Notes under the pieces: model-generated
The model's input: only the letters and a program-made list of their open reading frames with translations
Databases searched by the model: none
What the model was told of the DNA's origin: nothing
Made by a program: the position numbers and the translations under genes
Part shown: positions 1 through 64,000 of the stretch, one piece after another
Layout of the letters: every line of letters starts with the position of its first letter
How positions within the stretch are numbered: the first letter of the stretch is position 1
Source: an uncultured Candidatus Saccharibacteria bacterium
GTDB taxonomy: Bacteria > Patescibacteriota > Minisyncoccia > UBA6257 > JACOXY01
Assembly (NCBI GenBank): GCA_964357615.1
Contig: CAYHMC010000002.1
Location: 7,481-71,480, forward strand
DNA: 64,000 nucleotides
Reading direction: 5' to 3'

Positions 1-1547
1 CTGCAGTATCATTTGCTTCTTTTATTAAGGCCTCATCAATCTCTCCCATTGACGCAAGCTCTCCTCTTAGACGCATAATGTTTCTCTCATAAGTAATACG
101 ATTAAAATCTACTGGTATAGCCACAGCCAAACTTGTAATATCACTCCAATTTGCCTTAGCAGTCTGAACCTGTTCTTCAAGATCTTGAATTTTAAGTCTT
201 GCGCGTTCTTCTTCAAATAAAAGCTTATTTTGATAATTTTCGAGCTCTTTTATTGCATCTTTTTTTGCTTGATATCTAAAAATTACCTCTTTAAACTCTC
301 CGCTTTTAGATTCAATCAAAAGCGAAACTTCGCGCTCTTTATTTTTTAAATCAGCCAAAGTATTTGATACTGCCATTAATGCTACATTATTTTTTTCGTG
401 AAGTTCAGTTGCTTCAGCTAGCGTCATGCCAGTTCTTTTTTTAACGCGAAAAAGTCCGTGCACTTCTTTTGCTAATTCAATTACCTCATTTTTTAAAGTT
501 TCAAAATCTGCCTTAAATAAATCTTCTAATTTTAATTTTAGTTTTTTTAAAAATGGAACTGCTAGTCCTATATCAATATCGTCTTGCGATTCATAATCTC
601 GTTCGCGTAAAAATTCAATTTGTGCCTCAAGTCTCCCTATTTCTTTTTCTAATTTAGATTTATTGAAATCATGAACTGCACGAGCTTCTTGTAAGTTTTT
701 TAACTCTTTGTGATTATCTGATCCTGATCCTTCTGATTTATCTACGCTTATCTGCAAATTTTTCAATATTTGCTCTTCTTCAGCTATATGTTCTGAAATT
801 TTATTAATTTCTGGTTTTAGAGAAACAAGTTCAGCTTGAATTTCTGAAAAGCGAGAACCATAAAAAACTGATTCAATTTTTTTTAATTCTTCTTCTATTT
901 CAGAACGCTTCTCCCAACGAGATGTTTGTCTTTTAAGAGCGCGCAAATGGGGTGTGATTTCTCTAATAAGCACTTCTGCCTTTTCTAAGTTTATTGATGT
1001 ATTTTTTAATTTTCTTTCTGCTTCCGATTTTTTTAATTGATACTCTCGAAGTCCCAAAATTTCTTCAATCATTTCGCGACGCTCAAGCGGATTTGCGCGC
1101 AAAAACATATCACTCTCGCCTTGACCAATGACAACCAAACCACGAACACCGAGTCTTGCTCTTGCAAAAAAATCTATTAAATCTTTTAGTCTAACTTCTG
1201 CTTGATTTAGAAAGTAGCGAGAATTTCCTCCCCTATCAACCTCGCGAGACACAACAACTTCTGAATACTCTACAGGAAAAATTTGTGAGCTATTATCAAG
1301 ATAAATACTTGCTTGAGCCAAACCAACTCGAGGTCTTTTTGGAGTACCGGCAAAAATAAGATCTCCTACTTTTTCACCTCTTAAATGTTTTGCATCGCGC
1401 TCACCCAAGAGCCACCTTAGTGCGTCAATTATATTAGACTTTCCAGAACCATTTGGACCCACTACGGCTGTAATTCCAGAAGAAAAATCAAGCGTAGTCT
1501 TATTTGCAAACGATTTAAAGCCAGTTAATTCAAGTTTTTTTAACATA
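1..1547 (-). CDS. smc: Chromosome segregation protein SMC, N-terminal part (gene continues beyond left window edge)
   Basis: Minus-strand ATG at 1547-1545. The translation begins MLKKLELTGFKSFANKTTLDFSSGITAVVGPNGSGKSNIIDALRWLLGE. This is a Walker A GPNGSGKSN motif followed by long coiled-coil sequence. The ORF is open to position 1, so it is absent from the ORF track (no stop in window). It lies immediately downstream of rnc, as in many bacteria. Confidence 0.8.
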
Positions 1548-1553
1548 AATGGA

Positions 1554-2243
1554 TTATTTTTCTATTTCAAGCGCCGCCTTAGCCGCATTTAATTCTGCTT
1601 CTTGCTTTGACATTCCCTCTCCTTCGGCTACCAATTTATTACCAACATATGCCCCTGAACGAAACATTTTTTTATGATCTGGTCCGGTTTCTCCTAAAAT
1701 TTTATAAATTGGAGTGACCTTATCGCGCTCCTGAACAATTTCTTGAAATAAACTTTTTGGATCCTTGTATTCTCCACCAGAAATTATTTCTTCTAAGTGA
1801 GAAAGTACAAATTTTCTTATAAAGGTCTGGGTTATTTCGTATCCACTATCAAGATAAATTGCTCCTATAAGACTTTCGATGGCGTTTGCCAAAATAACAT
1901 CTCTGGCTTTTTCAGAATCTTTTGCTTCGCCACGAGATAAAAATATATAATCGTATAAATCAAAATCGTGAGTAATTTTTGACAAGAATTGATAGTTAAC
2001 AAGTGCCGCGCGAAGTAAAGTGAGTTTTCCTTCTTCAAATTCTGGAAATTTTTTGAAAAGATCTTCGGTAACAATTAATTCCAATACAGCATCACCTAGA
2101 TATTCTAAGCGCTCATTATGAGGTAAACCCCAAGAAGGGTTTTCGTTTAGATACGAGCGATGTGTAAGCGCCTCTTTTAAAAAGTCTAAATTTTTGAAGC
2201 TCACACCAATTTTTTCCTGAAGCTTAGGTAAATCTTTGTTCAA
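1554..2243 (-). CDS. rnc: Ribonuclease III
   Basis: 229 aa. It has the RNase III signature ERLEYLGDAVLELIV and a C-terminal dsRBD-like segment (GPDHKKMF...GEGMSKQEAELNAAKAAL). Confidence 0.9.
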   Translation of the reverse strand: MNKDLPKLQEKIGVSFKNLDFLKEALTHRSYLNENPSWGLPHNERLEYLGDAVLELIVTEDLFKKFPEFEEGKLTLLRAALVNYQFLSKITHDFDLYDYIFLSRGEAKDSEKARDVILANAIESLIGAIYLDSGYEITQTFIRKFVLSHLEEIISGGEYKDPKSLFQEIVQERDKVTPIYKILGETGPDHKKMFRSGAYVGNKLVAEGEGMSKQEAELNAAKAALEIEK

Positions 2244-2346
2244 TGTTTTGTAATTTCTAATTTCAAATGAATCTAATTCTTCGCTATATTTTACTTACTA
2301 AATTAGATTAATTAGGAATAAGAAATTTATCAATAGGTTAAAATAA

Positions 2347-2790
2347 TCAATCTTTTGGAACTGCGTTTCTTTGAGCCTCAAGCTCTCTAAAGACAGTCCC
2401 CAATACTCCATTTATGAATCGTCCAGAATTTGGTCCTCCAAAATTTTTTGCCATTTCAATAGATTCATTAATTGCAACTTTTGGTGGTACTTCTTCTGGA
2501 TTTTGATATAAAAGCTCCCACAAACCAATCCTCAATATATTTCTATCTGTAGTTGATATTTGTTTAAGTGGCCATTCTGGAGCAACTTTAGTTATAATCA
2601 TATCGAGCTCTTCGATTTTTTGTGCAACCCCATGAACGATATGCCAAACAAAATCTGGCTCGTCTATTCCTGGTGCAAATTCATTCATGTTTCTCTCGAC
2701 GATTGGATCCAGTTCTGTTTTTTGACCATAAAAATCCCACTCATATAGTGATTGCAGAACAACTGATCTTGCAAGATGCCGAGTAGCCAT
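2347..2790 (-). CDS. nusB: Transcription antitermination factor NusB
   Basis: 147 aa, [20 protein letters not shown]... The NusB-family N-terminus (R..AR..A.Q.LY) and length are typical. Confidence 0.8.
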
Positions 2791-2842
2791 AAATTTTATT
2801 TAAAGAACGAGAAATTTAGAACTTTGGTTAATTAACAGCTCT

Positions 2843-3003
2843 TATTTCATATTTTTCTTTCCACATTGAGAACAAGCTCTGTGTGGCAATATTGGACCAG
2901 AACAATTCTTACAAACTAAAATATTGCGTTTTTTAAGCGCCAAATGAGACCTTCTACGGCCTACTTTTCCTTTTGAATGATGTTTAACTGGTACGCCTCC
3001 CAT
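2843..3003 (-). CDS. rpmF: 50S ribosomal protein L32
   Basis: This small ORF is not in the ORF track. Minus-strand translation is MGGVPVKHHSKGKVGRRRSHLALKKRNILVCKNCSGPILPHRACSQCGKK... The basic N-terminus with RRSH and the C..C...C..C zinc ribbon are typical of L32. Coordinates are approximate to +/-2 nt. Confidence 0.65.
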
Positions 3004-3076
3004 ATCGTTTTATACTATCAATTGCTTAATCTTAATATAATGCATACTAACCATATTTTCAATAGAAATCAAGTAT

Positions 3077-3670
3077 CTATAGAAAGGTAACTCTGTGCTT
3101 TTTGCTTGGACCATATCTCTTCACTGCATCCATATGCATTTTTGTACCATAACCTTTATGAACATTAAATCCATATTTAGGATATTTTTTATGCAATCTA
3201 CTCATAAGATTGTCGCGAGTAACTTTTGCAACAATTGACGCGAGTGATACGGCTTTTATTTTTTCATCTCCACGAATAACAGTTTGTGGTTTATGCTTAT
3301 TATTCAGAGATTGATCAATAATATATAATCCGCCATCAAGATATATTTTTTTAACTGAAGATTTTATTTTACCAATTGCAATTAGTCTAGATAGCGCACG
3401 AGTTGCTGCTAGGTTAGCCGATTGTGAAATATTTATCTTATCAATAATGCTTGGTTGTACATGAGCTAATGAATAAAAAACTTCAGGATTATTTTTTATA
3501 TAATCAAACCATCTCTCCCTATTTTTTGCAGAAAGTTTTTTAGAGTCTTTTAGCTTCATATTTTTAACTCTAACCTTAAACCCAACTGGCATGGCAAGCG
3601 CAACAACTGTTACTGGACCAGCGATAGAGCCCCTACCAACTTCATCGATACCAATGATATATTTTTTCAT
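3077..3670 (-). CDS. rnhB: Ribonuclease HII
   Basis: MKKYIIGIDEVGRGSIAGPVTVVA... The GIDEVGRG motif is the RNase HII active-site signature. The start was trimmed from the ORF-track 3736 to the internal ATG at 3670, which matches the family N-terminus. Confidence 0.85.
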   Translation of the reverse strand: MKKYIIGIDEVGRGSIAGPVTVVALAMPVGFKVRVKNMKLKDSKKLSAKNRERWFDYIKNNPEVFYSLAHVQPSIIDKINISQSANLAATRALSRLIAIGKIKSSVKKIYLDGGLYIIDQSLNNKHKPQTVIRGDEKIKAVSLASIVAKVTRDNLMSRLHKKYPKYGFNVHKGYGTKMHMDAVKRYGPSKKHRVTFL

Positions 3671-3921
3671 CTTAGTAATAATATAACGAAAATTAAATAT
3701 TTCGAAAAAATAGACATTGCCATATCTGCATCTCATCCCTATAATGTGATTAACTAGTGAATCTTATGTATAATTCCTTTTCTACTACAATTTCCATATT
3801 TTGGCTCCAGCTTCGTAAAAATTTCTTGAAGTATATTTCATATACATCTTCGAAATTTTTACTTCGCTTCGCTTAAAATTTGGAATTTTCGCTACGAAAA
3901 AAAATTATACAAAAGATTCTT

Positions 3922-6900
3922 ATGAAATTTGTTCACTTACATAACCATAGCCACTATTCATTACTAGATGGTCTTTCAAAAATTGATGATATGGTTGCAC
4001 GCACAAAAGCACTGGGAATGGACGCCATTGCTATAACCGACCACGGAAATCTTTATGGCAGTATAGAATTTTATCAAAAAGCAAAAAAAGCAAAAATTAA
4101 ACCCATTTTGGGAATGGAAGCTTATGTGGCGCCTGGAAACCGTAGGGACAAAGGACAGGGTACTGGAGACCCAGACTCAAAAATTAATAAGAATCCTAAA
4201 GAAGAATTCGGGATGCGAAATCGTCTTCCCTATTATCACTTAATATTACTTGCAGAAAATGATGCGGGTTGGAAAAATCTTATTAAATTAGCAACAAAAG
4301 CTTCACTTGAGGGTTTTTATTACAAACCTCGCATCGACAAAGAATTACTTCGCGAACATCACGAAGGTTTAATTGCGCTCTCTGGATGTATGACTGGCGA
4401 AATTTCCAGACTGCTACTTGCAGATAAATTTAGCGCAGCCGAAAATGCAGTTAAAGAATATGTTGAAATTTTTGGACCAAATAATTTCTTTTTAGAAATT
4501 GGACATCATCCCGCAATAAAAGAACTAAAAAAAATAAACGAGGGATTGATTCTGCTTTCCAAAAAAACCGGCGTACCACTTTGCGCCACGCAAGATAGCC
4601 ACTACCTTTTAAAAGAAGACGCTCCCTATCACGACATTTTGCTTGCAGTTCAAACGGGAAATAAATTAACCGACGAAGATAGGCTCACGCTAAAAGACGA
4701 TGATTTTTCATTACGCTCACCAGAAGAAATGGAACTCCTTTTTAAAGAGCATCCGGAAGCCATAGAAAGCACAGTAAAAATTGCAGAAAGATGTAATGTA
4801 GAATTAGAACTTGGGAAAATTCGCTTGCCTTCATTTCCGCTTCCAGATGGCGTAAATCCAATGTCGCACTTAAGAGAACTAATTAACTTGCGTATTGGTA
4901 AAAGATTTCCTGGTGATATCAAAAAAGAAGTATATGAGCGTCTCGAATTTGAACTCGGCGTAATTGACAGCATGAAATACGCTAATTACTTTTTAATCGT
5001 ACAAGATTTTATCAATTGGGCAAAAGAACGAGGAATAGTGGTTGGTCCAGGAAGAGGCTCCGCTGCAGGGAGCTTGGTTTCTTATGTGCTTGGTATTACC
5101 GAAGTTGACCCTCTAAAATATGATTTGTATTTTGAGCGTTTTTTAAATCCAGAGCGCATTCAGATGCCTGATATAGACATAGATTTTACAGACCTTCGTC
5201 GCGATGAAGTGCTTTCGTATGTAAAAGAAAAATATGGCGAAGATAGAGTAGCGCAAATTATAACTTTTGGAACAATGGCGGCGCGCGCCGCAATTCGTGA
5301 TTCTGGCCGTGCATTAGGAATGCCATATTCACTGTGCGACCAAATTGCTAAAATGCTTCCGTTAAATTTTAAGTTTAAAGACGGAATAGAAAACATTCCA
5401 GACCTAAAAGCACTGTATTTAGAAAATCCAGATGCTAAACAAATTATAAATGCTGCCCGGAAACTTGAAGGCGTAGCCAGACACGCATCTGTTCATGCTT
5501 GTGGTGTTGTTATTTCAAAAGATCCATTGATTGAGATTGTGCCTCTTCAACTCTCTCCCCAAGACCAGACCTCTATCATTACGCAATTTGAAATGCACGC
5601 CATTGAAGATCTTGGACTCTTAAAAATGGACTTTCTGGGGCTTAAAAACCTAACTATTATGGAAGAAACGATAAGGCTTGTCTATGATATTCACGGACAG
5701 AAAATTAACATAACAGAAATACCAATTGACGATTTGAAAACTTTTGAGTTTTTAAAACAAGGTGAAACAACTGGAGTTTTTCAATTTGAAGGAAGCGGAA
5801 TGCGACGCTACATGAAAGAGCTAAAACCAACCGAACTTGAAGATTTAATTGCGTTAGTTGCATTGTATAGGCCTGGACCAATGGAACTTATTCCTACTTA
5901 CATCAAAAGAAAAAATGGTGAAGAAAAAGTGTCGTATATTCATCCAATTATGGAAAAAGTTCTTAAAAACACTTACGGCGTAATCGTGTACCAAGAACAA
6001 GTTATGGCAATGGCTACGGAATTAGCTGGACTCACCAAAGGTGAAGGCTATCTTTTGATTAAAGCTGTTGGTAAAAAAATAAAATCGTTACTCGACGAAC
6101 AAAAAGAAAAGTTCATAAATGGTTGTTTAAAAAATAATATTACACCCAGTATAGCCAAAACTGCATGGGAATTAATTGAACCATTTGCGCGCTATGGTTT
6201 TAACAAAGCCCACTCTACTTGCTATGCGCTTATTGGCTATCAAACTGCTTACCTAAAAGCCAATTATCCTATTGAATATATGACGGCTTTATTTGATGCC
6301 GACAAAAACGATGTAGAAAGAATTTCATTTTTAACTCAAGAGGCTGGGAAAATTGGAATTAAAGTACTACCACCGGACATAAATACAAGCTCAAGAGACT
6401 TTATGCCAGATGGAAGCGATATTCGCTTTGGGTTACTTGCAATTAAAAATGTTGGTGGAAATATTGTTGACGCGATAGTAAACGAAAGAGCGCGAGGTGG
6501 CAATTTTACTGATTTTTCTGAATTTATAACAAGAGTAGAGCACAAAGATTTGAATAAAAAATCTCTTGAGTCATTAGCAAGGTGTGGTGTTTTTGATTCC
6601 TTAAACATTGACCGCAACTCAATAATAGAAAATATTGAAGATATTCTAAAGTTTATTGCTGGGTATCGAAGGTCATCTGGAAATAGCAATCATTCTTTAT
6701 TTCAAAATAATTTGGCCAAACCAAAACTTGAACTCAAGCAAGTTGCGGAGGCTCTACCAACAGATAAATTAAAGTGGGAAAAAGAATTGATTGGCTTATA
6801 CATATCTGATCACCCACTTAACCAATTTAAAGATAAAATTGAAAAAAGTAGAGCAAGACCGATTAAAGATGCGTTGCTTATTAAAAATCAAAACTTAAAA

Positions 6901-7137
6901 TTTTTTGTTGCCGGAATTGTTGCGTCAGTGAAAAAAATTAATGACAAAAAGGGTCGTCCGATGTTATTTGTTCGAATGGAAGACTTAAATAACGAAGCCG
7001 AAGTAATTGTATTTTCAAGTGTATATGCAAAAAATCCTGCACTCTGGCAGGAAAACACCCCACTATTACTTCAGGCAAAAACTAACTGGAGAAATGGGGA
7101 AGCCAAGTTAATTTGTGACTCTGCCAACGAGCTTTAA
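3922..7137 (+). CDS. dnaE: DNA polymerase III alpha subunit
   Basis: 1071 aa from the ATG at 3922 (MKFVHLHNHSHYSLLDG is the PHP domain start). It has the PHP domain, the polymerase core (GPGRGSAAGSLVSYVLGITEVDPL) and an OB-fold tail. The long intact ORF argues for the standard genetic code. Confidence 0.9.
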   Translation: MKFVHLHNHSHYSLLDGLSKIDDMVARTKALGMDAIAITDHGNLYGSIEFYQKAKKAKIKPILGMEAYVAPGNRRDKGQGTGDPDSKINKNPKEEFGMRNRLPYYHLILLAENDAGWKNLIKLATKASLEGFYYKPRIDKELLREHHEGLIALSGCMTGEISRLLLADKFSAAENAVKEYVEIFGPNNFFLEIGHHPAIKELKKINEGLILLSKKTGVPLCATQDSHYLLKEDAPYHDILLAVQTGNKLTDEDRLTLKDDDFSLRSPEEMELLFKEHPEAIESTVKIAERCNVELELGKIRLPSFPLPDGVNPMSHLRELINLRIGKRFPGDIKKEVYERLEFELGVIDSMKYANYFLIVQDFINWAKERGIVVGPGRGSAAGSLVSYVLGITEVDPLKYDLYFERFLNPERIQMPDIDIDFTDLRRDEVLSYVKEKYGEDRVAQIITFGTMAARAAIRDSGRALGMPYSLCDQIAKMLPLNFKFKDGIENIPDLKALYLENPDAKQIINAARKLEGVARHASVHACGVVISKDPLIEIVPLQLSPQDQTSIITQFEMHAIEDLGLLKMDFLGLKNLTIMEETIRLVYDIHGQKINITEIPIDDLKTFEFLKQGETTGVFQFEGSGMRRYMKELKPTELEDLIALVALYRPGPMELIPTYIKRKNGEEKVSYIHPIMEKVLKNTYGVIVYQEQVMAMATELAGLTKGEGYLLIKAVGKKIKSLLDEQKEKFINGCLKNNITPSIAKTAWELIEPFARYGFNKAHSTCYALIGYQTAYLKANYPIEYMTALFDADKNDVERISFLTQEAGKIGIKVLPPDINTSSRDFMPDGSDIRFGLLAIKNVGGNIVDAIVNERARGGNFTDFSEFITRVEHKDLNKKSLESLARCGVFDSLNIDRNSIIENIEDILKFIAGYRRSSGNSNHSLFQNNLAKPKLELKQVAEALPTDKLKWEKELIGLYISDHPLNQFKDKIEKSRARPIKDALLIKNQNLKFFVAGIVASVKKINDKKGRPMLFVRMEDLNNEAEVIVFSSVYAKNPALWQENTPLLLQAKTNWRNGEAKLICDSANEL

Positions 7138-7476
7138 TAGTTGTGCGCTTAAATCAGCGCTTAAACCCAAGAAGTTTTGCTGTGAAAACATATTAATACC
7201 GATAAAGAAAATTGAGCCGAGTCCCGCAATGAGAAAAAAAGCTGTTATGAATCCAAATTTTATTCTTTTTAATCGATAATGAGCTCTATGATTGAAAAGA
7301 TGGTACCATTTTTTAATAAAGAAAAGTGACCCAATTATTAAATAAATTATAAATGCGCCAAGAAGTGTATTCGGCGACTTAAAACACCCAAACTGATTAA
7401 CCCCAGACGAACAACTACCTATAAAATTAACATAGAGCGAATATACAAAAAATGCTCCAACAATTAGTCTTATCAT
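7108..7476 (-). CDS. Hypothetical small membrane protein
   Basis: 122 aa with 3-4 hydrophobic helices and no recognisable family. It overlaps the dnaE 3' end by 30 nt, so the true start may be internal. Confidence 0.3.
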   Translation of the reverse strand: MIRLIVGAFFVYSLYVNFIGSCSSGVNQFGCFKSPNTLLGAFIIYLIIGSLFFIKKWYHLFNHRAHYRLKRIKFGFITAFFLIAGLGSIFFIGINMFSQQNFLGLSADLSAQLLKLVGRVTN

Positions 7477-7502
7477 GGTTATAATTTATTGTAACATAAG
7501 TG

Positions 7503-7532
7503 ATAAATAAAAATGCCGAGCTTTAGCTCGGT
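7503..7532 (-). terminator. Rho-independent terminator with stop codon in loop
   Basis: Minus strand reads ccgagc-TAAA-gctcgg followed by CATTTTTATTTATCA. The TAA stop of the 7523..7882 gene sits in the loop. Confidence 0.45.
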
Positions 7533-7882
7533 TTTCGAATTATGATTTCATTGTTGGTTAATAAAAAATTAGAAGTATTACCATCCGCACAAGATTGGGC
7601 TTCATGTTTTCTAAGTATTTCACTAACAAAAATCTGGTCTTCGGTTGGTAGACAAACCTTTAAGAGACGATAAGAGTCATATTTTCCAATTTTATATCTT
7701 TCTAATACATCTTCTCTTAGGGATGTCAGCTCAGCGTAGACATCTCCAGAGTCTCTTTCTGTGACAATTTTTGCAGTAATATATACGCTTAGAGCATTCA
7801 AAACATCAACTAAACTTCCCCAACCTACAAAAATTAATAATATTTGATTCTTGTGACTCAAAACAAAAACTGGTTTCCCCAT
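7523..7882 (-). CDS. Hypothetical protein
   Basis: 119 aa ORF with no recognisable motifs. The terminator just downstream supports expression. Confidence 0.35.
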   Translation of the reverse strand: MGKPVFVLSHKNQILLIFVGWGSLVDVLNALSVYITAKIVTERDSGDVYAELTSLREDVLERYKIGKYDSYRLLKVCLPTEDQIFVSEILRKHEAQSCADGNTSNFLLTNNEIIIRKPS

Positions 7883-7929
7883 ATATTCCCATTCACAAAA
7901 AATAGAGCTATACTGGTTATACTCTTACT

Positions 7930-9729
7930 ATGAACCCTAGTCAAGAAAATTTAGATAATATTCGCCATTCATTGGCTCATCTTTTAGCTGCTGCCGTGCT
8001 AAAAAAATTCCCAAAAGCAAAGCTAGGAATCGGCCCAACCATAGAAAATGGTTTTTATTATGATTTTGAATTACCCGCCAATAAGCTTGCAGACAAACAA
8101 GGTTTTACACCCGACGATTTAATAGAGTTTGAAAAGGAAATTCGCCATAATATAAAAGCTAGTCTTACATTCTCTGGTCAAAAACTAACCCCATTAAAAG
8201 CTAAAACGATTTTTAAAACTCAAAAATTTAAACTTGAACTTATTAAAGACCTTTCAAAAGAAAAGAAGCAACTCACCTTATATAAAACTGGGGAAATTTT
8301 TCAAGATCTTTGTCGCGGTGGACATGTTAGGAATACTAATGAAATAAACCCAGATGCTTTCAAGCTTACTCACACAGCGGGGGCTTACTGGAAAGGAGAC
8401 GAAAAAAAACCACAACTTCAGAGAATTTACGGAGTGGCATTTGAAAACAAGGAAGATTTAGAAAAATATTGGTGGCGTGAGGAAGAAGCTAAAAAAAGAG
8501 ATCATAGAAAACTAGGTAAAGAACTTGGACTATATACGATTATTGACGAGATAGGGTCTGGTCTCCCACTCTTTTATCCAAAAGGAGCCATTCTTCGTCG
8601 CCTAGTTGAAAATTTTATCACTGAACTACAAGAACAAAAAGGATACCTTCCGATTTGGATTCCTCACATAACAAAGGGTGAGCTTTATAAGATTTCCGGA
8701 CACTTAGATAAATATGATGCCATGTATCCTCCTGTAAAGCTAAAAAATGAGTCTGACTATTATCTAAAGCCGATGAACTGTCCTCATTTTATGATGTTAT
8801 ACAAAAGCCAACCACGCTCTTATCGCGACTTACCAATCCGATGGACATCAACTACAACAAATTATAGGCTGGAAAAAAGCGGAGAGTTAACCGGACTAAC
8901 AAGAGTGCGCTCAATTACACAAGATGATTGTCATGTCTTTTGTGAGCCAGATGATATTGAGAAAATTATAAATGAAATGCTAGATATGATTTCGGAAACC
9001 TATAAAGTATTTGGATTCCATGATTTCTCGGTTCGCATCTCGACTCACGACCCCAAGGATAAACAAAAATATATTGGGAATCCAAAAATATGGGGGGTAG
9101 CCGAAGAAATATTGACTCGCGTTATTAAAAAGCGCAACTGGAAACATGAAATTGGAATTGGCGAAGCGGCTTTTTATGGACCAAAGCTAGATTTTATATT
9201 TAAAGACGCCCTAGGGAGAGATTGGCAACTTTCCACCATTCAACTGGACATGAATCTTCCATCGCGCTTTGAGCTTCATTACACACCCAAAGGAGAAGGT
9301 GAAGAGAATAGTAAACCACTGCCACCAGCAGAACCAGTAGTCATTCATAGGGCCATTCTAGGATCAACCGAAAGATTTCTAGGAATTTTGATAGAACATT
9401 TTGCTGGTGCTTTTCCATTGTGGCTATCCCCAATTCAAGCTCGAGTTTTAGCTATTAGCGACAAACAAGCTGATTATGCAAATAAAATCTTTAGCGAACT
9501 AAAGCAATCTGGAATTAGAGCTGAAATTTCTCAGTCGAATGAAACTCTTGGGAAAAGAATCAGACAAGCACAACTCGACAAAATACCCTATCTTCTTATA
9601 GTTGGAGACAAGGAAAAAACCACCAATGAAGTATCGGTGCGACACCACAAACGCGGTGACGATGGGGTTCTGAAGCTAGATGAGTGTATTAGTAAAATGA
9701 AACTAGAAATTGATGAGAAGATAATATAA
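7930..9729 (+). CDS. thrS: Threonyl-tRNA synthetase (short form lacking N-terminal TGS domain)
   Basis: 599 aa. It starts directly in the editing/second-additional domain (IRHSLAHLLAAAV, the HxxxH zinc motif). It has the class II core (motif 2 region FRLEKSGELTGLTRVRSITQDDCHVF) and a C-terminal anticodon-binding domain. Confidence 0.9.
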   Translation: MNPSQENLDNIRHSLAHLLAAAVLKKFPKAKLGIGPTIENGFYYDFELPANKLADKQGFTPDDLIEFEKEIRHNIKASLTFSGQKLTPLKAKTIFKTQKFKLELIKDLSKEKKQLTLYKTGEIFQDLCRGGHVRNTNEINPDAFKLTHTAGAYWKGDEKKPQLQRIYGVAFENKEDLEKYWWREEEAKKRDHRKLGKELGLYTIIDEIGSGLPLFYPKGAILRRLVENFITELQEQKGYLPIWIPHITKGELYKISGHLDKYDAMYPPVKLKNESDYYLKPMNCPHFMMLYKSQPRSYRDLPIRWTSTTTNYRLEKSGELTGLTRVRSITQDDCHVFCEPDDIEKIINEMLDMISETYKVFGFHDFSVRISTHDPKDKQKYIGNPKIWGVAEEILTRVIKKRNWKHEIGIGEAAFYGPKLDFIFKDALGRDWQLSTIQLDMNLPSRFELHYTPKGEGEENSKPLPPAEPVVIHRAILGSTERFLGILIEHFAGAFPLWLSPIQARVLAISDKQADYANKIFSELKQSGIRAEISQSNETLGKRIRQAQLDKIPYLLIVGDKEKTTNEVSVRHHKRGDDGVLKLDECISKMKLEIDEKII

Positions 9730-9774
9730 TGAATCAAATCGAGTGCCTCAAAGACACTCGATTTTTAAATTAAA

Positions 9775-10704
9775 ATGGAAAAGCAAAAAATAATTGTAAT
9801 TCTTGGTCAAACTGCAAGTGGAAAATCTGACTTGGCTGTTCAAATAGCCAAGAAATATAACGGCGAAATAATATCTGCTGATTCAAGACAGGTTTACAAA
9901 GGGCTCGATATTGGAACTGGGAAAATAACAAAGAAAGAAATGGTGGGCATAAAACATTATTGCTTAAGTTATGCCTCGCCAAAGCGCATCCATACGGTCT
10001 CACAATTTATAAAAATTGCAAAAAAAGCCTTGAAAGAAATTTCTACTAAAAATAAATTGCCGATACTTTGCGGTGGAACGGGACTTTATATTGATATATT
10101 ACTAAATGAAATTAATTTACCAGAAGTAAAACCTAATTTAAAATTAAGAAGGAAGCTTGAAAAATGTGATACGATAACTCTTTTTAATAAACTCAAAATA
10201 CTAGATAAACAAAGAGCTGATACTTTACTAAAAAATGGTGGGAACAAGAACAAACGGAGATTAATTAGGGCGCTCGAAATAATTTACGACACAAACAAGC
10301 CTGTGACTTATTTTAAAAATGGAATTCAAAACAGCAATCATAATAAAATAAATTATGCACCATTATATATTGGGATAAATATTTCCGAAAACAAACTTAA
10401 AGATAGAATACACAAAAGACTCATTCAGAGACTTAGGCGTGGATTAATTAAAGAAGTAAATGAGCTACAAGCACAGAAAATTTTAAGTTGGGAAAAACTC
10501 CAAAGCCTAGGATTAGAATATAAATATGTAGCGCTTTACTTAAGTGGAATGATAAATAAAAATGAACTCGCTACGCAATTAGAAAAAGAAATTTGGCGTT
10601 ATGCAAAAAGACAAATGACTTGGTTTAAAAGAAATAAATCAATTAATTGGGTGGGTAATAAAAACGAGGCTTATCGCCTCGTCGCACAATTTTTAAAAAA
10701 GTAA
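9775..10704 (+). CDS. miaA: tRNA dimethylallyltransferase
   Basis: The P-loop GQTASGKS and SADSRQVYKGLDIGTGK are the MiaA signature. Confidence 0.85.
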   Translation: MEKQKIIVILGQTASGKSDLAVQIAKKYNGEIISADSRQVYKGLDIGTGKITKKEMVGIKHYCLSYASPKRIHTVSQFIKIAKKALKEISTKNKLPILCGGTGLYIDILLNEINLPEVKPNLKLRRKLEKCDTITLFNKLKILDKQRADTLLKNGGNKNKRRLIRALEIIYDTNKPVTYFKNGIQNSNHNKINYAPLYIGINISENKLKDRIHKRLIQRLRRGLIKEVNELQAQKILSWEKLQSLGLEYKYVALYLSGMINKNELATQLEKEIWRYAKRQMTWFKRNKSINWVGNKNEAYRLVAQFLKK

Positions 10705-10732
10705 AATTAAGAGTATTTAATTTGAGATAATT

Positions 10733-11216
10733 TTATTGCAACCAAATGGGTGGCAAAACAATCTTGCCGTTATTAAAATCTTTAGGCAAAGCAACTCTAT
10801 CGCTTAATGCAATATTATCTTCCCATACCACTTCGATTACCGAGACATCTCTAAATTTAAGGTCGGCATACTTGGCCGCATCACTACGAAATTTACTCAC
10901 TAATAATTCTATTCGTCTCGATCTCTCGCTAATCTCGTTAACTAAAACTGGTTTTCTGTCTTCATATACATAGAATAAATAAAGTTTGCTTGCATCTATA
11001 TGATTGACACCAGTCCATCCTTCACCGCATTCCGAAAGCGGAGAATTTCTTAACATTTTTCTCAAAAGCGGGTAAAGAAAATTAATTTGATGTTCTGGAC
11101 CAAAAAATAATAAGTGGCCATCTTTCCTCGCTTGAAACTGGAGAAACTAAAGTTATTGGACTTTCTGGAAAAACAGCATGCAGGGCGATATATTCGATGT
11201 CGTTAAGTCCTAAAAA
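10733..11216 (-). pseudogene. Apparent frameshifted gene (two overlapping reading frames joined at an A6/T6 run near 11103-11108)
   Basis: Frame B (ORF track 10733..11065, TTG start) stays open upstream to a stop at 11149-11147. A second minus-strand frame runs from a TTG at 11216 to a stop at 11084-11082, reading LVELRKFLGLNDIEYIALHAVFPESPITLVSPVSSEERWPLIIFW. The two frames overlap across a homopolymer run (plus 11103-11108 AAAAAA). A one-base indel there would give a single ~165 aa protein of unrecognised family. Confidence 0.35.
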
Positions 11217-11374
11217 TTTTCTTAATTCAACCAAAATATTACCTCATTTTTAAACAAATACTTCCTGAAATATAACAAAAATACGACAAATGACAACCAT
11301 AAAGTTCTTTACAATCTAGAGAAAAAGAAATATACTTTCGGCAGAATTTTTACACAACAAAAGAGAGGGAGTTG

Positions 11375-12940
11375 ATGAAAATCAAAACTCGTTACGATGA
11401 GGTAATAATTGGTGGCGGTCACAATGGACTAGTAGCCGCTAATTATCTCGCAAAAAGTGGACGAAGCGTTTTACTGCTTGAAGCTAGGTCAAACCTTGGT
11501 GGCGCAAGCATCTCGAAACAGCTATTTCCAGAATACCCAGTCAGGCCCTCACGCTACTCATATTTAATAAGTTTATTTCCAAGGCAAATTTTTCGTGAAT
11601 TAGGCATTGAAATGAAACTATTAAATTCCGGACCCGAATACATACCATATACGCTAGACGGCGTGCATGACATGCTATCAATCGACGATGATGATTTTAA
11701 TCCAATTGGTTCAAAACATTTTAGAGATATTGCAGAAAATGAGTTTAATGATTTTAAGGCGCCATACAAGGCTGTTGCTCAAATAATTTATCAAACTTTG
11801 ATGGGACCGCTCCCATCACGAGAAACTATAATAAGAAGATTAGAAAAACAGGGTCTTGGACATGCGTGGGAATTACTAACAGAAATTCCACTTGGAATTA
11901 CTTTAGAGCGAAAAATACAAAGCAACACAATGCGTGGCAAGCCACTATTTACTGCGAAGATTGGAACAATAACTAGCGCACACGACCCATCGCTTCAGCA
12001 AAATAAAACAATGTTACTCCACATGATTGGAGGCGAAGGCACTGGCGATTGGTTTGTTCCGGAAGGTGGTATGGAAGCCCTTATCTCAAAACTAGAAGAA
12101 GGGGCACGGAAGTGTAGTTGCGAAATTCTGACAAATGCTTTGGTTACTAGAGTAGATGCAACACGCCATGGCGTAGAGATAGCTTTCGAATATGATGGCA
12201 AGATTTATCACACAACGGCTAGCAATCTTCTTGCAAACTGTAGTGCTCTAACGCTAGCCAACATCATGGGTAGTGAAACATTGAACGATATCGACGATGG
12301 ATCGTCTTCAACAATCAATATGCTACTTAAGAAATTTCCAATATTTAAAGCCCAGGATGTAGATCCCGCAAAATTATTTACAGGATCAATATACTTCAAT
12401 ATTGGATATAATCAGCTTGAATCAAGTGCCGGGGAAGTAGCAAAAGGGAAATTATCACATCAAATTGGTTTTGAGGTAATGTGTCACTCGGCAGTAGATA
12501 GAACTATTTTTGATGAATCAATTAGAGAGTCTGAAATGCAAACAATTAAAATATTTGCGGTGGACACGCCATATAGCATTTGCGCAAAAGATCCAGAAGG
12601 CACCAGAGAGTCAATTCAAAGAAAATGTCTAGCATCAATTAATAGGCACTTGGCTGAACCAATAGAAGATTATATAGCTTTAAAGAGCGATGGAAGCCTA
12701 TGTATAGAAACACTTACTCCCGTTGACCTCGAAAGAGAGGTTGGTCTTCCAAGAGGTCATATATTTCACGAAGATCCAAAATGGCCATTCTTAGATTCGG
12801 GCAATCGAAGAAATATTTGGGGAGTAGAAACTAAATACAATAATGTTTTTATTTGTGGATCATCTGCAATTCGCGGAGGTTGCGTAAGCGGAATTCCTGG
12901 CAGATCGGCTGCCATTAAAATTTTAAATGCCACTCACTAA
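11375..12940 (+). CDS. FAD/NAD(P)-dependent oxidoreductase, phytoene-desaturase/amine-oxidase-like
   Basis: The N-terminal dinucleotide-binding motif is VIIGGGHNGLVAANYLAKSGRSVLLLEARSNLGGA. An SD-like AGAGAGGGA lies 5-13 nt upstream of the ATG at 11375. The track's TTG at 11372 is an alternative start. Confidence 0.65.
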   Translation: MKIKTRYDEVIIGGGHNGLVAANYLAKSGRSVLLLEARSNLGGASISKQLFPEYPVRPSRYSYLISLFPRQIFRELGIEMKLLNSGPEYIPYTLDGVHDMLSIDDDDFNPIGSKHFRDIAENEFNDFKAPYKAVAQIIYQTLMGPLPSRETIIRRLEKQGLGHAWELLTEIPLGITLERKIQSNTMRGKPLFTAKIGTITSAHDPSLQQNKTMLLHMIGGEGTGDWFVPEGGMEALISKLEEGARKCSCEILTNALVTRVDATRHGVEIAFEYDGKIYHTTASNLLANCSALTLANIMGSETLNDIDDGSSSTINMLLKKFPIFKAQDVDPAKLFTGSIYFNIGYNQLESSAGEVAKGKLSHQIGFEVMCHSAVDRTIFDESIRESEMQTIKIFAVDTPYSICAKDPEGTRESIQRKCLASINRHLAEPIEDYIALKSDGSLCIETLTPVDLEREVGLPRGHIFHEDPKWPFLDSGNRRNIWGVETKYNNVFICGSSAIRGGCVSGIPGRSAAIKILNATH

Positions 12941-12957
12941 TTTTTGAGTGGTTTTTT
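12930..12957 (+). terminator. Rho-independent terminator (stop codon in loop)
   Basis: ccactca-CTAATTTT-tgagtgg followed by TTTTTT. The TAA stop of the oxidoreductase gene (12938-12940) lies in the loop. Confidence 0.5.
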
Positions 12958-12965
12958 ATTAATAG

Positions 12966-12999
12966 AAATAAAATAAAAACTCCGACATAATAGTCGGAG
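12966..12999 (-). terminator. Rho-independent terminator downstream of spoVR
   Basis: Minus strand has a ctccgac-TATTAT-gtcggag hairpin followed by TTTTTATTTTATTTC. It is convergent with the plus-strand terminator at 12930. Confidence 0.5.
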
Positions 13000-13022
13000 C
13001 GTAATACATTATTTTATTAAAA

Positions 13023-14519
13023 CTAAGAAAGTATTTTGGCGTCCTTAGGCGATTTAGCGCTAAATCCCTTTTCATTAAAAATTAATACTTTACGGTCGCC
13101 AGAAATATTTGTTTCTAGACAAACAGTGCCTTTCCACAAAAAATGAATAAGTTCCATTGTTTTTTTAGCATAATCAATTAATAAATCTCTACCATCATGG
13201 TCATGCGAAAGATAAAGCATACGACTACCACCCACATTCCCATCTACAACTTTAATAACTGGAATTCCATTTGTACCAATGTTTTTAAGAAGAGTATCTT
13301 TGATTTTCTTAGCACCACTTACACCTGCGACTTCAGAAACAATCATCTTGTCGTCTTTTGCGCGCCACTCAAATAAATCAAGCTCACGAATAAGGTTTTC
13401 GTTTAAAAATCTTCGGAGAAATGAGATGTCGCGATCAGCACTACGAACTTCAAATATTTTTTGTCGTCCAGTTAGTTTTCCTAAATCTCCTGGAGCGCCG
13501 TTACAATCGTATTCAATTTGATGGTCCTCACAAATCTTACCAGTCATTGCCTCGTCATATCTATGACAAACATCTGTCCAGACTGCAAGTCCAACATGAT
13601 ATGGGTTTAATCCGTTTTTTATTGGTCTAACAACCTGATTGTGCCTTACCATAAACTCCATCATTTGCCCTTCTGGTAATTTTCCTTCATTTGCAAGTGC
13701 AACTAAAATTTCTCTGTGCCAATAACTTGCCCAACCTTCATTCATTATCTTGGTATCAATTTGAGGAATAAAATATTGCGCTTCTTCGTGGACTATCTGC
13801 AATAACTTTTTCTGCCAATCTTTTAAGAATGGATTGTGGTTAGCAATAAAAAGTAAAATATCTTCATCTGGAACTGGAGGAACTCTTTGAAGATCTGGTT
13901 CGATAAATTCTTCCCGTTTGTGAAGCCTGAAAAATGGGTCGTTTTTGGGTTGTGCAATATCAAACAATCTATCCCGCTCTTCTTTTATAGAGAGCTTTTT
14001 TATACCCAAATTCCTTCTACACTGAAGGGATAAAGCATGAGCGGCATCAAGAGTTTGCTCAACTGCCTCTGCGCCAATTGATGGATCTTCGCAAAATTTT
14101 CTCACAAGATTTGCATGCGCCTTAAACTTTGAAAGAGTATTATGAGCTTCAGTGCTCTGAAATGTGAAATTATTTTTAAAGAAATCGTTGTGTCCATATA
14201 CATGCGCAATAGTCAAAATCTGAAGACATAACGAATTATCTCTCATTAAATATGCAATCGCTGGGTCTGAATTGATGACCATTTCGTATGGAAGTCCGGA
14301 AATGCCATAATCGTACATCGTTTTAGTTCTTTCGTACGCTTTGCCGTATGACCAATGTGGATAATGGCTTGGAATGCCAGAATACGCCATAAAACCCAGC
14401 ATTTCGCTTTGGTCACAAATATGGAATTCTTGTTCATAACAATCAAGTCCAAATTCTTTAGCCTTAGAAAATGCATTAGAATCCCAATATTCCAAATCAT
14501 CTACATTCCAATCGGTCAT
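13023..14519 (-). CDS. spoVR: SpoVR-like protein (YcgB family)
   Basis: 498 aa. It is the third gene of the conserved prkA-yhbH-spoVR triad. Its size and position fit the SpoVR/YcgB family. It overlaps the upstream gene by 4 nt, suggesting translational coupling. Confidence 0.75.
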   Translation of the reverse strand: MTDWNVDDLEYWDSNAFSKAKEFGLDCYEQEFHICDQSEMLGFMAYSGIPSHYPHWSYGKAYERTKTMYDYGISGLPYEMVINSDPAIAYLMRDNSLCLQILTIAHVYGHNDFFKNNFTFQSTEAHNTLSKFKAHANLVRKFCEDPSIGAEAVEQTLDAAHALSLQCRRNLGIKKLSIKEERDRLFDIAQPKNDPFFRLHKREEFIEPDLQRVPPVPDEDILLFIANHNPFLKDWQKKLLQIVHEEAQYFIPQIDTKIMNEGWASYWHREILVALANEGKLPEGQMMEFMVRHNQVVRPIKNGLNPYHVGLAVWTDVCHRYDEAMTGKICEDHQIEYDCNGAPGDLGKLTGRQKIFEVRSADRDISFLRRFLNENLIRELDLFEWRAKDDKMIVSEVAGVSGAKKIKDTLLKNIGTNGIPVIKVVDGNVGGSRMLYLSHDHDGRDLLIDYAKKTMELIHFLWKGTVCLETNISGDRKVLIFNEKGFSAKSPKDAKILS

Positions 14520-15805
14520 TTTGTTACCTCCTTAGTGAGCAACTGCCTAAAAGATTCCCAAACATCTTCTTTTTTAACTATAGATACTGCCTCAAAGTTA
14601 TCTGCTTTTAACTTCTTAAAAATTTCAAACATAGATGATTCATAGCTTCTATTGGTTGGCTTAATTTCTCCATAACCAAAAAGGTTAGCTACACTACAAA
14701 GCTTTTCCGCGGCCTTAAGCGTTGCCTCATTATCAGATTCATGATTATCACCATCTGAACAATGAAATGCGTAGATATTCCAAAGTGATGGATGATAGCG
14801 GTCGGCAATAATTTCTAAAGCTTTTACATAAGCCGACGAAATAAATGTTCCACCTGACTCACCTTTCGTAAAGAATTCTTGTTCAGTTACTTCTTTTGCT
14901 TCTGTATGATGTGCAATAAAAACAATTTCTACTTTTTGATACTTTGTTTTGATAAATTGAAAAAGTAAAAAGAAAAATGATCTCGCTAAATATTTCTTCA
15001 TTGTATCCATTGACCCAGAAGTATCCATCATACATATAACTACTGCATTTGATTCTTCTTTCGTCTTAGGCACAAAGTGCCTATAAACAAGGTCATCAGT
15101 GTGAAATGGGAATCTCTTTTTCCCAGATATTAAATCACTATGAGTTTCATAACGCTTTTCAAGCGCCTTTATTGATTCCCTAGCTTTTTTAGCATGCTCA
15201 TCACTTCCCGTTGCGATTGCAAGACCAATTTCCTCAACAATCTTTCTTTCATTTCCATGAATTGAGTCTGTCGTAAGTCTTCTCTTTATGCGAGCTATCG
15301 CTGATTTCTTTTTATCTAGACGAGCCCTAATTCCCTTTTTGCGATTTCCTTTATGTTTTCTAGTGCGCTGTGATTCAATCATGCGCAATGCTTTTCTCTC
15401 CATTTCGGGTAATTCAAGATCATCAAACATTATCCCTATTAATTCCTCAAGCGTAATTTCAGTTTCATAATATTCTGCTCCCGGCTCATCACCAGCCTCA
15501 CCTTCCCCACTTTTTCCTTCTTTAGGTATTTTTCCAACAACATCGCCAGGCGAAGCTGAACCCTTGCCATCGCCCTGCGCAACACCGCCACTGTTATCAC
15601 CATAAGAAAATCTATATTCTTTTATGCCACGAACAGGAACTTTAATTATTTTATCCGAGCTTCTTCCAATTATTGATTCTTCAGAAATTATATCGGCAAT
15701 ATTTTTTTGAATCGACTCTCGAATTTTCTGTCTATGTCGCGTCCTATCTCCTGCGCTACGATCACTTTTTTGAGCTATTGGTGTTTCACTATGAAAAATA
15801 GCCAT
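14516..15805 (-). CDS. yhbH: DUF444/UPF0229 protein (YhbH/YeaH family)
   Basis: 429 aa. It has an acidic/Gly-rich low-complexity middle region and a C-terminal vWA-like region (ICMMDTSGSM is a MIDAS-like DxSxS). It is the middle gene of the prkA triad. Confidence 0.75.
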   Translation of the reverse strand: MAIFHSETPIAQKSDRSAGDRTRHRQKIRESIQKNIADIISEESIIGRSSDKIIKVPVRGIKEYRFSYGDNSGGVAQGDGKGSASPGDVVGKIPKEGKSGEGEAGDEPGAEYYETEITLEELIGIMFDDLELPEMERKALRMIESQRTRKHKGNRKKGIRARLDKKKSAIARIKRRLTTDSIHGNERKIVEEIGLAIATGSDEHAKKARESIKALEKRYETHSDLISGKKRFPFHTDDLVYRHFVPKTKEESNAVVICMMDTSGSMDTMKKYLARSFFFLLFQFIKTKYQKVEIVFIAHHTEAKEVTEQEFFTKGESGGTFISSAYVKALEIIADRYHPSLWNIYAFHCSDGDNHESDNEATLKAAEKLCSVANLFGYGEIKPTNRSYESSMFEIFKKLKADNFEAVSIVKKEDVWESFRQLLTKEVTK

Positions 15806-15904
15806 TTTTTGTTATCCAGTTTTAAACAACTGTTTACACCGTAACAAAATTATATGGCGTTAGTCAAAGGTGAATAAATCTTAAAATAATTCGTTGCTTT
15901 TTTG

Positions 15905-15937
15905 AATAAAATAAAAAACCGAGATTTAAACCTCGGT
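15905..15937 (-). terminator. Rho-independent terminator downstream of prkA
   Basis: Minus strand reads accgag-GTTTAAAT-ctcggt followed by TTTTTTATTTTATT. It lies 28 nt after the prkA stop. Confidence 0.45.
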
Positions 15938-15964
15938 ATATTTCAAATTAAATGGAAGATTGAA

Positions 15965-17896
15965 TTAATCCTTCCAAAGATTATTAGCAGCATATTTCAA
16001 GACTACATCAACGCATGTCTTACAATAACCATTCTCAATCATATTTGTAACCATAGTATCGTATTTTTCTGTTTGCTCTTCATCTCTAGTTCGCGCTTTT
16101 GTGATAATGCGACAAATATCACGAACTGATGTCATAAGCTTCTTCTCTATAGCCTCCCTAAGTGGCTCATAGCTCTTAAATGAGAGCTTATCGCCTCTTC
16201 GGGTTACACTCCAAAGATAAGCAATGACCTCTTGCCGAAATCCATCAGCAGCAGAACCAATAATCGCAATCTGTTCTTCGATTGATTTTAGGAGGCCTTC
16301 ATCTGGCTGGAGTTCTTCTTTGGTGTTCTTGTCCTTAACTTTAGTCTTATTAACATAAGCTTCGGCGTGATCAAGATAATTTTGAAAAAGCGAATCGGCT
16401 TGTTCCTGATATGCAAAAACGAAAGATTTTGTAATTTCTTTTTCTAAAATATCTAGATATTCTTTATGCACTATATTCTGTAAGAGTTCTAAATATACTT
16501 TTCTTGTATCGTCCGGCAAATCGGCTTCTTTTACCATAGCAAGAAGAGCTTCGCGAACATTAATAGGATTTATGCACGCTCCATCAATATTGTCTGACAA
16601 TGCATTGTCCAGCGCCTTCATAATAAAGCGAGTTGAAATTCCATTCATGCCTTCGCGCTTGGTATCTTCTTTAAGTTCACGCACATCAATTTTTTTAGTT
16701 TTTCCTTTTTCGACAACTTCTTCGCCGTTATAAAGCTTCAATTTTGTAAGGATGTCGCACTTATTACTTGCCTCAAGACGAGATAGAATAGCGAACATAG
16801 ATGCAATCTCTAAGGTATGCGGAGCAACATGTGCCCGAAAACTAGATTTCTTTATAACCTTTTGATAAATCTTTACCTCTTCTGATAATCGAAGATTATA
16901 AGGCACCTTAACGACCACAACGCGGTCAAGCAAAGCTTCATTTGTGTGATCTGCTTTAAATTTTTGCCATTCGGCTTCATTTGAATGTGCGATAATTGCA
17001 GCATCAACATAAATCATACCGTGCCTACCGGGCGCAGGAATAATTTTCTCTTGCGTAGCAGTAATCATTGCATGAAGATATTCAGTTTCGTTTTTAAATA
17101 CCTCAATAAATTCCACCATACCTCGATTGCCGACATTTAACGCGCCGTTTAGATCAAGAACTCTTGGATCGCCTTCTGGATAAGTATCCAGCTTTGAAAT
17201 ATCTTCCGAGCCAATCAAAACAGAAGTGTCTTGATTATTAGGATCAACTGGTGGGACAATTCCGATACCAATACGATTACGCTTAGAAAAATTTAATTTA
17301 ACAACGGGCATTTCTTCATACCTACCCCCATGAACATCTTTTAACTTAAAACGACATACGGGACAAAGATCACCTTCAATAGTGACATTCAGATATTCAC
17401 AAAATTGTTTCTGTAAATGCCTTGGAACAAGATGAAGTGGCTCTTCGTGCATTGGGCAACCTTCAATTGCATAGAACGCATTTGATTCAAGACCAGACTT
17501 TATCTTTTCTGCTAAAGAACTTTTGCCAGAACCAACAGGTCCCATAAAATAAAGAACTTGCCGAGATTCCTCGCCTCTTAAAGAAGCTGCATGGAAATAT
17601 CTCACTATCTGACTAATTGGTTTTTCCATACCAAAAAACTCATCACGGAAAAAATTAAAAATTTTTATTTCTTCATCTTTGAATTGCTTTTTAAGACCAC
17701 GGTCACCGCGTTCATTACCGCTTACTGAGCCATCTTTAACAATGATGTCGTAAATTCTGGCATGCGAAAGACTAACAATACTTGGATTTTCCTTAACAAC
17801 TTCCAAATATTGTAAAAAAGTTCCCTTCCAAGACTTTCGTTCTTTATTTTTATGATCTTCACGAATAAGTGACTCCAGATGACCAGATTCACTCAT
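15965..17896 (-). CDS. prkA: PrkA-family serine protein kinase (AAA+ N-domain)
   Basis: 643 aa. The N-terminal Walker A is YFMGPVGSGKSSLAEKIK, and the length and architecture are typical of PrkA/YeaG. It is the first gene of the triad. Confidence 0.85.
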   Translation of the reverse strand: MSESGHLESLIREDHKNKERKSWKGTFLQYLEVVKENPSIVSLSHARIYDIIVKDGSVSGNERGDRGLKKQFKDEEIKIFNFFRDEFFGMEKPISQIVRYFHAASLRGEESRQVLYFMGPVGSGKSSLAEKIKSGLESNAFYAIEGCPMHEEPLHLVPRHLQKQFCEYLNVTIEGDLCPVCRFKLKDVHGGRYEEMPVVKLNFSKRNRIGIGIVPPVDPNNQDTSVLIGSEDISKLDTYPEGDPRVLDLNGALNVGNRGMVEFIEVFKNETEYLHAMITATQEKIIPAPGRHGMIYVDAAIIAHSNEAEWQKFKADHTNEALLDRVVVVKVPYNLRLSEEVKIYQKVIKKSSFRAHVAPHTLEIASMFAILSRLEASNKCDILTKLKLYNGEEVVEKGKTKKIDVRELKEDTKREGMNGISTRFIMKALDNALSDNIDGACINPINVREALLAMVKEADLPDDTRKVYLELLQNIVHKEYLDILEKEITKSFVFAYQEQADSLFQNYLDHAEAYVNKTKVKDKNTKEELQPDEGLLKSIEEQIAIIGSAADGFRQEVIAYLWSVTRRGDKLSFKSYEPLREAIEKKLMTSVRDICRIITKARTRDEEQTEKYDTMVTNMIENGYCKTCVDVVLKYAANNLWKD

Positions 17897-18001
17897 AATA
17901 CTTCCTTCCTTTTGTGCTTGTCGAATTTAAAATACTACAAACACTATTGCAAAGAGGATGCTATATGTCAACTTAAACAATTCTAAAATAAATGATTATT
18001 A

Positions 18002-20317
18002 CTACAAAGATGGATAACCTGCAAAATCATCTACATAAGTATCTATTGTTCTTGTTGGGTCAGTATCTAAAACACCAAACATCCATCTATTTTCTTGACT
18101 ATTGTACCATGAAGGAGTGCACGTTGACGGAGCTGAATATGATGTTTGAGCTATAATAGGTGTACCTGATTGCTCTAAATCTTTCAAAGTTCCCGCAATA
18201 TCAAGCCCCATATCATTACGCTGAACAATTTGTGCGCTTAATCTATACCAGCGACCTGCATAAAATCCACCAGAAATTGGAGAGAAGTTAAATAAATTAT
18301 TTGAAGAACTATCACAGCCAGCCGGTTGACCATTCATATCAAGGTTATCTGTATACTTTTGAAATTGAATTACTATCCTTCCAGCATTGCCGGCATCGTG
18401 AAATATATCAGCTCCAATCCTACCTAAGACATCAACAGTATATGGTTCTCCAGTAATTGGTCTTCTGTAAGCCGGAAAAAGTGCTAAATGATTCCAACCT
18501 GCAAAACTAGAACTTGGTATCATAAAAGAAACTTCTGCCGTTCTTAAGTTGGGATATGGAGTATTTTTATACCACTCCATAGCCACACCATTATTTGTTG
18601 AGCTTGTAACAATTAACGCAGACTTTCCATTGCTAAGAGATGATCCATTACAAACCGGGTGCACTGATGGCTCTACTGTTGCGTCAAACCATTTGCCCCA
18701 ACGCCTTGTCCATAAACCGCCGGTTGTTGAAAGATTTGAGTCGCACACTGAACTTAACTGTGGCGTTACCTGCACAATATTTAGAGCTGAGCTACTACCC
18801 TCTGGAACCCATCCAACAATACCAGCGCCAATAAATTCTACCCTCCACCACTTCATATCTCCTGGTGTTATTGGACCCTCTCTAACTATGCCCTGCGTAT
18901 TTGCACCAACAGTTCCAACAATGGTCTGACCACCAGGAATGGATTTCACGCTAAGACTTGGAACTCCAACACGAACATATTGACCAATAGCTACTGGTGA
19001 AATATTGGATAAATAATTTTCAATAGAATAACCATTAATTCCATTAATTGCGGCACTCCAATTTAATATTCTCCAGTTACTACCTTCATTAGGTATACTC
19101 ACGCTATTCACAGTTCCTAAATTATCTGAAGCTACAACACCAACTATGGGACTAGATAGTGACGCACTTGCACGTATATTTAAAATAGGGACATTTGGTC
19201 TAATACGATCTCCAACTAAAATAGAAATTTGCGGTGTAGGTGTTGGCAAAGAACCAACAGTAAAATATTTTGGTCCGGCAAAAGTCATTCTTTCGCCATT
19301 CAAATCGAAAACTTCAGCAAAAAAAGTATGAGCTCCCTTTACGGTAGATGTTGTTATTGGAACAGAAAAACTATAAGGATAGGTCGCATCATCACTAATT
19401 GGCACTACTGTATCTCCACCAGAAAATTGAACACGACTAACTTGATTAGTTCCGGTAATTGTTATACCCCCTATTAATGTTTGGCCAGGATAAATAGTGC
19501 TTGAATTTGTAGTGAGAGTATAAGTAATTGGAGTTGGGATCGGTGTTGGAGATGGAGATAAAATTATCAATGTAAAAATTGTAGACCTAGAAATAGTGCT
19601 ATCGTTATTTTTTGTATTAACAGCAATATTATAGGTTCCGGGAGATGCCGATGCAGATATGTGTAAACCCATAATAATCACACAACTAGGCTGTGGCACA
19701 CAGTAGATTAATCTATTGCCTATAACTGTATCTGCTGTTACGCCACTTGGTAGACCACTAACAGAATTAACATAGACTTGCTCAGAGCCAGACCCATAAG
19801 ATGCAATGGAATTTACATTGATACTAACAGACGCGTTACTTGGTCGTGCCATTGTAATTGAATTTGGAGTTATTGTGGCTGTGTATGTATATACATCAGA
19901 AGCTAAATTAGAATAAGGCGAATAGGAAATAGAAGCTCCAGAACCAGAGTAGGCACGCATCCTATAGCAATAAGCATAAGTATTACTTGGAATATCATTT
20001 GAGCGTGAGCGAGTTGATTTACTTGTTATACTTTCAACCACTACAAATCCTGAAGCACAAGTATTGTCTGATGTTCTTTCTATTTTGAATCCCGAGTGTG
20101 CAGTTCCTGAATATTGCCAGTCAAGCCTTATGCGAGAAGAAGAGGTTCTTCTTGCTGTAAGATTTATGGGAGCAGATAGAGTAGTCTGAGGGACAATTTG
20201 GGTAAGAAGATTATTTGATACCCCGTTCACACCAAGATCTATAAAAATTATAAAAAAGGCGACACCAAAAGTAACCATTATGAATCTTGTAAATCCTATA
20301 TGCGTTTTTTTAAACAT
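18002..20317 (-). CDS. Large cell-surface protein: signal anchor, FN3-like domain, Ser/Thr-rich region, SH3b-like and LamG-like C-terminal domains
   Basis: 771 aa. N-terminal TM (FIMVTFGVAFFIIFIDL). FN3-like segment (APINLTARRTSSSRIRLDWQYSGTAHSGFKIERTSD). Long S/T/P-rich linker (PSPTPIPTPITYTLTT). SH3b-like segment (GQYVRVGVPSLSVKSIPGG...MKWWRVEFIGAGIVGWVPEGS). The C-terminus is concanavalin-like. Confidence 0.5.
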   Translation of the reverse strand: MFKKTHIGFTRFIMVTFGVAFFIIFIDLGVNGVSNNLLTQIVPQTTLSAPINLTARRTSSSRIRLDWQYSGTAHSGFKIERTSDNTCASGFVVVESITSKSTRSRSNDIPSNTYAYCYRMRAYSGSGASISYSPYSNLASDVYTYTATITPNSITMARPSNASVSINVNSIASYGSGSEQVYVNSVSGLPSGVTADTVIGNRLIYCVPQPSCVIIMGLHISASASPGTYNIAVNTKNNDSTISRSTIFTLIILSPSPTPIPTPITYTLTTNSSTIYPGQTLIGGITITGTNQVSRVQFSGGDTVVPISDDATYPYSFSVPITTSTVKGAHTFFAEVFDLNGERMTFAGPKYFTVGSLPTPTPQISILVGDRIRPNVPILNIRASASLSSPIVGVVASDNLGTVNSVSIPNEGSNWRILNWSAAINGINGYSIENYLSNISPVAIGQYVRVGVPSLSVKSIPGGQTIVGTVGANTQGIVREGPITPGDMKWWRVEFIGAGIVGWVPEGSSSALNIVQVTPQLSSVCDSNLSTTGGLWTRRWGKWFDATVEPSVHPVCNGSSLSNGKSALIVTSSTNNGVAMEWYKNTPYPNLRTAEVSFMIPSSSFAGWNHLALFPAYRRPITGEPYTVDVLGRIGADIFHDAGNAGRIVIQFQKYTDNLDMNGQPAGCDSSSNNLFNFSPISGGFYAGRWYRLSAQIVQRNDMGLDIAGTLKDLEQSGTPIIAQTSYSAPSTCTPSWYNSQENRWMFGVLDTDPTRTIDTYVDDFAGYPSL

Positions 20318-20372
20318 AAAAAAGTTTATAAAGACATTAGCTACGACAATTATTTAAGATTAATACTTAAAT

Positions 20373-20399
20373 ACTACCATTATATATAACAATGGTAGT
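20373..20399 (-). terminator. Hairpin (9-bp stem) between gatB and surface-protein gene; possible gatB terminator with weak U-tract
   Basis: actaccatt-ATATATAAC-aatggtagt is a perfect 9-bp stem. The downstream minus-strand sequence is ATTTAAGTATT, which is only moderately U-rich. Confidence 0.3.
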
Positions 20400-20461
20400 T
20401 GTGAATAAGTTTAATGAGGTAAATAATTATTAAAGACAATTATAACTAAACAGCCCTTCAG

Positions 20462-21895
20462 CTATTTAGTTATTTCTTTTTTAAAAAGCTCAAGAAGGGC
20501 TATTGGATTCCCTGCGCCCCGGAGCTCTGCCATAGCTTTACCAACAAGAGCTTGGATGGCGTTTTCTTTTCCCGATTTATACCTCTCTACAATGTCTTTG
20601 TTCTCACTAATAATTTTATGAACAGTTTTTAAGAGTTCGCCTTCATCAGACACTTGTTCTAATCCTTCATTTTTTAAAATATTTTCTGGATCTCCACCAG
20701 TTTCAATCATTTTTCTTAAAATATCTTTGGCGGTTCTACTACTAACCCTGCCAGAATAAATAAAAGACAATAAATGAGCGAAGTCTTCAATTTCAAATTT
20801 TAGATTAGAAAGCGTATATCCAAACTCGCTAAGTAAGCCACGAAAATCATTTATTAGATAACTATAAAGTGGATTGTAATCATTTATTTCTTTACCCAGA
20901 ACTAATTCTTTTAATTCAGACGATGCCGACTCAAAATAATCAGCAAATGGCTTATCTTTTACTAAAATATCAATCCTGTCAGATGACAACTTGTACTCTT
21001 CTGCAAATCTTTTTCTTTTATCTTTTGGTAATTCTGGAATTTCCATTCTCAATTCTTCTAAATTAAAAAGTTTTGAAATTTCAAATGGCGGAATATCTGG
21101 TTCGGGAAAATAGCGATAATCGTGAGCTTCTTCTTTACTGCGCTGTGATACGGTTTTTTTCTTATTCTCGTCCCATCCACGAGTCTCTTGCTTTATTTTT
21201 TCGCCAGCTTCAATTGCCTCCTCTTGTCTTCTAATTTCATAATTTATTGCATCAGACAAAACCTTAAACGAATTAAGGTTCTTAACTTCAACTTTGGTGC
21301 CCAATTTATCATCTTTGCTTATAGACACATTCGCTTCCAAGCGCATTTGGCCACGATCCATATCTGCCTCTGAGGCACCGAGATAACGCAAAATTAATTG
21401 TAGCTCTTTTGCGAATTCAACCGCTTTCTCTGGATTATCAATTACTGGTTCTGTAACTAATTCCATAAGTGGCAATCCCGCCCTATTAAAATCTACAAGT
21501 GATGTATCTTTGTTCCCGTGAACAAGACTACCGGCATCCTCCTCGAGATGCACTCTCGTAATTTGAACCCCAGCCAAAGACCCACCCAGCACAAAGGGCT
21601 TGTCATATTGCGAAATTTGATAACCTTTTGGAAGGTCAGGATAAAAATAATTCTTTCTATCAAATTTTGAATTTTCGGATAAATTACCACCAATTGCTAT
21701 TCCTATCTTCAATAACTTGCGAATCGCCTCTTTATTTGGAACTGGCAATGTGCCTGGATGACCGAGACAAATTGGACAAACATTTGTATTGGGGGTGAGT
21801 TCATTGGGATTATTTTTACAATCACAAAACATCTTACTCTTAGTGCTGAGTTCGGCATGTATTTCTAGACCTATAGTTGGTTTGTAACTAGACAT
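20462..21895 (-). CDS. gatB: Asp-tRNA(Asn)/Glu-tRNA(Gln) amidotransferase subunit B
   Basis: 477 aa. MSSYKPTIGLEIHAELSTKSKMFCDC is the GatB N-terminus, and it has a C-terminal GatB/YqeY domain. No gatA or gatC is adjacent. Confidence 0.9.
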   Translation of the reverse strand: MSSYKPTIGLEIHAELSTKSKMFCDCKNNPNELTPNTNVCPICLGHPGTLPVPNKEAIRKLLKIGIAIGGNLSENSKFDRKNYFYPDLPKGYQISQYDKPFVLGGSLAGVQITRVHLEEDAGSLVHGNKDTSLVDFNRAGLPLMELVTEPVIDNPEKAVEFAKELQLILRYLGASEADMDRGQMRLEANVSISKDDKLGTKVEVKNLNSFKVLSDAINYEIRRQEEAIEAGEKIKQETRGWDENKKKTVSQRSKEEAHDYRYFPEPDIPPFEISKLFNLEELRMEIPELPKDKRKRFAEEYKLSSDRIDILVKDKPFADYFESASSELKELVLGKEINDYNPLYSYLINDFRGLLSEFGYTLSNLKFEIEDFAHLLSFIYSGRVSSRTAKDILRKMIETGGDPENILKNEGLEQVSDEGELLKTVHKIISENKDIVERYKSGKENAIQALVGKAMAELRGAGNPIALLELFKKEITK

Positions 21896-21925
21896 AATAT
21901 ATTGATTATGAAGTTATTATAAATT

Positions 21926-22068
21926 AACCCCGCACCAATTTCAAACAGAATTTTTGCTAATTTTTTATTTATAGCACGAAATTCGCCTCAACTCCTAGTG
22001 TTGAGTTAAATGAGTTTCGTCTTAAATTAGTTTTATAGCATGACAAAACAATAAATTGGTGCGGGGTT
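21926..22068. repeat. 143-bp element bounded by a perfect 16-bp inverted repeat (AACCCCGCACCAATTT ... AAATTGGTGCGGGGTT) with internal hairpin and direct repeats. Candidate structured sRNA/leader or MITE.
   Basis: Left arm 21926-21941 and right arm 22053-22068 are exact reverse complements. The inner 111 bp contains a ctcaac-TCCTAGT-gttgag hairpin and a duplicated TATAGCA(C/T)GA motif. It lies in the gatB 5' region, downstream of the NUDIX terminator. Confidence 0.3.
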
Positions 22069-22123
22069 CTATTGCTGCTAAAAGATTTTCTTCGTAAAAA
22101 GCTTGAAAATCTTAAGCCAGCAA

Positions 22124-22150
22124 TGAAAAAATCAGCCAATTGGGCTGATT
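22124..22150 (-). terminator. Rho-independent terminator of NUDIX gene (stop codon inside stem-loop)
   Basis: Minus strand reads aatcagcc-CAATT-ggctgatt then TTTTCATT. The TAA stop (22151-22149) overlaps the 5' side of the stem. Confidence 0.5.
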
Positions 22151-22676
22151 ATATTATTTTTAATTCTTTTAAAATGTAATACCATACTGGCTCTATTCCC
22201 ATTTTTTTCATCCATTCAGAATCAGTATTTTTTTGTTCAGGATTTCCAAATATAGCTTCTGTCAATTTTCCTACTTCAATATAAGGAATATTGTATTTCG
22301 CAATAAAATATTCTGTCCTTTTGACGAGTGATTGTAATTTTTTGGGAGACGCCCAGAAAAAATTCTTTGCGTCACTACCTTCTTTTGGTTTGCCATAAAA
22401 GTTAGCTGACTTATATACAGCCCAATGGTGATATGAGCCGTGCTCTCTTTTACATGGGTTTTGTATTGTGCGACTCAAAACCAAATCGTTTGTGACAATA
22501 CTTATTCCAACTTCTTCTTTAGTTTCTCTAAAAGCAGAATGTAGAAATTCATCGCCATCTAAATGGCCAGCTGGTAGTGCAAATGATTCAGGATAATTCT
22601 TCCTTTCAATCATTAGTAAATTTTTTCCTTTTAAAATTATTTGACCAACACTTTTATTATCGCAAATTTTTGGCAT
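22149..22676 (-). CDS. NUDIX hydrolase
   Basis: 175 aa. The Nudix box is recognisable (GHLDGDEFLHSAFRETKEEVGI matches Gx5Ex7REUxEExGU). Confidence 0.75.
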   Translation of the reverse strand: MPKICDNKSVGQIILKGKNLLMIERKNYPESFALPAGHLDGDEFLHSAFRETKEEVGISIVTNDLVLSRTIQNPCKREHGSYHHWAVYKSANFYGKPKEGSDAKNFFWASPKKLQSLVKRTEYFIAKYNIPYIEVGKLTEAIFGNPEQKNTDSEWMKKMGIEPVWYYILKELKII

Positions 22677-22762
22677 GAACTATTTCCTTCACTAAAAAGC
22701 TGATTAATGTATAGCAAACAACTAATCGTGTGTCCATTTAAAAATGGCGGGAATATAAAACT

Positions 22763-24040
22763 TTATCTAGTTGCGTTATAAATTGCTTTAACTTCTAATT
22801 CTCCAAGTGTGCGACTATAGACTCTAAGATCATCTATTTGGCCGTTAAAAAACTCACTTCCGGTGCTAAGCAATCCCCGAAGACTGCTATTACCAGCTGG
22901 ATTCGAACCAATACTTTGGCCATCATAACCTGAATTCCAAGTATATGCTCCCGAAACGCTAGCTACGCGAGATCCATTTACATAAAGGGATAATCCACTT
23001 GGGCCTTGCGTTCCTACAACATGAGTCCAAACGCCAGTTGTGGGAATATTTGGAGAATCAACACCTAAAGACAAAGGACTAAAAACACCGCTACGAACCA
23101 AATATCTAAGTTTTCCCTGATCGGTCATTCCTAACACAACTCCGTTTGTTTCTCCTCCAAGTTGCCATATAACTTGCCAAGTTGTAGTGGAATTAAAAAT
23201 AACCCAAGCAGAAGTTGAAATAGTTGAGTGATAAATTTCGGGACCTGCAAACCAACCATTTGTGTAACCAATATTAATTGAGTTGTTAACGCCATTAAAA
23301 GACATTGAATTACTTACCTGACCAGTACTCGGCGTGGCAGTTGTACTACTTCCCACATTACCACTACCAGAAGTATCATTTGTATTGCCATCTAATCCCC
23401 AATAAGCCTCAAGTCCTCTTTGAAAATTTCCTAAATTTAACATTGCTGTTGAACCAGTTTCGTAAATAGCCGGATCGGGACCTCCCTCTTTATTCATATA
23501 TGGCACTAGTTTTTCTGACTCGAAGAGTGCTGTCAACTTGTAAGAAGGTCCTGTTATATAAATATAATAAAGTCCAGATGAATTTGTGTTTACTGGATCA
23601 ACTGGAAGTTTTGTAAGTGGAGAGCGCGTCGAAAGCTTAGTAAAATCTACCGGCACCCAACCATTGCCATCTACCTTTCTTAAATTAGCCTCAGTAACGC
23701 ACCTATATTGCCACCCAGAAGGTAAGGGCGGTAATCCAATATTTAAACAACTTGAATCTGTATCTGGTATAGAAACATAAACTATTGTGTCTGGGTCAGA
23801 AACAACTTTCTTTAATAATTTGCCCTCAAATTCAATCAAATCTAGAGCTCCTCGTAGAGCTGTTAAATCTTGAGTACGAATAGAGTCTCTTGATTGCCGA
23901 TTAAATTCAGTCGGTCTTAAAACTATAACTATGGCTGTGCCTAAAATAGCAAGGATACCTATAACTATTAGAAGTTCGAGCAATGTAAAGCCATAGTTTC
24001 TTAGCCCACCCTTAATATTTACATGATTAATTTTAATCAT
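22763..24040 (-). CDS. Type IV pilin-like (pseudopilin) protein with C-terminal LamG/concanavalin-like lectin domain
   Basis: Class III prepilin leader and N-terminal helix (GFTLLELLIVIGILAILGTAIVIVL). The C-terminal LamG-type ending is FNGQIDDLRVYSRTLGELEVKAIY. Confidence 0.7.
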   Translation of the reverse strand: MIKINHVNIKGGLRNYGFTLLELLIVIGILAILGTAIVIVLRPTEFNRQSRDSIRTQDLTALRGALDLIEFEGKLLKKVVSDPDTIVYVSIPDTDSSCLNIGLPPLPSGWQYRCVTEANLRKVDGNGWVPVDFTKLSTRSPLTKLPVDPVNTNSSGLYYIYITGPSYKLTALFESEKLVPYMNKEGGPDPAIYETGSTAMLNLGNFQRGLEAYWGLDGNTNDTSGSGNVGSSTTATPSTGQVSNSMSFNGVNNSINIGYTNGWFAGPEIYHSTISTSAWVIFNSTTTWQVIWQLGGETNGVVLGMTDQGKLRYLVRSGVFSPLSLGVDSPNIPTTGVWTHVVGTQGPSGLSLYVNGSRVASVSGAYTWNSGYDGQSIGSNPAGNSSLRGLLSTGSEFFNGQIDDLRVYSRTLGELEVKAIYNATR

Positions 24041-24124
24041 ATCTTATTACAACAATATAGAACCTTAAATATAGTTTATTTATGATTTTCATCTTTGTAT
24101 AATTATACATTTTAAAACAATATT

Positions 24125-24150
24125 ATAAAAAAGCGAGCAATTGTGCTCGC
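24125..24150 (-). terminator. Rho-independent terminator downstream of P-loop protein gene
   Basis: Minus strand reads gcgagca-CAAT-tgctcgc followed by TTTTTTAT. Confidence 0.5.
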
Positions 24151-24165
24151 AATATTTAATTACCA

Positions 24166-25242
24166 TTATTCCCTTAAGATTAGTTTTGGTGGATTGCCAC
24201 CAAAATGCTCGCTATCAATAAAATTTTTAAATTCTTTTTCATTTTGAAAAATTCTACCCGTGAAATATCTCTCAAATGGTCCAGCTAACTCTCCTGGATA
24301 TATCAACCATGTATTTTTAGTAGTTTGAACTGCCTCGCTTACTTCAGCGAGCACTCCCCACGATGGAACAATTTCTGGGAAAAACGCTACTGTGTGCAAG
24401 CATGGTCCAAGCAACCAATACAAATCTCTAAAAACAGTTTGATAGTGCTCTGCTAAATCACTGGGAACTTTATTATGTATTTGAATTTTTCCTGTTTGAA
24501 TGTGAAGGTGGTTTATTACAGTAAAGCGAGTATCTAACCAACTAATAAGATCTAATATCCTTTTCTGACTTTTTTTATTCTTAAGTCTTGTGATTGGAAA
24601 AGATGGATACAATGGTTCAAATTCTGGATGAAATAACAACTTATAAAAAGTTTCGGGTGGCTGGTCTGTCGGAATGGCATAAAACTTGCTTCTATATAAC
24701 TGCGCAAAACCAGCGGCCGTTTCTACCTCAACATTTTGCCAACCCAAAACATTTTCAAGTGATAGATTTTGGTCTTTCCATTGTTCTCTGCTATTTAATT
24801 CCTGCAGAATCTTTAACCCGCTAGTTATAAAGGTAATAAAAATATCTGGGTGTAATTCTTCTAAGTACGAATAGTTATAAGCTCGTCTAAATATTTTTCT
24901 CCAATAAAACCAAAGATGGAGGCTAATTATCACAGCATCGTATTCCAATAACTCTTTTTCTAATTTTCCCAATATTCTTTCCAGAATTGAAGCTCTTAGG
25001 CCATTTAATGTGTCTGGATTTCTATCTAAAACATTCTTATGTGTTAAATGAACGCCCTGTTTTTCTGCTTGGTCAAAAAGCATTGGTCCAATTTGATAGA
25101 TTTTTACCTTTTTACCATTTTTTGCACATATATCAGCAACGCGTTTTAAGTGATTTTTTCTTCCACTCCCAGAAGGCGCAGCCACAATGATAACTTTTCC
25201 CCTATTTGAACCAATTATTTTGCTCACTTTATATCCAGTCAA
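24166..25242 (-). CDS. Hypothetical P-loop NTPase/kinase-like protein
   Basis: 358 aa. The N-terminal Walker A-like motif is VIIVAAPSGSGRKNH. The C-terminal ~170 aa are unrecognised. Confidence 0.4.
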   Translation of the reverse strand: MTGYKVSKIIGSNRGKVIIVAAPSGSGRKNHLKRVADICAKNGKKVKIYQIGPMLFDQAEKQGVHLTHKNVLDRNPDTLNGLRASILERILGKLEKELLEYDAVIISLHLWFYWRKIFRRAYNYSYLEELHPDIFITFITSGLKILQELNSREQWKDQNLSLENVLGWQNVEVETAAGFAQLYRSKFYAIPTDQPPETFYKLLFHPEFEPLYPSFPITRLKNKKSQKRILDLISWLDTRFTVINHLHIQTGKIQIHNKVPSDLAEHYQTVFRDLYWLLGPCLHTVAFFPEIVPSWGVLAEVSEAVQTTKNTWLIYPGELAGPFERYFTGRIFQNEKEFKNFIDSEHFGGNPPKLILRE

Positions 25243-25328
25243 ATATCAAAATTCTTCTCTTACATTCACATAAAATAAAACAATGTGCAAACTTAAAAAA
25301 TTTTACTTGCTATACAATTAAAAATAAC

Positions 25329-26039
25329 CTAAATTCCAATCTTTATGCATATTTCTCTAAATACGCTAAGTAAGGGTTGACTTGAATCAATAATATAAAG
25401 TTTTTTATAAAGTTCTTTCTTTTTCAACAATTTAATATATGCGGATCTGGTTTTTTTAATCTTTGGTAAGGTTTCATAAATATCTACGGGCTTGCTTGAT
25501 GCATTAGATAATCTTTCAATCGCAATTTCAGGATCAAGGTCGAAATAAATTAAAATATCTGGAACAACATAAAAGCGATTGAGTAATTTGCTATGTAGCT
25601 TACTAAGTTTTCCATATGTAATATTTTTTGTCGCAGCAAAAGCGTATGTTGAAAGCTCGTAACGATCTTGGACACAAAATATTCCACGCGCTATTTGTGG
25701 AACGATTACATTACGCAAATCTTCATGCCTATCAGCGATATACAACATTTGACGCTCGATTTCTGTAAGCTCTTGGCCACGCTCAAGCTTTAAAAGAATC
25801 TTAGATAATGCCGGATGACTTAAGGTTATGCTAAGTTTTTTAGCTAAAGAAATATCACTCCTGTTGTACTTATCTTTTTCAATAACAGCTCGAATCAATC
25901 TTCCAAATGGACTACTAATTGTCGGCTCGTGATTGAAAAAAGATTCTGCACCCCTAACATTCAAGCGATCTACCAACATTTTGCCTTGTGTAGTTTTTCC
26001 AGTAGAAGTTATGCCTTCCAAAACAATAAATTTACTCAT
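25329..26039 (-). CDS. tmk: Thymidylate kinase
   Basis: P-loop FIVLEGITSTGKTTQ, and a DRY-type motif DRYELSTYAFAA. Length is 236 aa. Confidence 0.7.
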   Translation of the reverse strand: MSKFIVLEGITSTGKTTQGKMLVDRLNVRGAESFFNHEPTISSPFGRLIRAVIEKDKYNRSDISLAKKLSITLSHPALSKILLKLERGQELTEIERQMLYIADRHEDLRNVIVPQIARGIFCVQDRYELSTYAFAATKNITYGKLSKLHSKLLNRFYVVPDILIYFDLDPEIAIERLSNASSKPVDIYETLPKIKKTRSAYIKLLKKKELYKKLYIIDSSQPLLSVFREICIKIGI

Positions 26040-26072
26040 TGTGTTTATGATAACACGAGAAGTTTGTGTATT

Positions 26073-26100
26073 AAAAAATGCGGGATTACCCGCATTTTTT
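26073..26100 (-). terminator. Rho-independent terminator downstream of rplK (bidirectional-capable)
   Basis: atgcggg-ATTA-cccgcat is flanked by an A5 run on one side and T6+ on the other. Confidence 0.55.
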
Positions 26101-26115
26101 AATTTATAACAAATC

Positions 26116-26541
26116 TTAGTCTTTAACCTCTATTCCCATTGATCTTGCAGTACCTTTTATAATTTTTTCAGCTGCATCTAAATCATTTGCATTTAAGTCA
26201 ATCATTTTTTTCTCAGCAATTTCGCGTACTTGAGCCCTTGTTACCTTGCCTACTTTTTGTTTAAGAGGATCTGCTGCGCCTTTTTCTACTGAAGCTGCTT
26301 TCTTTAAAAGTGACGATGCTGGAGAAGTTTTTAATGTAAAAGTAAAACTTCTGTCTTCATAAATAGTAATTAAAGCTGGCACAACATCTCCGGTCATAGT
26401 TTTTGTGGCGTCATTAAACTGCTTACAAAATTCTTGTATATTTATACCATGAGGACCGAGAGCTGTTCCCACTGGCGGAGCTGGATTCGCCTTACCAGCT
26501 TCTAATTGCAATTTTATAGTTGTTTTAATCTTTTTTGCCAT
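26116..26541 (-). CDS. rplK: 50S ribosomal protein L11
   Basis: [43 protein letters not shown] is the canonical L11 N-terminus. The start was trimmed from the ORF track to the internal ATG at 26541. Confidence 0.9.
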
Positions 26542-26618
26542 ATCGAATAAACTAACACAATTCACCTACATTAATCAATACTAAGAGCACAAACCCTTTT
26601 AAGTAGGGAATTTTAAAA

Positions 26619-27173
26619 TTATACTTTCTTTACTTGTAAAGTATCGAGTTCCACTGCTGTGTCTCGCCCGAATATTGGAACCATTATTTTAATTTTGCCT
26701 TTTTCTTCGTCGACTTCAGATACTTTTCCATCGTAATCTTTAAAAGGGCCGTCTGTTATCTTTACCATTTCTCCAACTCTAAATTCAATGGTTAGTTTTG
26801 GCTCATTATCACCCATTTTGCCAAGCAAGAAATCTACTTCTTCTTTAGATAGTGGAGTTGGCATCGTTGAATCTGCTCCAACAAAACCAGTCACGCGAGG
26901 AGTGTTGCGAACTATGTACCAAGAATCTTCGGTCAACTCCATATCAACCAAAACATATCCAGGATAAATCTTTTCTTCGATAGTGTGTCTTTTGCCATTT
27001 TTTATTTGAATTTTTTTCTCTTTTGGAACTAGAACATTAAAAATCTTATCGCCAGCCTCAAGCGATTCAATTCTCTGTTTAAGATAGCGCACAACTGCGT
27101 CTTCGTAGCCAGCATAAGTATGCACTGCATACCAATGCCTGCCAGCTCTTTTTACTTCAGATGCTTTTGTCAT
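26619..27173 (-). CDS. nusG: Transcription termination/antitermination factor NusG
   Basis: 184 aa. The NGN domain begins WYAVHTYAGYEDAV, and there is a C-terminal KOW (GEMVKITDGPFKDYDGKV). secE is upstream and rplK is downstream. Confidence 0.9.
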   Translation of the reverse strand: MTKASEVKRAGRHWYAVHTYAGYEDAVVRYLKQRIESLEAGDKIFNVLVPKEKKIQIKNGKRHTIEEKIYPGYVLVDMELTEDSWYIVRNTPRVTGFVGADSTMPTPLSKEEVDFLLGKMGDNEPKLTIEFRVGEMVKITDGPFKDYDGKVSEVDEEKGKIKIMVPIFGRDTAVELDTLQVKKV

Positions 27174-27210
27174 ATTATAATTATATTACTTTTAGTGTAA
27201 ATTAGAAATA

Positions 27211-27558
27211 TTACTGTACTGGAGTTACTTTTGGTTTATTATCAGTTGGATTTTCTGTAGTTATTTCAAAATTCCCATTTCCACTTGTTTTAACATCTGT
27301 TGGCGAAAAAAAATTAGGCATTTCTGTGGTAGTTGATGAAATAGTTCCAGATGCATTTTCAATTGGTGCTGAAGCAGGGGCCAAAGCACGCACTCCTGTA
27401 TAAAATAGGAAATCAAAAGCACCCAAAAATAAGGCTATTCCAAGGGAAATAGCAATCACAACGCTAGTTAAGCGCATAGTTTCATCTCTGGTTGGCCAAT
27501 TAACACGACCAAGCTCTCGACGAGACTCTAATATAAAGTGTTTTAGTCTTTCAAACAT
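27211..27558 (-). CDS. secE: Preprotein translocase subunit SecE (with C-terminal extension)
   Basis: 115 aa. The N-terminus LKHFILESRRELGRVNWPTRDETMRLTSVVIAISLGIALFLGAFDFLF is SecE-like (amphipathic start plus a single TM). It sits in the conserved position 5' of nusG. Confidence 0.6.
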   Translation of the reverse strand: MFERLKHFILESRRELGRVNWPTRDETMRLTSVVIAISLGIALFLGAFDFLFYTGVRALAPASAPIENASGTISSTTTEMPNFFSPTDVKTSGNGNFEITTENPTDNKPKVTPVQ

Positions 27559-27688
27559 ATGGGAAGATTATAATGGAAAAGAACGATAAAAGCAAGATTT
27601 TTGTGCCCAATCTAATTTTTAAAAATTATGTATCGAAACTATTCAAACTTTGACCTCTCTTAACATCAAAAACCCAAAAAAAATTAAG

Positions 27689-29671
27689 TTATGTATCTAA
27701 ATTTTTAACAGAATGTGCGTGAGCTTGAATAAAAAGCTTTCTTGGTTCAACTGCATCACCCATTAAAATATCGAACATTTTATCTGCTTCTTCTGCGTCT
27801 CGAACTGTAACCTGTTTCATCTTTCTACAACTTGGATCCATTGTTGTTTCCCAAAGTTGGTCTGGATTCATTTCTCCTAAACCTTTATAGCGTTGTACAT
27901 TTGCATTTTGAGACTTTGTAATCCCCTGAACTTCTAATATAGCTTTATCTTTTTCTGATTCAGTAAACACATATCTGAATTCTTTACCAGATGAAATCTT
28001 GAAAAGTGGTGGTTGGGCTATGTAGATATAACCAGCCTCCACAACTTTTGGAAAATATCTATAAAATAAAGTAAGTAAAAGTGTTCTAATGTGAGCGCCG
28101 TCAACATCTGCATCTGTCATTATTACAATTTTATGATAACGAATTTTAAGTATATTAAAATCACTTGCAATCGCAGTCCCCAAAGCCATTACCAATGCTC
28201 TAATTTCTTTATTAGCTAACATTTTATCGATTCTTGATCTTTCAACATTTAAAATTTTGCCTCGAAGTGGCAAAATTGCCTGAGTTCTTCTGTCTCTCGC
28301 CATCTTGCTTGATCCTCCTGCTGAATCGCCCTCAACTAAAAATAACTCTGATTCTTCTGGGCTTCTTGAAGAACAGTCGGCTAGTTTGCCGGGTAGAGTT
28401 AATCCTTCTAGAACTCCTTTACGCAAAACTGTATCTTTTGCAGCTTTAGCGGCCTTACGCGCCTTTGAAGCCAAAATACATTTTTCAATCATTCGTCTTG
28501 CATCGCTTGGATGCTTCTCTAAGTATTCTTTAAGTGCTTCGCTAACAACTGCTTCGGTTGCGCTTCTTGCCTCTGGACTACCCAAACGAGCCTTAGTTTG
28601 ACCCTCAAATTGAGGTTGGGGTAATTTAACAGAAATTACAACAACCAATCCCTCACGCACATCGTCTCCGGTAAGATTTTCCTCTTTTTCTTTAAGATAG
28701 TTTTCTGACCTAGCATAAGAATTAATTGCCCGAGAAAGCGCCGACTTAAAACCAGTTGAATGCATTCCGCCATCATGAGTAAATATATTATTTGCAAAAG
28801 ATAATTCCTTTCCCTCGATATCATCTGTATAAGTAAAAGCAACTTCTACTTCTGTATTTCCCGAAGTTTTTTGAACATAAAATAATTCATCCTGCAGAGC
28901 TTTTGATGCTGGAGTTAGGTGTCTTAAAAAAGAAAGCAAACCGCCATCAAATTGAAAGGCGTGATATTTTGCGTCTTCACTTCTAAAATCACAAATCTCT
29001 ATTTTAATGCCCTTGGTTAAGAATGCTTGTTGGCGTAAGTGATCTAGAATATATTTAAAATCAAATTGTGGCATCTTACCACCATCAACTCCAAATATTT
29101 CTGGATCTGGCTCAAAAATAACTTTAGTGCCGGTACCATCACTACTACCAACTTTTCTTACTGCTTTTTTTGGTTTACCTCTTTCGTATTCTTGCTCATA
29201 TAATCCTCCGTCACGACGAACTTCAACTTTTAACCATTTAGAAAGAGCATTGACCACAGAAACGCCGACGCCGTGCAAACCACCAGAAACCTTATATGAG
29301 TCACCTCCAAATTTTCCACCAGCATGAAGAGTGGTAAGCACAGTTTCAAGTGCTGATTTTTTAGTTTGTTTATGTATATCAACTGGAATACCGCGACCAT
29401 CGTCAGCTACCGAGACTCTATTTTGTGGCAAAAGATCAATACGAACACTTTTTGCATATCCAGCCATTGCTTCGTCTATGCTATTGTCTACAACCTCCCA
29501 AATTAAATGATGTAAACCAGCAACATCAGTTGTACCAATATACATTCCGGGTCTTTTACGAACTGGCTCTAAACCCTCTAAAACATAAATGTCCTTAGCT
29601 TCATAGCTAGGTTTTTTATCTCCATTTGATTCAATCTCTATTTTTTCGTTTTTCTTTGGAATTTTTGGCAT
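27689..29671 (-). CDS. gyrB: DNA gyrase subunit B
   Basis: 660 aa. It has a GHKL ATPase (EVVDNSIDEAMAG...GLHGVGVSVVNALS), a TOPRIM region (EGDSAGGS, DADVDGAHIRTLLLT) and a C-terminal tail. Confidence 0.9.
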   Translation of the reverse strand: MPKIPKKNEKIEIESNGDKKPSYEAKDIYVLEGLEPVRKRPGMYIGTTDVAGLHHLIWEVVDNSIDEAMAGYAKSVRIDLLPQNRVSVADDGRGIPVDIHKQTKKSALETVLTTLHAGGKFGGDSYKVSGGLHGVGVSVVNALSKWLKVEVRRDGGLYEQEYERGKPKKAVRKVGSSDGTGTKVIFEPDPEIFGVDGGKMPQFDFKYILDHLRQQAFLTKGIKIEICDFRSEDAKYHAFQFDGGLLSFLRHLTPASKALQDELFYVQKTSGNTEVEVAFTYTDDIEGKELSFANNIFTHDGGMHSTGFKSALSRAINSYARSENYLKEKEENLTGDDVREGLVVVISVKLPQPQFEGQTKARLGSPEARSATEAVVSEALKEYLEKHPSDARRMIEKCILASKARKAAKAAKDTVLRKGVLEGLTLPGKLADCSSRSPEESELFLVEGDSAGGSSKMARDRRTQAILPLRGKILNVERSRIDKMLANKEIRALVMALGTAIASDFNILKIRYHKIVIMTDADVDGAHIRTLLLTLFYRYFPKVVEAGYIYIAQPPLFKISSGKEFRYVFTESEKDKAILEVQGITKSQNANVQRYKGLGEMNPDQLWETTMDPSCRKMKQVTVRDAEEADKMFDILMGDAVEPRKLFIQAHAHSVKNLDT

Positions 29672-29792
29672 AAATGTATATTACCGAACAAAATACACGA
29701 ATTAGGATATTAAAATTCGTATATTTTGTATTTATACTTAATCTCGTATATGAACATTATAGCATAATTTTTAATAAAAACAAAGAAAAACT

Positions 29793-29820
29793 TTACATTT
29801 TTTATCTATAAAGATAGAAT
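29793..29820 (+). promoter_or_regulatory. Sigma70-like promoter for the 29854 gene
   Basis: The -35 is TTTACA (29793-29798). A 16-nt spacer precedes the -10 TAGAAT (29815-29820). A GGTGAG SD lies 7 nt before the ATG at 29854. Confidence 0.3.
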
Positions 29821-29853
29821 TATTTCAGCTCAATTTTACATGGTGAGTTACGA

Positions 29854-30237
29854 ATGCCAAGAAAAAATACGGGAAGCAAAAAAGATAAGGAAATTAAAAA
29901 AATTTTAACAGAATTCGAAGCATTAGACATGAGTGAAATTTCTAGAAGAATGCATGAAGACCAAAGAAAAAGAATAGATAAGAAAAATAGAGAAAGACAA
30001 GAATTATTGGATAGTTTTGATAAAGAATTAGAAACTGGTTCTAAATGTCGAGTATGCACTAATTCTATAGTTGAAAAAAGAACACGAAAATTTGAGCGCA
30101 GAACTGGTACTGAATTAATTGGCGGTTGTGGATCAGCAATGGGAGAATTACCTCCAATTTCGTATAAAAGCAAATATTATTGTAGAAATTGCAGAATAAA
30201 GTACGAACCACCACTTCCAAAAAAATCCCGCACATAA
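29854..30237 (+). CDS. Small highly basic zinc-ribbon protein (hypothetical, possible nucleic-acid binding)
   Basis: 127 aa, K/R-rich. It has two Cys pairs (CRVC...GGC and CRNCRIKY). It has its own promoter-like element, an SD and a terminator. Confidence 0.4.
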   Translation: MPRKNTGSKKDKEIKKILTEFEALDMSEISRRMHEDQRKRIDKKNRERQELLDSFDKELETGSKCRVCTNSIVEKRTRKFERRTGTELIGGCGSAMGELPPISYKSKYYCRNCRIKYEPPLPKKSRT

Positions 30238-30255
30238 TGTGCGGTTTTATTTTTT
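30228..30255 (+). terminator. Rho-independent terminator (stop codon in loop)
   Basis: ccgcaca-TAA-tgtgcgg followed by TTTTATTTTTT. The loop TAA is the stop codon at 30235-30237. Confidence 0.55.
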
Positions 30256-30329
30256 ACTTATGATTTTTATAAGAAGAAACAAAAAAGATCAAAAAAATAA
30301 CGGCCTTACCCGTTATTTTTCAACTTATA

Positions 30330-30707
30330 CTAATTATTTTTTTCAAGTGTGCTTCTAACTTTTTCAATTACATCATCTAAGTTTAGGGTTGCTTTAACTA
30401 AATAAAATGCTGGCTCGTATTTTGTAACATCAGCCATTATTTTATCATCAGGAACTCGATTTGTAAGAACAATAATTTTAAATTTTTTACCAACTGCGTC
30501 AGCGCGAAGTTTTTCCATAACTTCCAATCCGCTCATTTTAGGCATAAGCAAATCAAGAAGTATTAAATCTGGTTTTTCTGCAAGCGCTACAGCCAAACCC
30601 TCTTGTCCATCTTTGGCTTCAAGAACTTCAAATCCCTCGTTTAATAATGTATCAACTAAAGCAGTCCTAAGCGGAGTCTCATCTTCAACTATTAATATTT
30701 TTGCCAT
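30330..30707 (-). CDS. Response regulator, receiver domain only (CheY-like)
   Basis: 125 aa. It has the acid pocket (ILIVEDE), the phospho-acceptor region (LILLDLLMP) and the conserved KIIVLT. There is no output domain. Confidence 0.8.
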   Translation of the reverse strand: MAKILIVEDETPLRTALVDTLLNEGFEVLEAKDGQEGLAVALAEKPDLILLDLLMPKMSGLEVMEKLRADAVGKKFKIIVLTNRVPDDKIMADVTKYEPAFYLVKATLNLDDVIEKVRSTLEKNN

Positions 30708-30711
30708 AAAT

Positions 30712-31989
30712 TTATATCTCTGTTGTAGTTTCTATGACCTTTGTACCAGAACGCGATTTCATTCCGCTAAGTGGGATTGAAACATAAAAAGCTGTGCCAC
30801 ACTCTTCTTCGGTTCCATCTTCGCGCTTACGAACCGCTACTGGCGACTTAAAGCTAATTGTACCACCAGACGCTTCTACTGTCGACTTAACGATATAAAG
30901 GCCCAAACCATTCCCTTCTATGTCTTTTGTTTTTACATTATCAGCCCTATACATCTTTTCAAAAATCTTATGTTGCTCTCTTTGGGGTATACCATAACCA
31001 GTGTCAGAAATAATTATCAATGCATTTCCTTCATCCCTTCCAATTTCTAATGTTACTTTCCCTTTGTCGGGTGTATATTTTACTGCATTTGAAAGAATAT
31101 TTTGAAATACCATCCAAATAATTTTTGGATCTGCATTTAATGAAGGAGGTGCATTATCATAATTCTTTTCAAGAACAATATTTTTTTCCTGAATTTTTGC
31201 TGTAAGCTCACTTAAAACACCTTCGGCGATTCCCGGCAAACTAATAACCTCGGGCACAATTGAATATGTTCCCATTTCAATGCGAGACACATCAAGAAGA
31301 GCATTCACGAGATTAATAACCCTCTTCACGCTTAATTCAATTTCTTCTAAATATTGAGCTTGCTTGTGATTTAACTCACCAACGCGACTAGACAAAAGCA
31401 TTTGTGCATACCAATTTATAATAGAAAGTGGGGTATTTAATTGATGGGATACGAGCGACACGAATTCACCGCGAACCCTATCTGATTCCATTCTCTCTGC
31501 TATGTCTTGATGTATAGAACCATAATATAAAACCCTTTCTGCAGATTTTATAGGAAATACAGAAAAATGTGTTTCGTATTCCGCTCCATCTTTTTTTCTA
31601 TTTATTATTTCTTCAGTCACAAAAGATTCACCAGAATTTAATTTATCCCACATTCTCTTAAACACAACTATGGGAGTTCTTGCACTTCTAAGAATTCTCG
31701 GGCTCTTGCCTTGAACTTCAGTTAAACTAAAGCCGGTTAATTTTTCCCAAGCATGATTTACATAAACAATGTTCCCATCCAAATCTGTAACTAGTGTTGC
31801 TTCGGTGGACGCCTCAATAAGCGTCTGAAAAATAGGCTCAGAATTTCCCTCGCTTCCACGAGATGTTAGAAGGTCACGAAGGTCAGAAAGAGCTTTATCT
31901 CTTTCGTTTTTTACTGATTGAAGCGCTTTGTACAACTCTCCAATTCCTTTATCGTCAGAAGTAAATTCTTCCATATTATATTGTAACAA
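30712..31989 (-). CDS. Cytoplasmic PAS-domain sensor histidine kinase
   Basis: 425 aa with no TM segment. PAS region (ATLVTDLDGNIVYVNHAWEKLTGFS). H-box (LVSHQLNTPLS). N/G boxes (ILSNAVKYT, ISDTGYGIP, GNGLGLYIV). It is 4 nt upstream of the receiver gene. Confidence 0.8.
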   Translation of the reverse strand: MLQYNMEEFTSDDKGIGELYKALQSVKNERDKALSDLRDLLTSRGSEGNSEPIFQTLIEASTEATLVTDLDGNIVYVNHAWEKLTGFSLTEVQGKSPRILRSARTPIVVFKRMWDKLNSGESFVTEEIINRKKDGAEYETHFSVFPIKSAERVLYYGSIHQDIAERMESDRVRGEFVSLVSHQLNTPLSIINWYAQMLLSSRVGELNHKQAQYLEEIELSVKRVINLVNALLDVSRIEMGTYSIVPEVISLPGIAEGVLSELTAKIQEKNIVLEKNYDNAPPSLNADPKIIWMVFQNILSNAVKYTPDKGKVTLEIGRDEGNALIIISDTGYGIPQREQHKIFEKMYRADNVKTKDIEGNGLGLYIVKSTVEASGGTISFKSPVAVRKREDGTEEECGTAFYVSIPLSGMKSRSGTKVIETTTEI

Positions 31990-32091
31990 ATTAACTATCG
32001 TATCTCTATAAATTTATCTAATACTAATAATTGACCCGATATAATTTGTGAGCTATCTTAATCTTAGCTCTTGATAATATCGGAGGGTTAG

Positions 32092-32430
32092 ATGAAAAAA
32101 TTAGTTCGAAAAACGACTCTTTATATTTGCGAGGTATGTAAAACTGAATACACCAAGAAAAAAGATGCTTTAAAATGTGAGGCAAAATTATTAGAAAGAA
32201 AAGTTTTTCACGCTGGTGATATAGTTAGAAACAAAAATAAACGAACTTGCTCCCAGAAAATGAAAAAGTATATATTAAAAGGTAAAGTTGTTAGAGTACT
32301 TGGACCAATATCAATATCGGATAATAGAAATCATATTTTTCAATATGAAATTAAATACATATGTCCAGCGTGCAATCAAGAAAAACAAGCCCTTTATAAC
32401 GCCTCAGAATTAAAATTAATTCCCCGATGA
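32092..32430 (+). CDS. Small zinc-ribbon protein (hypothetical)
   Basis: 112 aa. It has CEVC...C near the N-terminus and CPAC near the C-terminus. A terminator hairpin overlaps the stop. Confidence 0.4.
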   Translation: MKKLVRKTTLYICEVCKTEYTKKKDALKCEAKLLERKVFHAGDIVRNKNKRTCSQKMKKYILKGKVVRVLGPISISDNRNHIFQYEIKYICPACNQEKQALYNASELKLIPR

Positions 32431-32448
32431 TGTTCTCATCGGTTTTTT
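32424..32448 (+). terminator. Rho-independent terminator (stop codon in stem)
   Basis: ccgatga-TGTTC-tcatcgg followed by TTTTTT. The TGA stop at 32428-32430 lies within the 5' stem. Confidence 0.55.
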
Positions 32449-32550
32449 ATTATCTAATAAAATGTTTTAATAAAAATATGGAGCAGAAAAATTTAAAAAA
32501 TATATCCCTTACAAAGTTAAATTCACTTAATGCTTTTAATAAAATAGAAT

Positions 32551-33459
32551 ATGAGAATTGAATCACTTGTTAAAAATAAAGCCAAAAAATATACTAATCA
32601 CGATCTACTTCGTGCGGGATATATTCCTCTTGATAAGTCATGGATAATTCGCATGGGTGTCTTAGACATCATAAATGGATATGATGATATAAAAAAATTT
32701 CTAAGCGAACAAGATATGCTTAGCGACGATCTTTTGGCTTTAAAACGAGCATATGAAAGCTGGGATACAAATCGACCAATAAATGTCGGTGAATCTGGAA
32801 CCTTATTTCGCTTTCTTCAATTTGCTTCATGGAAATTAAAACTAAATAAAAAATTTGTTTTGTGTGGAACACTCAAAAAAAGAAATGTTATAAGAAATAA
32901 AAACATTATAAATCTTTCTTTGGATAAACTACTAAAATTAGATAGTGGAACTTCGCAATGGGCATCAGCTTCTGTTTTGCTTGGTAATAAGAAAAAAATT
33001 AAGAATAAACCCTATAAATTAAAGGCTACATATGAAGCTCTAGGGCACTGGGAAAAACAAAGAAATAAACATATCGCCTGGAAACCAAAGTATGACGAAA
33101 CCATACTTAGACAAACTCAAACTTTTCTAAAATTAATTAAGGGGCGAAAAGTGAAATTTAAACCACAACAAGCCGAGGATTATTGCTTTGCCAGAGTTTT
33201 TGATTTTATTTCAAAAAAAGAAGGTGAGAGAAAATGGCCAAGTTTACGCAATCACGAAAGCGACAGAATAACTGAAATGGAAAAAATGATGGGAAACGCG
33301 AAGCTTAATAAAGTTATCAATTCTCGCGATCACAGAGCGGTACAAGCTATAGTTATGTGGAGTAAAATTAATAAAGTTTCTGTAAAAATTAAACATCCTG
33401 ATGCCGTGAATAAAAGCTGGCCACAATTTTGGAACTTTATTAAATCAGTTTCAATTTAA
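32551..33459 (+). CDS. Miniature EPSP-synthase-like (enolpyruvyl-transferase fold) protein
   Basis: 302 aa. Motifs align to AroA landmarks. LPLDKSWIIRMGVL matches LPGSKSxSNRALLL. LSDDLLALKRA matches DSDDVxxMLxAL. VGESGTLFRFL matches GNAGTAMRPL. The C-terminal SRDHRAVQAIVMWS...HPDAVNKSWPQFWNFI matches NDHRMAMCFSLVA...DPKCTAKTFPDYFEQL. It is about 130 aa shorter than canonical AroA. Confidence 0.45.
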   Translation: MRIESLVKNKAKKYTNHDLLRAGYIPLDKSWIIRMGVLDIINGYDDIKKFLSEQDMLSDDLLALKRAYESWDTNRPINVGESGTLFRFLQFASWKLKLNKKFVLCGTLKKRNVIRNKNIINLSLDKLLKLDSGTSQWASASVLLGNKKKIKNKPYKLKATYEALGHWEKQRNKHIAWKPKYDETILRQTQTFLKLIKGRKVKFKPQQAEDYCFARVFDFISKKEGERKWPSLRNHESDRITEMEKMMGNAKLNKVINSRDHRAVQAIVMWSKINKVSVKIKHPDAVNKSWPQFWNFIKSVSI

Positions 33460-33463
33460 TTTT

Positions 33464-33889
33464 TTATTTTCTTTCGCCAAAAATATCAACTTCGGTTTTG
33501 AGCGCAAGCTCATGCGAACCCTCTCCAAATCCTTGCTTTCTTAAGTCTGCTTCTATGATTTCATGAAATATTCTTCTTTTTTTGTCTTCTATAGAAAGAG
33601 TATCAAGCATGTATATATCAAAACCACGCGTAGCAGTTGATGCACTAAGAAAAATTTCTTCTTGATTACCAGGGCCACTAATATCTTCTTTGGTAACTAA
33701 AATTAATAAAAAATTTATATTGTGATAAGAAAAACTTTCAAAGTCTTCAAACTTTAAATTACTAACTGTTCTTAATGCCTCATCTTTAAGAATCTCTGGT
33801 TCTTTTGTTTTTTCTGTTTCCATTTTGATTTTATAAAACGTAAAATGAATCTTAACCATTATATCACTCAATATTGAAAGATGTAACAA
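33464..33889 (-). CDS. Hypothetical protein
   Basis: 141 aa ORF. The start is probably the internal METEKTK (~33823). No family recognised. Confidence 0.3.
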   Translation of the reverse strand: MLHLSILSDIMVKIHFTFYKIKMETEKTKEPEILKDEALRTVSNLKFEDFESFSYHNINFLLILVTKEDISGPGNQEEIFLSASTATRGFDIYMLDTLSIEDKKRRIFHEIIEADLRKQGFGEGSHELALKTEVDIFGERK

Positions 33890-33932
33890 TTATTGATATA
33901 AAAAGGGTAGATATTTCATAAGGCTGGTTGCT

Positions 33933-34199
33933 ATGCATAAATTTAATGCTATCTTATTTGCTTGGTGGTTTTTAATTCAAGGATTCAACACCAGGTTCGA
34001 TTCAATGGTTTCTTCAACAATTGTCGGACCATTTCCAAATTTAGCAACGTGTAGAGAAGTAAAAAAAATCTCACTTTCGAATAGCAACGGCAATGCATTA
34101 GCTACGGCCTGCTGGTCTGATTCAGTATTAGAATACAACCAAGAAGAAGATAAGAATCCAAAGAAAAAAGCCCCAAAAAATCAAGGGCTTTTTATTTAG
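33933..34199 (+). CDS. Hypothetical small protein
   Basis: 88 aa with a hydrophobic N-terminus. A hairpin plus T-run overlaps its 3' end (aaagccc...gggcttttt). Confidence 0.25.
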   Translation: MHKFNAILFAWWFLIQGFNTRFDSMVSSTIVGPFPNLATCREVKKISLSNSNGNALATACWSDSVLEYNQEEDKNPKKKAPKNQGLFI

Positions 34200-34210
34200 T
34201 TACGGAAAAA

Positions 34211-35185
34211 TTAAATATTTCTATCTACACCGTGTAGAGTATCGTAAATATTCAAAATTGCTTTTACTGCGTCTCCTGATGAAATGTTATTTTGCTTGTA
34301 AAATACATCCGAAATATCTCCCGCTGCCCAAATACCTGAAGTGGCAAGTTGCGTTTTGTGATTAACTACTACTTCTTTAAGTTTATTTAAACTTATACCA
34401 GAAATATCTTTTACTAAATCAGAATTTGGATCCGACCCAATTTCAACAAAAACTCCATCTAACTTAATCTCGCCTTCTTCGTTTGTTTTATTGTTTTTTA
34501 TTTTAATACCAGTAACATTTTTACCTGCCTGCACGGTCAGGTCGCCCAAAACTTCTGTAATCTCTGTATTGTATAAAATTTCTACTTTAGAAGAGTTCTT
34601 GGCCGCGTCTTGGCTAACTGCATCCCCTCGAAGTTCACCGCCTCGAACTAAAAGATAAATTTTTGATACATAAGGCAATCCATCACGAACACCTTCGAGT
34701 CCTGCGTTTCCACCGCCAACAATCGCAACAACTTTATCTTTAAAAAGTGGGATATCGCAGGTACTACAATATGCCACCCCATGACCATCAAATTCTTTTT
34801 CGCCCGGCACACCAAGTTTTCTCCTATGACTTCCATTTGTAAGCAATAAGTATTTTGTTTCGATTGACTCTCCACTTGAAAGCAAAACCTTAAATCCTGC
34901 CTGCGCAGGCAGGCCATCTTTTTCTCCAGTCCTTTCAATTTTTTCTACACGAACTCCATCTTTAATTTCGATGTCTTCTTGAGCTCGCAAATGAGCTTCT
35001 AGGTTTTGAGCTAAATCAAATCCAGAAATTGATTTTGTTCCAATCCAGTTTTGAATATCGGCTGAAGTTATTGATTGTCCGCCAAAACTTTCTGCAATTA
35101 ATATTGTTTTTATTTTTTTGCGAGCCGCATAAATTCCGGCTGACACTCCGGCAGGGCCACCACCAATTATTGTAAGTTCATACAT
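34211..35185 (-). CDS. trxB: Thioredoxin reductase
   Basis: 324 aa. FAD site IIGGGPAGVSAGIYAA. Redox-active CSTCD (CxxC). NADPH site IVGGGNAGLEG. It is the last gene of a minus-strand operon. Confidence 0.85.
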   Translation of the reverse strand: MYELTIIGGGPAGVSAGIYAARKKIKTILIAESFGGQSITSADIQNWIGTKSISGFDLAQNLEAHLRAQEDIEIKDGVRVEKIERTGEKDGLPAQAGFKVLLSSGESIETKYLLLTNGSHRRKLGVPGEKEFDGHGVAYCSTCDIPLFKDKVVAIVGGGNAGLEGVRDGLPYVSKIYLLVRGGELRGDAVSQDAAKNSSKVEILYNTEITEVLGDLTVQAGKNVTGIKIKNNKTNEEGEIKLDGVFVEIGSDPNSDLVKDISGISLNKLKEVVVNHKTQLATSGIWAAGDISDVFYKQNNISSGDAVKAILNIYDTLHGVDRNI

Positions 35186-35235
35186 AGTGAGTTTAAGTTT
35201 AATATAAAACTCAATCTACGCAAGGAGGTTGGGAG

Positions 35236-36063
35236 CTATTTTGTACAAACTTGCCCGGGACCATCTGTGATAGTGTTGCAGGTTAAAAAATTTGGACAAT
35301 CACTGTTAGTTTTGCAAGGTATTTCACAGCTTTGAAATGCAGGTATTTGAGGCCCTGCTATTCCGTAATAACTTACACATTGCATTGGTGATGGACATTT
35401 ATTAGCGGATTTGCAGGATGAATGGAGCAAAGATAGATCATGGTTAATTGATTTAACTGAAAGAACGATAATTTTAAGAAGTTCCGAAATTTTTTCATTA
35501 GAATCATAGCCTTGCTCCCACAAATCAGAATCTTGACCAGAAGAAATAAGTACAATTTTATTATCAATCTTTCTAATAAACTCAGAACCTAGAAATCCCT
35601 CATATTCCACAGGAACTTGACCATCCAATTCAAGCATTGGGATGCCATTATAATTTATAAGTTTGTATGTATTTGCCTTTGTTAGATTAAGATTTTTATC
35701 GTCTATATTTTTCTTAAACCAATCTATTAGCGATAGATCAGTTTTAGAAATAAACAACTGTGTGGTTAACCCTAAATGAAAACTTGTTCCAAGTATATCA
35801 CCAGTTTCTTCAACATTCTTTAAGGGTTCAAACTGAGGATACATAAACTCAATTCCATATTTTTCACTTCTGTATGTTTTCCAGTTCGATGTATCAGTGG
35901 ACTTAGTGTCACTCTTAACTGACTGCAGGCTCTCTTGAATGCAAATTGTATGAAGTTCAATTTTATCTTTTTCAATTTCAAATAAAATTCGAGAACCAAT
36001 CACGGCAATAATTACCAATGTCCAAATAAATAAACGACGAGGATAAATTTTGCGAAGAAGCAT
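35236..36063 (-). CDS. Secreted/membrane-anchored protein with WKTYxSEKYGIEFMYP core domain and C-terminal Cys-rich module (paralog A)
   Basis: 275 aa with an N-terminal signal anchor. Its core is homologous to the adjacent gene. The C-terminal 60 aa carry 10 Cys (CKSANKCPSPMQCVSYYG...CEIPCKTNSDCPNFLTCNT...QVCTK). Confidence 0.5.
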   Translation of the reverse strand: MLLRKIYPRRLFIWTLVIIAVIGSRILFEIEKDKIELHTICIQESLQSVKSDTKSTDTSNWKTYRSEKYGIEFMYPQFEPLKNVEETGDILGTSFHLGLTTQLFISKTDLSLIDWFKKNIDDKNLNLTKANTYKLINYNGIPMLELDGQVPVEYEGFLGSEFIRKIDNKIVLISSGQDSDLWEQGYDSNEKISELLKIIVLSVKSINHDLSLLHSSCKSANKCPSPMQCVSYYGIAGPQIPAFQSCEIPCKTNSDCPNFLTCNTITDGPGQVCTK

Positions 36064-36066
36064 AAA

Positions 36067-36843
36067 CTATTTGTTAGTTGGTTCAAAAAATTTGAAAGAT
36101 GATACAATATCATTTTGAAGAGCTTTTATTGACTTTGGCGTTCCATATCCGTAGGCAGGAAGATTATGGCTTTGAAAATTATGTGAAAATATTAATACAA
36201 AATTTTTAGAATCAGGCATAATATAGTTATAGGCCAATATTTTTGGAAAATCCTCATTGGCGGTTGGGAACTCTTCTTCTGTTGGATATCGATCCATCTG
36301 CAGGAAAGATCCACCCTCAACCCTCAAAAGAGTGTAAATATTATTTTTAATTAGTTTGCCGTTATAATCTTCATTTTTATTAAACCACTGCGTCAAATTA
36401 AGATTTTCGTCATTTTTTTCTACAAAAAAAGTAAGCTGATCATCTATGCTAATTTCAGAATCATATTGAGTAATATTCTTAAAGGAACTTGGGTATTTAA
36501 ATTCGAACCCATACTTTTCATTGCGATAAGTTTTCCACCCTTGTACTGAGTTTGCCGAAGTAGTTGAGGTATATACTGATGAAGAAGCATTTAATCTATT
36601 ACCAACCGGTCTCCAAACATTTTGGAAATTTGGAGGGCAACTTGCATCGCACTTTGAAAGTCTACATGCCACACCAGTGCTATTTTCGCATTCTTCTTTC
36701 GTTCCATAAATTGTGGAAAGCTCTATTATTTGTGAATCCAAGATACTTATTAAGAAGATAGTGGAAATTCCAACAAGAGCTATAACTATTGCCACAATAA
36801 TTATTACTGAAGAAAATCCGGTATTTTTTTTAATTTTTAACAT
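36067..36843 (-). CDS. Secreted/membrane-anchored paralog B: Cys-rich module N-terminal, WKTYRNEKYGFEFKYP core C-terminal
   Basis: 258 aa with an N-terminal signal anchor. The Cys-rich segment follows directly (KEECENSTGVACRLSKCDASCPPNF). The core shares WKTYR.EKYG.EF.YP and an NLNLT motif with paralog A. Confidence 0.5.
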   Translation of the reverse strand: MLKIKKNTGFSSVIIIVAIVIALVGISTIFLISILDSQIIELSTIYGTKEECENSTGVACRLSKCDASCPPNFQNVWRPVGNRLNASSSVYTSTTSANSVQGWKTYRNEKYGFEFKYPSSFKNITQYDSEISIDDQLTFFVEKNDENLNLTQWFNKNEDYNGKLIKNNIYTLLRVEGGSFLQMDRYPTEEEFPTANEDFPKILAYNYIMPDSKNFVLIFSHNFQSHNLPAYGYGTPKSIKALQNDIVSSFKFFEPTNK

Positions 36844-36860
36844 TTAGCCTAAGAAATAAA

Positions 36861-37091
36861 CTACTTCAACTTAAGTGCTTCTTTAAGAGCAGAGCGATTA
36901 AAGCCAACATAGATCTCTCCATCTATATCTATTACGGGCACTCCCTTCTGATTAGATTTCTCAAACATTTCTTCGCGAGCTTTTGCATCTTCAATTACAT
37001 TAATTTCTTGAACTTGAAAATTATTTTCTGTAAAAAATTCTTTTGCCATTTTACAGTATGCACAATTTGGAGTTGAGTAAATTTTTACCAT
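36861..37091 (-). CDS. Glutaredoxin-like protein (NrdH/Grx family)
   Basis: 76 aa. It has VKIYSTPNCAYCKMAKEFF (CxxC in a thioredoxin fold) and a GVPVIDIDGE-type C-terminus. Confidence 0.75.
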   Translation of the reverse strand: MVKIYSTPNCAYCKMAKEFFTENNFQVQEINVIEDAKAREEMFEKSNQKGVPVIDIDGEIYVGFNRSALKEALKLK

Positions 37092-37138
37092 AGTTTAATT
37101 ATAAAACATAATTTTTATAGAGCAAGGGTCACATAAGC

Positions 37139-37555
37139 TCATATCTGCTTTTTTCCTTTGGTAATTAGAAGTACTAAAGCAGCAGAGCCACCAAAAAGCC
37201 CTATATCTCTAAAAGTGACGGTATCGATTCCCACAAGCAATATAATGCTTGCAAATTCAAGCGAGGAAAGAAGCGAAGCTACTAAAACTAAAATTCTTGG
37301 AGAGAAGGATACGAGAAAAATCAACGCCATGATAATTTCGCCTCCACCATGTATGCGCATATATATCTCAAGTGGAATAACAGCCGACAATATATCTGCC
37401 ATCCAACCAGGCAAAAAACCAATCCAACCGCTTGGATCTAAAATCATTCCAGAGCCGGAATATAGATATGTTATACCGAGTCCAAGCCTAAGAGACCATT
37501 CAGGAGTAAGTTTATCGAGTAACTTATATAAATATCCAATCACGATAGTAAACAT
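37139..37555 (-). CDS. DoxX-like small membrane protein
   Basis: 138 aa with 4 predicted TM helices. The pattern LRLGLGITYLYSG....GGGEIIMAL resembles the DoxX family. It is the first gene of the trxB operon. Confidence 0.45.
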   Translation of the reverse strand: MFTIVIGYLYKLLDKLTPEWSLRLGLGITYLYSGSGMILDPSGWIGFLPGWMADILSAVIPLEIYMRIHGGGEIIMALIFLVSFSPRILVLVASLLSSLEFASIILLVGIDTVTFRDIGLFGGSAALVLLITKGKKQI

Positions 37556-37677
37556 ATAATAAATTATAACATGCTCTGCTTAATATAATTTAATTTTTAT
37601 GTATTTTAAAAATACTTAAGCGCATTCATATAACTTGCAAACTAGCCATGAAAAAGATAGAGTGAAAGCAATAAGCT

Positions 37678-39036
37678 ATGTCTTTAGTCAAGAAAACACT
37701 CATCCTTTTTGGTGATTTTATCTTATTTTATGCGTCCTTAACGCTAACGCTTTTTTTACGCTATAATACCCCCCTTACAGCAATTTTACCTGGCGGAGAA
37801 GGAGATTTTATTCAATCATTATATGTTCACTTAATACCTTTTTTACCTCTGCTCTTTGTTTGGGTAATTATTTTCTATTTATTCGACCTATATAGCCCAA
37901 AAACTTTTCGCAATCGTCAGGTGCAGTTCAAGGCTCTTGTAGTTGCTTCTAGTATTAGTTTTTTAACTTCCATAATCGTATTTTACTTATTTCAATCTTT
38001 TTTCCTACTTACACCAAAAACAAATCTAGTTTTATTTGCGTTTATATTTTCAGTTTCTGATTATTTGTTTAGATTGGGAATTGGGAAAATATTAAAAACA
38101 AAAGAATGGCAAACCAAAACTTTTTTTATTGGAAATTCAGAAAGAATTTTCAAAATTTATAATTACCTTAAAGAAAATCCACAGATGGGGTTTAGCTTGT
38201 CAGATTCAAAAAAAGATATTCCAAATCAAAACGACGAAGAACTCCTCAAAGAGCTAAAAAACAAGGGAATCGATTTAGTTGTAATAGATGAAGAAATTTT
38301 AGAAAGTAAAAAAGATGTATTTTTAGGTATACTTTATGAACTCTCCGATCAATCTATCTCCATAACCAATTCATCAGATTTTTATGAAATTATTTTTCAA
38401 AAAGTACCACTACGAGAACTAAAAGATGATTGGTTCGTCGAACACATTGGGGATAGCAGAAAATTCTATGAGGCCGGCAAAGAAGTAATGGATTTTATAT
38501 TAGGCACCATACTTAGTTTTTTGCTTTTACCACTTAGCTTTATTATTGCACTACTTATTAAAGGAACATCACGGGGCCCAATTATATACGAACAAAAACG
38601 AATGGGTAAAAACAACAGACCATTCACTTTATACAAATTTCGCTCAATGAAAAATAATATGGAAGGCAATCTTTGGACAGATAAAAATGATGGACGACTT
38701 ACAAAACTAGGGAAAATTTTAAGATTTACACATCTAGACGAAATACCCCAATTAATTAACATTCTAAAGGGCAATATTTCTTTCTTGGGTCCACGACCTG
38801 AGCGCGTTGAACTCGCCCTTAAATATAGTTCATTGCCTTACTATAAAATGCGCCACATTGTTAAACCAGGATTAACGGGATGGGCGCAAATAAATTTCAA
38901 ACCTTCAGCTTCGCTTGAAGAGGCATATGAAAAATTATGCTATGATATTTACTATATTAAAAACCGGTCCTATTGGTTAGATTTCCTAATTGTTCTAAAA
39001 ACATTAAAATATTTCTTTACCAGTCAAAGTAAATAA
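37678..39036 (+). CDS. Polyprenyl-phosphate glycosyl-1-phosphate transferase (WbaP/WcaJ-like initiating sugar transferase)
   Basis: 452 aa. It has N-terminal TM helices and a C-terminal bacterial sugar-transferase domain (RGPIIYEQKRMGKNNRPFTLYKFRSM...DEIPQLINILKGNISFLGPRP). Confidence 0.85.
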   Translation: MSLVKKTLILFGDFILFYASLTLTLFLRYNTPLTAILPGGEGDFIQSLYVHLIPFLPLLFVWVIIFYLFDLYSPKTFRNRQVQFKALVVASSISFLTSIIVFYLFQSFFLLTPKTNLVLFAFIFSVSDYLFRLGIGKILKTKEWQTKTFFIGNSERIFKIYNYLKENPQMGFSLSDSKKDIPNQNDEELLKELKNKGIDLVVIDEEILESKKDVFLGILYELSDQSISITNSSDFYEIIFQKVPLRELKDDWFVEHIGDSRKFYEAGKEVMDFILGTILSFLLLPLSFIIALLIKGTSRGPIIYEQKRMGKNNRPFTLYKFRSMKNNMEGNLWTDKNDGRLTKLGKILRFTHLDEIPQLINILKGNISFLGPRPERVELALKYSSLPYYKMRHIVKPGLTGWAQINFKPSASLEEAYEKLCYDIYYIKNRSYWLDFLIVLKTLKYFFTSQSK

Positions 39037-39040
39037 GCTT

Positions 39041-40510
39041 ATGATTGCTCGTTTAAAAGAACTTCTTTTTCAAAACCGCTCCATCAAGCAAACGATTGCA
39101 AAAAATATTTTCTGGCTATCTATTGGTGAGGTTGCAAGTCGCTTTATACGCGGAATTATTGTAATTTATGCTGCCAGAATTCTTGGAGCAGCAGAATTTG
39201 GTATATTTTCTTATGCTTTAGGTTTAGCTGGGCTTTTTACAATTTTTTCTGATATGGGAATAATCATGGTACTCACCCGAGAACTAACGCAAAGGCCAAA
39301 TGACAGCAAACGATATTTAGCAACAGCATTTGTAATTAAAATATCTTTATTAATATCAACCTCTTTAGCGATAGCGTTTTTGGCACCTCTATTTTCTTTA
39401 AAAACTGCGATTAAGCTTCTTCCAATAATGGCGGCATTAACATTTTTTGATGGCATAAGAGATTTCTCTCTTGGAATTTTTCGCGCTATAGAAAAAATGG
39501 AACTTCAGGCGTTTGTTACTTTTTTCACAAATGTTGCTATTGTAGGGTCTGCATTAATTGCACTTTGGTACTATGGAACGTCAACATCTCTCGCCATAAC
39601 ATATGTCGTTGGCACTGGAGCTGGAGCGCTTGTAGCAATGTTTATTTTAAGAAAAGAATATCTTGCTATATGGCAAAATTTTGATAAAACACTTATCAAG
39701 AAAATTTTAGGTTATTCTTGGCCATTATTTTTTATGGGGATGTTTAGCACTTTTATGTTAAACACAGACAATGTTTTGCTCGGATATTTTAAAGGAGAAG
39801 AATATGTTGGTTTGTATGCGGCAGCACAAAAAATCATTCAAATACTTTATATATTGCCAGCAATTATAGCCATAGCAATATTTCCACCAATTTCAAGACT
39901 AGTAGCTCAAAACGAAAAAGAAAAAATAAGAAGCCTAATAGAAAAAGGCCTCACTATGGTTTTTATGATTGCTATTCCAATTACTTTGGGTGGAATAATT
40001 CTTGCAAAACCGATAACTTTTCTCCTTTATAAAGCGGAATATTTAAGCTCGGTTTCGACTCTTCAGATATTACTTCTTACTGTGCTAATTATATTTCCAG
40101 GAACAATTATAGGTAATTTAGGACTAGCCTATAATAGACAAAAGGATTTTGCTAAATTTATTGGAATTGCCGCACTGGCAAATGCTATAGGTGATGCAAT
40201 TTTAATTCCAATTTTTGGAATGGCTGGTTCTGCAGTAGTTACAGTAACAGCTCAATTTATCTCTAATGGATTCCAGTGGAGATTGCTAAAGAAAATTAAT
40301 AATTTCTATATACTGAGGCACCTTAAAAAAATAGTAGTAAGCTCACTAGCGATGGGAATTATTTGTGTTACTTTAAATTTTCTTGAAATCAATGTAATTG
40401 CGAACATTGGAATTTCGGCTCTAATTTATTTTGCTATACTCTACATAATAAAAGAATCAACTCTTAAAGAGTTGATTGGGATGATGAAGTTTGTACGAGC
40501 CTCGCAATAA
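39041..40510 (+). CDS. wzx: Polysaccharide flippase (Wzx / MOP superfamily)
   Basis: 489 aa and polytopic, with about 12-14 TM helices. It directly follows the priming transferase. Confidence 0.7.
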   Translation: MIARLKELLFQNRSIKQTIAKNIFWLSIGEVASRFIRGIIVIYAARILGAAEFGIFSYALGLAGLFTIFSDMGIIMVLTRELTQRPNDSKRYLATAFVIKISLLISTSLAIAFLAPLFSLKTAIKLLPIMAALTFFDGIRDFSLGIFRAIEKMELQAFVTFFTNVAIVGSALIALWYYGTSTSLAITYVVGTGAGALVAMFILRKEYLAIWQNFDKTLIKKILGYSWPLFFMGMFSTFMLNTDNVLLGYFKGEEYVGLYAAAQKIIQILYILPAIIAIAIFPPISRLVAQNEKEKIRSLIEKGLTMVFMIAIPITLGGIILAKPITFLLYKAEYLSSVSTLQILLLTVLIIFPGTIIGNLGLAYNRQKDFAKFIGIAALANAIGDAILIPIFGMAGSAVVTVTAQFISNGFQWRLLKKINNFYILRHLKKIVVSSLAMGIICVTLNFLEINVIANIGISALIYFAILYIIKESTLKELIGMMKFVRASQ

Positions 40511-40513
40511 GAC

Positions 40514-41212
40514 CTACCAATGCTCAATTGCTGCTTCCCATCTTTCGATATTGTCGCATGGAAACCAACGATAGTTTTTGGCTTTAAATCCTAAAAGCTT
40601 TCTGGCTTCTGCGAGCTTTGGGAAAATATCTTTCTCAATCATCATAGATTCTTGATCTACCGGGGCGAAATCAAAAACCTCAGGACTCAAAACATAAATC
40701 CCGGAGGATACAAAATCCGATGGGGGATTCTCTGGCTTCTCTAAAAACTCTTTAATATGTGCACCATCCATAAGTGGCACACCGTAAGTTGAAGGGTTAG
40801 CTACCTGAGTAAGTGCAATTGTAGCAACGGGTTGTGATTTGTGAGACTTATGATATTTAATCATTTCTCTAAGGTCAAAATCTTTAAGCTCATCACCATT
40901 TGATAAAATAAAATCTTCTTTGAAGCGTTTTTTTAACAATTTAACACCACCAAAAGTTCCCAAGGGTTTTGCCTCAAGATGTATTTTTATTTTAGGGAGA
41001 ATACCTCTGTATCTCTTCTTCCACCACGAATAATCTTCTTCGTGATCTTTATTTATTATAATTTCTATATCATCAACGCCATTTGCAACAAAAAGCTCAA
41101 TCAAATAATTTAAGATAGGTTTCTTTTTTACGGTGATTAGCGGTTTTGGAATTTCGTGGGTTACTGGTCTAAGCCGAGTTCCAAGACCACCCGCTTGTAT
41201 GATAGCTTTCAT
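40514..41212 (-). CDS. Sugar-1-phosphate nucleotidyltransferase
   Basis: 232 aa. MKAIIQAGGLGTRLRPVTHEIPKPL is the NTP-transferase signature (GGxGTRL). Confidence 0.8.
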   Translation of the reverse strand: MKAIIQAGGLGTRLRPVTHEIPKPLITVKKKPILNYLIELFVANGVDDIEIIINKDHEEDYSWWKKRYRGILPKIKIHLEAKPLGTFGGVKLLKKRFKEDFILSNGDELKDFDLREMIKYHKSHKSQPVATIALTQVANPSTYGVPLMDGAHIKEFLEKPENPPSDFVSSGIYVLSPEVFDFAPVDQESMMIEKDIFPKLAEARKLLGFKAKNYRWFPCDNIERWEAAIEHW

Positions 41213-41270
41213 AATTAAAATCAGCTTAACATAAACCTAAGCCGACATCAAGAATGAACACTATAATCGG

Positions 41271-42881
41271 TTGATTAATTCACAAAATAATAAGACAATA
41301 ACTATTATGAAGATTTTAAGCCAAAACAACTGGAAGGATGGATATTTAGACTACCATAGAGGGCCTAATGACTTTAGAATAAAAGTGCTAGCAATTAAAA
41401 ATCTTGAAAAAATTGAGGAGTCTTATGTTGTTCGGCCTAGAAGCGCAAAAATGGTATGGAATTATCTTTTAAAATTTGGACCTACTGCGGTTTTCAGAAA
41501 AATTAAATCACGCATAAGCGAGGAAGCAAGAAATGAGAAATATATTTCTTGCGGTATCGGAGAAGTTATTGAGACGCCCGAAACGGACATGCTACTAACT
41601 GGGGAAAAGGTAGTATTTATATTGCCATCTCACCCAGCCATAGTCGAAAGAATTGTTTTGCCTAAATTTTTATTCACCAACGCTCAAAAGGAATTAATGA
41701 AAATTACTCCCCGAAAAATCAAGCACCTTTTTTTAAATAAAAATAATTCTAATGCGTGGTGGAGTGTTTTAAGAGAATGGAGCCTACATTCAACTAGTAG
41801 CCTTGAAAACGAAGTTTCATCAAAATTACTAGAAAATGCCAAACTAGAAATAGAAGGTGGTAACTGGAGTGAAGCAAAGGAATATTTAACATCAGACAAC
41901 AATTTTGTAAGCGAATTCAAACAAGGTACGCAGTCAAAATCTTTAAGAAAAAAAGCTATTCTTTTTGGTCTAGGTAATTACGCAAAAGTTCAGATTATTC
42001 CAAACATTAAAAAATATATTAATCTCATTGGTATTCACGAGATTGACCCAACTCAAATTCCATCTAATTTTAAAGTTTCTCGAATTGATACATCTCCATC
42101 GCCAAGAGAAAATGAAAATTATGATGCGCTTTTTATTGCAGGATACCACCACACGCACACTCCAATAGCAATCGATGCACTTCAAAAAAATAAATATGCT
42201 GTTGCTGAAAAGCCAATCGTTGTTAACAGAGAACAATTAAATAATCTTGTTAAAGCAATGGACAACAAAAAAAGTAAATTTTTTGCAGGCTTTCATAAGC
42301 GCTACTCTCCATTCAACTCACTAGCTTTAGTAGATTTAAATGTAAAAAACGGTGACCCGATAGATTATCATTGCATTGCGTATGAAGTGCCTTATCCAAA
42401 ATATTTTTGGTACAACTGGCCAATCTCGAAGGGTCCAATAACAGCAAATGGATGTCATTGGATTGATCATTTCCTTTATTTAAATAACTGGAGTAAACCA
42501 GCAAAGCTTGAATTATTTTTAGCCAAAAACATGACTACCAATACTACAATTTATTTAGAAAATGGTGCTATTTTTACAATGACTCTAACAGAACAAGGTA
42601 GTAGTTATATAGGAGTACAAGATTATGTAGAACTCCGAATTAAAAATAAAACTGCGAAAATAATTGACGACTCCAAATATATCTCCGAGGGAGGGGAAGG
42701 GGTTATAAGAAAAAAATCAATTAATAAAATGAAAAACTATCGCTTGATGTATGAAAATATCAGCGAAAGAATCGCGAACGACAAAGAAGGCGACTCTCTT
42801 ATATCAGTCAAAACATCAACAGAAGCAATGCTTGATCTGGAAGATATATACGCCAAAAAATTAAATGAACTAGTTAAATAA
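41271..42881 (+). CDS. Gfo/Idh/MocA-family oxidoreductase with ~220-aa N-terminal extension
   Basis: 536 aa. Rossmann-like ILFGLGNYAKVQIIP and an EKP motif (YAVAEKPIVVNREQLNNLV) are typical of Gfo/Idh/MocA sugar dehydrogenases. The N-terminal third is unrecognised. Confidence 0.5.
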   Translation: MINSQNNKTITIMKILSQNNWKDGYLDYHRGPNDFRIKVLAIKNLEKIEESYVVRPRSAKMVWNYLLKFGPTAVFRKIKSRISEEARNEKYISCGIGEVIETPETDMLLTGEKVVFILPSHPAIVERIVLPKFLFTNAQKELMKITPRKIKHLFLNKNNSNAWWSVLREWSLHSTSSLENEVSSKLLENAKLEIEGGNWSEAKEYLTSDNNFVSEFKQGTQSKSLRKKAILFGLGNYAKVQIIPNIKKYINLIGIHEIDPTQIPSNFKVSRIDTSPSPRENENYDALFIAGYHHTHTPIAIDALQKNKYAVAEKPIVVNREQLNNLVKAMDNKKSKFFAGFHKRYSPFNSLALVDLNVKNGDPIDYHCIAYEVPYPKYFWYNWPISKGPITANGCHWIDHFLYLNNWSKPAKLELFLAKNMTTNTTIYLENGAIFTMTLTEQGSSYIGVQDYVELRIKNKTAKIIDDSKYISEGGEGVIRKKSINKMKNYRLMYENISERIANDKEGDSLISVKTSTEAMLDLEDIYAKKLNELVK

Positions 42882-44057
42882 CTTAGAATAGCCGGCCAAT
42901 TGTTTATCAAATGCATAATAGTCCCTTATAAGCTTTTTGCCATTAGAACTGATGAAATTTCTTTTGCTTTTATCACGCAAGATACCAAGAACTCCATCAG
43001 CGAAATCGACAGTATTATCAGCCACTAATAAGTGTTCGTTACTTTTAGTTCCCTCTATGCCTTCCATGCCAATAGATGTTGTAACAACAGGAATTCCCAT
43101 GACCATTGATTCCAAGATTTTATTCTGTATACCAGCACCAATTAAAATTGGAGCAACAGATAATGCCGCATCTTTGGCGTAAACTTTTATATCATTAACT
43201 TTCCCAGTAACCTCAATTCCATTCACACCATTAAAAACAGAAATGGAATTTGGTGGCTCAGCTCCAATAACAATTAATTTTACATCGGGGATTTCTTTTT
43301 TTATTAATGGATAAATATCTTTAATAAAATAAAGTATGGCATTTTGATTCTGAAATGACCGTAGATTACCAATAAATATAATTTTATTTGCATCATAATC
43401 TTCTTGATTAAAACTAAGAAGTTCATCCGTTACTCCATTACAGAACACGCTTAACTTATTTTGATCTTCAGAGCCAATCTTTTCCTTTAAAAAATCTCTA
43501 TCGACATTTGAAACCAAAACAATAGCATTAAATTTTTTTATACATTCGATTTCATAATTCAAAACTCTTTTTTCTTCTATTCTATAAATCAAACTCATAA
43601 AACTGAATGCTCCTCTTTTTCTGCTTCTACTATAATTTAAGGAAATGGCATCAGTCATTTCAAGAACTTTATTAATTTTACTTGCATTTTTTACATATGG
43701 AGCCATACGAACAAGATGAACCAATACTCCATCATATTTATTTTTTAAAAGTGCATTCTGAACCAATTTTTTCATTTTTTTTGACCTATAATAACTAACT
43801 TGAAGTGGTCCGCCAAGAAAAAATCCGAAGGCTGTACTTAAGATAGATTTCCATTTAGGCAACAGCACAGTAACAATTTCTGAAAATAAATCCTCAGAAA
43901 CTATATTCTTTTTTTCATAATCACTTTCAATAAAAGAAAAAAGTTCAAGTTCATATCCTTCTTTCTTTAGTTTTTTGCAAATATTATATATACGCAACTT
44001 ATCTCCCCCAATAACTGGATATGGCAGTCGAGATGTCAGAACAAGTATCTTTTTCAT
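42870..44057 (-). CDS. Glycosyltransferase family 4 (GT-B)
   Basis: 395 aa. The C-terminal retaining GT-B motif region is ESMVMGIPVVTTSIGMEGIEG. Confidence 0.75.
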   Translation of the reverse strand: MKKILVLTSRLPYPVIGGDKLRIYNICKKLKKEGYELELFSFIESDYEKKNIVSEDLFSEIVTVLLPKWKSILSTAFGFFLGGPLQVSYYRSKKMKKLVQNALLKNKYDGVLVHLVRMAPYVKNASKINKVLEMTDAISLNYSRSRKRGAFSFMSLIYRIEEKRVLNYEIECIKKFNAIVLVSNVDRDFLKEKIGSEDQNKLSVFCNGVTDELLSFNQEDYDANKIIFIGNLRSFQNQNAILYFIKDIYPLIKKEIPDVKLIVIGAEPPNSISVFNGVNGIEVTGKVNDIKVYAKDAALSVAPILIGAGIQNKILESMVMGIPVVTTSIGMEGIEGTKSNEHLLVADNTVDFADGVLGILRDKSKRNFISSNGKKLIRDYYAFDKQLAGYSKLFN

Positions 44058-44068
44058 ATAATTCTAAC

Positions 44069-45064
44069 TTATCTTACTATTCCGATTTTTCGCAGTACAT
44101 TTACAATAAATTTAGTTGGATAAAATATCCAATTTACACTTAAAATATAATCTCTAAACCAGCGATATCTTGTCATATAATTCATTGCTCTAATTGCCCA
44201 ATCAAGTTCGGCTGGTATAAAATTTTCCCAATTTTTTTCAAAATTCATATCTAGTTCTATGTCTTCCTTGTTAAAATTTCCCTGTTTTGCTTCGTTGGCT
44301 AACACTACATGCTCTGCTAATTTTGGATCTAAACCAACAATGCGCATTGCTGTTGCATCGAGTGCCACAGGATCACAACTTCCTAAGATTATATTAAGTG
44401 GTCGTGGTCTGCCATTTGTTGGACCCCTACCATCCATTCCAATAATTCCATCCATTATAATAAGTTTCGGTTTTAATAAACCATTTAATTGCACGATTCC
44501 CCTGTCTAGTGAATGATGGATAGCGATTCTATCATGACGAGGAATACATCCCCATTGATTTTTAAGAGACCCAGTAAAATAAGTCAGTGCATGTGTTTTT
44601 AATTTTGGCATAGTTATAAAAACATCAGCATCTAATAAAATCTCAGGCATTGGACCCAGTAAACTATTTCCAATATCACGAAGTGGTGAATTTGAAAGAT
44701 TTACAATTTTCACATTAAGCTTATCTGCTAATTCGTAAATTTTAGTATTTTTAAAAGCAGATTCGGCTGGAGCGCGATATGAATGCGCCTCTACAAGAGT
44801 TATATCATTTGTTTGCCTTTTTAATGCAACACAAAGCGCCTCTATAACTTCTGGCGAGGTATTAGCATTAGCCACCTTTTTTATATCAAATTCACAAAGA
44901 TTAAGTTTAATAACCACCTTTGAGTTTGGCTTTACAAAGATTTGGAAATTGAGACTATTTAGAATATCATCAACTGCTTTTTGAACGCTCTGATTTTTAA
45001 TTGAACGAACTACAACTTTGCTTGACATGATAATTACTATATGATAAAAACTTGTCAGAATCAA
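44069..45064 (-). CDS. DUF362-like protein
   Basis: 331 aa. The motif region GIIGMDGRGPTNGRPRPLNIILGSCDPVALDATAMRIVGLDP resembles DUF362. No Cys cluster is seen. Confidence 0.45.
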   Translation of the reverse strand: MILTSFYHIVIIMSSKVVVRSIKNQSVQKAVDDILNSLNFQIFVKPNSKVVIKLNLCEFDIKKVANANTSPEVIEALCVALKRQTNDITLVEAHSYRAPAESAFKNTKIYELADKLNVKIVNLSNSPLRDIGNSLLGPMPEILLDADVFITMPKLKTHALTYFTGSLKNQWGCIPRHDRIAIHHSLDRGIVQLNGLLKPKLIIMDGIIGMDGRGPTNGRPRPLNIILGSCDPVALDATAMRIVGLDPKLAEHVVLANEAKQGNFNKEDIELDMNFEKNWENFIPAELDWAIRAMNYMTRYRWFRDYILSVNWIFYPTKFIVNVLRKIGIVR

Positions 45065-45076
45065 GAAATCAAGGCA

Positions 45077-45454
45077 ATGAAAATGAAAAGTACAACTCTG
45101 CTTGGTTTGATGTTTTCGGTTATGATTTTGTCCTTTGGGTGCGCAAAATCAACAACCACTAACTACTTGTGCCCCATTGCACAAAATAGAGATAGTACTT
45201 CTCATGAAACTGAAATCAATCCTGATTTAATGTATGTAAAAGTATGGAGGTGTCAAAACGGAAACTATGTACTTGATGACGAGCAATGCAATATTGGCGT
45301 AAAGTGGGAAGGCAACACTCAAACAATCACTAGACCAACAATTAGATCCGCTTTAAACACTAGGTATGCCGGCAAGGAAATAGTTAAAATAATTAAAAAC
45401 AACTCATGCAGTACATGCAGTAACACATTTGATGTTTATCTAAAATGCAGCTAA
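45077..45454 (+). CDS. Small secreted/lipoprotein-like Cys-containing protein
   Basis: About 125 aa from MKMKSTTLLGLMFSVMILSFGC, a signal peptide with a lipobox-like LSFGC. It has 7 Cys. It is a plus-strand insert in a minus-strand block, with its own terminator. Confidence 0.35.
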   Translation: MKMKSTTLLGLMFSVMILSFGCAKSTTTNYLCPIAQNRDSTSHETEINPDLMYVKVWRCQNGNYVLDDEQCNIGVKWEGNTQTITRPTIRSALNTRYAGKEIVKIIKNNSCSTCSNTFDVYLKCS

Positions 45455-45468
45455 GTCTTTAAAATATC

Positions 45469-45500
45469 ACCACCATAATACGGTGGTTATTTTTATACTT
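45469..45500 (+). terminator. Rho-independent terminator
   Basis: accacc-ATAATAC-ggtggt followed by TATTTTTATACTT. Confidence 0.4.
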
Positions 45501-45561
45501 GACATAGTTTTTTAATCATTGTACTTTTACAAAAGTAAATGAATCACTTGGGAACCATACA

Positions 45562-45825
45562 ATGGCATCGCCAACAACTGCATTCTTTTTATACTTATTT
45601 GGAGTATTTTTGATGGGATATACCTTAAGCTACTTAAGAAATCTAGGAATGGTGAAGTGGTTAGGAAGCAATGACTGTGAGTGTGGGGTATTTCATCCCG
45701 GCAACCCGGAGGACAATATATTTACCGGTGCAGTTTTTTGGCCAATGACTTTACCTTGTTATTTAATTATAGGCCTAGTACATTGTACATTCATCAAGAT
45801 AGCGAGAGCGTACTCGCCAATCTGA
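45562..45825 (+). CDS. Small membrane protein (hypothetical)
   Basis: 87 aa with two hydrophobic helices. An internal CECG motif is present. Confidence 0.3.
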   Translation: MASPTTAFFLYLFGVFLMGYTLSYLRNLGMVKWLGSNDCECGVFHPGNPEDNIFTGAVFWPMTLPCYLIIGLVHCTFIKIARAYSPI

Positions 45826-45852
45826 ATGATGAGAAGTTTTAACCAATTTTGC

Positions 45853-45879
45853 ATTCGCTCTTATTAGGGCGAATTTTTA
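45853..45879 (+). terminator. Rho-independent terminator
   Basis: attcgc-TCTTATTAGG-gcgaat followed by TTTTT. Confidence 0.4.
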
Positions 45880-45895
45880 TTATAACTTATAACTA

Positions 45896-47728
45896 TTAAC
45901 GCACTACAACACAATTTCCCAAAACCAATACATCCATTTTTGTTCTAAGAAAACAATCAATGGCTTCTTGTGGTTTATTCACAATCGGTTCATTTTCATT
46001 AAAAGAAGTATTAAGTAGCATAGGCACGCCAGTTATTTCTCTAAAAGCATTAATTAAATTCCAATAAACTGGGTTTTCTTTTTTAGATACCGTTTGCAAA
46101 CGCCCAGTCCCATCGTTGTGAGTAACGGCGGGAATTTTTAATCTCATATCTTCTTTTATCTCGTAAACTTTTTCCATAAATGGCACCGGATAAGTTTGAG
46201 CAAAATATTCTCCAACATATTCTTCTAAAATTGATGGAGCAAATGGCCTAAAAGATTCTCGTTTTTTAATTTTTAAATTTAAAATATCTTTCATATCTGC
46301 GCGAGCAGGATTTGCCAAAATACTTCTATTACCTAATGCTCTGGGCCCCCATTCAGTTCTACCTTGAAACCAACCTACAACATTACCATCTGCCAAATAC
46401 TGGGCAGTTTCTCTATATAATTCATCTTCAGATAAAACCTTATACGCCAAATTGTTTTCTTTCAGCGCAAATTCAATTTCACCTAAATGATACTCCGGAC
46501 CCCAGTATGAATGCGACATAACAAAAGGCTCTCCTGGTTTTCTAATGCTATTTCTATGCTCCACATCTACTCCATCAACATTTATAAAGCGCCTACTATT
46601 ATTTAAAATTTGATACCAAACATAATAAGCTGCACCCAACGCTCCACCTGCATCATATCCTGCTGGCTGGATAAATACTTCCTTGAAAGAGGTATGCGTA
46701 AATATTTTTCCATTAGCCAAACTATTTTGAGCAGTTCCCCCGGCAAAGCAAATATTTTTACTTTCTGTTTCTTTTTGTAGTTTATTTAAAATGCCTAAAA
46801 AAACTTCTTCATATAGCGCCTGCGCGGATGCGGCAATGTTTTTATGTTTTTCCGTAAGTTCTTCATTTTCTTTTCTTGCTGGCCCCAGCAAAACTTCAAG
46901 CTCACTTGAATACAATGGGCTAAGGTCAGGATTTCCGCCCTCCCACGACATCTGAACCTCTCCCTTACTATGCAGAAAATAATCCAAGTTAAGCTTAAAA
47001 AATCCACTAGAATCTATAGTCACAATTTCTTTCATCTCTTTTAAATATTCTGGTTTTCCAAATGCGGCAAGACCCATAATTTTATATTCATCTCCAAATC
47101 TCCAAAAACCCAAATATTGTGTAATGGCTGTATAAAAAAATCCAATTGAATGCGGGTAGTTTAAGCTTCCGGTTACTTCAATTTTATTATCCAATCCCTT
47201 ACCCCACATTGCACTTGTAAAATCTCCCATGCCATCCAAAGACAAAACTGCAGAATCTTTAAAGGGTGAAACAAAAAAAGCACTAGAGAGGTGTGCTCTG
47301 TGGTGCTCTACATTATAAAAGATAGCTTTAATTTCTGATGCACGAACACTTAGCGAATTTGCCAATTCTTCTTTTATTCCGGAAAGCTTTCTTTTATTTA
47401 CAAATCTATTCCAAATATAACTTAGGCTTGGTCTGGTTTTTAATATAAACCAAATTTTTTTCCAGTAATTTGCTTTTGGGTCTCGCGAGACAGCAATATG
47501 GTCAATGTCTTGGATTCTAATTCCGGCATATCCGAGACAAAATTTTATTGACTCACTTGGAAATCCAGCCCAATGTTTTATGCGTCTAATACGCTCTTCT
47601 TCTACGGCCGCAATTAATTTACCGTCTTTTATGAGACAGGCCGCTGAATCTGCATGATATGCATTTATACCAAGAATATACATCCCGTTAGAAATAGTAC
47701 GCAGACGCTTGTTGCGTTCTGTGTACAA
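45896..47728 (-). CDS. Carbamoyltransferase (NodU/CmcH/NovN/TobZ family)
   Basis: 610 aa. The N-terminus MYILGINAYHADSAACLIKDGKLIAAVEEERIRRIKHWAGFP matches the family consensus ILG.N..HD.AA.L..DG....A.EEER..R.KH. A C-terminal YrdC-like carbamoyl-adenylate domain is expected from the length. Confidence 0.85.
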   Translation of the reverse strand: MYTERNKRLRTISNGMYILGINAYHADSAACLIKDGKLIAAVEEERIRRIKHWAGFPSESIKFCLGYAGIRIQDIDHIAVSRDPKANYWKKIWFILKTRPSLSYIWNRFVNKRKLSGIKEELANSLSVRASEIKAIFYNVEHHRAHLSSAFFVSPFKDSAVLSLDGMGDFTSAMWGKGLDNKIEVTGSLNYPHSIGFFYTAITQYLGFWRFGDEYKIMGLAAFGKPEYLKEMKEIVTIDSSGFFKLNLDYFLHSKGEVQMSWEGGNPDLSPLYSSELEVLLGPARKENEELTEKHKNIAASAQALYEEVFLGILNKLQKETESKNICFAGGTAQNSLANGKIFTHTSFKEVFIQPAGYDAGGALGAAYYVWYQILNNSRRFINVDGVDVEHRNSIRKPGEPFVMSHSYWGPEYHLGEIEFALKENNLAYKVLSEDELYRETAQYLADGNVVGWFQGRTEWGPRALGNRSILANPARADMKDILNLKIKKRESFRPFAPSILEEYVGEYFAQTYPVPFMEKVYEIKEDMRLKIPAVTHNDGTGRLQTVSKKENPVYWNLINAFREITGVPMLLNTSFNENEPIVNKPQEAIDCFLRTKMDVLVLGNCVVVR

Positions 47729-47821
47729 TATTATTTTTTAATAAATTGTGGTTTTCAAACATATATTATATTTTATAATGCGTTCGCGATTTCTAACGGG
47801 ATACATGGGTTTATTATATTA

Positions 47822-48685
47822 TTATATTTTACTTTTGGTTAATTTTTTAATTCTTAATTCATATATTTTTGCATCAACTAAAAATCTATACCAAAATCCC
47901 TGCAAAAAATGCCATATAAGGCCTGGAATTCCATCTAAGACACCCAATCTAATTATATAACGATATTTCCAATATAAAAGCGCCCTAAAAAACGGTGGGA
48001 GCCTATAGTATAAATTATCTTTATACCATCTACGACGCTCTGGATCACTACCTTCACGATTTGCTGTTATTTCATTATTAGATTTTTCTAAAACTGAAGT
48101 AGCCTCTCTTTCTGCATACTTATTGTGCTTTTCTATCCAAATAGATAAATTTTTTCTATCGTGCTCTTCAAAATCATTTTCTAAATTTATGGTTTTTCCT
48201 TTTTTTAATATTACATGCTCATCCATAGCTCTATCTTCATATCTACCAGAATCTTTTCTCCATAAACGCAAAAACCAAGCTGGATAATAACCGCCATGCC
48301 TTATCCAGCGATTCATAAAATAAACCCTGCGCTTCATGTAGAATCCTGCGATATTCTCTTCTTTGAGTTTAGCTTCTGATTTAAAATGCTCCGCGATTTC
48401 TTTCCAAGTTTCCGGCAACATAATTTCATCAGAGTCCAATCTTAATATCCACTCATTATTAATTTGAACATTATCAAGCGCCCAATTAAATTGCTCAGCT
48501 TGATTTACAAACTTACGCTCAAAATAACGACACTCATACTTTTTTGCAATATCTATTGTTTTATCTGTACTAAAAGAATCAATAATAATAATTTCTTCTA
48601 CCCAATCAGAAATACTCAAAAGACTTTCGGCGATATTTAACTCTTCATTGTAGGTTAAAATAATTGCAGTAATTGGAAGTTTCAT
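47822..48685 (-). CDS. Glycosyltransferase family 2
   Basis: 287 aa. ITAIILTYNEELNI plus a DxD (DSDE). Confidence 0.75.
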   Translation of the reverse strand: MKLPITAIILTYNEELNIAESLLSISDWVEEIIIIDSFSTDKTIDIAKKYECRYFERKFVNQAEQFNWALDNVQINNEWILRLDSDEIMLPETWKEIAEHFKSEAKLKEENIAGFYMKRRVYFMNRWIRHGGYYPAWFLRLWRKDSGRYEDRAMDEHVILKKGKTINLENDFEEHDRKNLSIWIEKHNKYAEREATSVLEKSNNEITANREGSDPERRRWYKDNLYYRLPPFFRALLYWKYRYIIRLGVLDGIPGLIWHFLQGFWYRFLVDAKIYELRIKKLTKSKI

Positions 48686-48702
48686 ACTATAAATATATTA
48701 TC

Positions 48703-49884
48703 TTACTTTCTTACTAATTTAGTATATTCTGTAATCCAATTCTTTACTATTTCATTCCAAACATACTTCTTAGAAACAAGCTCTCTGCCTCTTCGGCCAA
48801 GTTCTTTTCTTAATTTTTCATCATTAAAAAGTTCAAGAATTCCTTTTTTTAACTCATTTATGTTTTTTTTAATAACGATACCCGCTCCTGCTTCTCTAAT
48901 ATCTGACGCAATACCAACCGCATCAGTTACAACAACCGGCTTACCATAACTCATTGCCTCAACTAAAGAAATTCCAAAATTTTCCGAATAAGAGGGGGCA
49001 ACAAAAACATCTGATAATTTATAAGCAATCGCTTTATCGTTGTCACGCAAATCACCAGTAAAAATAATATTTTTAGCTAAGTGATATTTATCAACTAACT
49101 TTTCTATTTTATTTTTATAACCAAGTTCATCGCTATCGCTACCCACCACAACCAAAACGGCACTTGAAATTTCTTTCACAACTTCGGCAAATGCAGGAAT
49201 TAAAGTATCAAAACCTTTTTTCCAATTGAGTCGCCCGAGTGACAATAAAATTTTTGCATTTTCTGGAATGCCGAATTTTTGCTTAAAATTTATATCATCT
49301 TGGCTGTTTTGTGATAAATTAATATTCGCATCAATTCCATTGGGAATAATGATTGATTTTTTAAGTGGCAAACCAAGCTCTTTATACATATCTTCTTCGT
49401 ATTTTGTCGTAAAGTGAATTGCGGATGCACCTGACAGATTTTTTCCTTCAATACATTTAATGTAGCTTTTTTTTAACAATGAACTTTTTTTACTAATAAG
49501 CTCTGGAATTAAACTTCCACGTGGAGAAATAATATAAGGTTTATTAAGTTTCTTAGAATACTTTGCGCCCAAATAAGAAGCCGATAAAAATACGGATGTT
49601 ATATGAACTAAATCAAAATTTTTTATATTTTCTGATAGAGCATTTTTTAATTCTTTTGAATAAAACCAACTGCGAGGGAAAGAACTCTTAAAGTAATTTA
49701 TCTTAACTCCATCTATAATGTCCATTTTTACTGGTAAGTTGTTAGAACCATCAATATTTGTTGTATAAACCGTGACCTCAACTCCATCCTTAGCTAATCC
49801 TTTATTTAACTCGTGGACACTATAAATAGGACCGCCATAGCGGTAAGCAGGTAGATATGTTGGAACAATATGAAGAATCCTCAT
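48703..49884 (-). CDS. Glycosyltransferase family 4
   Basis: 393 aa GT-B. The C-terminal E-x7-E region is ENFGISLVEAMSYGKPVVVTDAVG. Its start overlaps the upstream stop by 1 nt. Confidence 0.8.
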   Translation of the reverse strand: MRILHIVPTYLPAYRYGGPIYSVHELNKGLAKDGVEVTVYTTNIDGSNNLPVKMDIIDGVKINYFKSSFPRSWFYSKELKNALSENIKNFDLVHITSVFLSASYLGAKYSKKLNKPYIISPRGSLIPELISKKSSLLKKSYIKCIEGKNLSGASAIHFTTKYEEDMYKELGLPLKKSIIIPNGIDANINLSQNSQDDINFKQKFGIPENAKILLSLGRLNWKKGFDTLIPAFAEVVKEISSAVLVVVGSDSDELGYKNKIEKLVDKYHLAKNIIFTGDLRDNDKAIAYKLSDVFVAPSYSENFGISLVEAMSYGKPVVVTDAVGIASDIREAGAGIVIKKNINELKKGILELFNDEKLRKELGRRGRELVSKKYVWNEIVKNWITEYTKLVRK

Positions 49885-51035
49885 TAAAATAATTTATTGT
49901 ATTCTACGATCATTCTCTTTGCGTATTCTTCTGGTGTATATTGCTTTGCTTTTTCTAAGGCATTTAACCCCATAGAGTTAACTTTATCTGGATGATTATA
50001 AAAATACAATATTTTTTCTTTTAAAGCCTCAGTATCTCTAATTGGAATAATAAATCCTTCTTTGCCATCTTCTAAAACTTCAGAAGCGCCGACATTTTGA
50101 GTAACTATGACCGGAAGTGCCGCCCGCATAGCCTCAATTACCACCATTCCAAAACCATCGTCAATTGAAGGCAAGATACAAATACTAGATTTTTCATATA
50201 ATTTTATCAAGTCGTCATCGCTTATGTGATGACTAATAATTTCTAAGTTAGGAATCTTTTTGTATTCAATAAACTCATTGGGAATTTCACCTTTAACTAT
50301 TAACTTCGCATTTTGCAGTCCAAGTTCCTTCCATGCTCTAAGTAAATATATTAAACCTTTTCTGTAAAAATTTCCGCTTACACAAAATACCGTAAAAACT
50401 TCTGGGTATTTTACTGGAATTTTTCTAAACGGAACATCTTTTTCATTACATAAAGGAACTTTGATTATCTTTGATGGTGAAATACCTCTTTTAATAAAAC
50501 TTTTTTTCGTATATTCTGATGGGACTGAAATAAAGTCAGCTAAATCATATTCTCTCTTCATTCGTTCATAAACTTCATTAGAAGTTATATCTATTTTTTT
50601 ATTTAAGAGCAAAGATTTTTCTTGCCTAATAAGTTCTTCCTGCTCATCTATATGAGGACAAGCCCTCTCAACCAAAGTAACTGCGCCCATTTTTTTTGCT
50701 TTTTTTAATGACTTTTCACAAAATCCACTATAACCAGTAAACACCCATTTATCTCCAGGTTTTTTTAAAATTGCAGAAACCCAATTATCAAAAAAACTAG
50801 TGATAAAATTATCTGAGAATAAATTTCCATAATGACTATTAATATACTTAACTGCACCCAAAAACCAAAAACTTTTAATTTTTGAACTTGGAACTTTATA
50901 CGAGGTTAATTTAAATTTAGGATAAGTGGTATATACCTTATCTAAAAAATTTTCATTATTTAATCCCTCGGCTAATCGAAGCGCATGATACTTGCTGTGT
51001 ACTGCTATTGTTGATTTAATTTTTTCTAACTCCAT
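49884..51035 (-). CDS. Glycosyltransferase family 4
   Basis: 383 aa. DGFGMVVIEAMRAALPVIVTQNVGASE is a GT4-type motif. Confidence 0.75.
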   Translation of the reverse strand: MELEKIKSTIAVHSKYHALRLAEGLNNENFLDKVYTTYPKFKLTSYKVPSSKIKSFWFLGAVKYINSHYGNLFSDNFITSFFDNWVSAILKKPGDKWVFTGYSGFCEKSLKKAKKMGAVTLVERACPHIDEQEELIRQEKSLLLNKKIDITSNEVYERMKREYDLADFISVPSEYTKKSFIKRGISPSKIIKVPLCNEKDVPFRKIPVKYPEVFTVFCVSGNFYRKGLIYLLRAWKELGLQNAKLIVKGEIPNEFIEYKKIPNLEIISHHISDDDLIKLYEKSSICILPSIDDGFGMVVIEAMRAALPVIVTQNVGASEVLEDGKEGFIIPIRDTEALKEKILYFYNHPDKVNSMGLNALEKAKQYTPEEYAKRMIVEYNKLF

Positions 51036-51050
51036 AAAATTAATTTGATT

Positions 51051-51971
51051 TTACTTAGAGGATTTTATATTAATCAAAAAACCCTCCCACTCGCCAAAGA
51101 CTCTCGCCGCCTCTTGAACTATATGAGCAAAATAGAATGGAAGAAAATCCTTAATTTTTCTACTTGAATGCTTGGTGATATTAAAAACATAAAGTGCAGC
51201 TGGAATAATCGTGATAAATCTAATGATAAATACTAAATCTTTGATTATTAATTTAATAAAAAGACCTAAAAGAGATTTGTTATCCATAAAATACAGCTTT
51301 AGAGGACCAAATCTCCCTCTAGCTTTCCTTGTATTCCAAAATTCTTTTAAATTATCTGGTTGTGGGTGCAGAACAACAATTTTCGGATCATAAACTTTTT
51401 TATATCCGGCCTCTGTAAGTTTTTTACCAAGAACCCAATCTCTACAAAATCTCGCAGGATAAGAGGGTCCAAACATACCAAGCTCAATAGCAACTTTGCG
51501 CCTACAAGAAAATGCTTCTGCATAATACATATCCGATCGTTCTGGTGGATGTTCCGCAATATGAAGCGCACCGGAATATCTAGAAAATAAACTATTATGA
51601 TTGTAATCTGGTATTCGACTATCAACCAAAACCCAATCGGCGCCCTCATTATATTTTTCATTTAATTTTTCCAAAAAATCTTTTGGTGGCCTAACATCGG
51701 CATCAGCATTTATTATAATATCGCCAGTCGAACTCTGAATTCCCAAATTCACCGCCTCACAGCACCCCTCACCTTTTCCTCTGATTAACTTTACGCCACG
51801 AGATTCAAATTCTTTAACAATTTCTGGGGTTCTGTCGGTTGAGTCATCAACAATAATAATTTCTTTATTATCATAATTAAAATCAAGAAAAGCCTCGATT
51901 GTTTTTCGAATATCTTTTTCTTCATTAAACGAAGGTGTAATTATGCTAAATTTTAACTTTTGTTCAGACAC
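51051..51971 (-). CDS. Glycosyltransferase family 2
   Basis: 306 aa. FSIITPSFNEEKDI, a DDS motif, and C-terminal TM helices. Confidence 0.8.
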   Translation of the reverse strand: MSEQKLKFSIITPSFNEEKDIRKTIEAFLDFNYDNKEIIIVDDSTDRTPEIVKEFESRGVKLIRGKGEGCCEAVNLGIQSSTGDIIINADADVRPPKDFLEKLNEKYNEGADWVLVDSRIPDYNHNSLFSRYSGALHIAEHPPERSDMYYAEAFSCRRKVAIELGMFGPSYPARFCRDWVLGKKLTEAGYKKVYDPKIVVLHPQPDNLKEFWNTRKARGRFGPLKLYFMDNKSLLGLFIKLIIKDLVFIIRFITIIPAALYVFNITKHSSRKIKDFLPFYFAHIVQEAARVFGEWEGFLINIKSSK

Positions 51972-52837
51972 AGTTTTTGAATATTTGATAATTTTTCATT
52001 TGGAACGGCTAGAATATTGTAAGAAGTTTTTTCTTCAGTTTTATCTTCAATTAAGAGCAATCCGCCCCTAAGCACAAGATACAAGACATATTCTTTAGAG
52101 TCAAAAAATGCTCGCATATCCTGCCATTTTGAATTAGAATGATTCCAATTTTCCAGGTTATATTCAAATATCACATAAGGGCGATATTTTTTTATACATT
52201 CAATCGCTCCTTCTATAACAGGAAAGTCACTTCCTCTGGTGTCAATTTTAATAAAATTCAATTTATTAAGTTTTTCCTGAATAGCAATTTCGTCCAATGT
52301 ATAAACTGATACATCAATTTTTTCTTTATCTAGTTTTGGCAATTCATAAAGACTAGAGGTTCCTTTATCATTTAAATCGCTATTATGTACATATAGAGAT
52401 GTTTGTCCATGATTACGCGACAGAGCATATTCAAAAACTTTGATATTTTTAAATTGATTAATTTCAATATTTTCTTTTAAACGCAAAACACTGACTGGGT
52501 CTGGATCAAAGGCAAGAACCTTACCGCTTTGTTCAACCAACTTTCCCATTATTAAAGTGTGAGTTCCAATATTGGCGCCAACATCAACTACGACATCACT
52601 CTCACCAATAACATTTTTCATTAAATCTATTACCCACTTTTCATAATAACCTTGAAAAAATAATTCCCATTCAACATAAGACGAAGTATCAATATTGATT
52701 TTAAGATTACCATCATAATTCATTACAGTTTTAATTTTAAATTTACCTGGACGAAAAATTAGCTTCAATATTCTTTGAGTTCCTCTAGGATAAAATCTTC
52801 TAGTAAAAAAAGCGATTATTTTTGCAACTTGAAACAT
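51953..52837 (-). CDS. FkbM-family SAM-dependent methyltransferase
   Basis: 294 aa. VVDVGANIGTHTL is the FkbM signature (VxDxGANxG). Confidence 0.75.
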   Translation of the reverse strand: MFQVAKIIAFFTRRFYPRGTQRILKLIFRPGKFKIKTVMNYDGNLKINIDTSSYVEWELFFQGYYEKWVIDLMKNVIGESDVVVDVGANIGTHTLIMGKLVEQSGKVLAFDPDPVSVLRLKENIEINQFKNIKVFEYALSRNHGQTSLYVHNSDLNDKGTSSLYELPKLDKEKIDVSVYTLDEIAIQEKLNKLNFIKIDTRGSDFPVIEGAIECIKKYRPYVIFEYNLENWNHSNSKWQDMRAFFDSKEYVLYLVLRGGLLLIEDKTEEKTSYNILAVPNEKLSNIQKLCLNKS

Positions 52838-52841
52838 TTAA

Positions 52842-53954
52842 CTATAATAAGCTTGCCTTAAGAGTACCGACAACAAAAGCCAATTCTTCTCCGGAAAGAT
52901 TGGGACCACTGGGTAAATAGAAGCCATTTTTGGCTATTTTATTTGCAACCGGACATTCATCTTCGCTTGTCCATCCTTTTTTTATAAAAATTTCTTGCAT
53001 ATTATAAGGAACAAATGCTTCTCGTGTTTCAATGCCATTGTCTCTCAATGATTTAGTAACTTTTTCACGACTTCCTTCTTGACTACCGCGCAAAACAATA
53101 TGAAACATCCAATAAACATTTTTTGCGTAGGATTTTTCTGGTGGAAGCTGAATCTCATCAATATTTTTAAGGCTTTCCATATATTTACCCGCGATACTTC
53201 GCTTAGCATTTATAATTTTTTCAATCTTACTTAACTGTGAAACACCAACTGCTGCTTGTAGGTTTGTCATTCTATAATTAAACCCAATTGCCTTGTGCAT
53301 ATACTTATTTTTGTCACCAAAAGCCAACGCCTTTAAAGAACGAGCTTTATCTGCATATTCTTTATTGTTTGTTATTAACATTCCGCCCTCTCCAGTTGTA
53401 ATAATTTTATTTGCATAAAAACTAAAACAACCAATGTCTCCGAGCGATCCAACTTTTTTCCCCTTGTATTCTGCGCCGTGAGCTTCAGCCGCATCTTCAA
53501 TCACAAAAAGATTATGTTTTTTTGCAATTTCAAGAATTGGGTCCATATCTACGGGATGACCATAAACATGCACAACCATTATTGCTTTAGTATTTTTTGT
53601 TATCTTAGCTTCGATTAGTTTTGGATCAATATTTAATGTATCTTCTTCAATATCAATGGGAACTGGCTTAGCTCCCTCATAAATTACAGAAAAGAAAGAA
53701 GCCATATTTGTGAATGTAGCAACAATAACCTCGTCGCCAGGACCAATTCCCAAAGTTACAATGGCCAAATGAAGTGCTGTGGTTCCACTTGTTGTTGAAA
53801 TGCCATATTTTGCTCCACAATAAGATGCAAATTTATCTTCAAATTCACCAATAAATTTTCCAAAATTTCCTGAAATTTCGGATGATTGCATAGCTTCTAG
53901 CACCAACTTGCTATCCTCGCTATCTATATTTGGGCTTGAAACAGATATTTTCAT
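52842..53954 (-). CDS. DegT/DnrJ/EryC1/StrS-family PLP-dependent sugar aminotransferase
   Basis: 370 aa. Contains SFYANKIITTGEGGML, the PLP-lysine motif SF...K..TTGEGG. Confidence 0.9.
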   Translation of the reverse strand: MKISVSSPNIDSEDSKLVLEAMQSSEISGNFGKFIGEFEDKFASYCGAKYGISTTSGTTALHLAIVTLGIGPGDEVIVATFTNMASFFSVIYEGAKPVPIDIEEDTLNIDPKLIEAKITKNTKAIMVVHVYGHPVDMDPILEIAKKHNLFVIEDAAEAHGAEYKGKKVGSLGDIGCFSFYANKIITTGEGGMLITNNKEYADKARSLKALAFGDKNKYMHKAIGFNYRMTNLQAAVGVSQLSKIEKIINAKRSIAGKYMESLKNIDEIQLPPEKSYAKNVYWMFHIVLRGSQEGSREKVTKSLRDNGIETREAFVPYNMQEIFIKKGWTSEDECPVANKIAKNGFYLPSGPNLSGEELAFVVGTLKASLL

Positions 53955-54030
53955 TGGGTAATATAATATAAAATCAGTTTATGCTATTTGCAGTTTTCTT
54001 GCAATCTGATATGCTAAATAAATTAAATAA

Positions 54031-54990
54031 ATGCAAACAGAAGAAATACAAAATAAGCGTGTTTGTGTCATTGGTGGAGCTGGCTTTTTAGGAAGTCATC
54101 TTGTAGATTACTTGGTGGACGAAAGAAACTGCTATGTTTTAGTGTTGGACAACTTAATAAGTGGACTAAAAAAACATATCAATAAAAAGGCTGAATTTGC
54201 TTGGTTTGATATTCGAGAAGATGACCACGAACTAATAGGTATATTAAAAAGCCATCAGATTGAGTATGTTTTTAATTATGCCGCCGAACCATATATTCCA
54301 GAATCATTTGAACGACCAAAGCATTTTTTCATAATAAATGCGGTTTCTGTATTGAATGTTCTAAATGCCTGCCAAAAATCTGGTGTTAAAAAAATTCTTC
54401 AGGTAAGCTCAGCTGAAATTTATGGCGACATGAAAGGAAAAATTAAAGAATCAGATATGGTAGAGGCTCACTCTACATACGGAGTATCTAAACTTGCTGC
54501 TGATGGCCTAGTTCAGGTGCGATGGAGGGAAGGAAATGTTCCAGCAATTGCAATGCGCCAATTTAACTGTGTTGGCGAAAGAGAAACTCACGAATATGTT
54601 ATTCCGGAAATAATTGATCAACTGAGTAATGGCCCTACTGTAAAATTGGGTAATAATAGCTTTAGGGATTTTCAATACGCAGGAGACGCAGTAAAGATGG
54701 CTGTTGAATTATTAGAAAAAGGAAAGCCAGGAGAAGTTTACAATATGGGATCCGAGGACGGAATAAAAATATATGATTTAGCCAACCTTATTGGAAAATT
54801 AATGGGACACGAGAAAATTGAAATCATTACAGATCAAAAAAGAGTTCGCCCGTGGGAAATTTGGCACCTTCAATCTGATAACACGAAACTTTATTCAGTA
54901 ATTTCATACAGGCCAAAAGTTAATTTAGAAGAAGCACTAAAGAAAACCATAAAATACTTTCACGAAAATAATAAAACTTGGGATTTTTAA
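54031..54990 (+). CDS. NAD-dependent sugar epimerase/dehydratase/reductase (extended SDR)
   Basis: 319 aa. It has GGAGFLGSHLVDYL and a YxxxK triad (YGVSK). Confidence 0.8.
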   Translation: MQTEEIQNKRVCVIGGAGFLGSHLVDYLVDERNCYVLVLDNLISGLKKHINKKAEFAWFDIREDDHELIGILKSHQIEYVFNYAAEPYIPESFERPKHFFIINAVSVLNVLNACQKSGVKKILQVSSAEIYGDMKGKIKESDMVEAHSTYGVSKLAADGLVQVRWREGNVPAIAMRQFNCVGERETHEYVIPEIIDQLSNGPTVKLGNNSFRDFQYAGDAVKMAVELLEKGKPGEVYNMGSEDGIKIYDLANLIGKLMGHEKIEIITDQKRVRPWEIWHLQSDNTKLYSVISYRPKVNLEEALKKTIKYFHENNKTWDF

Positions 54991-55033
54991 ATAGACTATA
55001 AAAAATTCGCTCCAGCAACTCTGGGCGAATTTT

Positions 55034-57541
55034 TTATTCCGCAACTATTTGACTCACATTAATTACATATACCTGCCTAGTACCCTCATGTACTGAATCG
55101 ATACAAATCTTATCTCCCGTTAAATTAAATCTAGGGTGTAAATCAGCTCTTAGCCCACTAGAATCCCAATTCTCATTAATTCCAAATTCTTTGCTTGGCA
55201 ACGAGTAAAATTTTCCTACTTCTACTAAATTATTAGTATTAATATTATATAGTAAGAGTTTTCTAAGTTTTTCTTTCCCTGCGTATGTATCAGAAAGTAT
55301 CCAATTCTTGCTCGGATGAAAGGTGGCATGACCATCCTCTGTTAATTTGCCAATGCCTATTTTTTTAAAGTCTTTGGAATTATTTTTAAACAATAAAAAT
55401 GCATCTCCGCTAATTTTCTGTCTTATTCCAGAGTTTTTAAATAATGCATGATAAATTGGTACTAATAATTTTCTAATATAATTTTTCTTGACCAAAGATG
55501 TTGAAACTCTAGGTGGCCTACCCCAAACTAGTAAATCACCATAATTGCTCCAGCCAAAATGAGATACCATTCCAGTATCCAGAAGCAGAATAAGATTTTT
55601 ACCATCAGAATCAGCTACATAAAGCCTACTGTACATTCCTCCATTTTTTGTTTCCCATCTATGCAAAAAAGAAAATTTTGTCCCAGTCTTATTAAAAGTA
55701 ATATGATCTACCCAATGCTCCCCCTCTTTCATTGATTCAATATTTTGATTTTTTATGAGATCTGCGAGAGAAATAATCAATTTAGAACTATTGTCTCTAA
55801 ATTCAATTCTAAAAATTCCATCATTATCCAAAGATTTTTTTTCAATCGATGAATTGCTATTTATTTTATATCCATATCCCTCTCGTAATCTATCTATTCT
55901 AGAAAAACTAAGTGATAGCGCAAATTGACCATCTGGATGAACCGCATAAACAGGGTATGGGATATTTTTTTTATAATTGGATAATATATCTTGTATAACT
56001 GAAACAAACCTACCACCTTGATAGTCGTTGTAAATAATTTTGCTATTAAAATCTGGCCCTAGCCACTCTAGCATACATCCCTGTTGCCAATTCCATGCTC
56101 TAGTTTCTGCTACTTTATAAAATTTATTTGATTCGTTAACTTTAATATATCCAATATCTAATATATCGTTTGATGTCGGTAATCTATCAATAAAATTTGC
56201 TTCTTCGGTAAGTAAATACTTGCCGTCTCTACTCCATGGACTTTTATCATAGTAACCAAAAAAATGATGTTTTCCCGAAGTACTAAATTCAATATTTGCT
56301 AATGGGTTTAAATTACTTTCATTGCCGTTTGAGACACTAGAAATAGCTTCAAACATACCATCAATATCTTCTTTGTAGCTCCATTTACTTACTGCATTTC
56401 TTGCATTATTTTTCATCTCACTTAATTTTACGGGATCCTTTATAAACATTTCCATATATTGTGAAATCATCTTCACATCCCCAATCTCATGAATTACACC
56501 CGATTCGGTTTGTTTAACTAAATCAGGAGCAGTTCCAACGCCACCAGAAAGAATAGAAGCAATACCAAAGTTCATAGCTTCATTCACTTGCTTAGGTGAT
56601 GGGTCAAATTCTGACGGAAGCAACAAAACATCGGAGACTGAATAATATATAGGCAATTCTGATTGATTTTTAAATCCGTAAAAATATATGTTTGGTAAAT
56701 TGTGATCTAAAACATACTGCTCAAGCAAAGCTTTTTCTTCTCCATCACCAATAAACAAAATATTAAACTCAAATTTATTCAAAAGCATTTCGGCGGCCTT
56801 TAAAATATCTAAAGTGCGTTTTCTTTTAATAAATTTGCCTACGAAAATAAAAGTTAAAATCTCACTCTTTTGAATGCCTATGGATTTTTTTAGTGAATCT
56901 TTTGTAAATTTTAATTTTTCGTAATATTCATTAAAATAATTATTATCTACAGCACAAGGAAGAGAGAATAATTTGCTATCTTGAACTCCATAATAAAGAA
57001 AATATTCCTTATTAAGTTGATAACTATAAAGAAATGCTTGGATATTTTTAAAAAGTGTTTTTAAAATTGTCTTTTTAATAGTCTTTTTAATAACTCCACT
57101 TTTTTTACCCAAATCTGCCTCTCCTCTTAAAATTATTTTAACACCAGTATACCAACGAGATAAAAAAACCAGCCAAGAAGTCGCCGTCGTATATCCATGA
57201 ACTAAAACTGCATCATAATTATTCTCTTTTAATTCCTTGATTATTTGTGGATTTATTTGACCAAAAAACGAAGGCCCTGGCTTTAGACTATAATTTTTTA
57301 AAAGGTTATATTTATAGCCATCAAGCAGTGGAACATCCCATTTTATGTCAGTATTTAATTCCTTATCAAAGCCCTTCTTAGAAATTCCAAAATCCCATAA
57401 GTAGTAAACCATCACCTCAAAACGAGAATCCTTGGCTAAGGCTTTAAAAAGTGGCGACTGATACTGAATTGGATGAGAAGCGACAATAGCTAATTTATAT
57501 CTCTTCATGCTTTTTGAGGACTTGGGTGAGAAAGATACCAA
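55034..57541 (-). CDS. Fusion protein: N-terminal GT4 glycosyltransferase + C-terminal ~430-aa TolB/WD40-like beta-propeller-type domain
   Basis: 835 aa. Residues 1-400 are GT-B (family 4-like, EFDPSPKQVNEAMNFGIASI). The C-terminal half has repeated HPDGQFALSL, DSDGKNLILL, DGHATFHPSKNW and HPRFNLTGDKICIDSV segments, reminiscent of TolB-like propeller blades. Confidence 0.55.
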   Translation of the reverse strand: MVSFSPKSSKSMKRYKLAIVASHPIQYQSPLFKALAKDSRFEVMVYYLWDFGISKKGFDKELNTDIKWDVPLLDGYKYNLLKNYSLKPGPSFFGQINPQIIKELKENNYDAVLVHGYTTATSWLVFLSRWYTGVKIILRGEADLGKKSGVIKKTIKKTILKTLFKNIQAFLYSYQLNKEYFLYYGVQDSKLFSLPCAVDNNYFNEYYEKLKFTKDSLKKSIGIQKSEILTFIFVGKFIKRKRTLDILKAAEMLLNKFEFNILFIGDGEEKALLEQYVLDHNLPNIYFYGFKNQSELPIYYSVSDVLLLPSEFDPSPKQVNEAMNFGIASILSGGVGTAPDLVKQTESGVIHEIGDVKMISQYMEMFIKDPVKLSEMKNNARNAVSKWSYKEDIDGMFEAISSVSNGNESNLNPLANIEFSTSGKHHFFGYYDKSPWSRDGKYLLTEEANFIDRLPTSNDILDIGYIKVNESNKFYKVAETRAWNWQQGCMLEWLGPDFNSKIIYNDYQGGRFVSVIQDILSNYKKNIPYPVYAVHPDGQFALSLSFSRIDRLREGYGYKINSNSSIEKKSLDNDGIFRIEFRDNSSKLIISLADLIKNQNIESMKEGEHWVDHITFNKTGTKFSFLHRWETKNGGMYSRLYVADSDGKNLILLLDTGMVSHFGWSNYGDLLVWGRPPRVSTSLVKKNYIRKLLVPIYHALFKNSGIRQKISGDAFLLFKNNSKDFKKIGIGKLTEDGHATFHPSKNWILSDTYAGKEKLRKLLLYNINTNNLVEVGKFYSLPSKEFGINENWDSSGLRADLHPRFNLTGDKICIDSVHEGTRQVYVINVSQIVAE

Positions 57542-58518
57542 TCGTAGGTAATTTTTAGTCCTTGTTCAAGTGATACTTCTGGTTTCCACCCAGTAAGTTC
57601 TTGGAGTTTTGATACATTTGCCAGTCTTCTCTTTGCGCTTCCTGGAAGAGATGGTTTTATATCAAGATTTTTAGGTCGCCACTCTGCAACTTTAAACATT
57701 TTTTCGGCAAGATTATTAATTCCGATTTCCTCAAAATCGCCTATATGAACTGTCTCAATCGGCTGTGAATCAGTTTTCTTAGAATCCATAAGCATCGTCA
57801 TGGCCCGAACTGCGTCCTCTATATAGCAAAATGTTCTCGTGTCATATGCACCATAAATTGGAAATGGATCAATTTTCGCAGCAATGCGCTCACAAAAATC
57901 TGGAATAACATGACCGTTATATCCAGCACGCGGACCATAAAAATTATGGGGTCGCACTAAAAGAGCGCGAAAATTATATTTTTGAGCATAGTGAATAACA
58001 AAAAGTTCACCTATAAGTTTTGTAGATGCATATGACCATCTTGGATTATACGGGTCTTCTATAACCAGTGGCACATTCTCTGGAGTAGGAATTGGTGGGT
58101 CTCCGAAACCACTAAAACCTCCGGCATACGCTTCATTAGATGATGTAAAACAAAACTTTCCTTGACTATTTTCTTTTCTAAACCAATCCAAAATATGAAT
58201 AAGCGAAAGTGTATTCACGCGCAATACTTCATGTGGTTTCTCATAAAACACACGAGTACCATTCATTGCAGCCAAATGATAAACATGATCATATCCACTA
58301 CCAAGTTGTTTTAACGAATCCGGTTCAGTTAAGTCGCAATTAATAAACGACACGCGAGAATCTAGAAGGAGATTTTTGAAGTCGTCATCCATTCGGCCTC
58401 GCGTTAGATTGTCGGCTAATACTAGATGACTTTCGTTATCACTCGATTTAAGTATAAATCTTGCAAGGTGATGTCCAATAAAGCCGGCTCCGCCTGTTAT
58501 TAAAATTTTCTTAGACAT
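57505..58518 (-). CDS. NDP-sugar 4,6-dehydratase / UDP-glucuronate decarboxylase-like extended SDR
   Basis: 337 aa. It has KILITGGAGFIGHHL and a YASTK catalytic motif. It overlaps the upstream gene by 37 nt. Confidence 0.75.
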   Translation of the reverse strand: MSKKILITGGAGFIGHHLARFILKSSDNESHLVLADNLTRGRMDDDFKNLLLDSRVSFINCDLTEPDSLKQLGSGYDHVYHLAAMNGTRVFYEKPHEVLRVNTLSLIHILDWFRKENSQGKFCFTSSNEAYAGGFSGFGDPPIPTPENVPLVIEDPYNPRWSYASTKLIGELFVIHYAQKYNFRALLVRPHNFYGPRAGYNGHVIPDFCERIAAKIDPFPIYGAYDTRTFCYIEDAVRAMTMLMDSKKTDSQPIETVHIGDFEEIGINNLAEKMFKVAEWRPKNLDIKPSLPGSAKRRLANVSKLQELTGWKPEVSLEQGLKITYDWYLSHPSPQKA

Positions 58519-58533
58519 AATTTAAAAAATAAA

Positions 58534-59745
58534 CTAAACATTTTTAGGCAAAAAATTCCACATATCTACAAATTGAATATTTGGATAATCCTTTGGATTT
58601 ATTTCGCGATATTCTGGGTGTGGTGTCGCCAAAATTACAATATTTGAGTTTTTTAAGACATGGTCTAATGACACAAAAGATGCGTCACTCATATAAGGAT
58701 CTGTACAAAGAACACTTCTACATTCTACATGAGCAATTTTTCTTAATTTGAAAGATAAAGAATCTCTATGGTCGTCACTTTCCGCTTTGTATGCCATACC
58801 CAAAATACCAATTGTTTTTTCTTTTAACTCGGCCGAATGTTCGCGTTTCAATTTACCAATTAAATGATTTACCAATCCCTCATTCACCAACATTGCTGCG
58901 TGACCTAGCCAAAAATTGTTGTTCGTAAAAGCGGCTAATTGCATAGTATCTTTTAATAAACATGGACCAGCAGCAAATCCAGGCGAAGGTAAATCTTGTG
59001 TTCTCGGATAATTGTGCTTCATGGCTTTTTCAATACTGCTATATTCTAACCCATGTGATTCAGCAATCATAAAAAACTGATTGGCTACGGCAAATCTTAT
59101 ATAACGCCAAGAATTTGTAAATAATTTTGCAAGCTCTGCTTCCATTGCAGAAACAGCAACAATATCAGACTTAGTTGATTTTTGAAATAACTTTGTCACC
59201 TCGTTTCGAGTTTCGTCATCAAAGGCAGAAATTATTTGTGGCAGAACTTTTAAATCTTCGATTGCGCGACCCTGCAAAATTCTTTCAGGGCAAAATGAAA
59301 GTTTTACTTTTTTATTTTTTGATTCAAAATATTGCTGAACTTTTTCAGTGGTACCAGGATAAACTGTACTCCTTAAAATTATAATCTGGCCGTCTCTAAA
59401 GTGATTGATGTATTTATCAATTACCCTTGTAATTCCCCCAAATTGCGGACTAAGATATTCGTCAATTGGAGTTCCAATAACAATTACAACAAACTTAGAA
59501 TCTGCAATTGATTCTGGGGAACTCGAGGTAACAAGCGAACCACTCTTTATAGCAGTTCCAAGCGCCTCATCTCCATCCTTCTCCTTAAATGGGAATTTGC
59601 CAGACTGAATTTTATTCAAGGCTTCTTGATTTACATCAAATAAAACTGTTTTTACTCCGGCATTTGCGAATACTACACCCAAAGGAAGGCCCACATGACC
59701 AGCCCCACCAACAATACAAAGTTCATATTTCGTTTGATTTGTCAT
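58534..59745 (-). CDS. Nucleotide-sugar dehydrogenase (UDP-glucose/GDP-mannose dehydrogenase family)
   Basis: LCIVGGAGHVGLPLGVVFA is the N-terminal NAD-binding motif. The length is typical. The start was trimmed to MTNQTKYE. Confidence 0.8.
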   Translation of the reverse strand: MTNQTKYELCIVGGAGHVGLPLGVVFANAGVKTVLFDVNQEALNKIQSGKFPFKEKDGDEALGTAIKSGSLVTSSSPESIADSKFVVIVIGTPIDEYLSPQFGGITRVIDKYINHFRDGQIIILRSTVYPGTTEKVQQYFESKNKKVKLSFCPERILQGRAIEDLKVLPQIISAFDDETRNEVTKLFQKSTKSDIVAVSAMEAELAKLFTNSWRYIRFAVANQFFMIAESHGLEYSSIEKAMKHNYPRTQDLPSPGFAAGPCLLKDTMQLAAFTNNNFWLGHAAMLVNEGLVNHLIGKLKREHSAELKEKTIGILGMAYKAESDDHRDSLSFKLRKIAHVECRSVLCTDPYMSDASFVSLDHVLKNSNIVILATPHPEYREINPKDYPNIQFVDMWNFLPKNV

Positions 59746-59794
59746 GGTATTGATTCTAATTCTTAGAATCAAAAAAGTCAAAAAATATTTTTAG

Positions 59795-60550
59795 CTACTT
59801 TCTAAGTACGGTACTGGGGCCTTTTTTAAAATAAGTTGTTTCAAGTGCATAAAAAAACCATCTTGCATAACGAGGTAGCCATTTTCTAAATTTAAACCTA
59901 CTTTCGCCCTTCTTTCTCATAATCCATCTTGCTGGAACCTCTGCCACAGACCATCCAAGCCTATGACATTTTACCAATAATTCTATAGCGTAAGTAAATC
60001 CCTCTGAAGATTCAATTTTAACAGTATCTATAACCCGCCTAGAGAATAATCGCCAAGCATATGTTGCGTCTGTCGCTGGAACACCAATGAAATGATGCAA
60101 AACGAATGACGCTACGCGAACCACAAATGATTTTAATCTAGGACCACCGCTTATTTCCCCGCCCTTCATAAGTCTACTTGCGACCACCACATCACAACCC
60201 TCTTTATATTTTATAAACATCTCATCTATTATAATTGCGTTATTTGCCTCATCAGAACCAAAAGTAAGAATTGCTTCTGCAGTTGTAGAATCAAAACCCG
60301 TTGTTATCGCGCTATGAACCCCCCTACCTTTATTTTTAACAAAAACAATATCAAATTTATATTTTTTCCCTTTTAATGCTTGCAGTGTATTATCATCATC
60401 AAAATCATAGCAAATAAATACTTTAATTCGAGTTTTCACTTCGTTCTCAAAAGCTTGAAATAAATCAAGAATATTCTCTCCTTCGTTATAAACTGGTATA
60501 ACAATATCGAGAACTGAAGTTTTTGATTCTTTGTTTAAATTAGATTCCAT
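59795..60550 (-). CDS. GT2 polyprenol-phosphate glycosyltransferase (DPM-synthase/GtrB/ArnC-like)
   Basis: 251 aa. It has VLDIVIPVYNEGENI and a DxD. The length and the single C-terminal hydrophobic region fit polyprenyl-P sugar synthases. Confidence 0.7.
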   Translation of the reverse strand: MESNLNKESKTSVLDIVIPVYNEGENILDLFQAFENEVKTRIKVFICYDFDDDNTLQALKGKKYKFDIVFVKNKGRGVHSAITTGFDSTTAEAILTFGSDEANNAIIIDEMFIKYKEGCDVVVASRLMKGGEISGGPRLKSFVVRVASFVLHHFIGVPATDATYAWRLFSRRVIDTVKIESSEGFTYAIELLVKCHRLGWSVAEVPARWIMRKKGESRFKFRKWLPRYARWFFYALETTYFKKGPSTVLRK

Positions 60551-60568
60551 TGAAAATATTTAGAAATA

Positions 60569-61726
60569 TTACTTTTTAATACTATTGAACTGCTGCTCGC
60601 AGGCCACAATAACTTCTTCTATTTTTATGGCTTCCAAACTTTCTACTTCGCACTTTATATCCGAATAGTCACACTCTAATTGATTTTTATATAAGCAAAT
60701 ATTTTTTTTACCATACGGGAACCAACTTCCAAATATATTTCTAATACTAAAAAGTGCAACTATCGGAATACCGTGTGCAGCTGCAATATGCATTGGCCCA
60801 GTATCATTTGTTAGATAAAGATCTACATTTTTAATTGCAATTATGCTTTCTTTAATAGACTTATCTGAAAAATTCAAACCAGAGACATTAGTACCTTTAA
60901 TAATTTCATTAATTTTTTCAAAATCAGCCGCGCCACTAAAATAAATCACACCAAATTTATGCTTTACACTGAGCGCATTTATTACTTTTAAAAAATTATC
61001 CTTAGGCCATCTTTGTCCCTCTGTTTTTCCACCCATACAAACACCCAAAAGTAATTTATTTTGGTTTTTAAAACTTTCGATTTCTTTTTGAATGTTTTTC
61101 GACTCAGCATAATTTGGAAACTCATAAACAATTTTATCAGATTTAATTCCGTTATTTTCTAAAATTTTTAATAAAGCGACTGACTCGGTATCTTTTGTAG
61201 TGAAATCTACTTGAGTTTTTTTAAATAACTGAGAAGTTCTGAGACTGAATTGAAATGCATGTTTAGAACCAATAAATTTTGAAAATAATTCATTTCTTAT
61301 CATCGTTCTAAAAAAAGCTAAATCATCGGGCAATTGAATAAATAAGTCATATTTTTTAGCGCGTAATTTTTTGATTAGCTTAATAATCAGACTAAAAGAC
61401 GAGACCTCATCGCTATAGTAAGTAATAATTTCATCGAAATAAGGAGCGCCCTCTAAAAAATCCCTTGCCCCAATTGACCCGCGATTACCCGGAGAAGTTA
61501 GTAGTGTAATCTTGCTATTGGGAAACTTCTTTTTAATAGCTGTAAACGAAGGTATTGCGCAAACAATATCGCCAATATTACCAATTTTATAAATAATAAT
61601 ATTTTTAGGATATTTTATTTTAAAAGGAAATAATATTTTATTGAAACAAAATAAAATTAAATTGAGCGCTTTAAGCCAAATAGAAACAACTAGCAGTTTT
61701 AATGATTCTAGAAACGAGGGCTTCAT
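60569..61726 (-). CDS. Glycosyltransferase family 9 (heptosyltransferase-like)
   Basis: 385 aa. The C-terminal LYLTNDTGPMHIAAAHGIPIVALFS matches the GT9 motif (D.G..HLAAA.G.P.V.LFG). Confidence 0.7.
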   Translation of the reverse strand: MKPSFLESLKLLVVSIWLKALNLILFCFNKILFPFKIKYPKNIIIYKIGNIGDIVCAIPSFTAIKKKFPNSKITLLTSPGNRGSIGARDFLEGAPYFDEIITYYSDEVSSFSLIIKLIKKLRAKKYDLFIQLPDDLAFFRTMIRNELFSKFIGSKHAFQFSLRTSQLFKKTQVDFTTKDTESVALLKILENNGIKSDKIVYEFPNYAESKNIQKEIESFKNQNKLLLGVCMGGKTEGQRWPKDNFLKVINALSVKHKFGVIYFSGAADFEKINEIIKGTNVSGLNFSDKSIKESIIAIKNVDLYLTNDTGPMHIAAAHGIPIVALFSIRNIFGSWFPYGKKNICLYKNQLECDYSDIKCEVESLEAIKIEEVIVACEQQFNSIKK

Positions 61727-61732
61727 TTTAAT

Positions 61733-62989
61733 TTAACGAGGTTTTTTTAATCTACAAAAACAATCAAGCATCATAATTATATCAATTGGAAAGCGATAGC
61801 GCGGGTCGGCATTTGCAATAACAAAAGGCAAGAAATAAAGAAAAATTACTAAAAACATCAGGAGGTTGTCTCTATCTAAAAAATTTTTGCGAGTTCTAAA
61901 TACGATAAAAAGCCAAACAAAGATTGGTGTCGCCATTAATATTTTAACAATTCTTTTTAGCCCTTCTGTAGTTATCCATGAAAAATCGGGAACTTGGTGG
62001 TATCCTGGCCTAAACAAGGTAAATATTTTTATTCCGGTTAACTTTATGTATTCAATTGGATGTGCTTTTATAAAATCAAATGCGAGCTGTTTGTAAGTTT
62101 CGGGTGGAAAAATTAGTCGCTCTTCAAATTTATTAATTGCCGTATATCCCCTAGCACCTAGAGCATCTCTCAAAGAATTTTCACCGCTAAAATCTGAAAG
62201 TAAGTACTTGCTAGAATATTCATTAGAACCTGCAAATAGATTATAATAGCCGTGATTTGGAAAATAAAAAGGTTTTTGCTTAACTGCAGTATTAATAATT
62301 ACAAAAACAAACAATGAGATAAATAAAAATAATAAAGATTGATTAAAATAGTTTCTTGATATGCTTTCACTTTCTTTATTTTTTATTCTGTTATTTTTAT
62401 TAAAAATTAAAACTCCATATTGAAATATTTTTGGAAAATAAACAATTAGCAATACAGGCAATACAAGCAATATGGTATTCATTCGAACTACAAAAAGCAG
62501 ACCGGATATTACACCCAAAACCAAAATGCCAAGAAAATTTCTTTCTCGTTCCACATACAGACAAGCTACAAGCAAGCCAAGTAATAGCAAAACTGTAATA
62601 TTGCCATCATGAACTCTCCATATATTAAGAAAAAGAACTGGGTGAATGGCAGTAATTAAAATACCAAAAAATAATTTATGACCAGTAACGCCTCTAAATG
62701 TCAAAAGCAAAAGAGCACACAATAAAATAAATACGTAGATTAGAGACTGACAAACTGGAATTAAATTTATGCCACCATGCGCGATGCATAACCCCAAAAA
62801 ACCAGAATATCCAATTGGCATAAAGTTAGATGTTATGGCTCCCACTTCTGCAAATTCATTGGCGTCATTATACAATAATGCCACAAAGAAAGAACTATCT
62901 ATGTCTTGCTTTAAAGACGCAAGGACAAAAACTACAACCAGAATTACACCAATTAGCATCAACACCTTTGGAATCGTAAGTTGGCTCAT
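61733..62989 (-). CDS. Polytopic membrane protein: GT-C-fold glycosyltransferase (ArnT/PMT-like) or Wzy-like polymerase
   Basis: 418 aa with about 10 TM helices. There is an acidic motif in the first extracytoplasmic loop (YNDANEFAEVG). It sits next to the polyprenol-P sugar synthase and GT9 genes. Confidence 0.5.
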   Translation of the reverse strand: MSQLTIPKVLMLIGVILVVVFVLASLKQDIDSSFFVALLYNDANEFAEVGAITSNFMPIGYSGFLGLCIAHGGINLIPVCQSLIYVFILLCALLLLTFRGVTGHKLFFGILITAIHPVLFLNIWRVHDGNITVLLLLGLLVACLYVERERNFLGILVLGVISGLLFVVRMNTILLVLPVLLIVYFPKIFQYGVLIFNKNNRIKNKESESISRNYFNQSLLFLFISLFVFVIINTAVKQKPFYFPNHGYYNLFAGSNEYSSKYLLSDFSGENSLRDALGARGYTAINKFEERLIFPPETYKQLAFDFIKAHPIEYIKLTGIKIFTLFRPGYHQVPDFSWITTEGLKRIVKILMATPIFVWLFIVFRTRKNFLDRDNLLMFLVIFLYFLPFVIANADPRYRFPIDIIMMLDCFCRLKKPR

Positions 62990-62996
62990 TATATAT

Positions 62997-64000
62997 TTAT
63001 ATTACTCGTGGAGTTGGTAGCGGAACTATAAATTTACCCTTAAATCCTTTTTCTTTTAGCTTTGACATTAGCTCCTCTGCAATATTCCACGAAAATATAA
63101 TTGCATACTCTGGTTGATCTTCAAATAGCTTGGACTCTTCTAAGACAGGAATTAGAGTTCCGGGAACATATTTATTAATTTTATGAGAACCTTTAATTTC
63201 TAATGTACAATCAACAATGCCCTCATCTATGCCAACATAATTAATTAAAGTTGTACCCCTTGATGGCGCTCCGATTCCATAAACTCGACCACCTTCTTTT
63301 TTTATATCACAAAGTATTTTAGACAGTTCGAGTTTTGCCATAACAACCCTAGAGTGAAATGCTAATAAATTTTCTTTATTAATTACTATATCCTTCTCTA
63401 ATTCTAATAAAGAAAGTACGCTTTCTCTTACTTTATACTTACCTTTTTTTGCAGCGTAAACTCTAATTGAACCTGCATGTGTCGGAATTTGTTTAGCGTG
63501 TATAACTTCAAGTCCATGCATTTCTAAGAGATGTTTCAAGCTATGAAGGGAATAATATCTTAGATGTTCGTGATAAATAGTATCAAATTGATTCATTTGA
63601 ATCAGCGGTAATAAATAATGTGATTCGGTTATAAATACTCCATCATCTTTTAAAATTTCTATGACCGAATCTAATACCTCATTTACATTATCAACATGAG
63701 CAAAAACATTTGTTGCCGTTATAATTTTAGATTCACCATATTCTTTTTTAATAGACAAAGCCGCATCCTTTGTAAAATAATCTAGTATTGTAGGAATGCC
63801 ACGCTCGAGTGCAATTTTACCAATATCTTCTGGTGTTATACCTAAAATTTTATGCTTATCTTTAAAGTTACTTAGAAGATTTCCATCATTTGACCCTATA
63901 TCCAAAACCAAGTCATCTGATTTTAATTCGAACATCGATACACATTCATTATAAAGCTCTGCAAAATTATCTCTAAGTACCTTGGTTGTGCTAGATGTAT
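62997..64000 (-). CDS. NDP-hexose C-methyltransferase (TylC3/NovU-like), N-terminus beyond right window edge
   Basis: The frame is open to the window end (the track ORF starts at the internal Met 63935). Motifs: LDIGSNDGNLL, ATNVFAHVDNV, FDTIYHEHLRYYSL, VYGIGAPSRGTTLINY, AIIFSWNIAEEL and GKFIVPLPTP. These match the sugar C-methyltransferase family architecture (Methyltransf plus C-terminal C-MT domain). Confidence 0.65.
   Translation of the reverse strand, partial: TSSTTKVLRDNFAELYNECVSMFELKSDDLVLDIGSNDGNLLSNFKDKHKILGITPEDIGKIALERGIPTILDYFTKDAALSIKKEYGESKIITATNVFAHVDNVNEVLDSVIEILKDDGVFITESHYLLPLIQMNQFDTIYHEHLRYYSLHSLKHLLEMHGLEVIHAKQIPTHAGSIRVYAAKKGKYKVRESVLSLLELEKDIVINKENLLAFHSRVVMAKLELSKILCDIKKEGGRVYGIGAPSRGTTLINYVGIDEGIVDCTLEIKGSHKINKYVPGTLIPVLEESKLFEDQPEYAIIFSWNIAEELMSKLKEKGFKGKFIVPLPTPRVI

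What the first reader, a model, noticed from the sequence alone, without database searches (positions are those of the whole stretch)
55034..57541. GT4 glycosyltransferase fused to a large beta-propeller-like C-terminal domain
This is a single 835-aa ORF. The first ~400 aa form a GT-B glycosyltransferase. The remaining ~430 aa carry 4+ repeats of the (H/D)PDG/DSDGK...hydrophobic-strand pattern typical of TolB/PD40-like propeller blades. GT-B enzymes are normally stand-alone, so a covalently attached propeller is unusual. It could dock the transferase onto a protein acceptor or a polymer. It is embedded in the glycan island and overlaps the next gene by 37 nt.
Basis: seen in the sequence. Interest (0 to 1): 0.55.

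Follow-up and report, generated by a model that had tools for sequence, protein, structure and literature searches.

The report
Glycosyltransferase fused to lyase-like propeller enzyme
One gene in a surface-sugar gene cluster joins a sugar-adding enzyme to a seven-bladed propeller that looks like a second, uncharacterised sugar-modifying enzyme (a distant cousin of pectin-fragment lyases), not a passive docking module.

Summary
The ORF is real. It lies on the minus strand and most likely starts at the ATG at 57508, giving 824 aa and a 4-nt ATGA overlap rather than 37 nt. Residues 1-393 are a GT4 glycosyltransferase. Residues 398-823 fold with high confidence (pLDDT 92.8) as a seven-bladed beta-propeller.

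The fusion is not a frameshift artefact:
- An identical 824-aa protein is in NCBI.
- Two orthologues at 58-59% identity share the architecture.
- In other close relatives the two halves are separate adjacent genes.

The propeller has no Pfam model. Its family holds at least 6,080 clusters at 50% identity, across bacteria and archaea. The best structural match is PL22 oligogalacturonate lyase (3PE7), and profile-profile comparison gives 87% probability over the full length. Family-invariant residues align with the lyase's Arg217, His242, His353 and His355. Forty-three positions are at least 90% conserved, so this is probably a catalytic domain, not a TolB-like docking domain.

The family is fused independently to GT4 (both orders), GT2 (both orders), GT32, CE4, HAD and secreted GH2.

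In this clade a sugar 6-dehydrogenase and an SDR enzyme always sit upstream. I infer acid/base chemistry on a uronic-acid residue, either elimination or C5 epimerisation. That chemistry is untested.

The parts
55034..57508 (-). Whole gene: 824 aa plus stop, from the ATG at 57508
   Evidence: Identical to the NCBI protein P0121, 824 aa.
57505..57508 (-). ATGA start/stop overlap with the upstream SDR gene (translational-coupling type junction)
   Evidence: sequence reads 'gcATGAagag'. The upstream ORF ends at 57505.
56330..57508 (-). GT4 (GT-B) glycosyltransferase domain, aa 1-393
   Evidence: PF00534 at 87.6 bits and PF13692 at 57.4 bits. Closest solved relatives are BshA-type GT4 enzymes 2jjm and 3mbo. 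It is 58-62% identical to stand-alone GT4 genes of L002, L004 and L005.
56318..56371 (-). Junction/linker, aa ~380-397. It contains no Met, so the fusion is obligatory.
   Evidence: Junction alignment and three-frame translation. Linker length varies among the three fused orthologues. P0122 keeps the ancestral propeller Met in frame.
55040..56317 (-). Seven-bladed beta-propeller, aa 398-823. It belongs to a large unnamed family that is remotely homologous to PL22.
   Evidence: AF2 pLDDT 92.8. Foldseek top hit is 3pe7 at E 3e-11. hhalign against a PL22 profile gives prob 87%, E 3.9e-6, 347 columns. Family size is 6,080 representatives.
55403..55516 (-). Helical insertion inside blade 5 (aa 665-702), absent from PL22
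   Evidence: DSSP helices 277-307 of the domain model. Removing it lets the global hhalign run end to end.
55136..55627 (-). Span holding the candidate active-site residues: R628, H650, H727, D789, H791 (domain numbering R235, H257, H334, D396, H398)
   Evidence: Alignment to YeOGL R217, H242, (H287), H353, H355. These residues are 95-100% conserved in 260 family members.
57505..58518 (-). Upstream SDR nucleotide-sugar epimerase/dehydratase-family gene, syntenic partner
   Evidence: Pfam Epimerase and GDP_Man_Dehyd. Solved relatives include the 6zl6 set (UDP-glucuronate 4-epimerase by my recollection), UXS1 and WbgU. The gene is conserved just upstream in L001, and 1-3 genes upstream in L002, L004 and L005.
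58534..59781 (-). Nucleotide-sugar 6-dehydrogenase (makes a uronic acid), syntenic partner
   Evidence: TIGR03026 at 266 bits, above its cut-off. The closest solved structure is UDP-ManNAcA dehydrogenase 4r16, E 1.7e-48, then Cap5O. The gene is conserved in all related loci.

Best explanation
The gene encodes a soluble, cytoplasmic, two-enzyme polypeptide of a cell-surface glycan pathway, in a genome that looks like Patescibacteria.

The N-terminal GT4 domain transfers a sugar onto the growing glycan, which is probably lipid-linked.

The C-terminal seven-bladed propeller is a second catalytic domain. It belongs to a large unnamed family that is a remote homologue of PL22 oligogalacturonate lyase. 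One His/Asp/Arg-rich pocket is inferred at the central face of the propeller. It keeps counterparts of the lyase's charge-neutralising Arg, its His base and part of its metal site.

The two activities act on the same intermediate. This explains why they are adjacent genes in relatives and fused here.

In this clade the partner genes directly upstream make a nucleotide-activated uronic acid, probably a 2-acetamido uronic acid. The most likely chemistry is metal-assisted proton abstraction at C5 of that uronate, leading to beta-elimination (trimming or unsaturation) or to C5 epimerisation.

Shown: the fusion, the fold, the remote homology, the conserved residues, the synteny and the recurrent fusions. 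Inferred: catalytic activity, substrate, reaction type and order of action.
For: Fusion is real:
- An identical NCBI protein and two 58-59% identical full-length orthologues exist.
- Synteny of dehydrogenase, SDR gene and fusion is conserved in a Jorgensenbacteria MAG.
- The halves are separate and adjacent, or separated by a methyltransferase, in L002, L004 and L005. They are 52-62% identical to the window's halves.
- Fused and split states are interleaved in the identity matrix.

Fold and homology:
- AF2 pLDDT 92.8.
- Foldseek top hit is 3pe7, E 3e-11, TM 0.61/0.70.
- hhalign gives 80% against the single YeOGL sequence and 87% against a PL22 profile, co-linear over 347 columns.

Active site:
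- R235/H257/D396/H398 align with YeOGL R217/H242/H353/H355. Those YeOGL positions were verified in the 3pe7 sequence.
- 43 positions are >=90% conserved in both 131 stand-alone and 129 GT-fused members.
- The conserved clusters sit at or near the first, innermost strand of each of the seven blades (DSSP, my blade assignment).

Carbohydrate link: independent fusions exist to GT4 (either order), GT2 (either order), GT32, CE4, HAD and signal-peptide GH2.

Cytoplasmic location: no TM or signal segment was found.

Uronate link: a 6-dehydrogenase is next to an SDR gene in all five related loci.

Precedent: other seven-bladed propeller lyases use Arg plus His/His/Asp machinery on the anterior face (PMC10951650).
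Against: - No activity was tested.
- Sequence identity to PL22 is only 12-20%, and Pfam PF14583 does not hit.
- The lyase's metal ligand Gln350 has no conserved counterpart. His353 is Asp here.
- The His287 counterpart (H334) is placed only to within about 3 residues, because of an insertion.
- The residue roles in YeOGL come from my memory of Abbott et al. 2010. I could not retrieve the paper.
- Across the wider family the uronate link fails. In 33 species-level loci with adequate flanks, none has the dehydrogenase within 5 kb and only 7 have a glycosyltransferase.
- The Ruthenibacterium capsule locus with a propeller-GT4 fusion shows no dehydrogenase within 10 kb.
- The full-length model did not resolve how the two domains face each other (pTM 0.59).
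- A lyase acting inside the cytoplasm on a biosynthetic intermediate has no well-known precedent.
Confidence: 0.55

Rival explanations
1. The propeller is a non-catalytic docking or carbohydrate-binding module. It holds the GT4 domain on its acceptor, a polymer, a lipid-linked glycan or a protein.
For: - Beta-propellers often mediate binding. TolB and peptidase-gating propellers appear among the fold hits.
- Fusion to many different glycosyltransferase families would also suit a generic acceptor-holding module.
- No enzymatic test exists.
Against: - The 43 near-invariant positions are dominated by His, Asp, Arg, Tyr, Trp and Gln. They are the same in archaea, bacteria, stand-alone and fused forms. 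This is typical of a catalytic pocket, not of a binding surface for diverse acceptors.
- Some of these residues align with lyase catalytic residues.
- Most family members are stand-alone and not next to any glycosyltransferase.
- The blades are not sequence repeats of one another with one site per blade, as they are in propeller lectins.
Confidence: 0.2
2. The fusion is an artefact. A sequencing or assembly frameshift joined two adjacent, overlapping genes in this MAG.
For: In L002 and L004 the GT4 and propeller genes overlap by 17-44 nt in different frames. A single indel would therefore fuse them. Read support cannot be inspected here.
Against: - Three independent genomes carry a continuous fused ORF. 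They are 58-67% identical to one another, and their linkers have different lengths.
- The window's junction reads through cleanly and aligns with both the GT4 C-terminus and the propeller N-terminus.
- No stop or alternative-frame continuation is present.
- Fusions of this propeller with glycosyltransferases are common elsewhere.
Confidence: 0.03
3. The propeller is an enzyme, but its chemistry is unrelated to uronates. Examples would be a phosphodiesterase or pyrophosphatase acting on the lipid-diphosphate or nucleotide end, or a glycoside hydrolase or transglycosylase. The PL22 resemblance would reflect only shared ancestry of the scaffold.
For: - Many invariant arginines (R149, R218, R224, R235, R394, R400) would suit phosphate as well as carboxylate.
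- The dehydrogenase link is absent outside this clade.
- Fusions to HAD phosphatase and GH2 hint at other chemistries.
- Gln350 of the lyase metal site is not conserved.
Against: - The Arg/His pair that defines the lyase mechanism is exactly the part that is conserved.
- In all five loci of the window's clade a uronate-forming dehydrogenase is an immediate neighbour.
Confidence: 0.2

Closest known systems
PL22 oligogalacturonate lyase (Ogl; YeOGL PDB 3PE7, VPA0088 PDB 3C5M; Pfam PF14583)
   Same: - Cytoplasmic, seven-bladed PD40-type propeller of about 390-430 aa.
- Best fold match.
- Full-length co-linear profile alignment at 87% probability.
- Counterparts of Arg217, His242, His355 and (as Asp) His353 are invariant.
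   Different: - 12-20% identity, and no PF14583 hit.
- Gln350 is not conserved.
- A ~38-residue helical insertion sits in blade 5.
- There is a distinctive N-terminal HHFFGYYDKxPW motif and a WNWQQG motif.
- It sits in biosynthetic rather than pectin-catabolic clusters and is fused to a glycosyltransferase.
- No activity is known.
Other seven-bladed propeller polysaccharide lyases (PL42 FoRham1 7ESK; PL24/PL25 ulvan lyases)
   Same: Propeller scaffold with Arg charge neutraliser and His base/acid on the anterior face (PMC10951650). 7esk is among the fold hits (rank 18).
   Different: These lyases are metal-independent and secreted, and the fold match is weaker. No sequence-level link was tested.
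TolB / PD40 propellers
   Same: PD40-like blade motif. 26 of 60 family members give a PD40 repeat hit, usually in the last blade only.
   Different: By established knowledge, TolB is a six-bladed periplasmic binding protein with an extra N-terminal domain. TM-score is only about 0.38. The window protein itself gives no PD40 hit at E<=10.
Polysaccharide operon-encoded lyases and C5-epimerases (e.g. AlgL/AlgG of alginate, VexL of Vi antigen). From established knowledge, not tested here.
   Same: A uronate-directed lyase or epimerase is encoded with the synthase and glycosyltransferases of the same polymer. Lyases and C5-epimerases share the C5-deprotonation step.
   Different: Those enzymes are periplasmic, have beta-helix or alpha/alpha-toroid folds, and are not fused to a glycosyltransferase. 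Here the domain is cytoplasmic and covalently joined to the GT.
Propeller-GT4 and propeller-GT2 fusion proteins of Oscillospiraceae and other bacteria (e.g. Ruthenibacterium lactatiformans WP_302958836.1, annotated only as 'glycosyltransferase')
   Same: Same propeller family with the same conserved residues, fused to a glycosyltransferase in a capsule locus.
   Different: The domain order is opposite (propeller first). Propeller identity is 30-36%. There is an extra basic ~50-aa N-terminal extension, and no dehydrogenase is nearby.

Membership tests
GT4 glycosyltransferase (Pfam Glycos_transf_1, GT-B) | Match to PF00534/PF13692 above the gathering score | tested here: met
   87.6 bits against 26.4, and 57.4 bits against 27
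GT4 glycosyltransferase (Pfam Glycos_transf_1, GT-B) | E-x7-E motif in the C-terminal Rossmann domain | tested here: inconclusive
   The sequence is PSEFDPSPKQVNEAM (aa 308-322). The spacing is D-x7-E or E-x9-E, so the second Glu is present and the first is shifted.
GT4 glycosyltransferase (Pfam Glycos_transf_1, GT-B) | Two-Rossmann GT-B fold | tested here: inconclusive
   The full-length AF2 model has alternating beta/alpha elements but low confidence in aa 1-397. The solved relatives are all GT-B enzymes.
PL22 oligogalacturonate lyase (PF14583) | Match to the family profile | tested here: not met
   No PF14583 hit for the window protein or for any of 60 family members at E<=10. No phmmer or hmmsearch hit to 3pe7 or 3c5m.
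PL22 oligogalacturonate lyase (PF14583) | Seven-bladed propeller fold superimposable on 3PE7 | tested here: met
   Foldseek rank 1, E 3e-11, TM 0.61/0.70. hhalign prob 87%.
PL22 oligogalacturonate lyase (PF14583) | Catalytic His242 and Arg217 | tested here: met
   They align with H257 (H650) and R235 (R628), which are 97-100% and 95-100% conserved. Their roles in YeOGL are from memory.
PL22 oligogalacturonate lyase (PF14583) | Mn site His287, Gln350, His353, His355 | tested here: inconclusive
   H355 aligns with H398 and is conserved. H353 aligns with D396 (Asp). Q350 aligns with Leu/Met and is not conserved. H287 versus H334 is placed in the same blade, but the register is uncertain.
PL22 oligogalacturonate lyase (PF14583) | Beta-elimination of oligogalacturonate | not testable with these tools
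   Needs an enzyme assay
TolB / PD40 periplasmic propeller | Six PD40 blades, an N-terminal alpha/beta domain and a signal peptide | tested here: not met
   Seven blades. No PD40 hit in the window protein. No hydrophobic N-terminus. TM 0.38 to TolB.

The most novel reading that the evidence does not exclude
The propeller family is a new carbohydrate-active enzyme family. It has at least 6,080 clusters at 50% identity, occurs in bacteria and archaea, and has no Pfam model. It descends from the same stock as PL22. In its glycosyltransferase-linked members it would work in biosynthesis, inside the cytoplasm. There it would act as a uronate C5-epimerase or an 'editing' eliminase on the sugar just added by its partner transferase. 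This would create L-configured or 4,5-unsaturated acidic sugars in surface glycans of Patescibacteria, gut Oscillospiraceae and others.
Probability: 0.25. Interest if true: 0.75.

Novelty: new variant of a known kind. Interest (0 to 1): 0.5.

Why it matters
- If the propeller is catalytic, thousands of 'hypothetical proteins', and hundreds of proteins annotated only as 'glycosyltransferase', carry an unrecognised second enzyme. These include proteins in capsule loci of cultured human-gut bacteria.
- It would define a new CAZy-type family related to PL22.
- It could explain how unusual acidic sugars are made at the polymer or lipid-intermediate level.
- The repeated, independent fusions to four glycosyltransferase architectures give a ready-made functional hypothesis.
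- Cultured organisms are available for testing: Ruthenibacterium lactatiformans, Beggiatoa leptomitoformis and Methylotuvimicrobium sp. KM1.
- For genome annotation, the finding shows that the domain deserves its own profile.

Tried and rejected
- The plus-strand reading of the coordinates is full of stops. The gene is on the minus strand.
- Exact-sequence look-up of the window protein on contigs found nothing, although the protein is in the cluster database.
- Sequence searches of the propeller against PDB, both single sequence and profile, gave only noise.
- The full-length AlphaFold model was meant to test domain packing. The GT half was poorly modelled from a shallow, mixed alignment (pTM 0.59), so no conclusion on the interface.
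- I expected the wider family to sit next to uronate dehydrogenases or glycosyltransferases. It does not. The uronate inference is therefore restricted to the window's clade.
- A global hhalign with the blade-5 insertion left in failed (first run). It worked after the insertion was removed.
- Literature searches for propeller-glycosyltransferase fusions found nothing relevant, and I could not retrieve the YeOGL paper.
- A peptidase-gating propeller (S9 hits) was rejected because no peptidase domain is present.
Full report
**1. The observation**

The coordinates hold a single long ORF, but on the minus strand. The plus-strand translation is full of stops. The minus-strand translation is open for 835 codons.

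The TTG at 57541 is only the first possible start. Eleven codons downstream, an ATG at 57508 begins MKRYKLAIVASHP. It forms an ATGA overlap with the stop codon of the upstream gene, 57505..58518. The 824-aa product from this ATG is 100% identical over its full length to a protein already in NCBI (P0121). The reported 37-nt overlap is therefore an artefact of start choice, and the real overlap is 4 nt.

The two halves behave as follows:
- Pfam places Glycos_transf_1 at aa 218-371 (87.6 bits, cut-off 26.4) and Glyco_trans_1_4 at aa 219-358 (57.4 bits).
- The closest solved relatives of aa 1-393 are BshA-type GT4 enzymes.
- The last 431 aa have no Pfam, NCBIfam or PDB sequence match.

**2. The fusion is real, and the halves are split in relatives**

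A full-length search returned two orthologues with the same GT4-then-propeller order. P0122 (829 aa, a Candidatus Jorgensenbacteria MAG) is 58% identical, and P0123 (817 aa) is 59% identical, both over 99-100% of the length. They are 67% identical to each other.

The P0122 locus keeps the window's gene order: nucleotide-sugar dehydrogenase, SDR enzyme, then the fusion. FkbM methyltransferase, DegT aminotransferase, GT2, GT4 and GT9 genes follow further on.

- In L002/L003 and L004, a 393-401-aa GT4 gene sits immediately upstream of a 439-457-aa propeller gene. The two overlap by 17-44 nt in a different frame.
- In L005/L006 a methyltransferase gene lies between them.
- These separate proteins are 58-62% (GT4) and 52-55% (propeller) identical to the window's halves.

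The linker differs in length among the three fused proteins. P0122 still has the ancestral propeller Met in frame (HMDSFTL), which points to stop-codon loss. The window's linker has no Met, so the fusion is obligatory.

In the identity matrix, the GT4 half of fused P0123 is closer to the split L004 gene (80%) than to fused P0122 (73%). The window protein is the outlier. Fusion or fission therefore happened more than once. A sequencing frameshift in this one assembly cannot be formally excluded without reads, but it is very unlikely.

**3. What the C-terminal half is**

AlphaFold2, run on an alignment of 60 family members, gives pLDDT 92.8 and pTM 0.91. The model has 24 long strands that I group into seven four-stranded blades. 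N-terminal strands close the last blade, and a helical insertion (domain residues 277-307) sits in blade 5.

Foldseek against the PDB ranks oligogalacturonate lyase 3PE7 (PL22, with Mn) first: E 3e-11, TM 0.61/0.70, 12% identity. S9-peptidase propellers follow. TolB scores TM about 0.38. The PL42 lyase 7ESK is also listed.

I recovered the true 3PE7 and 3C5M sequences from a PDB search. The results of the profile comparisons were:

| Comparison | Probability | E-value | Extent |
|---|---|---|---|
| Family alignment vs YeOGL single sequence | 80% | 1.5e-5 | 347 columns |
| Family alignment vs 22-sequence PL22 profile | 87% | 3.9e-6 | 347 co-linear columns, nearly end to end |
| Global alignment after deleting the blade-5 insertion | 70% | 5e-6 | end to end |

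The family is therefore a remote homologue of PL22. It is not a member, because PF14583 matches neither the window protein nor any of 60 relatives at E<=10.

**4. It looks like an enzyme**

In YeOGL the residues I recall as catalytic are Arg217, His242 (base) and the Mn ligands His287, Gln350, His353 and His355. This is from memory of Abbott et al. 2010, because I could not retrieve the paper. The residues at those positions in the 3PE7 sequence are indeed R, H, H, Q, H, H.

The alignments map them as follows:

| YeOGL residue | Domain residue | Protein residue | Note |
|---|---|---|---|
| R217 | R235 | R628 | aligned |
| H242 | H257 | H650 | aligned |
| H353 | D396 | D789 | His replaced by Asp |
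| H355 | H398 | H791 | aligned |
| H192 | H209 | H602 | aligned |
| H287 | H334 | H727 | same blade and start of strand, register uncertain by about 3 residues |
| Q350 | none | none | no conserved counterpart |

I aligned 131 stand-alone and 129 GT-fused family members to the family HMM. Forty-three positions are at least 90% conserved in both groups. They include H205, H209, H223, R224, R235, H257, H334, D347, R394, D396, H398 and D411, together with many Tyr, Trp, Gln and Asn. The window protein keeps all but three of them: Q88E, R218K and W401F.

Each blade contributes a conserved cluster at or just before its innermost strand:
- blade 1: HHFFGYY
- blade 2: WNWQQG
- blade 3: PIY
- blade 4: HWxxH
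- blade 5: SHFxW
- blade 6: DGH
- blade 7: DLHPR

This arrangement implies one pocket around the central axis on one face. Seven-bladed propeller lyases have their Arg/His/His/Asp machinery on that face (PMC10951650). The geometric step is inference, because I could not access model coordinates.

**5. How large and how linked to glycans the family is**

An exhaustive HMM search of 1.84 billion representatives finds 6,080 proteins at E<=1e-3 and 2,027 at E<=1e-30. In species-representative genomes, more than 583 stretches encode a relative. They come from Patescibacteria, Planctomycetota, Chloroflexota, Verrucomicrobiota, Proteobacteria, Nitrospinota and Firmicutes, and from Aenigmatarchaeota, Bathyarchaeia and Thermoproteales.

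Most members are stand-alone proteins of about 380-450 aa. The fusions are striking:
- GT4-propeller: only P0121-P0123.
- propeller-GT4, about 800 aa: dozens of clusters.
- propeller-GT2, about 730 aa.
- GT2-propeller: P0225, P0343, P0383, P0403, and Methylotuvimicrobium sp. KM1 (L023).
- propeller-GT32: P0188, P0446.
- CE4 deacetylase-propeller: P0026.
- propeller-HAD: P0181.
- Secreted GH2-propeller and DUF4960-propeller proteins with signal peptides: P0364, P0363.

A propeller-GT4 protein of 805 aa occurs in cultured Ruthenibacterium lactatiformans (WP_302958836.1). It lies inside a Wzy-type capsule locus.

The wider family is not tied to glycan synthesis, however. Among 113 genes adjacent to stand-alone members, only 7 are GT4 and 3 are GT2. 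In 33 loci with at least 5 kb on both sides, 7 have any glycosyltransferase within 5 kb and none has the dehydrogenase.

**6. Context in the window**

The gene lies in a minus-strand glycan island running from about 42.9 kb to the end of the window. The island contains:
- GT4, 42870-44057.
- DUF362, 44069-45064.
- NodU-like carbamoyltransferase, 45896-47728.
- GT2-like gene, 47822-48685.
- Two GT4 genes, 48703-51035.
- GT2, FkbM methyltransferase and DegT aminotransferase, 51051-53954.
- An SDR gene on the plus strand, 54031-54990.
- The fusion.
- SDR gene, 57505-58518.
- Dehydrogenase, 58534-59781.
- GT2, GT9, a nine-TM protein without any family hit, and a C-methyltransferase.

The rest of the window is housekeeping: DnaE, ThrRS, GyrB and PrkA. 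GC content is about 34%.

The dehydrogenase passes the nucleotide-sugar dehydrogenase model. It is closest to solved UDP-ManNAcA dehydrogenases (4r16, Cap5O). The solved relatives of the SDR enzyme include the 6zl6 entry set, UDP-glucuronate decarboxylase and WbgU. By my recollection the 6zl6 set is a UDP-glucuronate 4-epimerase. In this clade, therefore, a uronic acid, probably 2-acetamido, is made by the two genes directly upstream of the fusion.

**7. Mechanism proposed**

The GT4 domain adds a sugar, most plausibly the uronic acid supplied by its upstream neighbours, to the cytoplasmic lipid-linked glycan. The propeller then acts on the same intermediate. It would use a metal/Arg-neutralised carboxylate and a His base, either to eliminate across C4-C5 or to invert C5.

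The protein has no TM or signal segment, so both steps are cytoplasmic. Fusion, or the overlapping gene pair in relatives, ensures 1:1 stoichiometry and hand-over of the intermediate.

The shown parts are the architecture, fold, homology, conservation, synteny and recurrent fusion. The inferred parts are catalysis, substrate and reaction type.

The main weaknesses are:
- The incomplete metal site.
- The absence of the dehydrogenase link outside this clade.
- The unresolved interdomain geometry.

**8. Comparison and verdict**

The protein works most like a PL22-type propeller enzyme attached to a GT4 transferase. It is a member of GT4. It is not a member of PL22 or of the TolB/PD40 family.

The docking-module reading is possible but less likely. 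The artefact reading is nearly excluded.

Novelty is a new variant of a known kind: a bifunctional glycosyltransferase plus modifying enzyme, and a distant PL22-like family without a name. Interest is moderate. The particular gene is one of many such fusions, but the family behind it is large, highly conserved, uncharacterised and testable.

Noticed in passing
window 61733-62989 (-): A 418-aa protein with about nine TM-like segments and no Pfam or NCBIfam hit, inside the glycan island. Unannotated 480-506-aa genes occupy a similar place upstream of the dehydrogenase in L001, L002 and L004. It is a candidate polymerase or flippase.
   Followed up: partly
window 18002-20317 (-): A 771-aa ORF with no Pfam family at E<=1e-3, among housekeeping genes.
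   Followed up: no
protein clusters of P0202 and P0167 (Oscillospiraceae / Ruthenibacterium propeller-GT4): Beside the 805-aa form, many members are 276-277-aa gene calls. One example is UYI82095.1, seen on 40 contigs. These may be truncated calls, pseudogenes or phase-variable genes.
   Followed up: no
P0264, P0202, P0145, P0190, P0209, P0188, P0181 N-termini: Propeller-first fusion proteins share a basic ~50-aa N-terminal extension (..FPxxKRxxKxxYQ..). It is absent from the window protein and from stand-alone members, and may be a membrane-association helix.
   Followed up: no
P0364 (1569 aa), P0363 (1614 aa): The same propeller family sits at the C-terminus of signal-peptide proteins that carry GH2 or DUF4960 domains. 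The module is therefore also used in secreted, apparently degradative enzymes.
   Followed up: partly
P0127, P0141, P0143, P0144, P0151, P0153, P0155, P0161, P0173: Relatives of the window's GT4 half are fused elsewhere to methyltransferase or PF02223 (thymidylate-kinase-like) domains. This GT4 lineage often carries an accessory enzyme domain.
   Followed up: no
window 41271-47728: The island also encodes a NodU-like carbamoyltransferase (45896-47728), a DUF362 protein (44069-45064) and a 536-aa protein with a GFO_IDH_MocA domain (41271-42881). Together with DegT and the dehydrogenase, these suggest a heavily modified amino-uronic acid sugar, possibly carbamoylated.
   Followed up: partly
L023 (Methylotuvimicrobium sp. 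KM1, NZ_CP173170.1, locus 8867-11113): A 748-aa GT2-propeller fusion in a complete genome of a named Methylotuvimicrobium strain. It could serve as an experimental handle.
   Followed up: no
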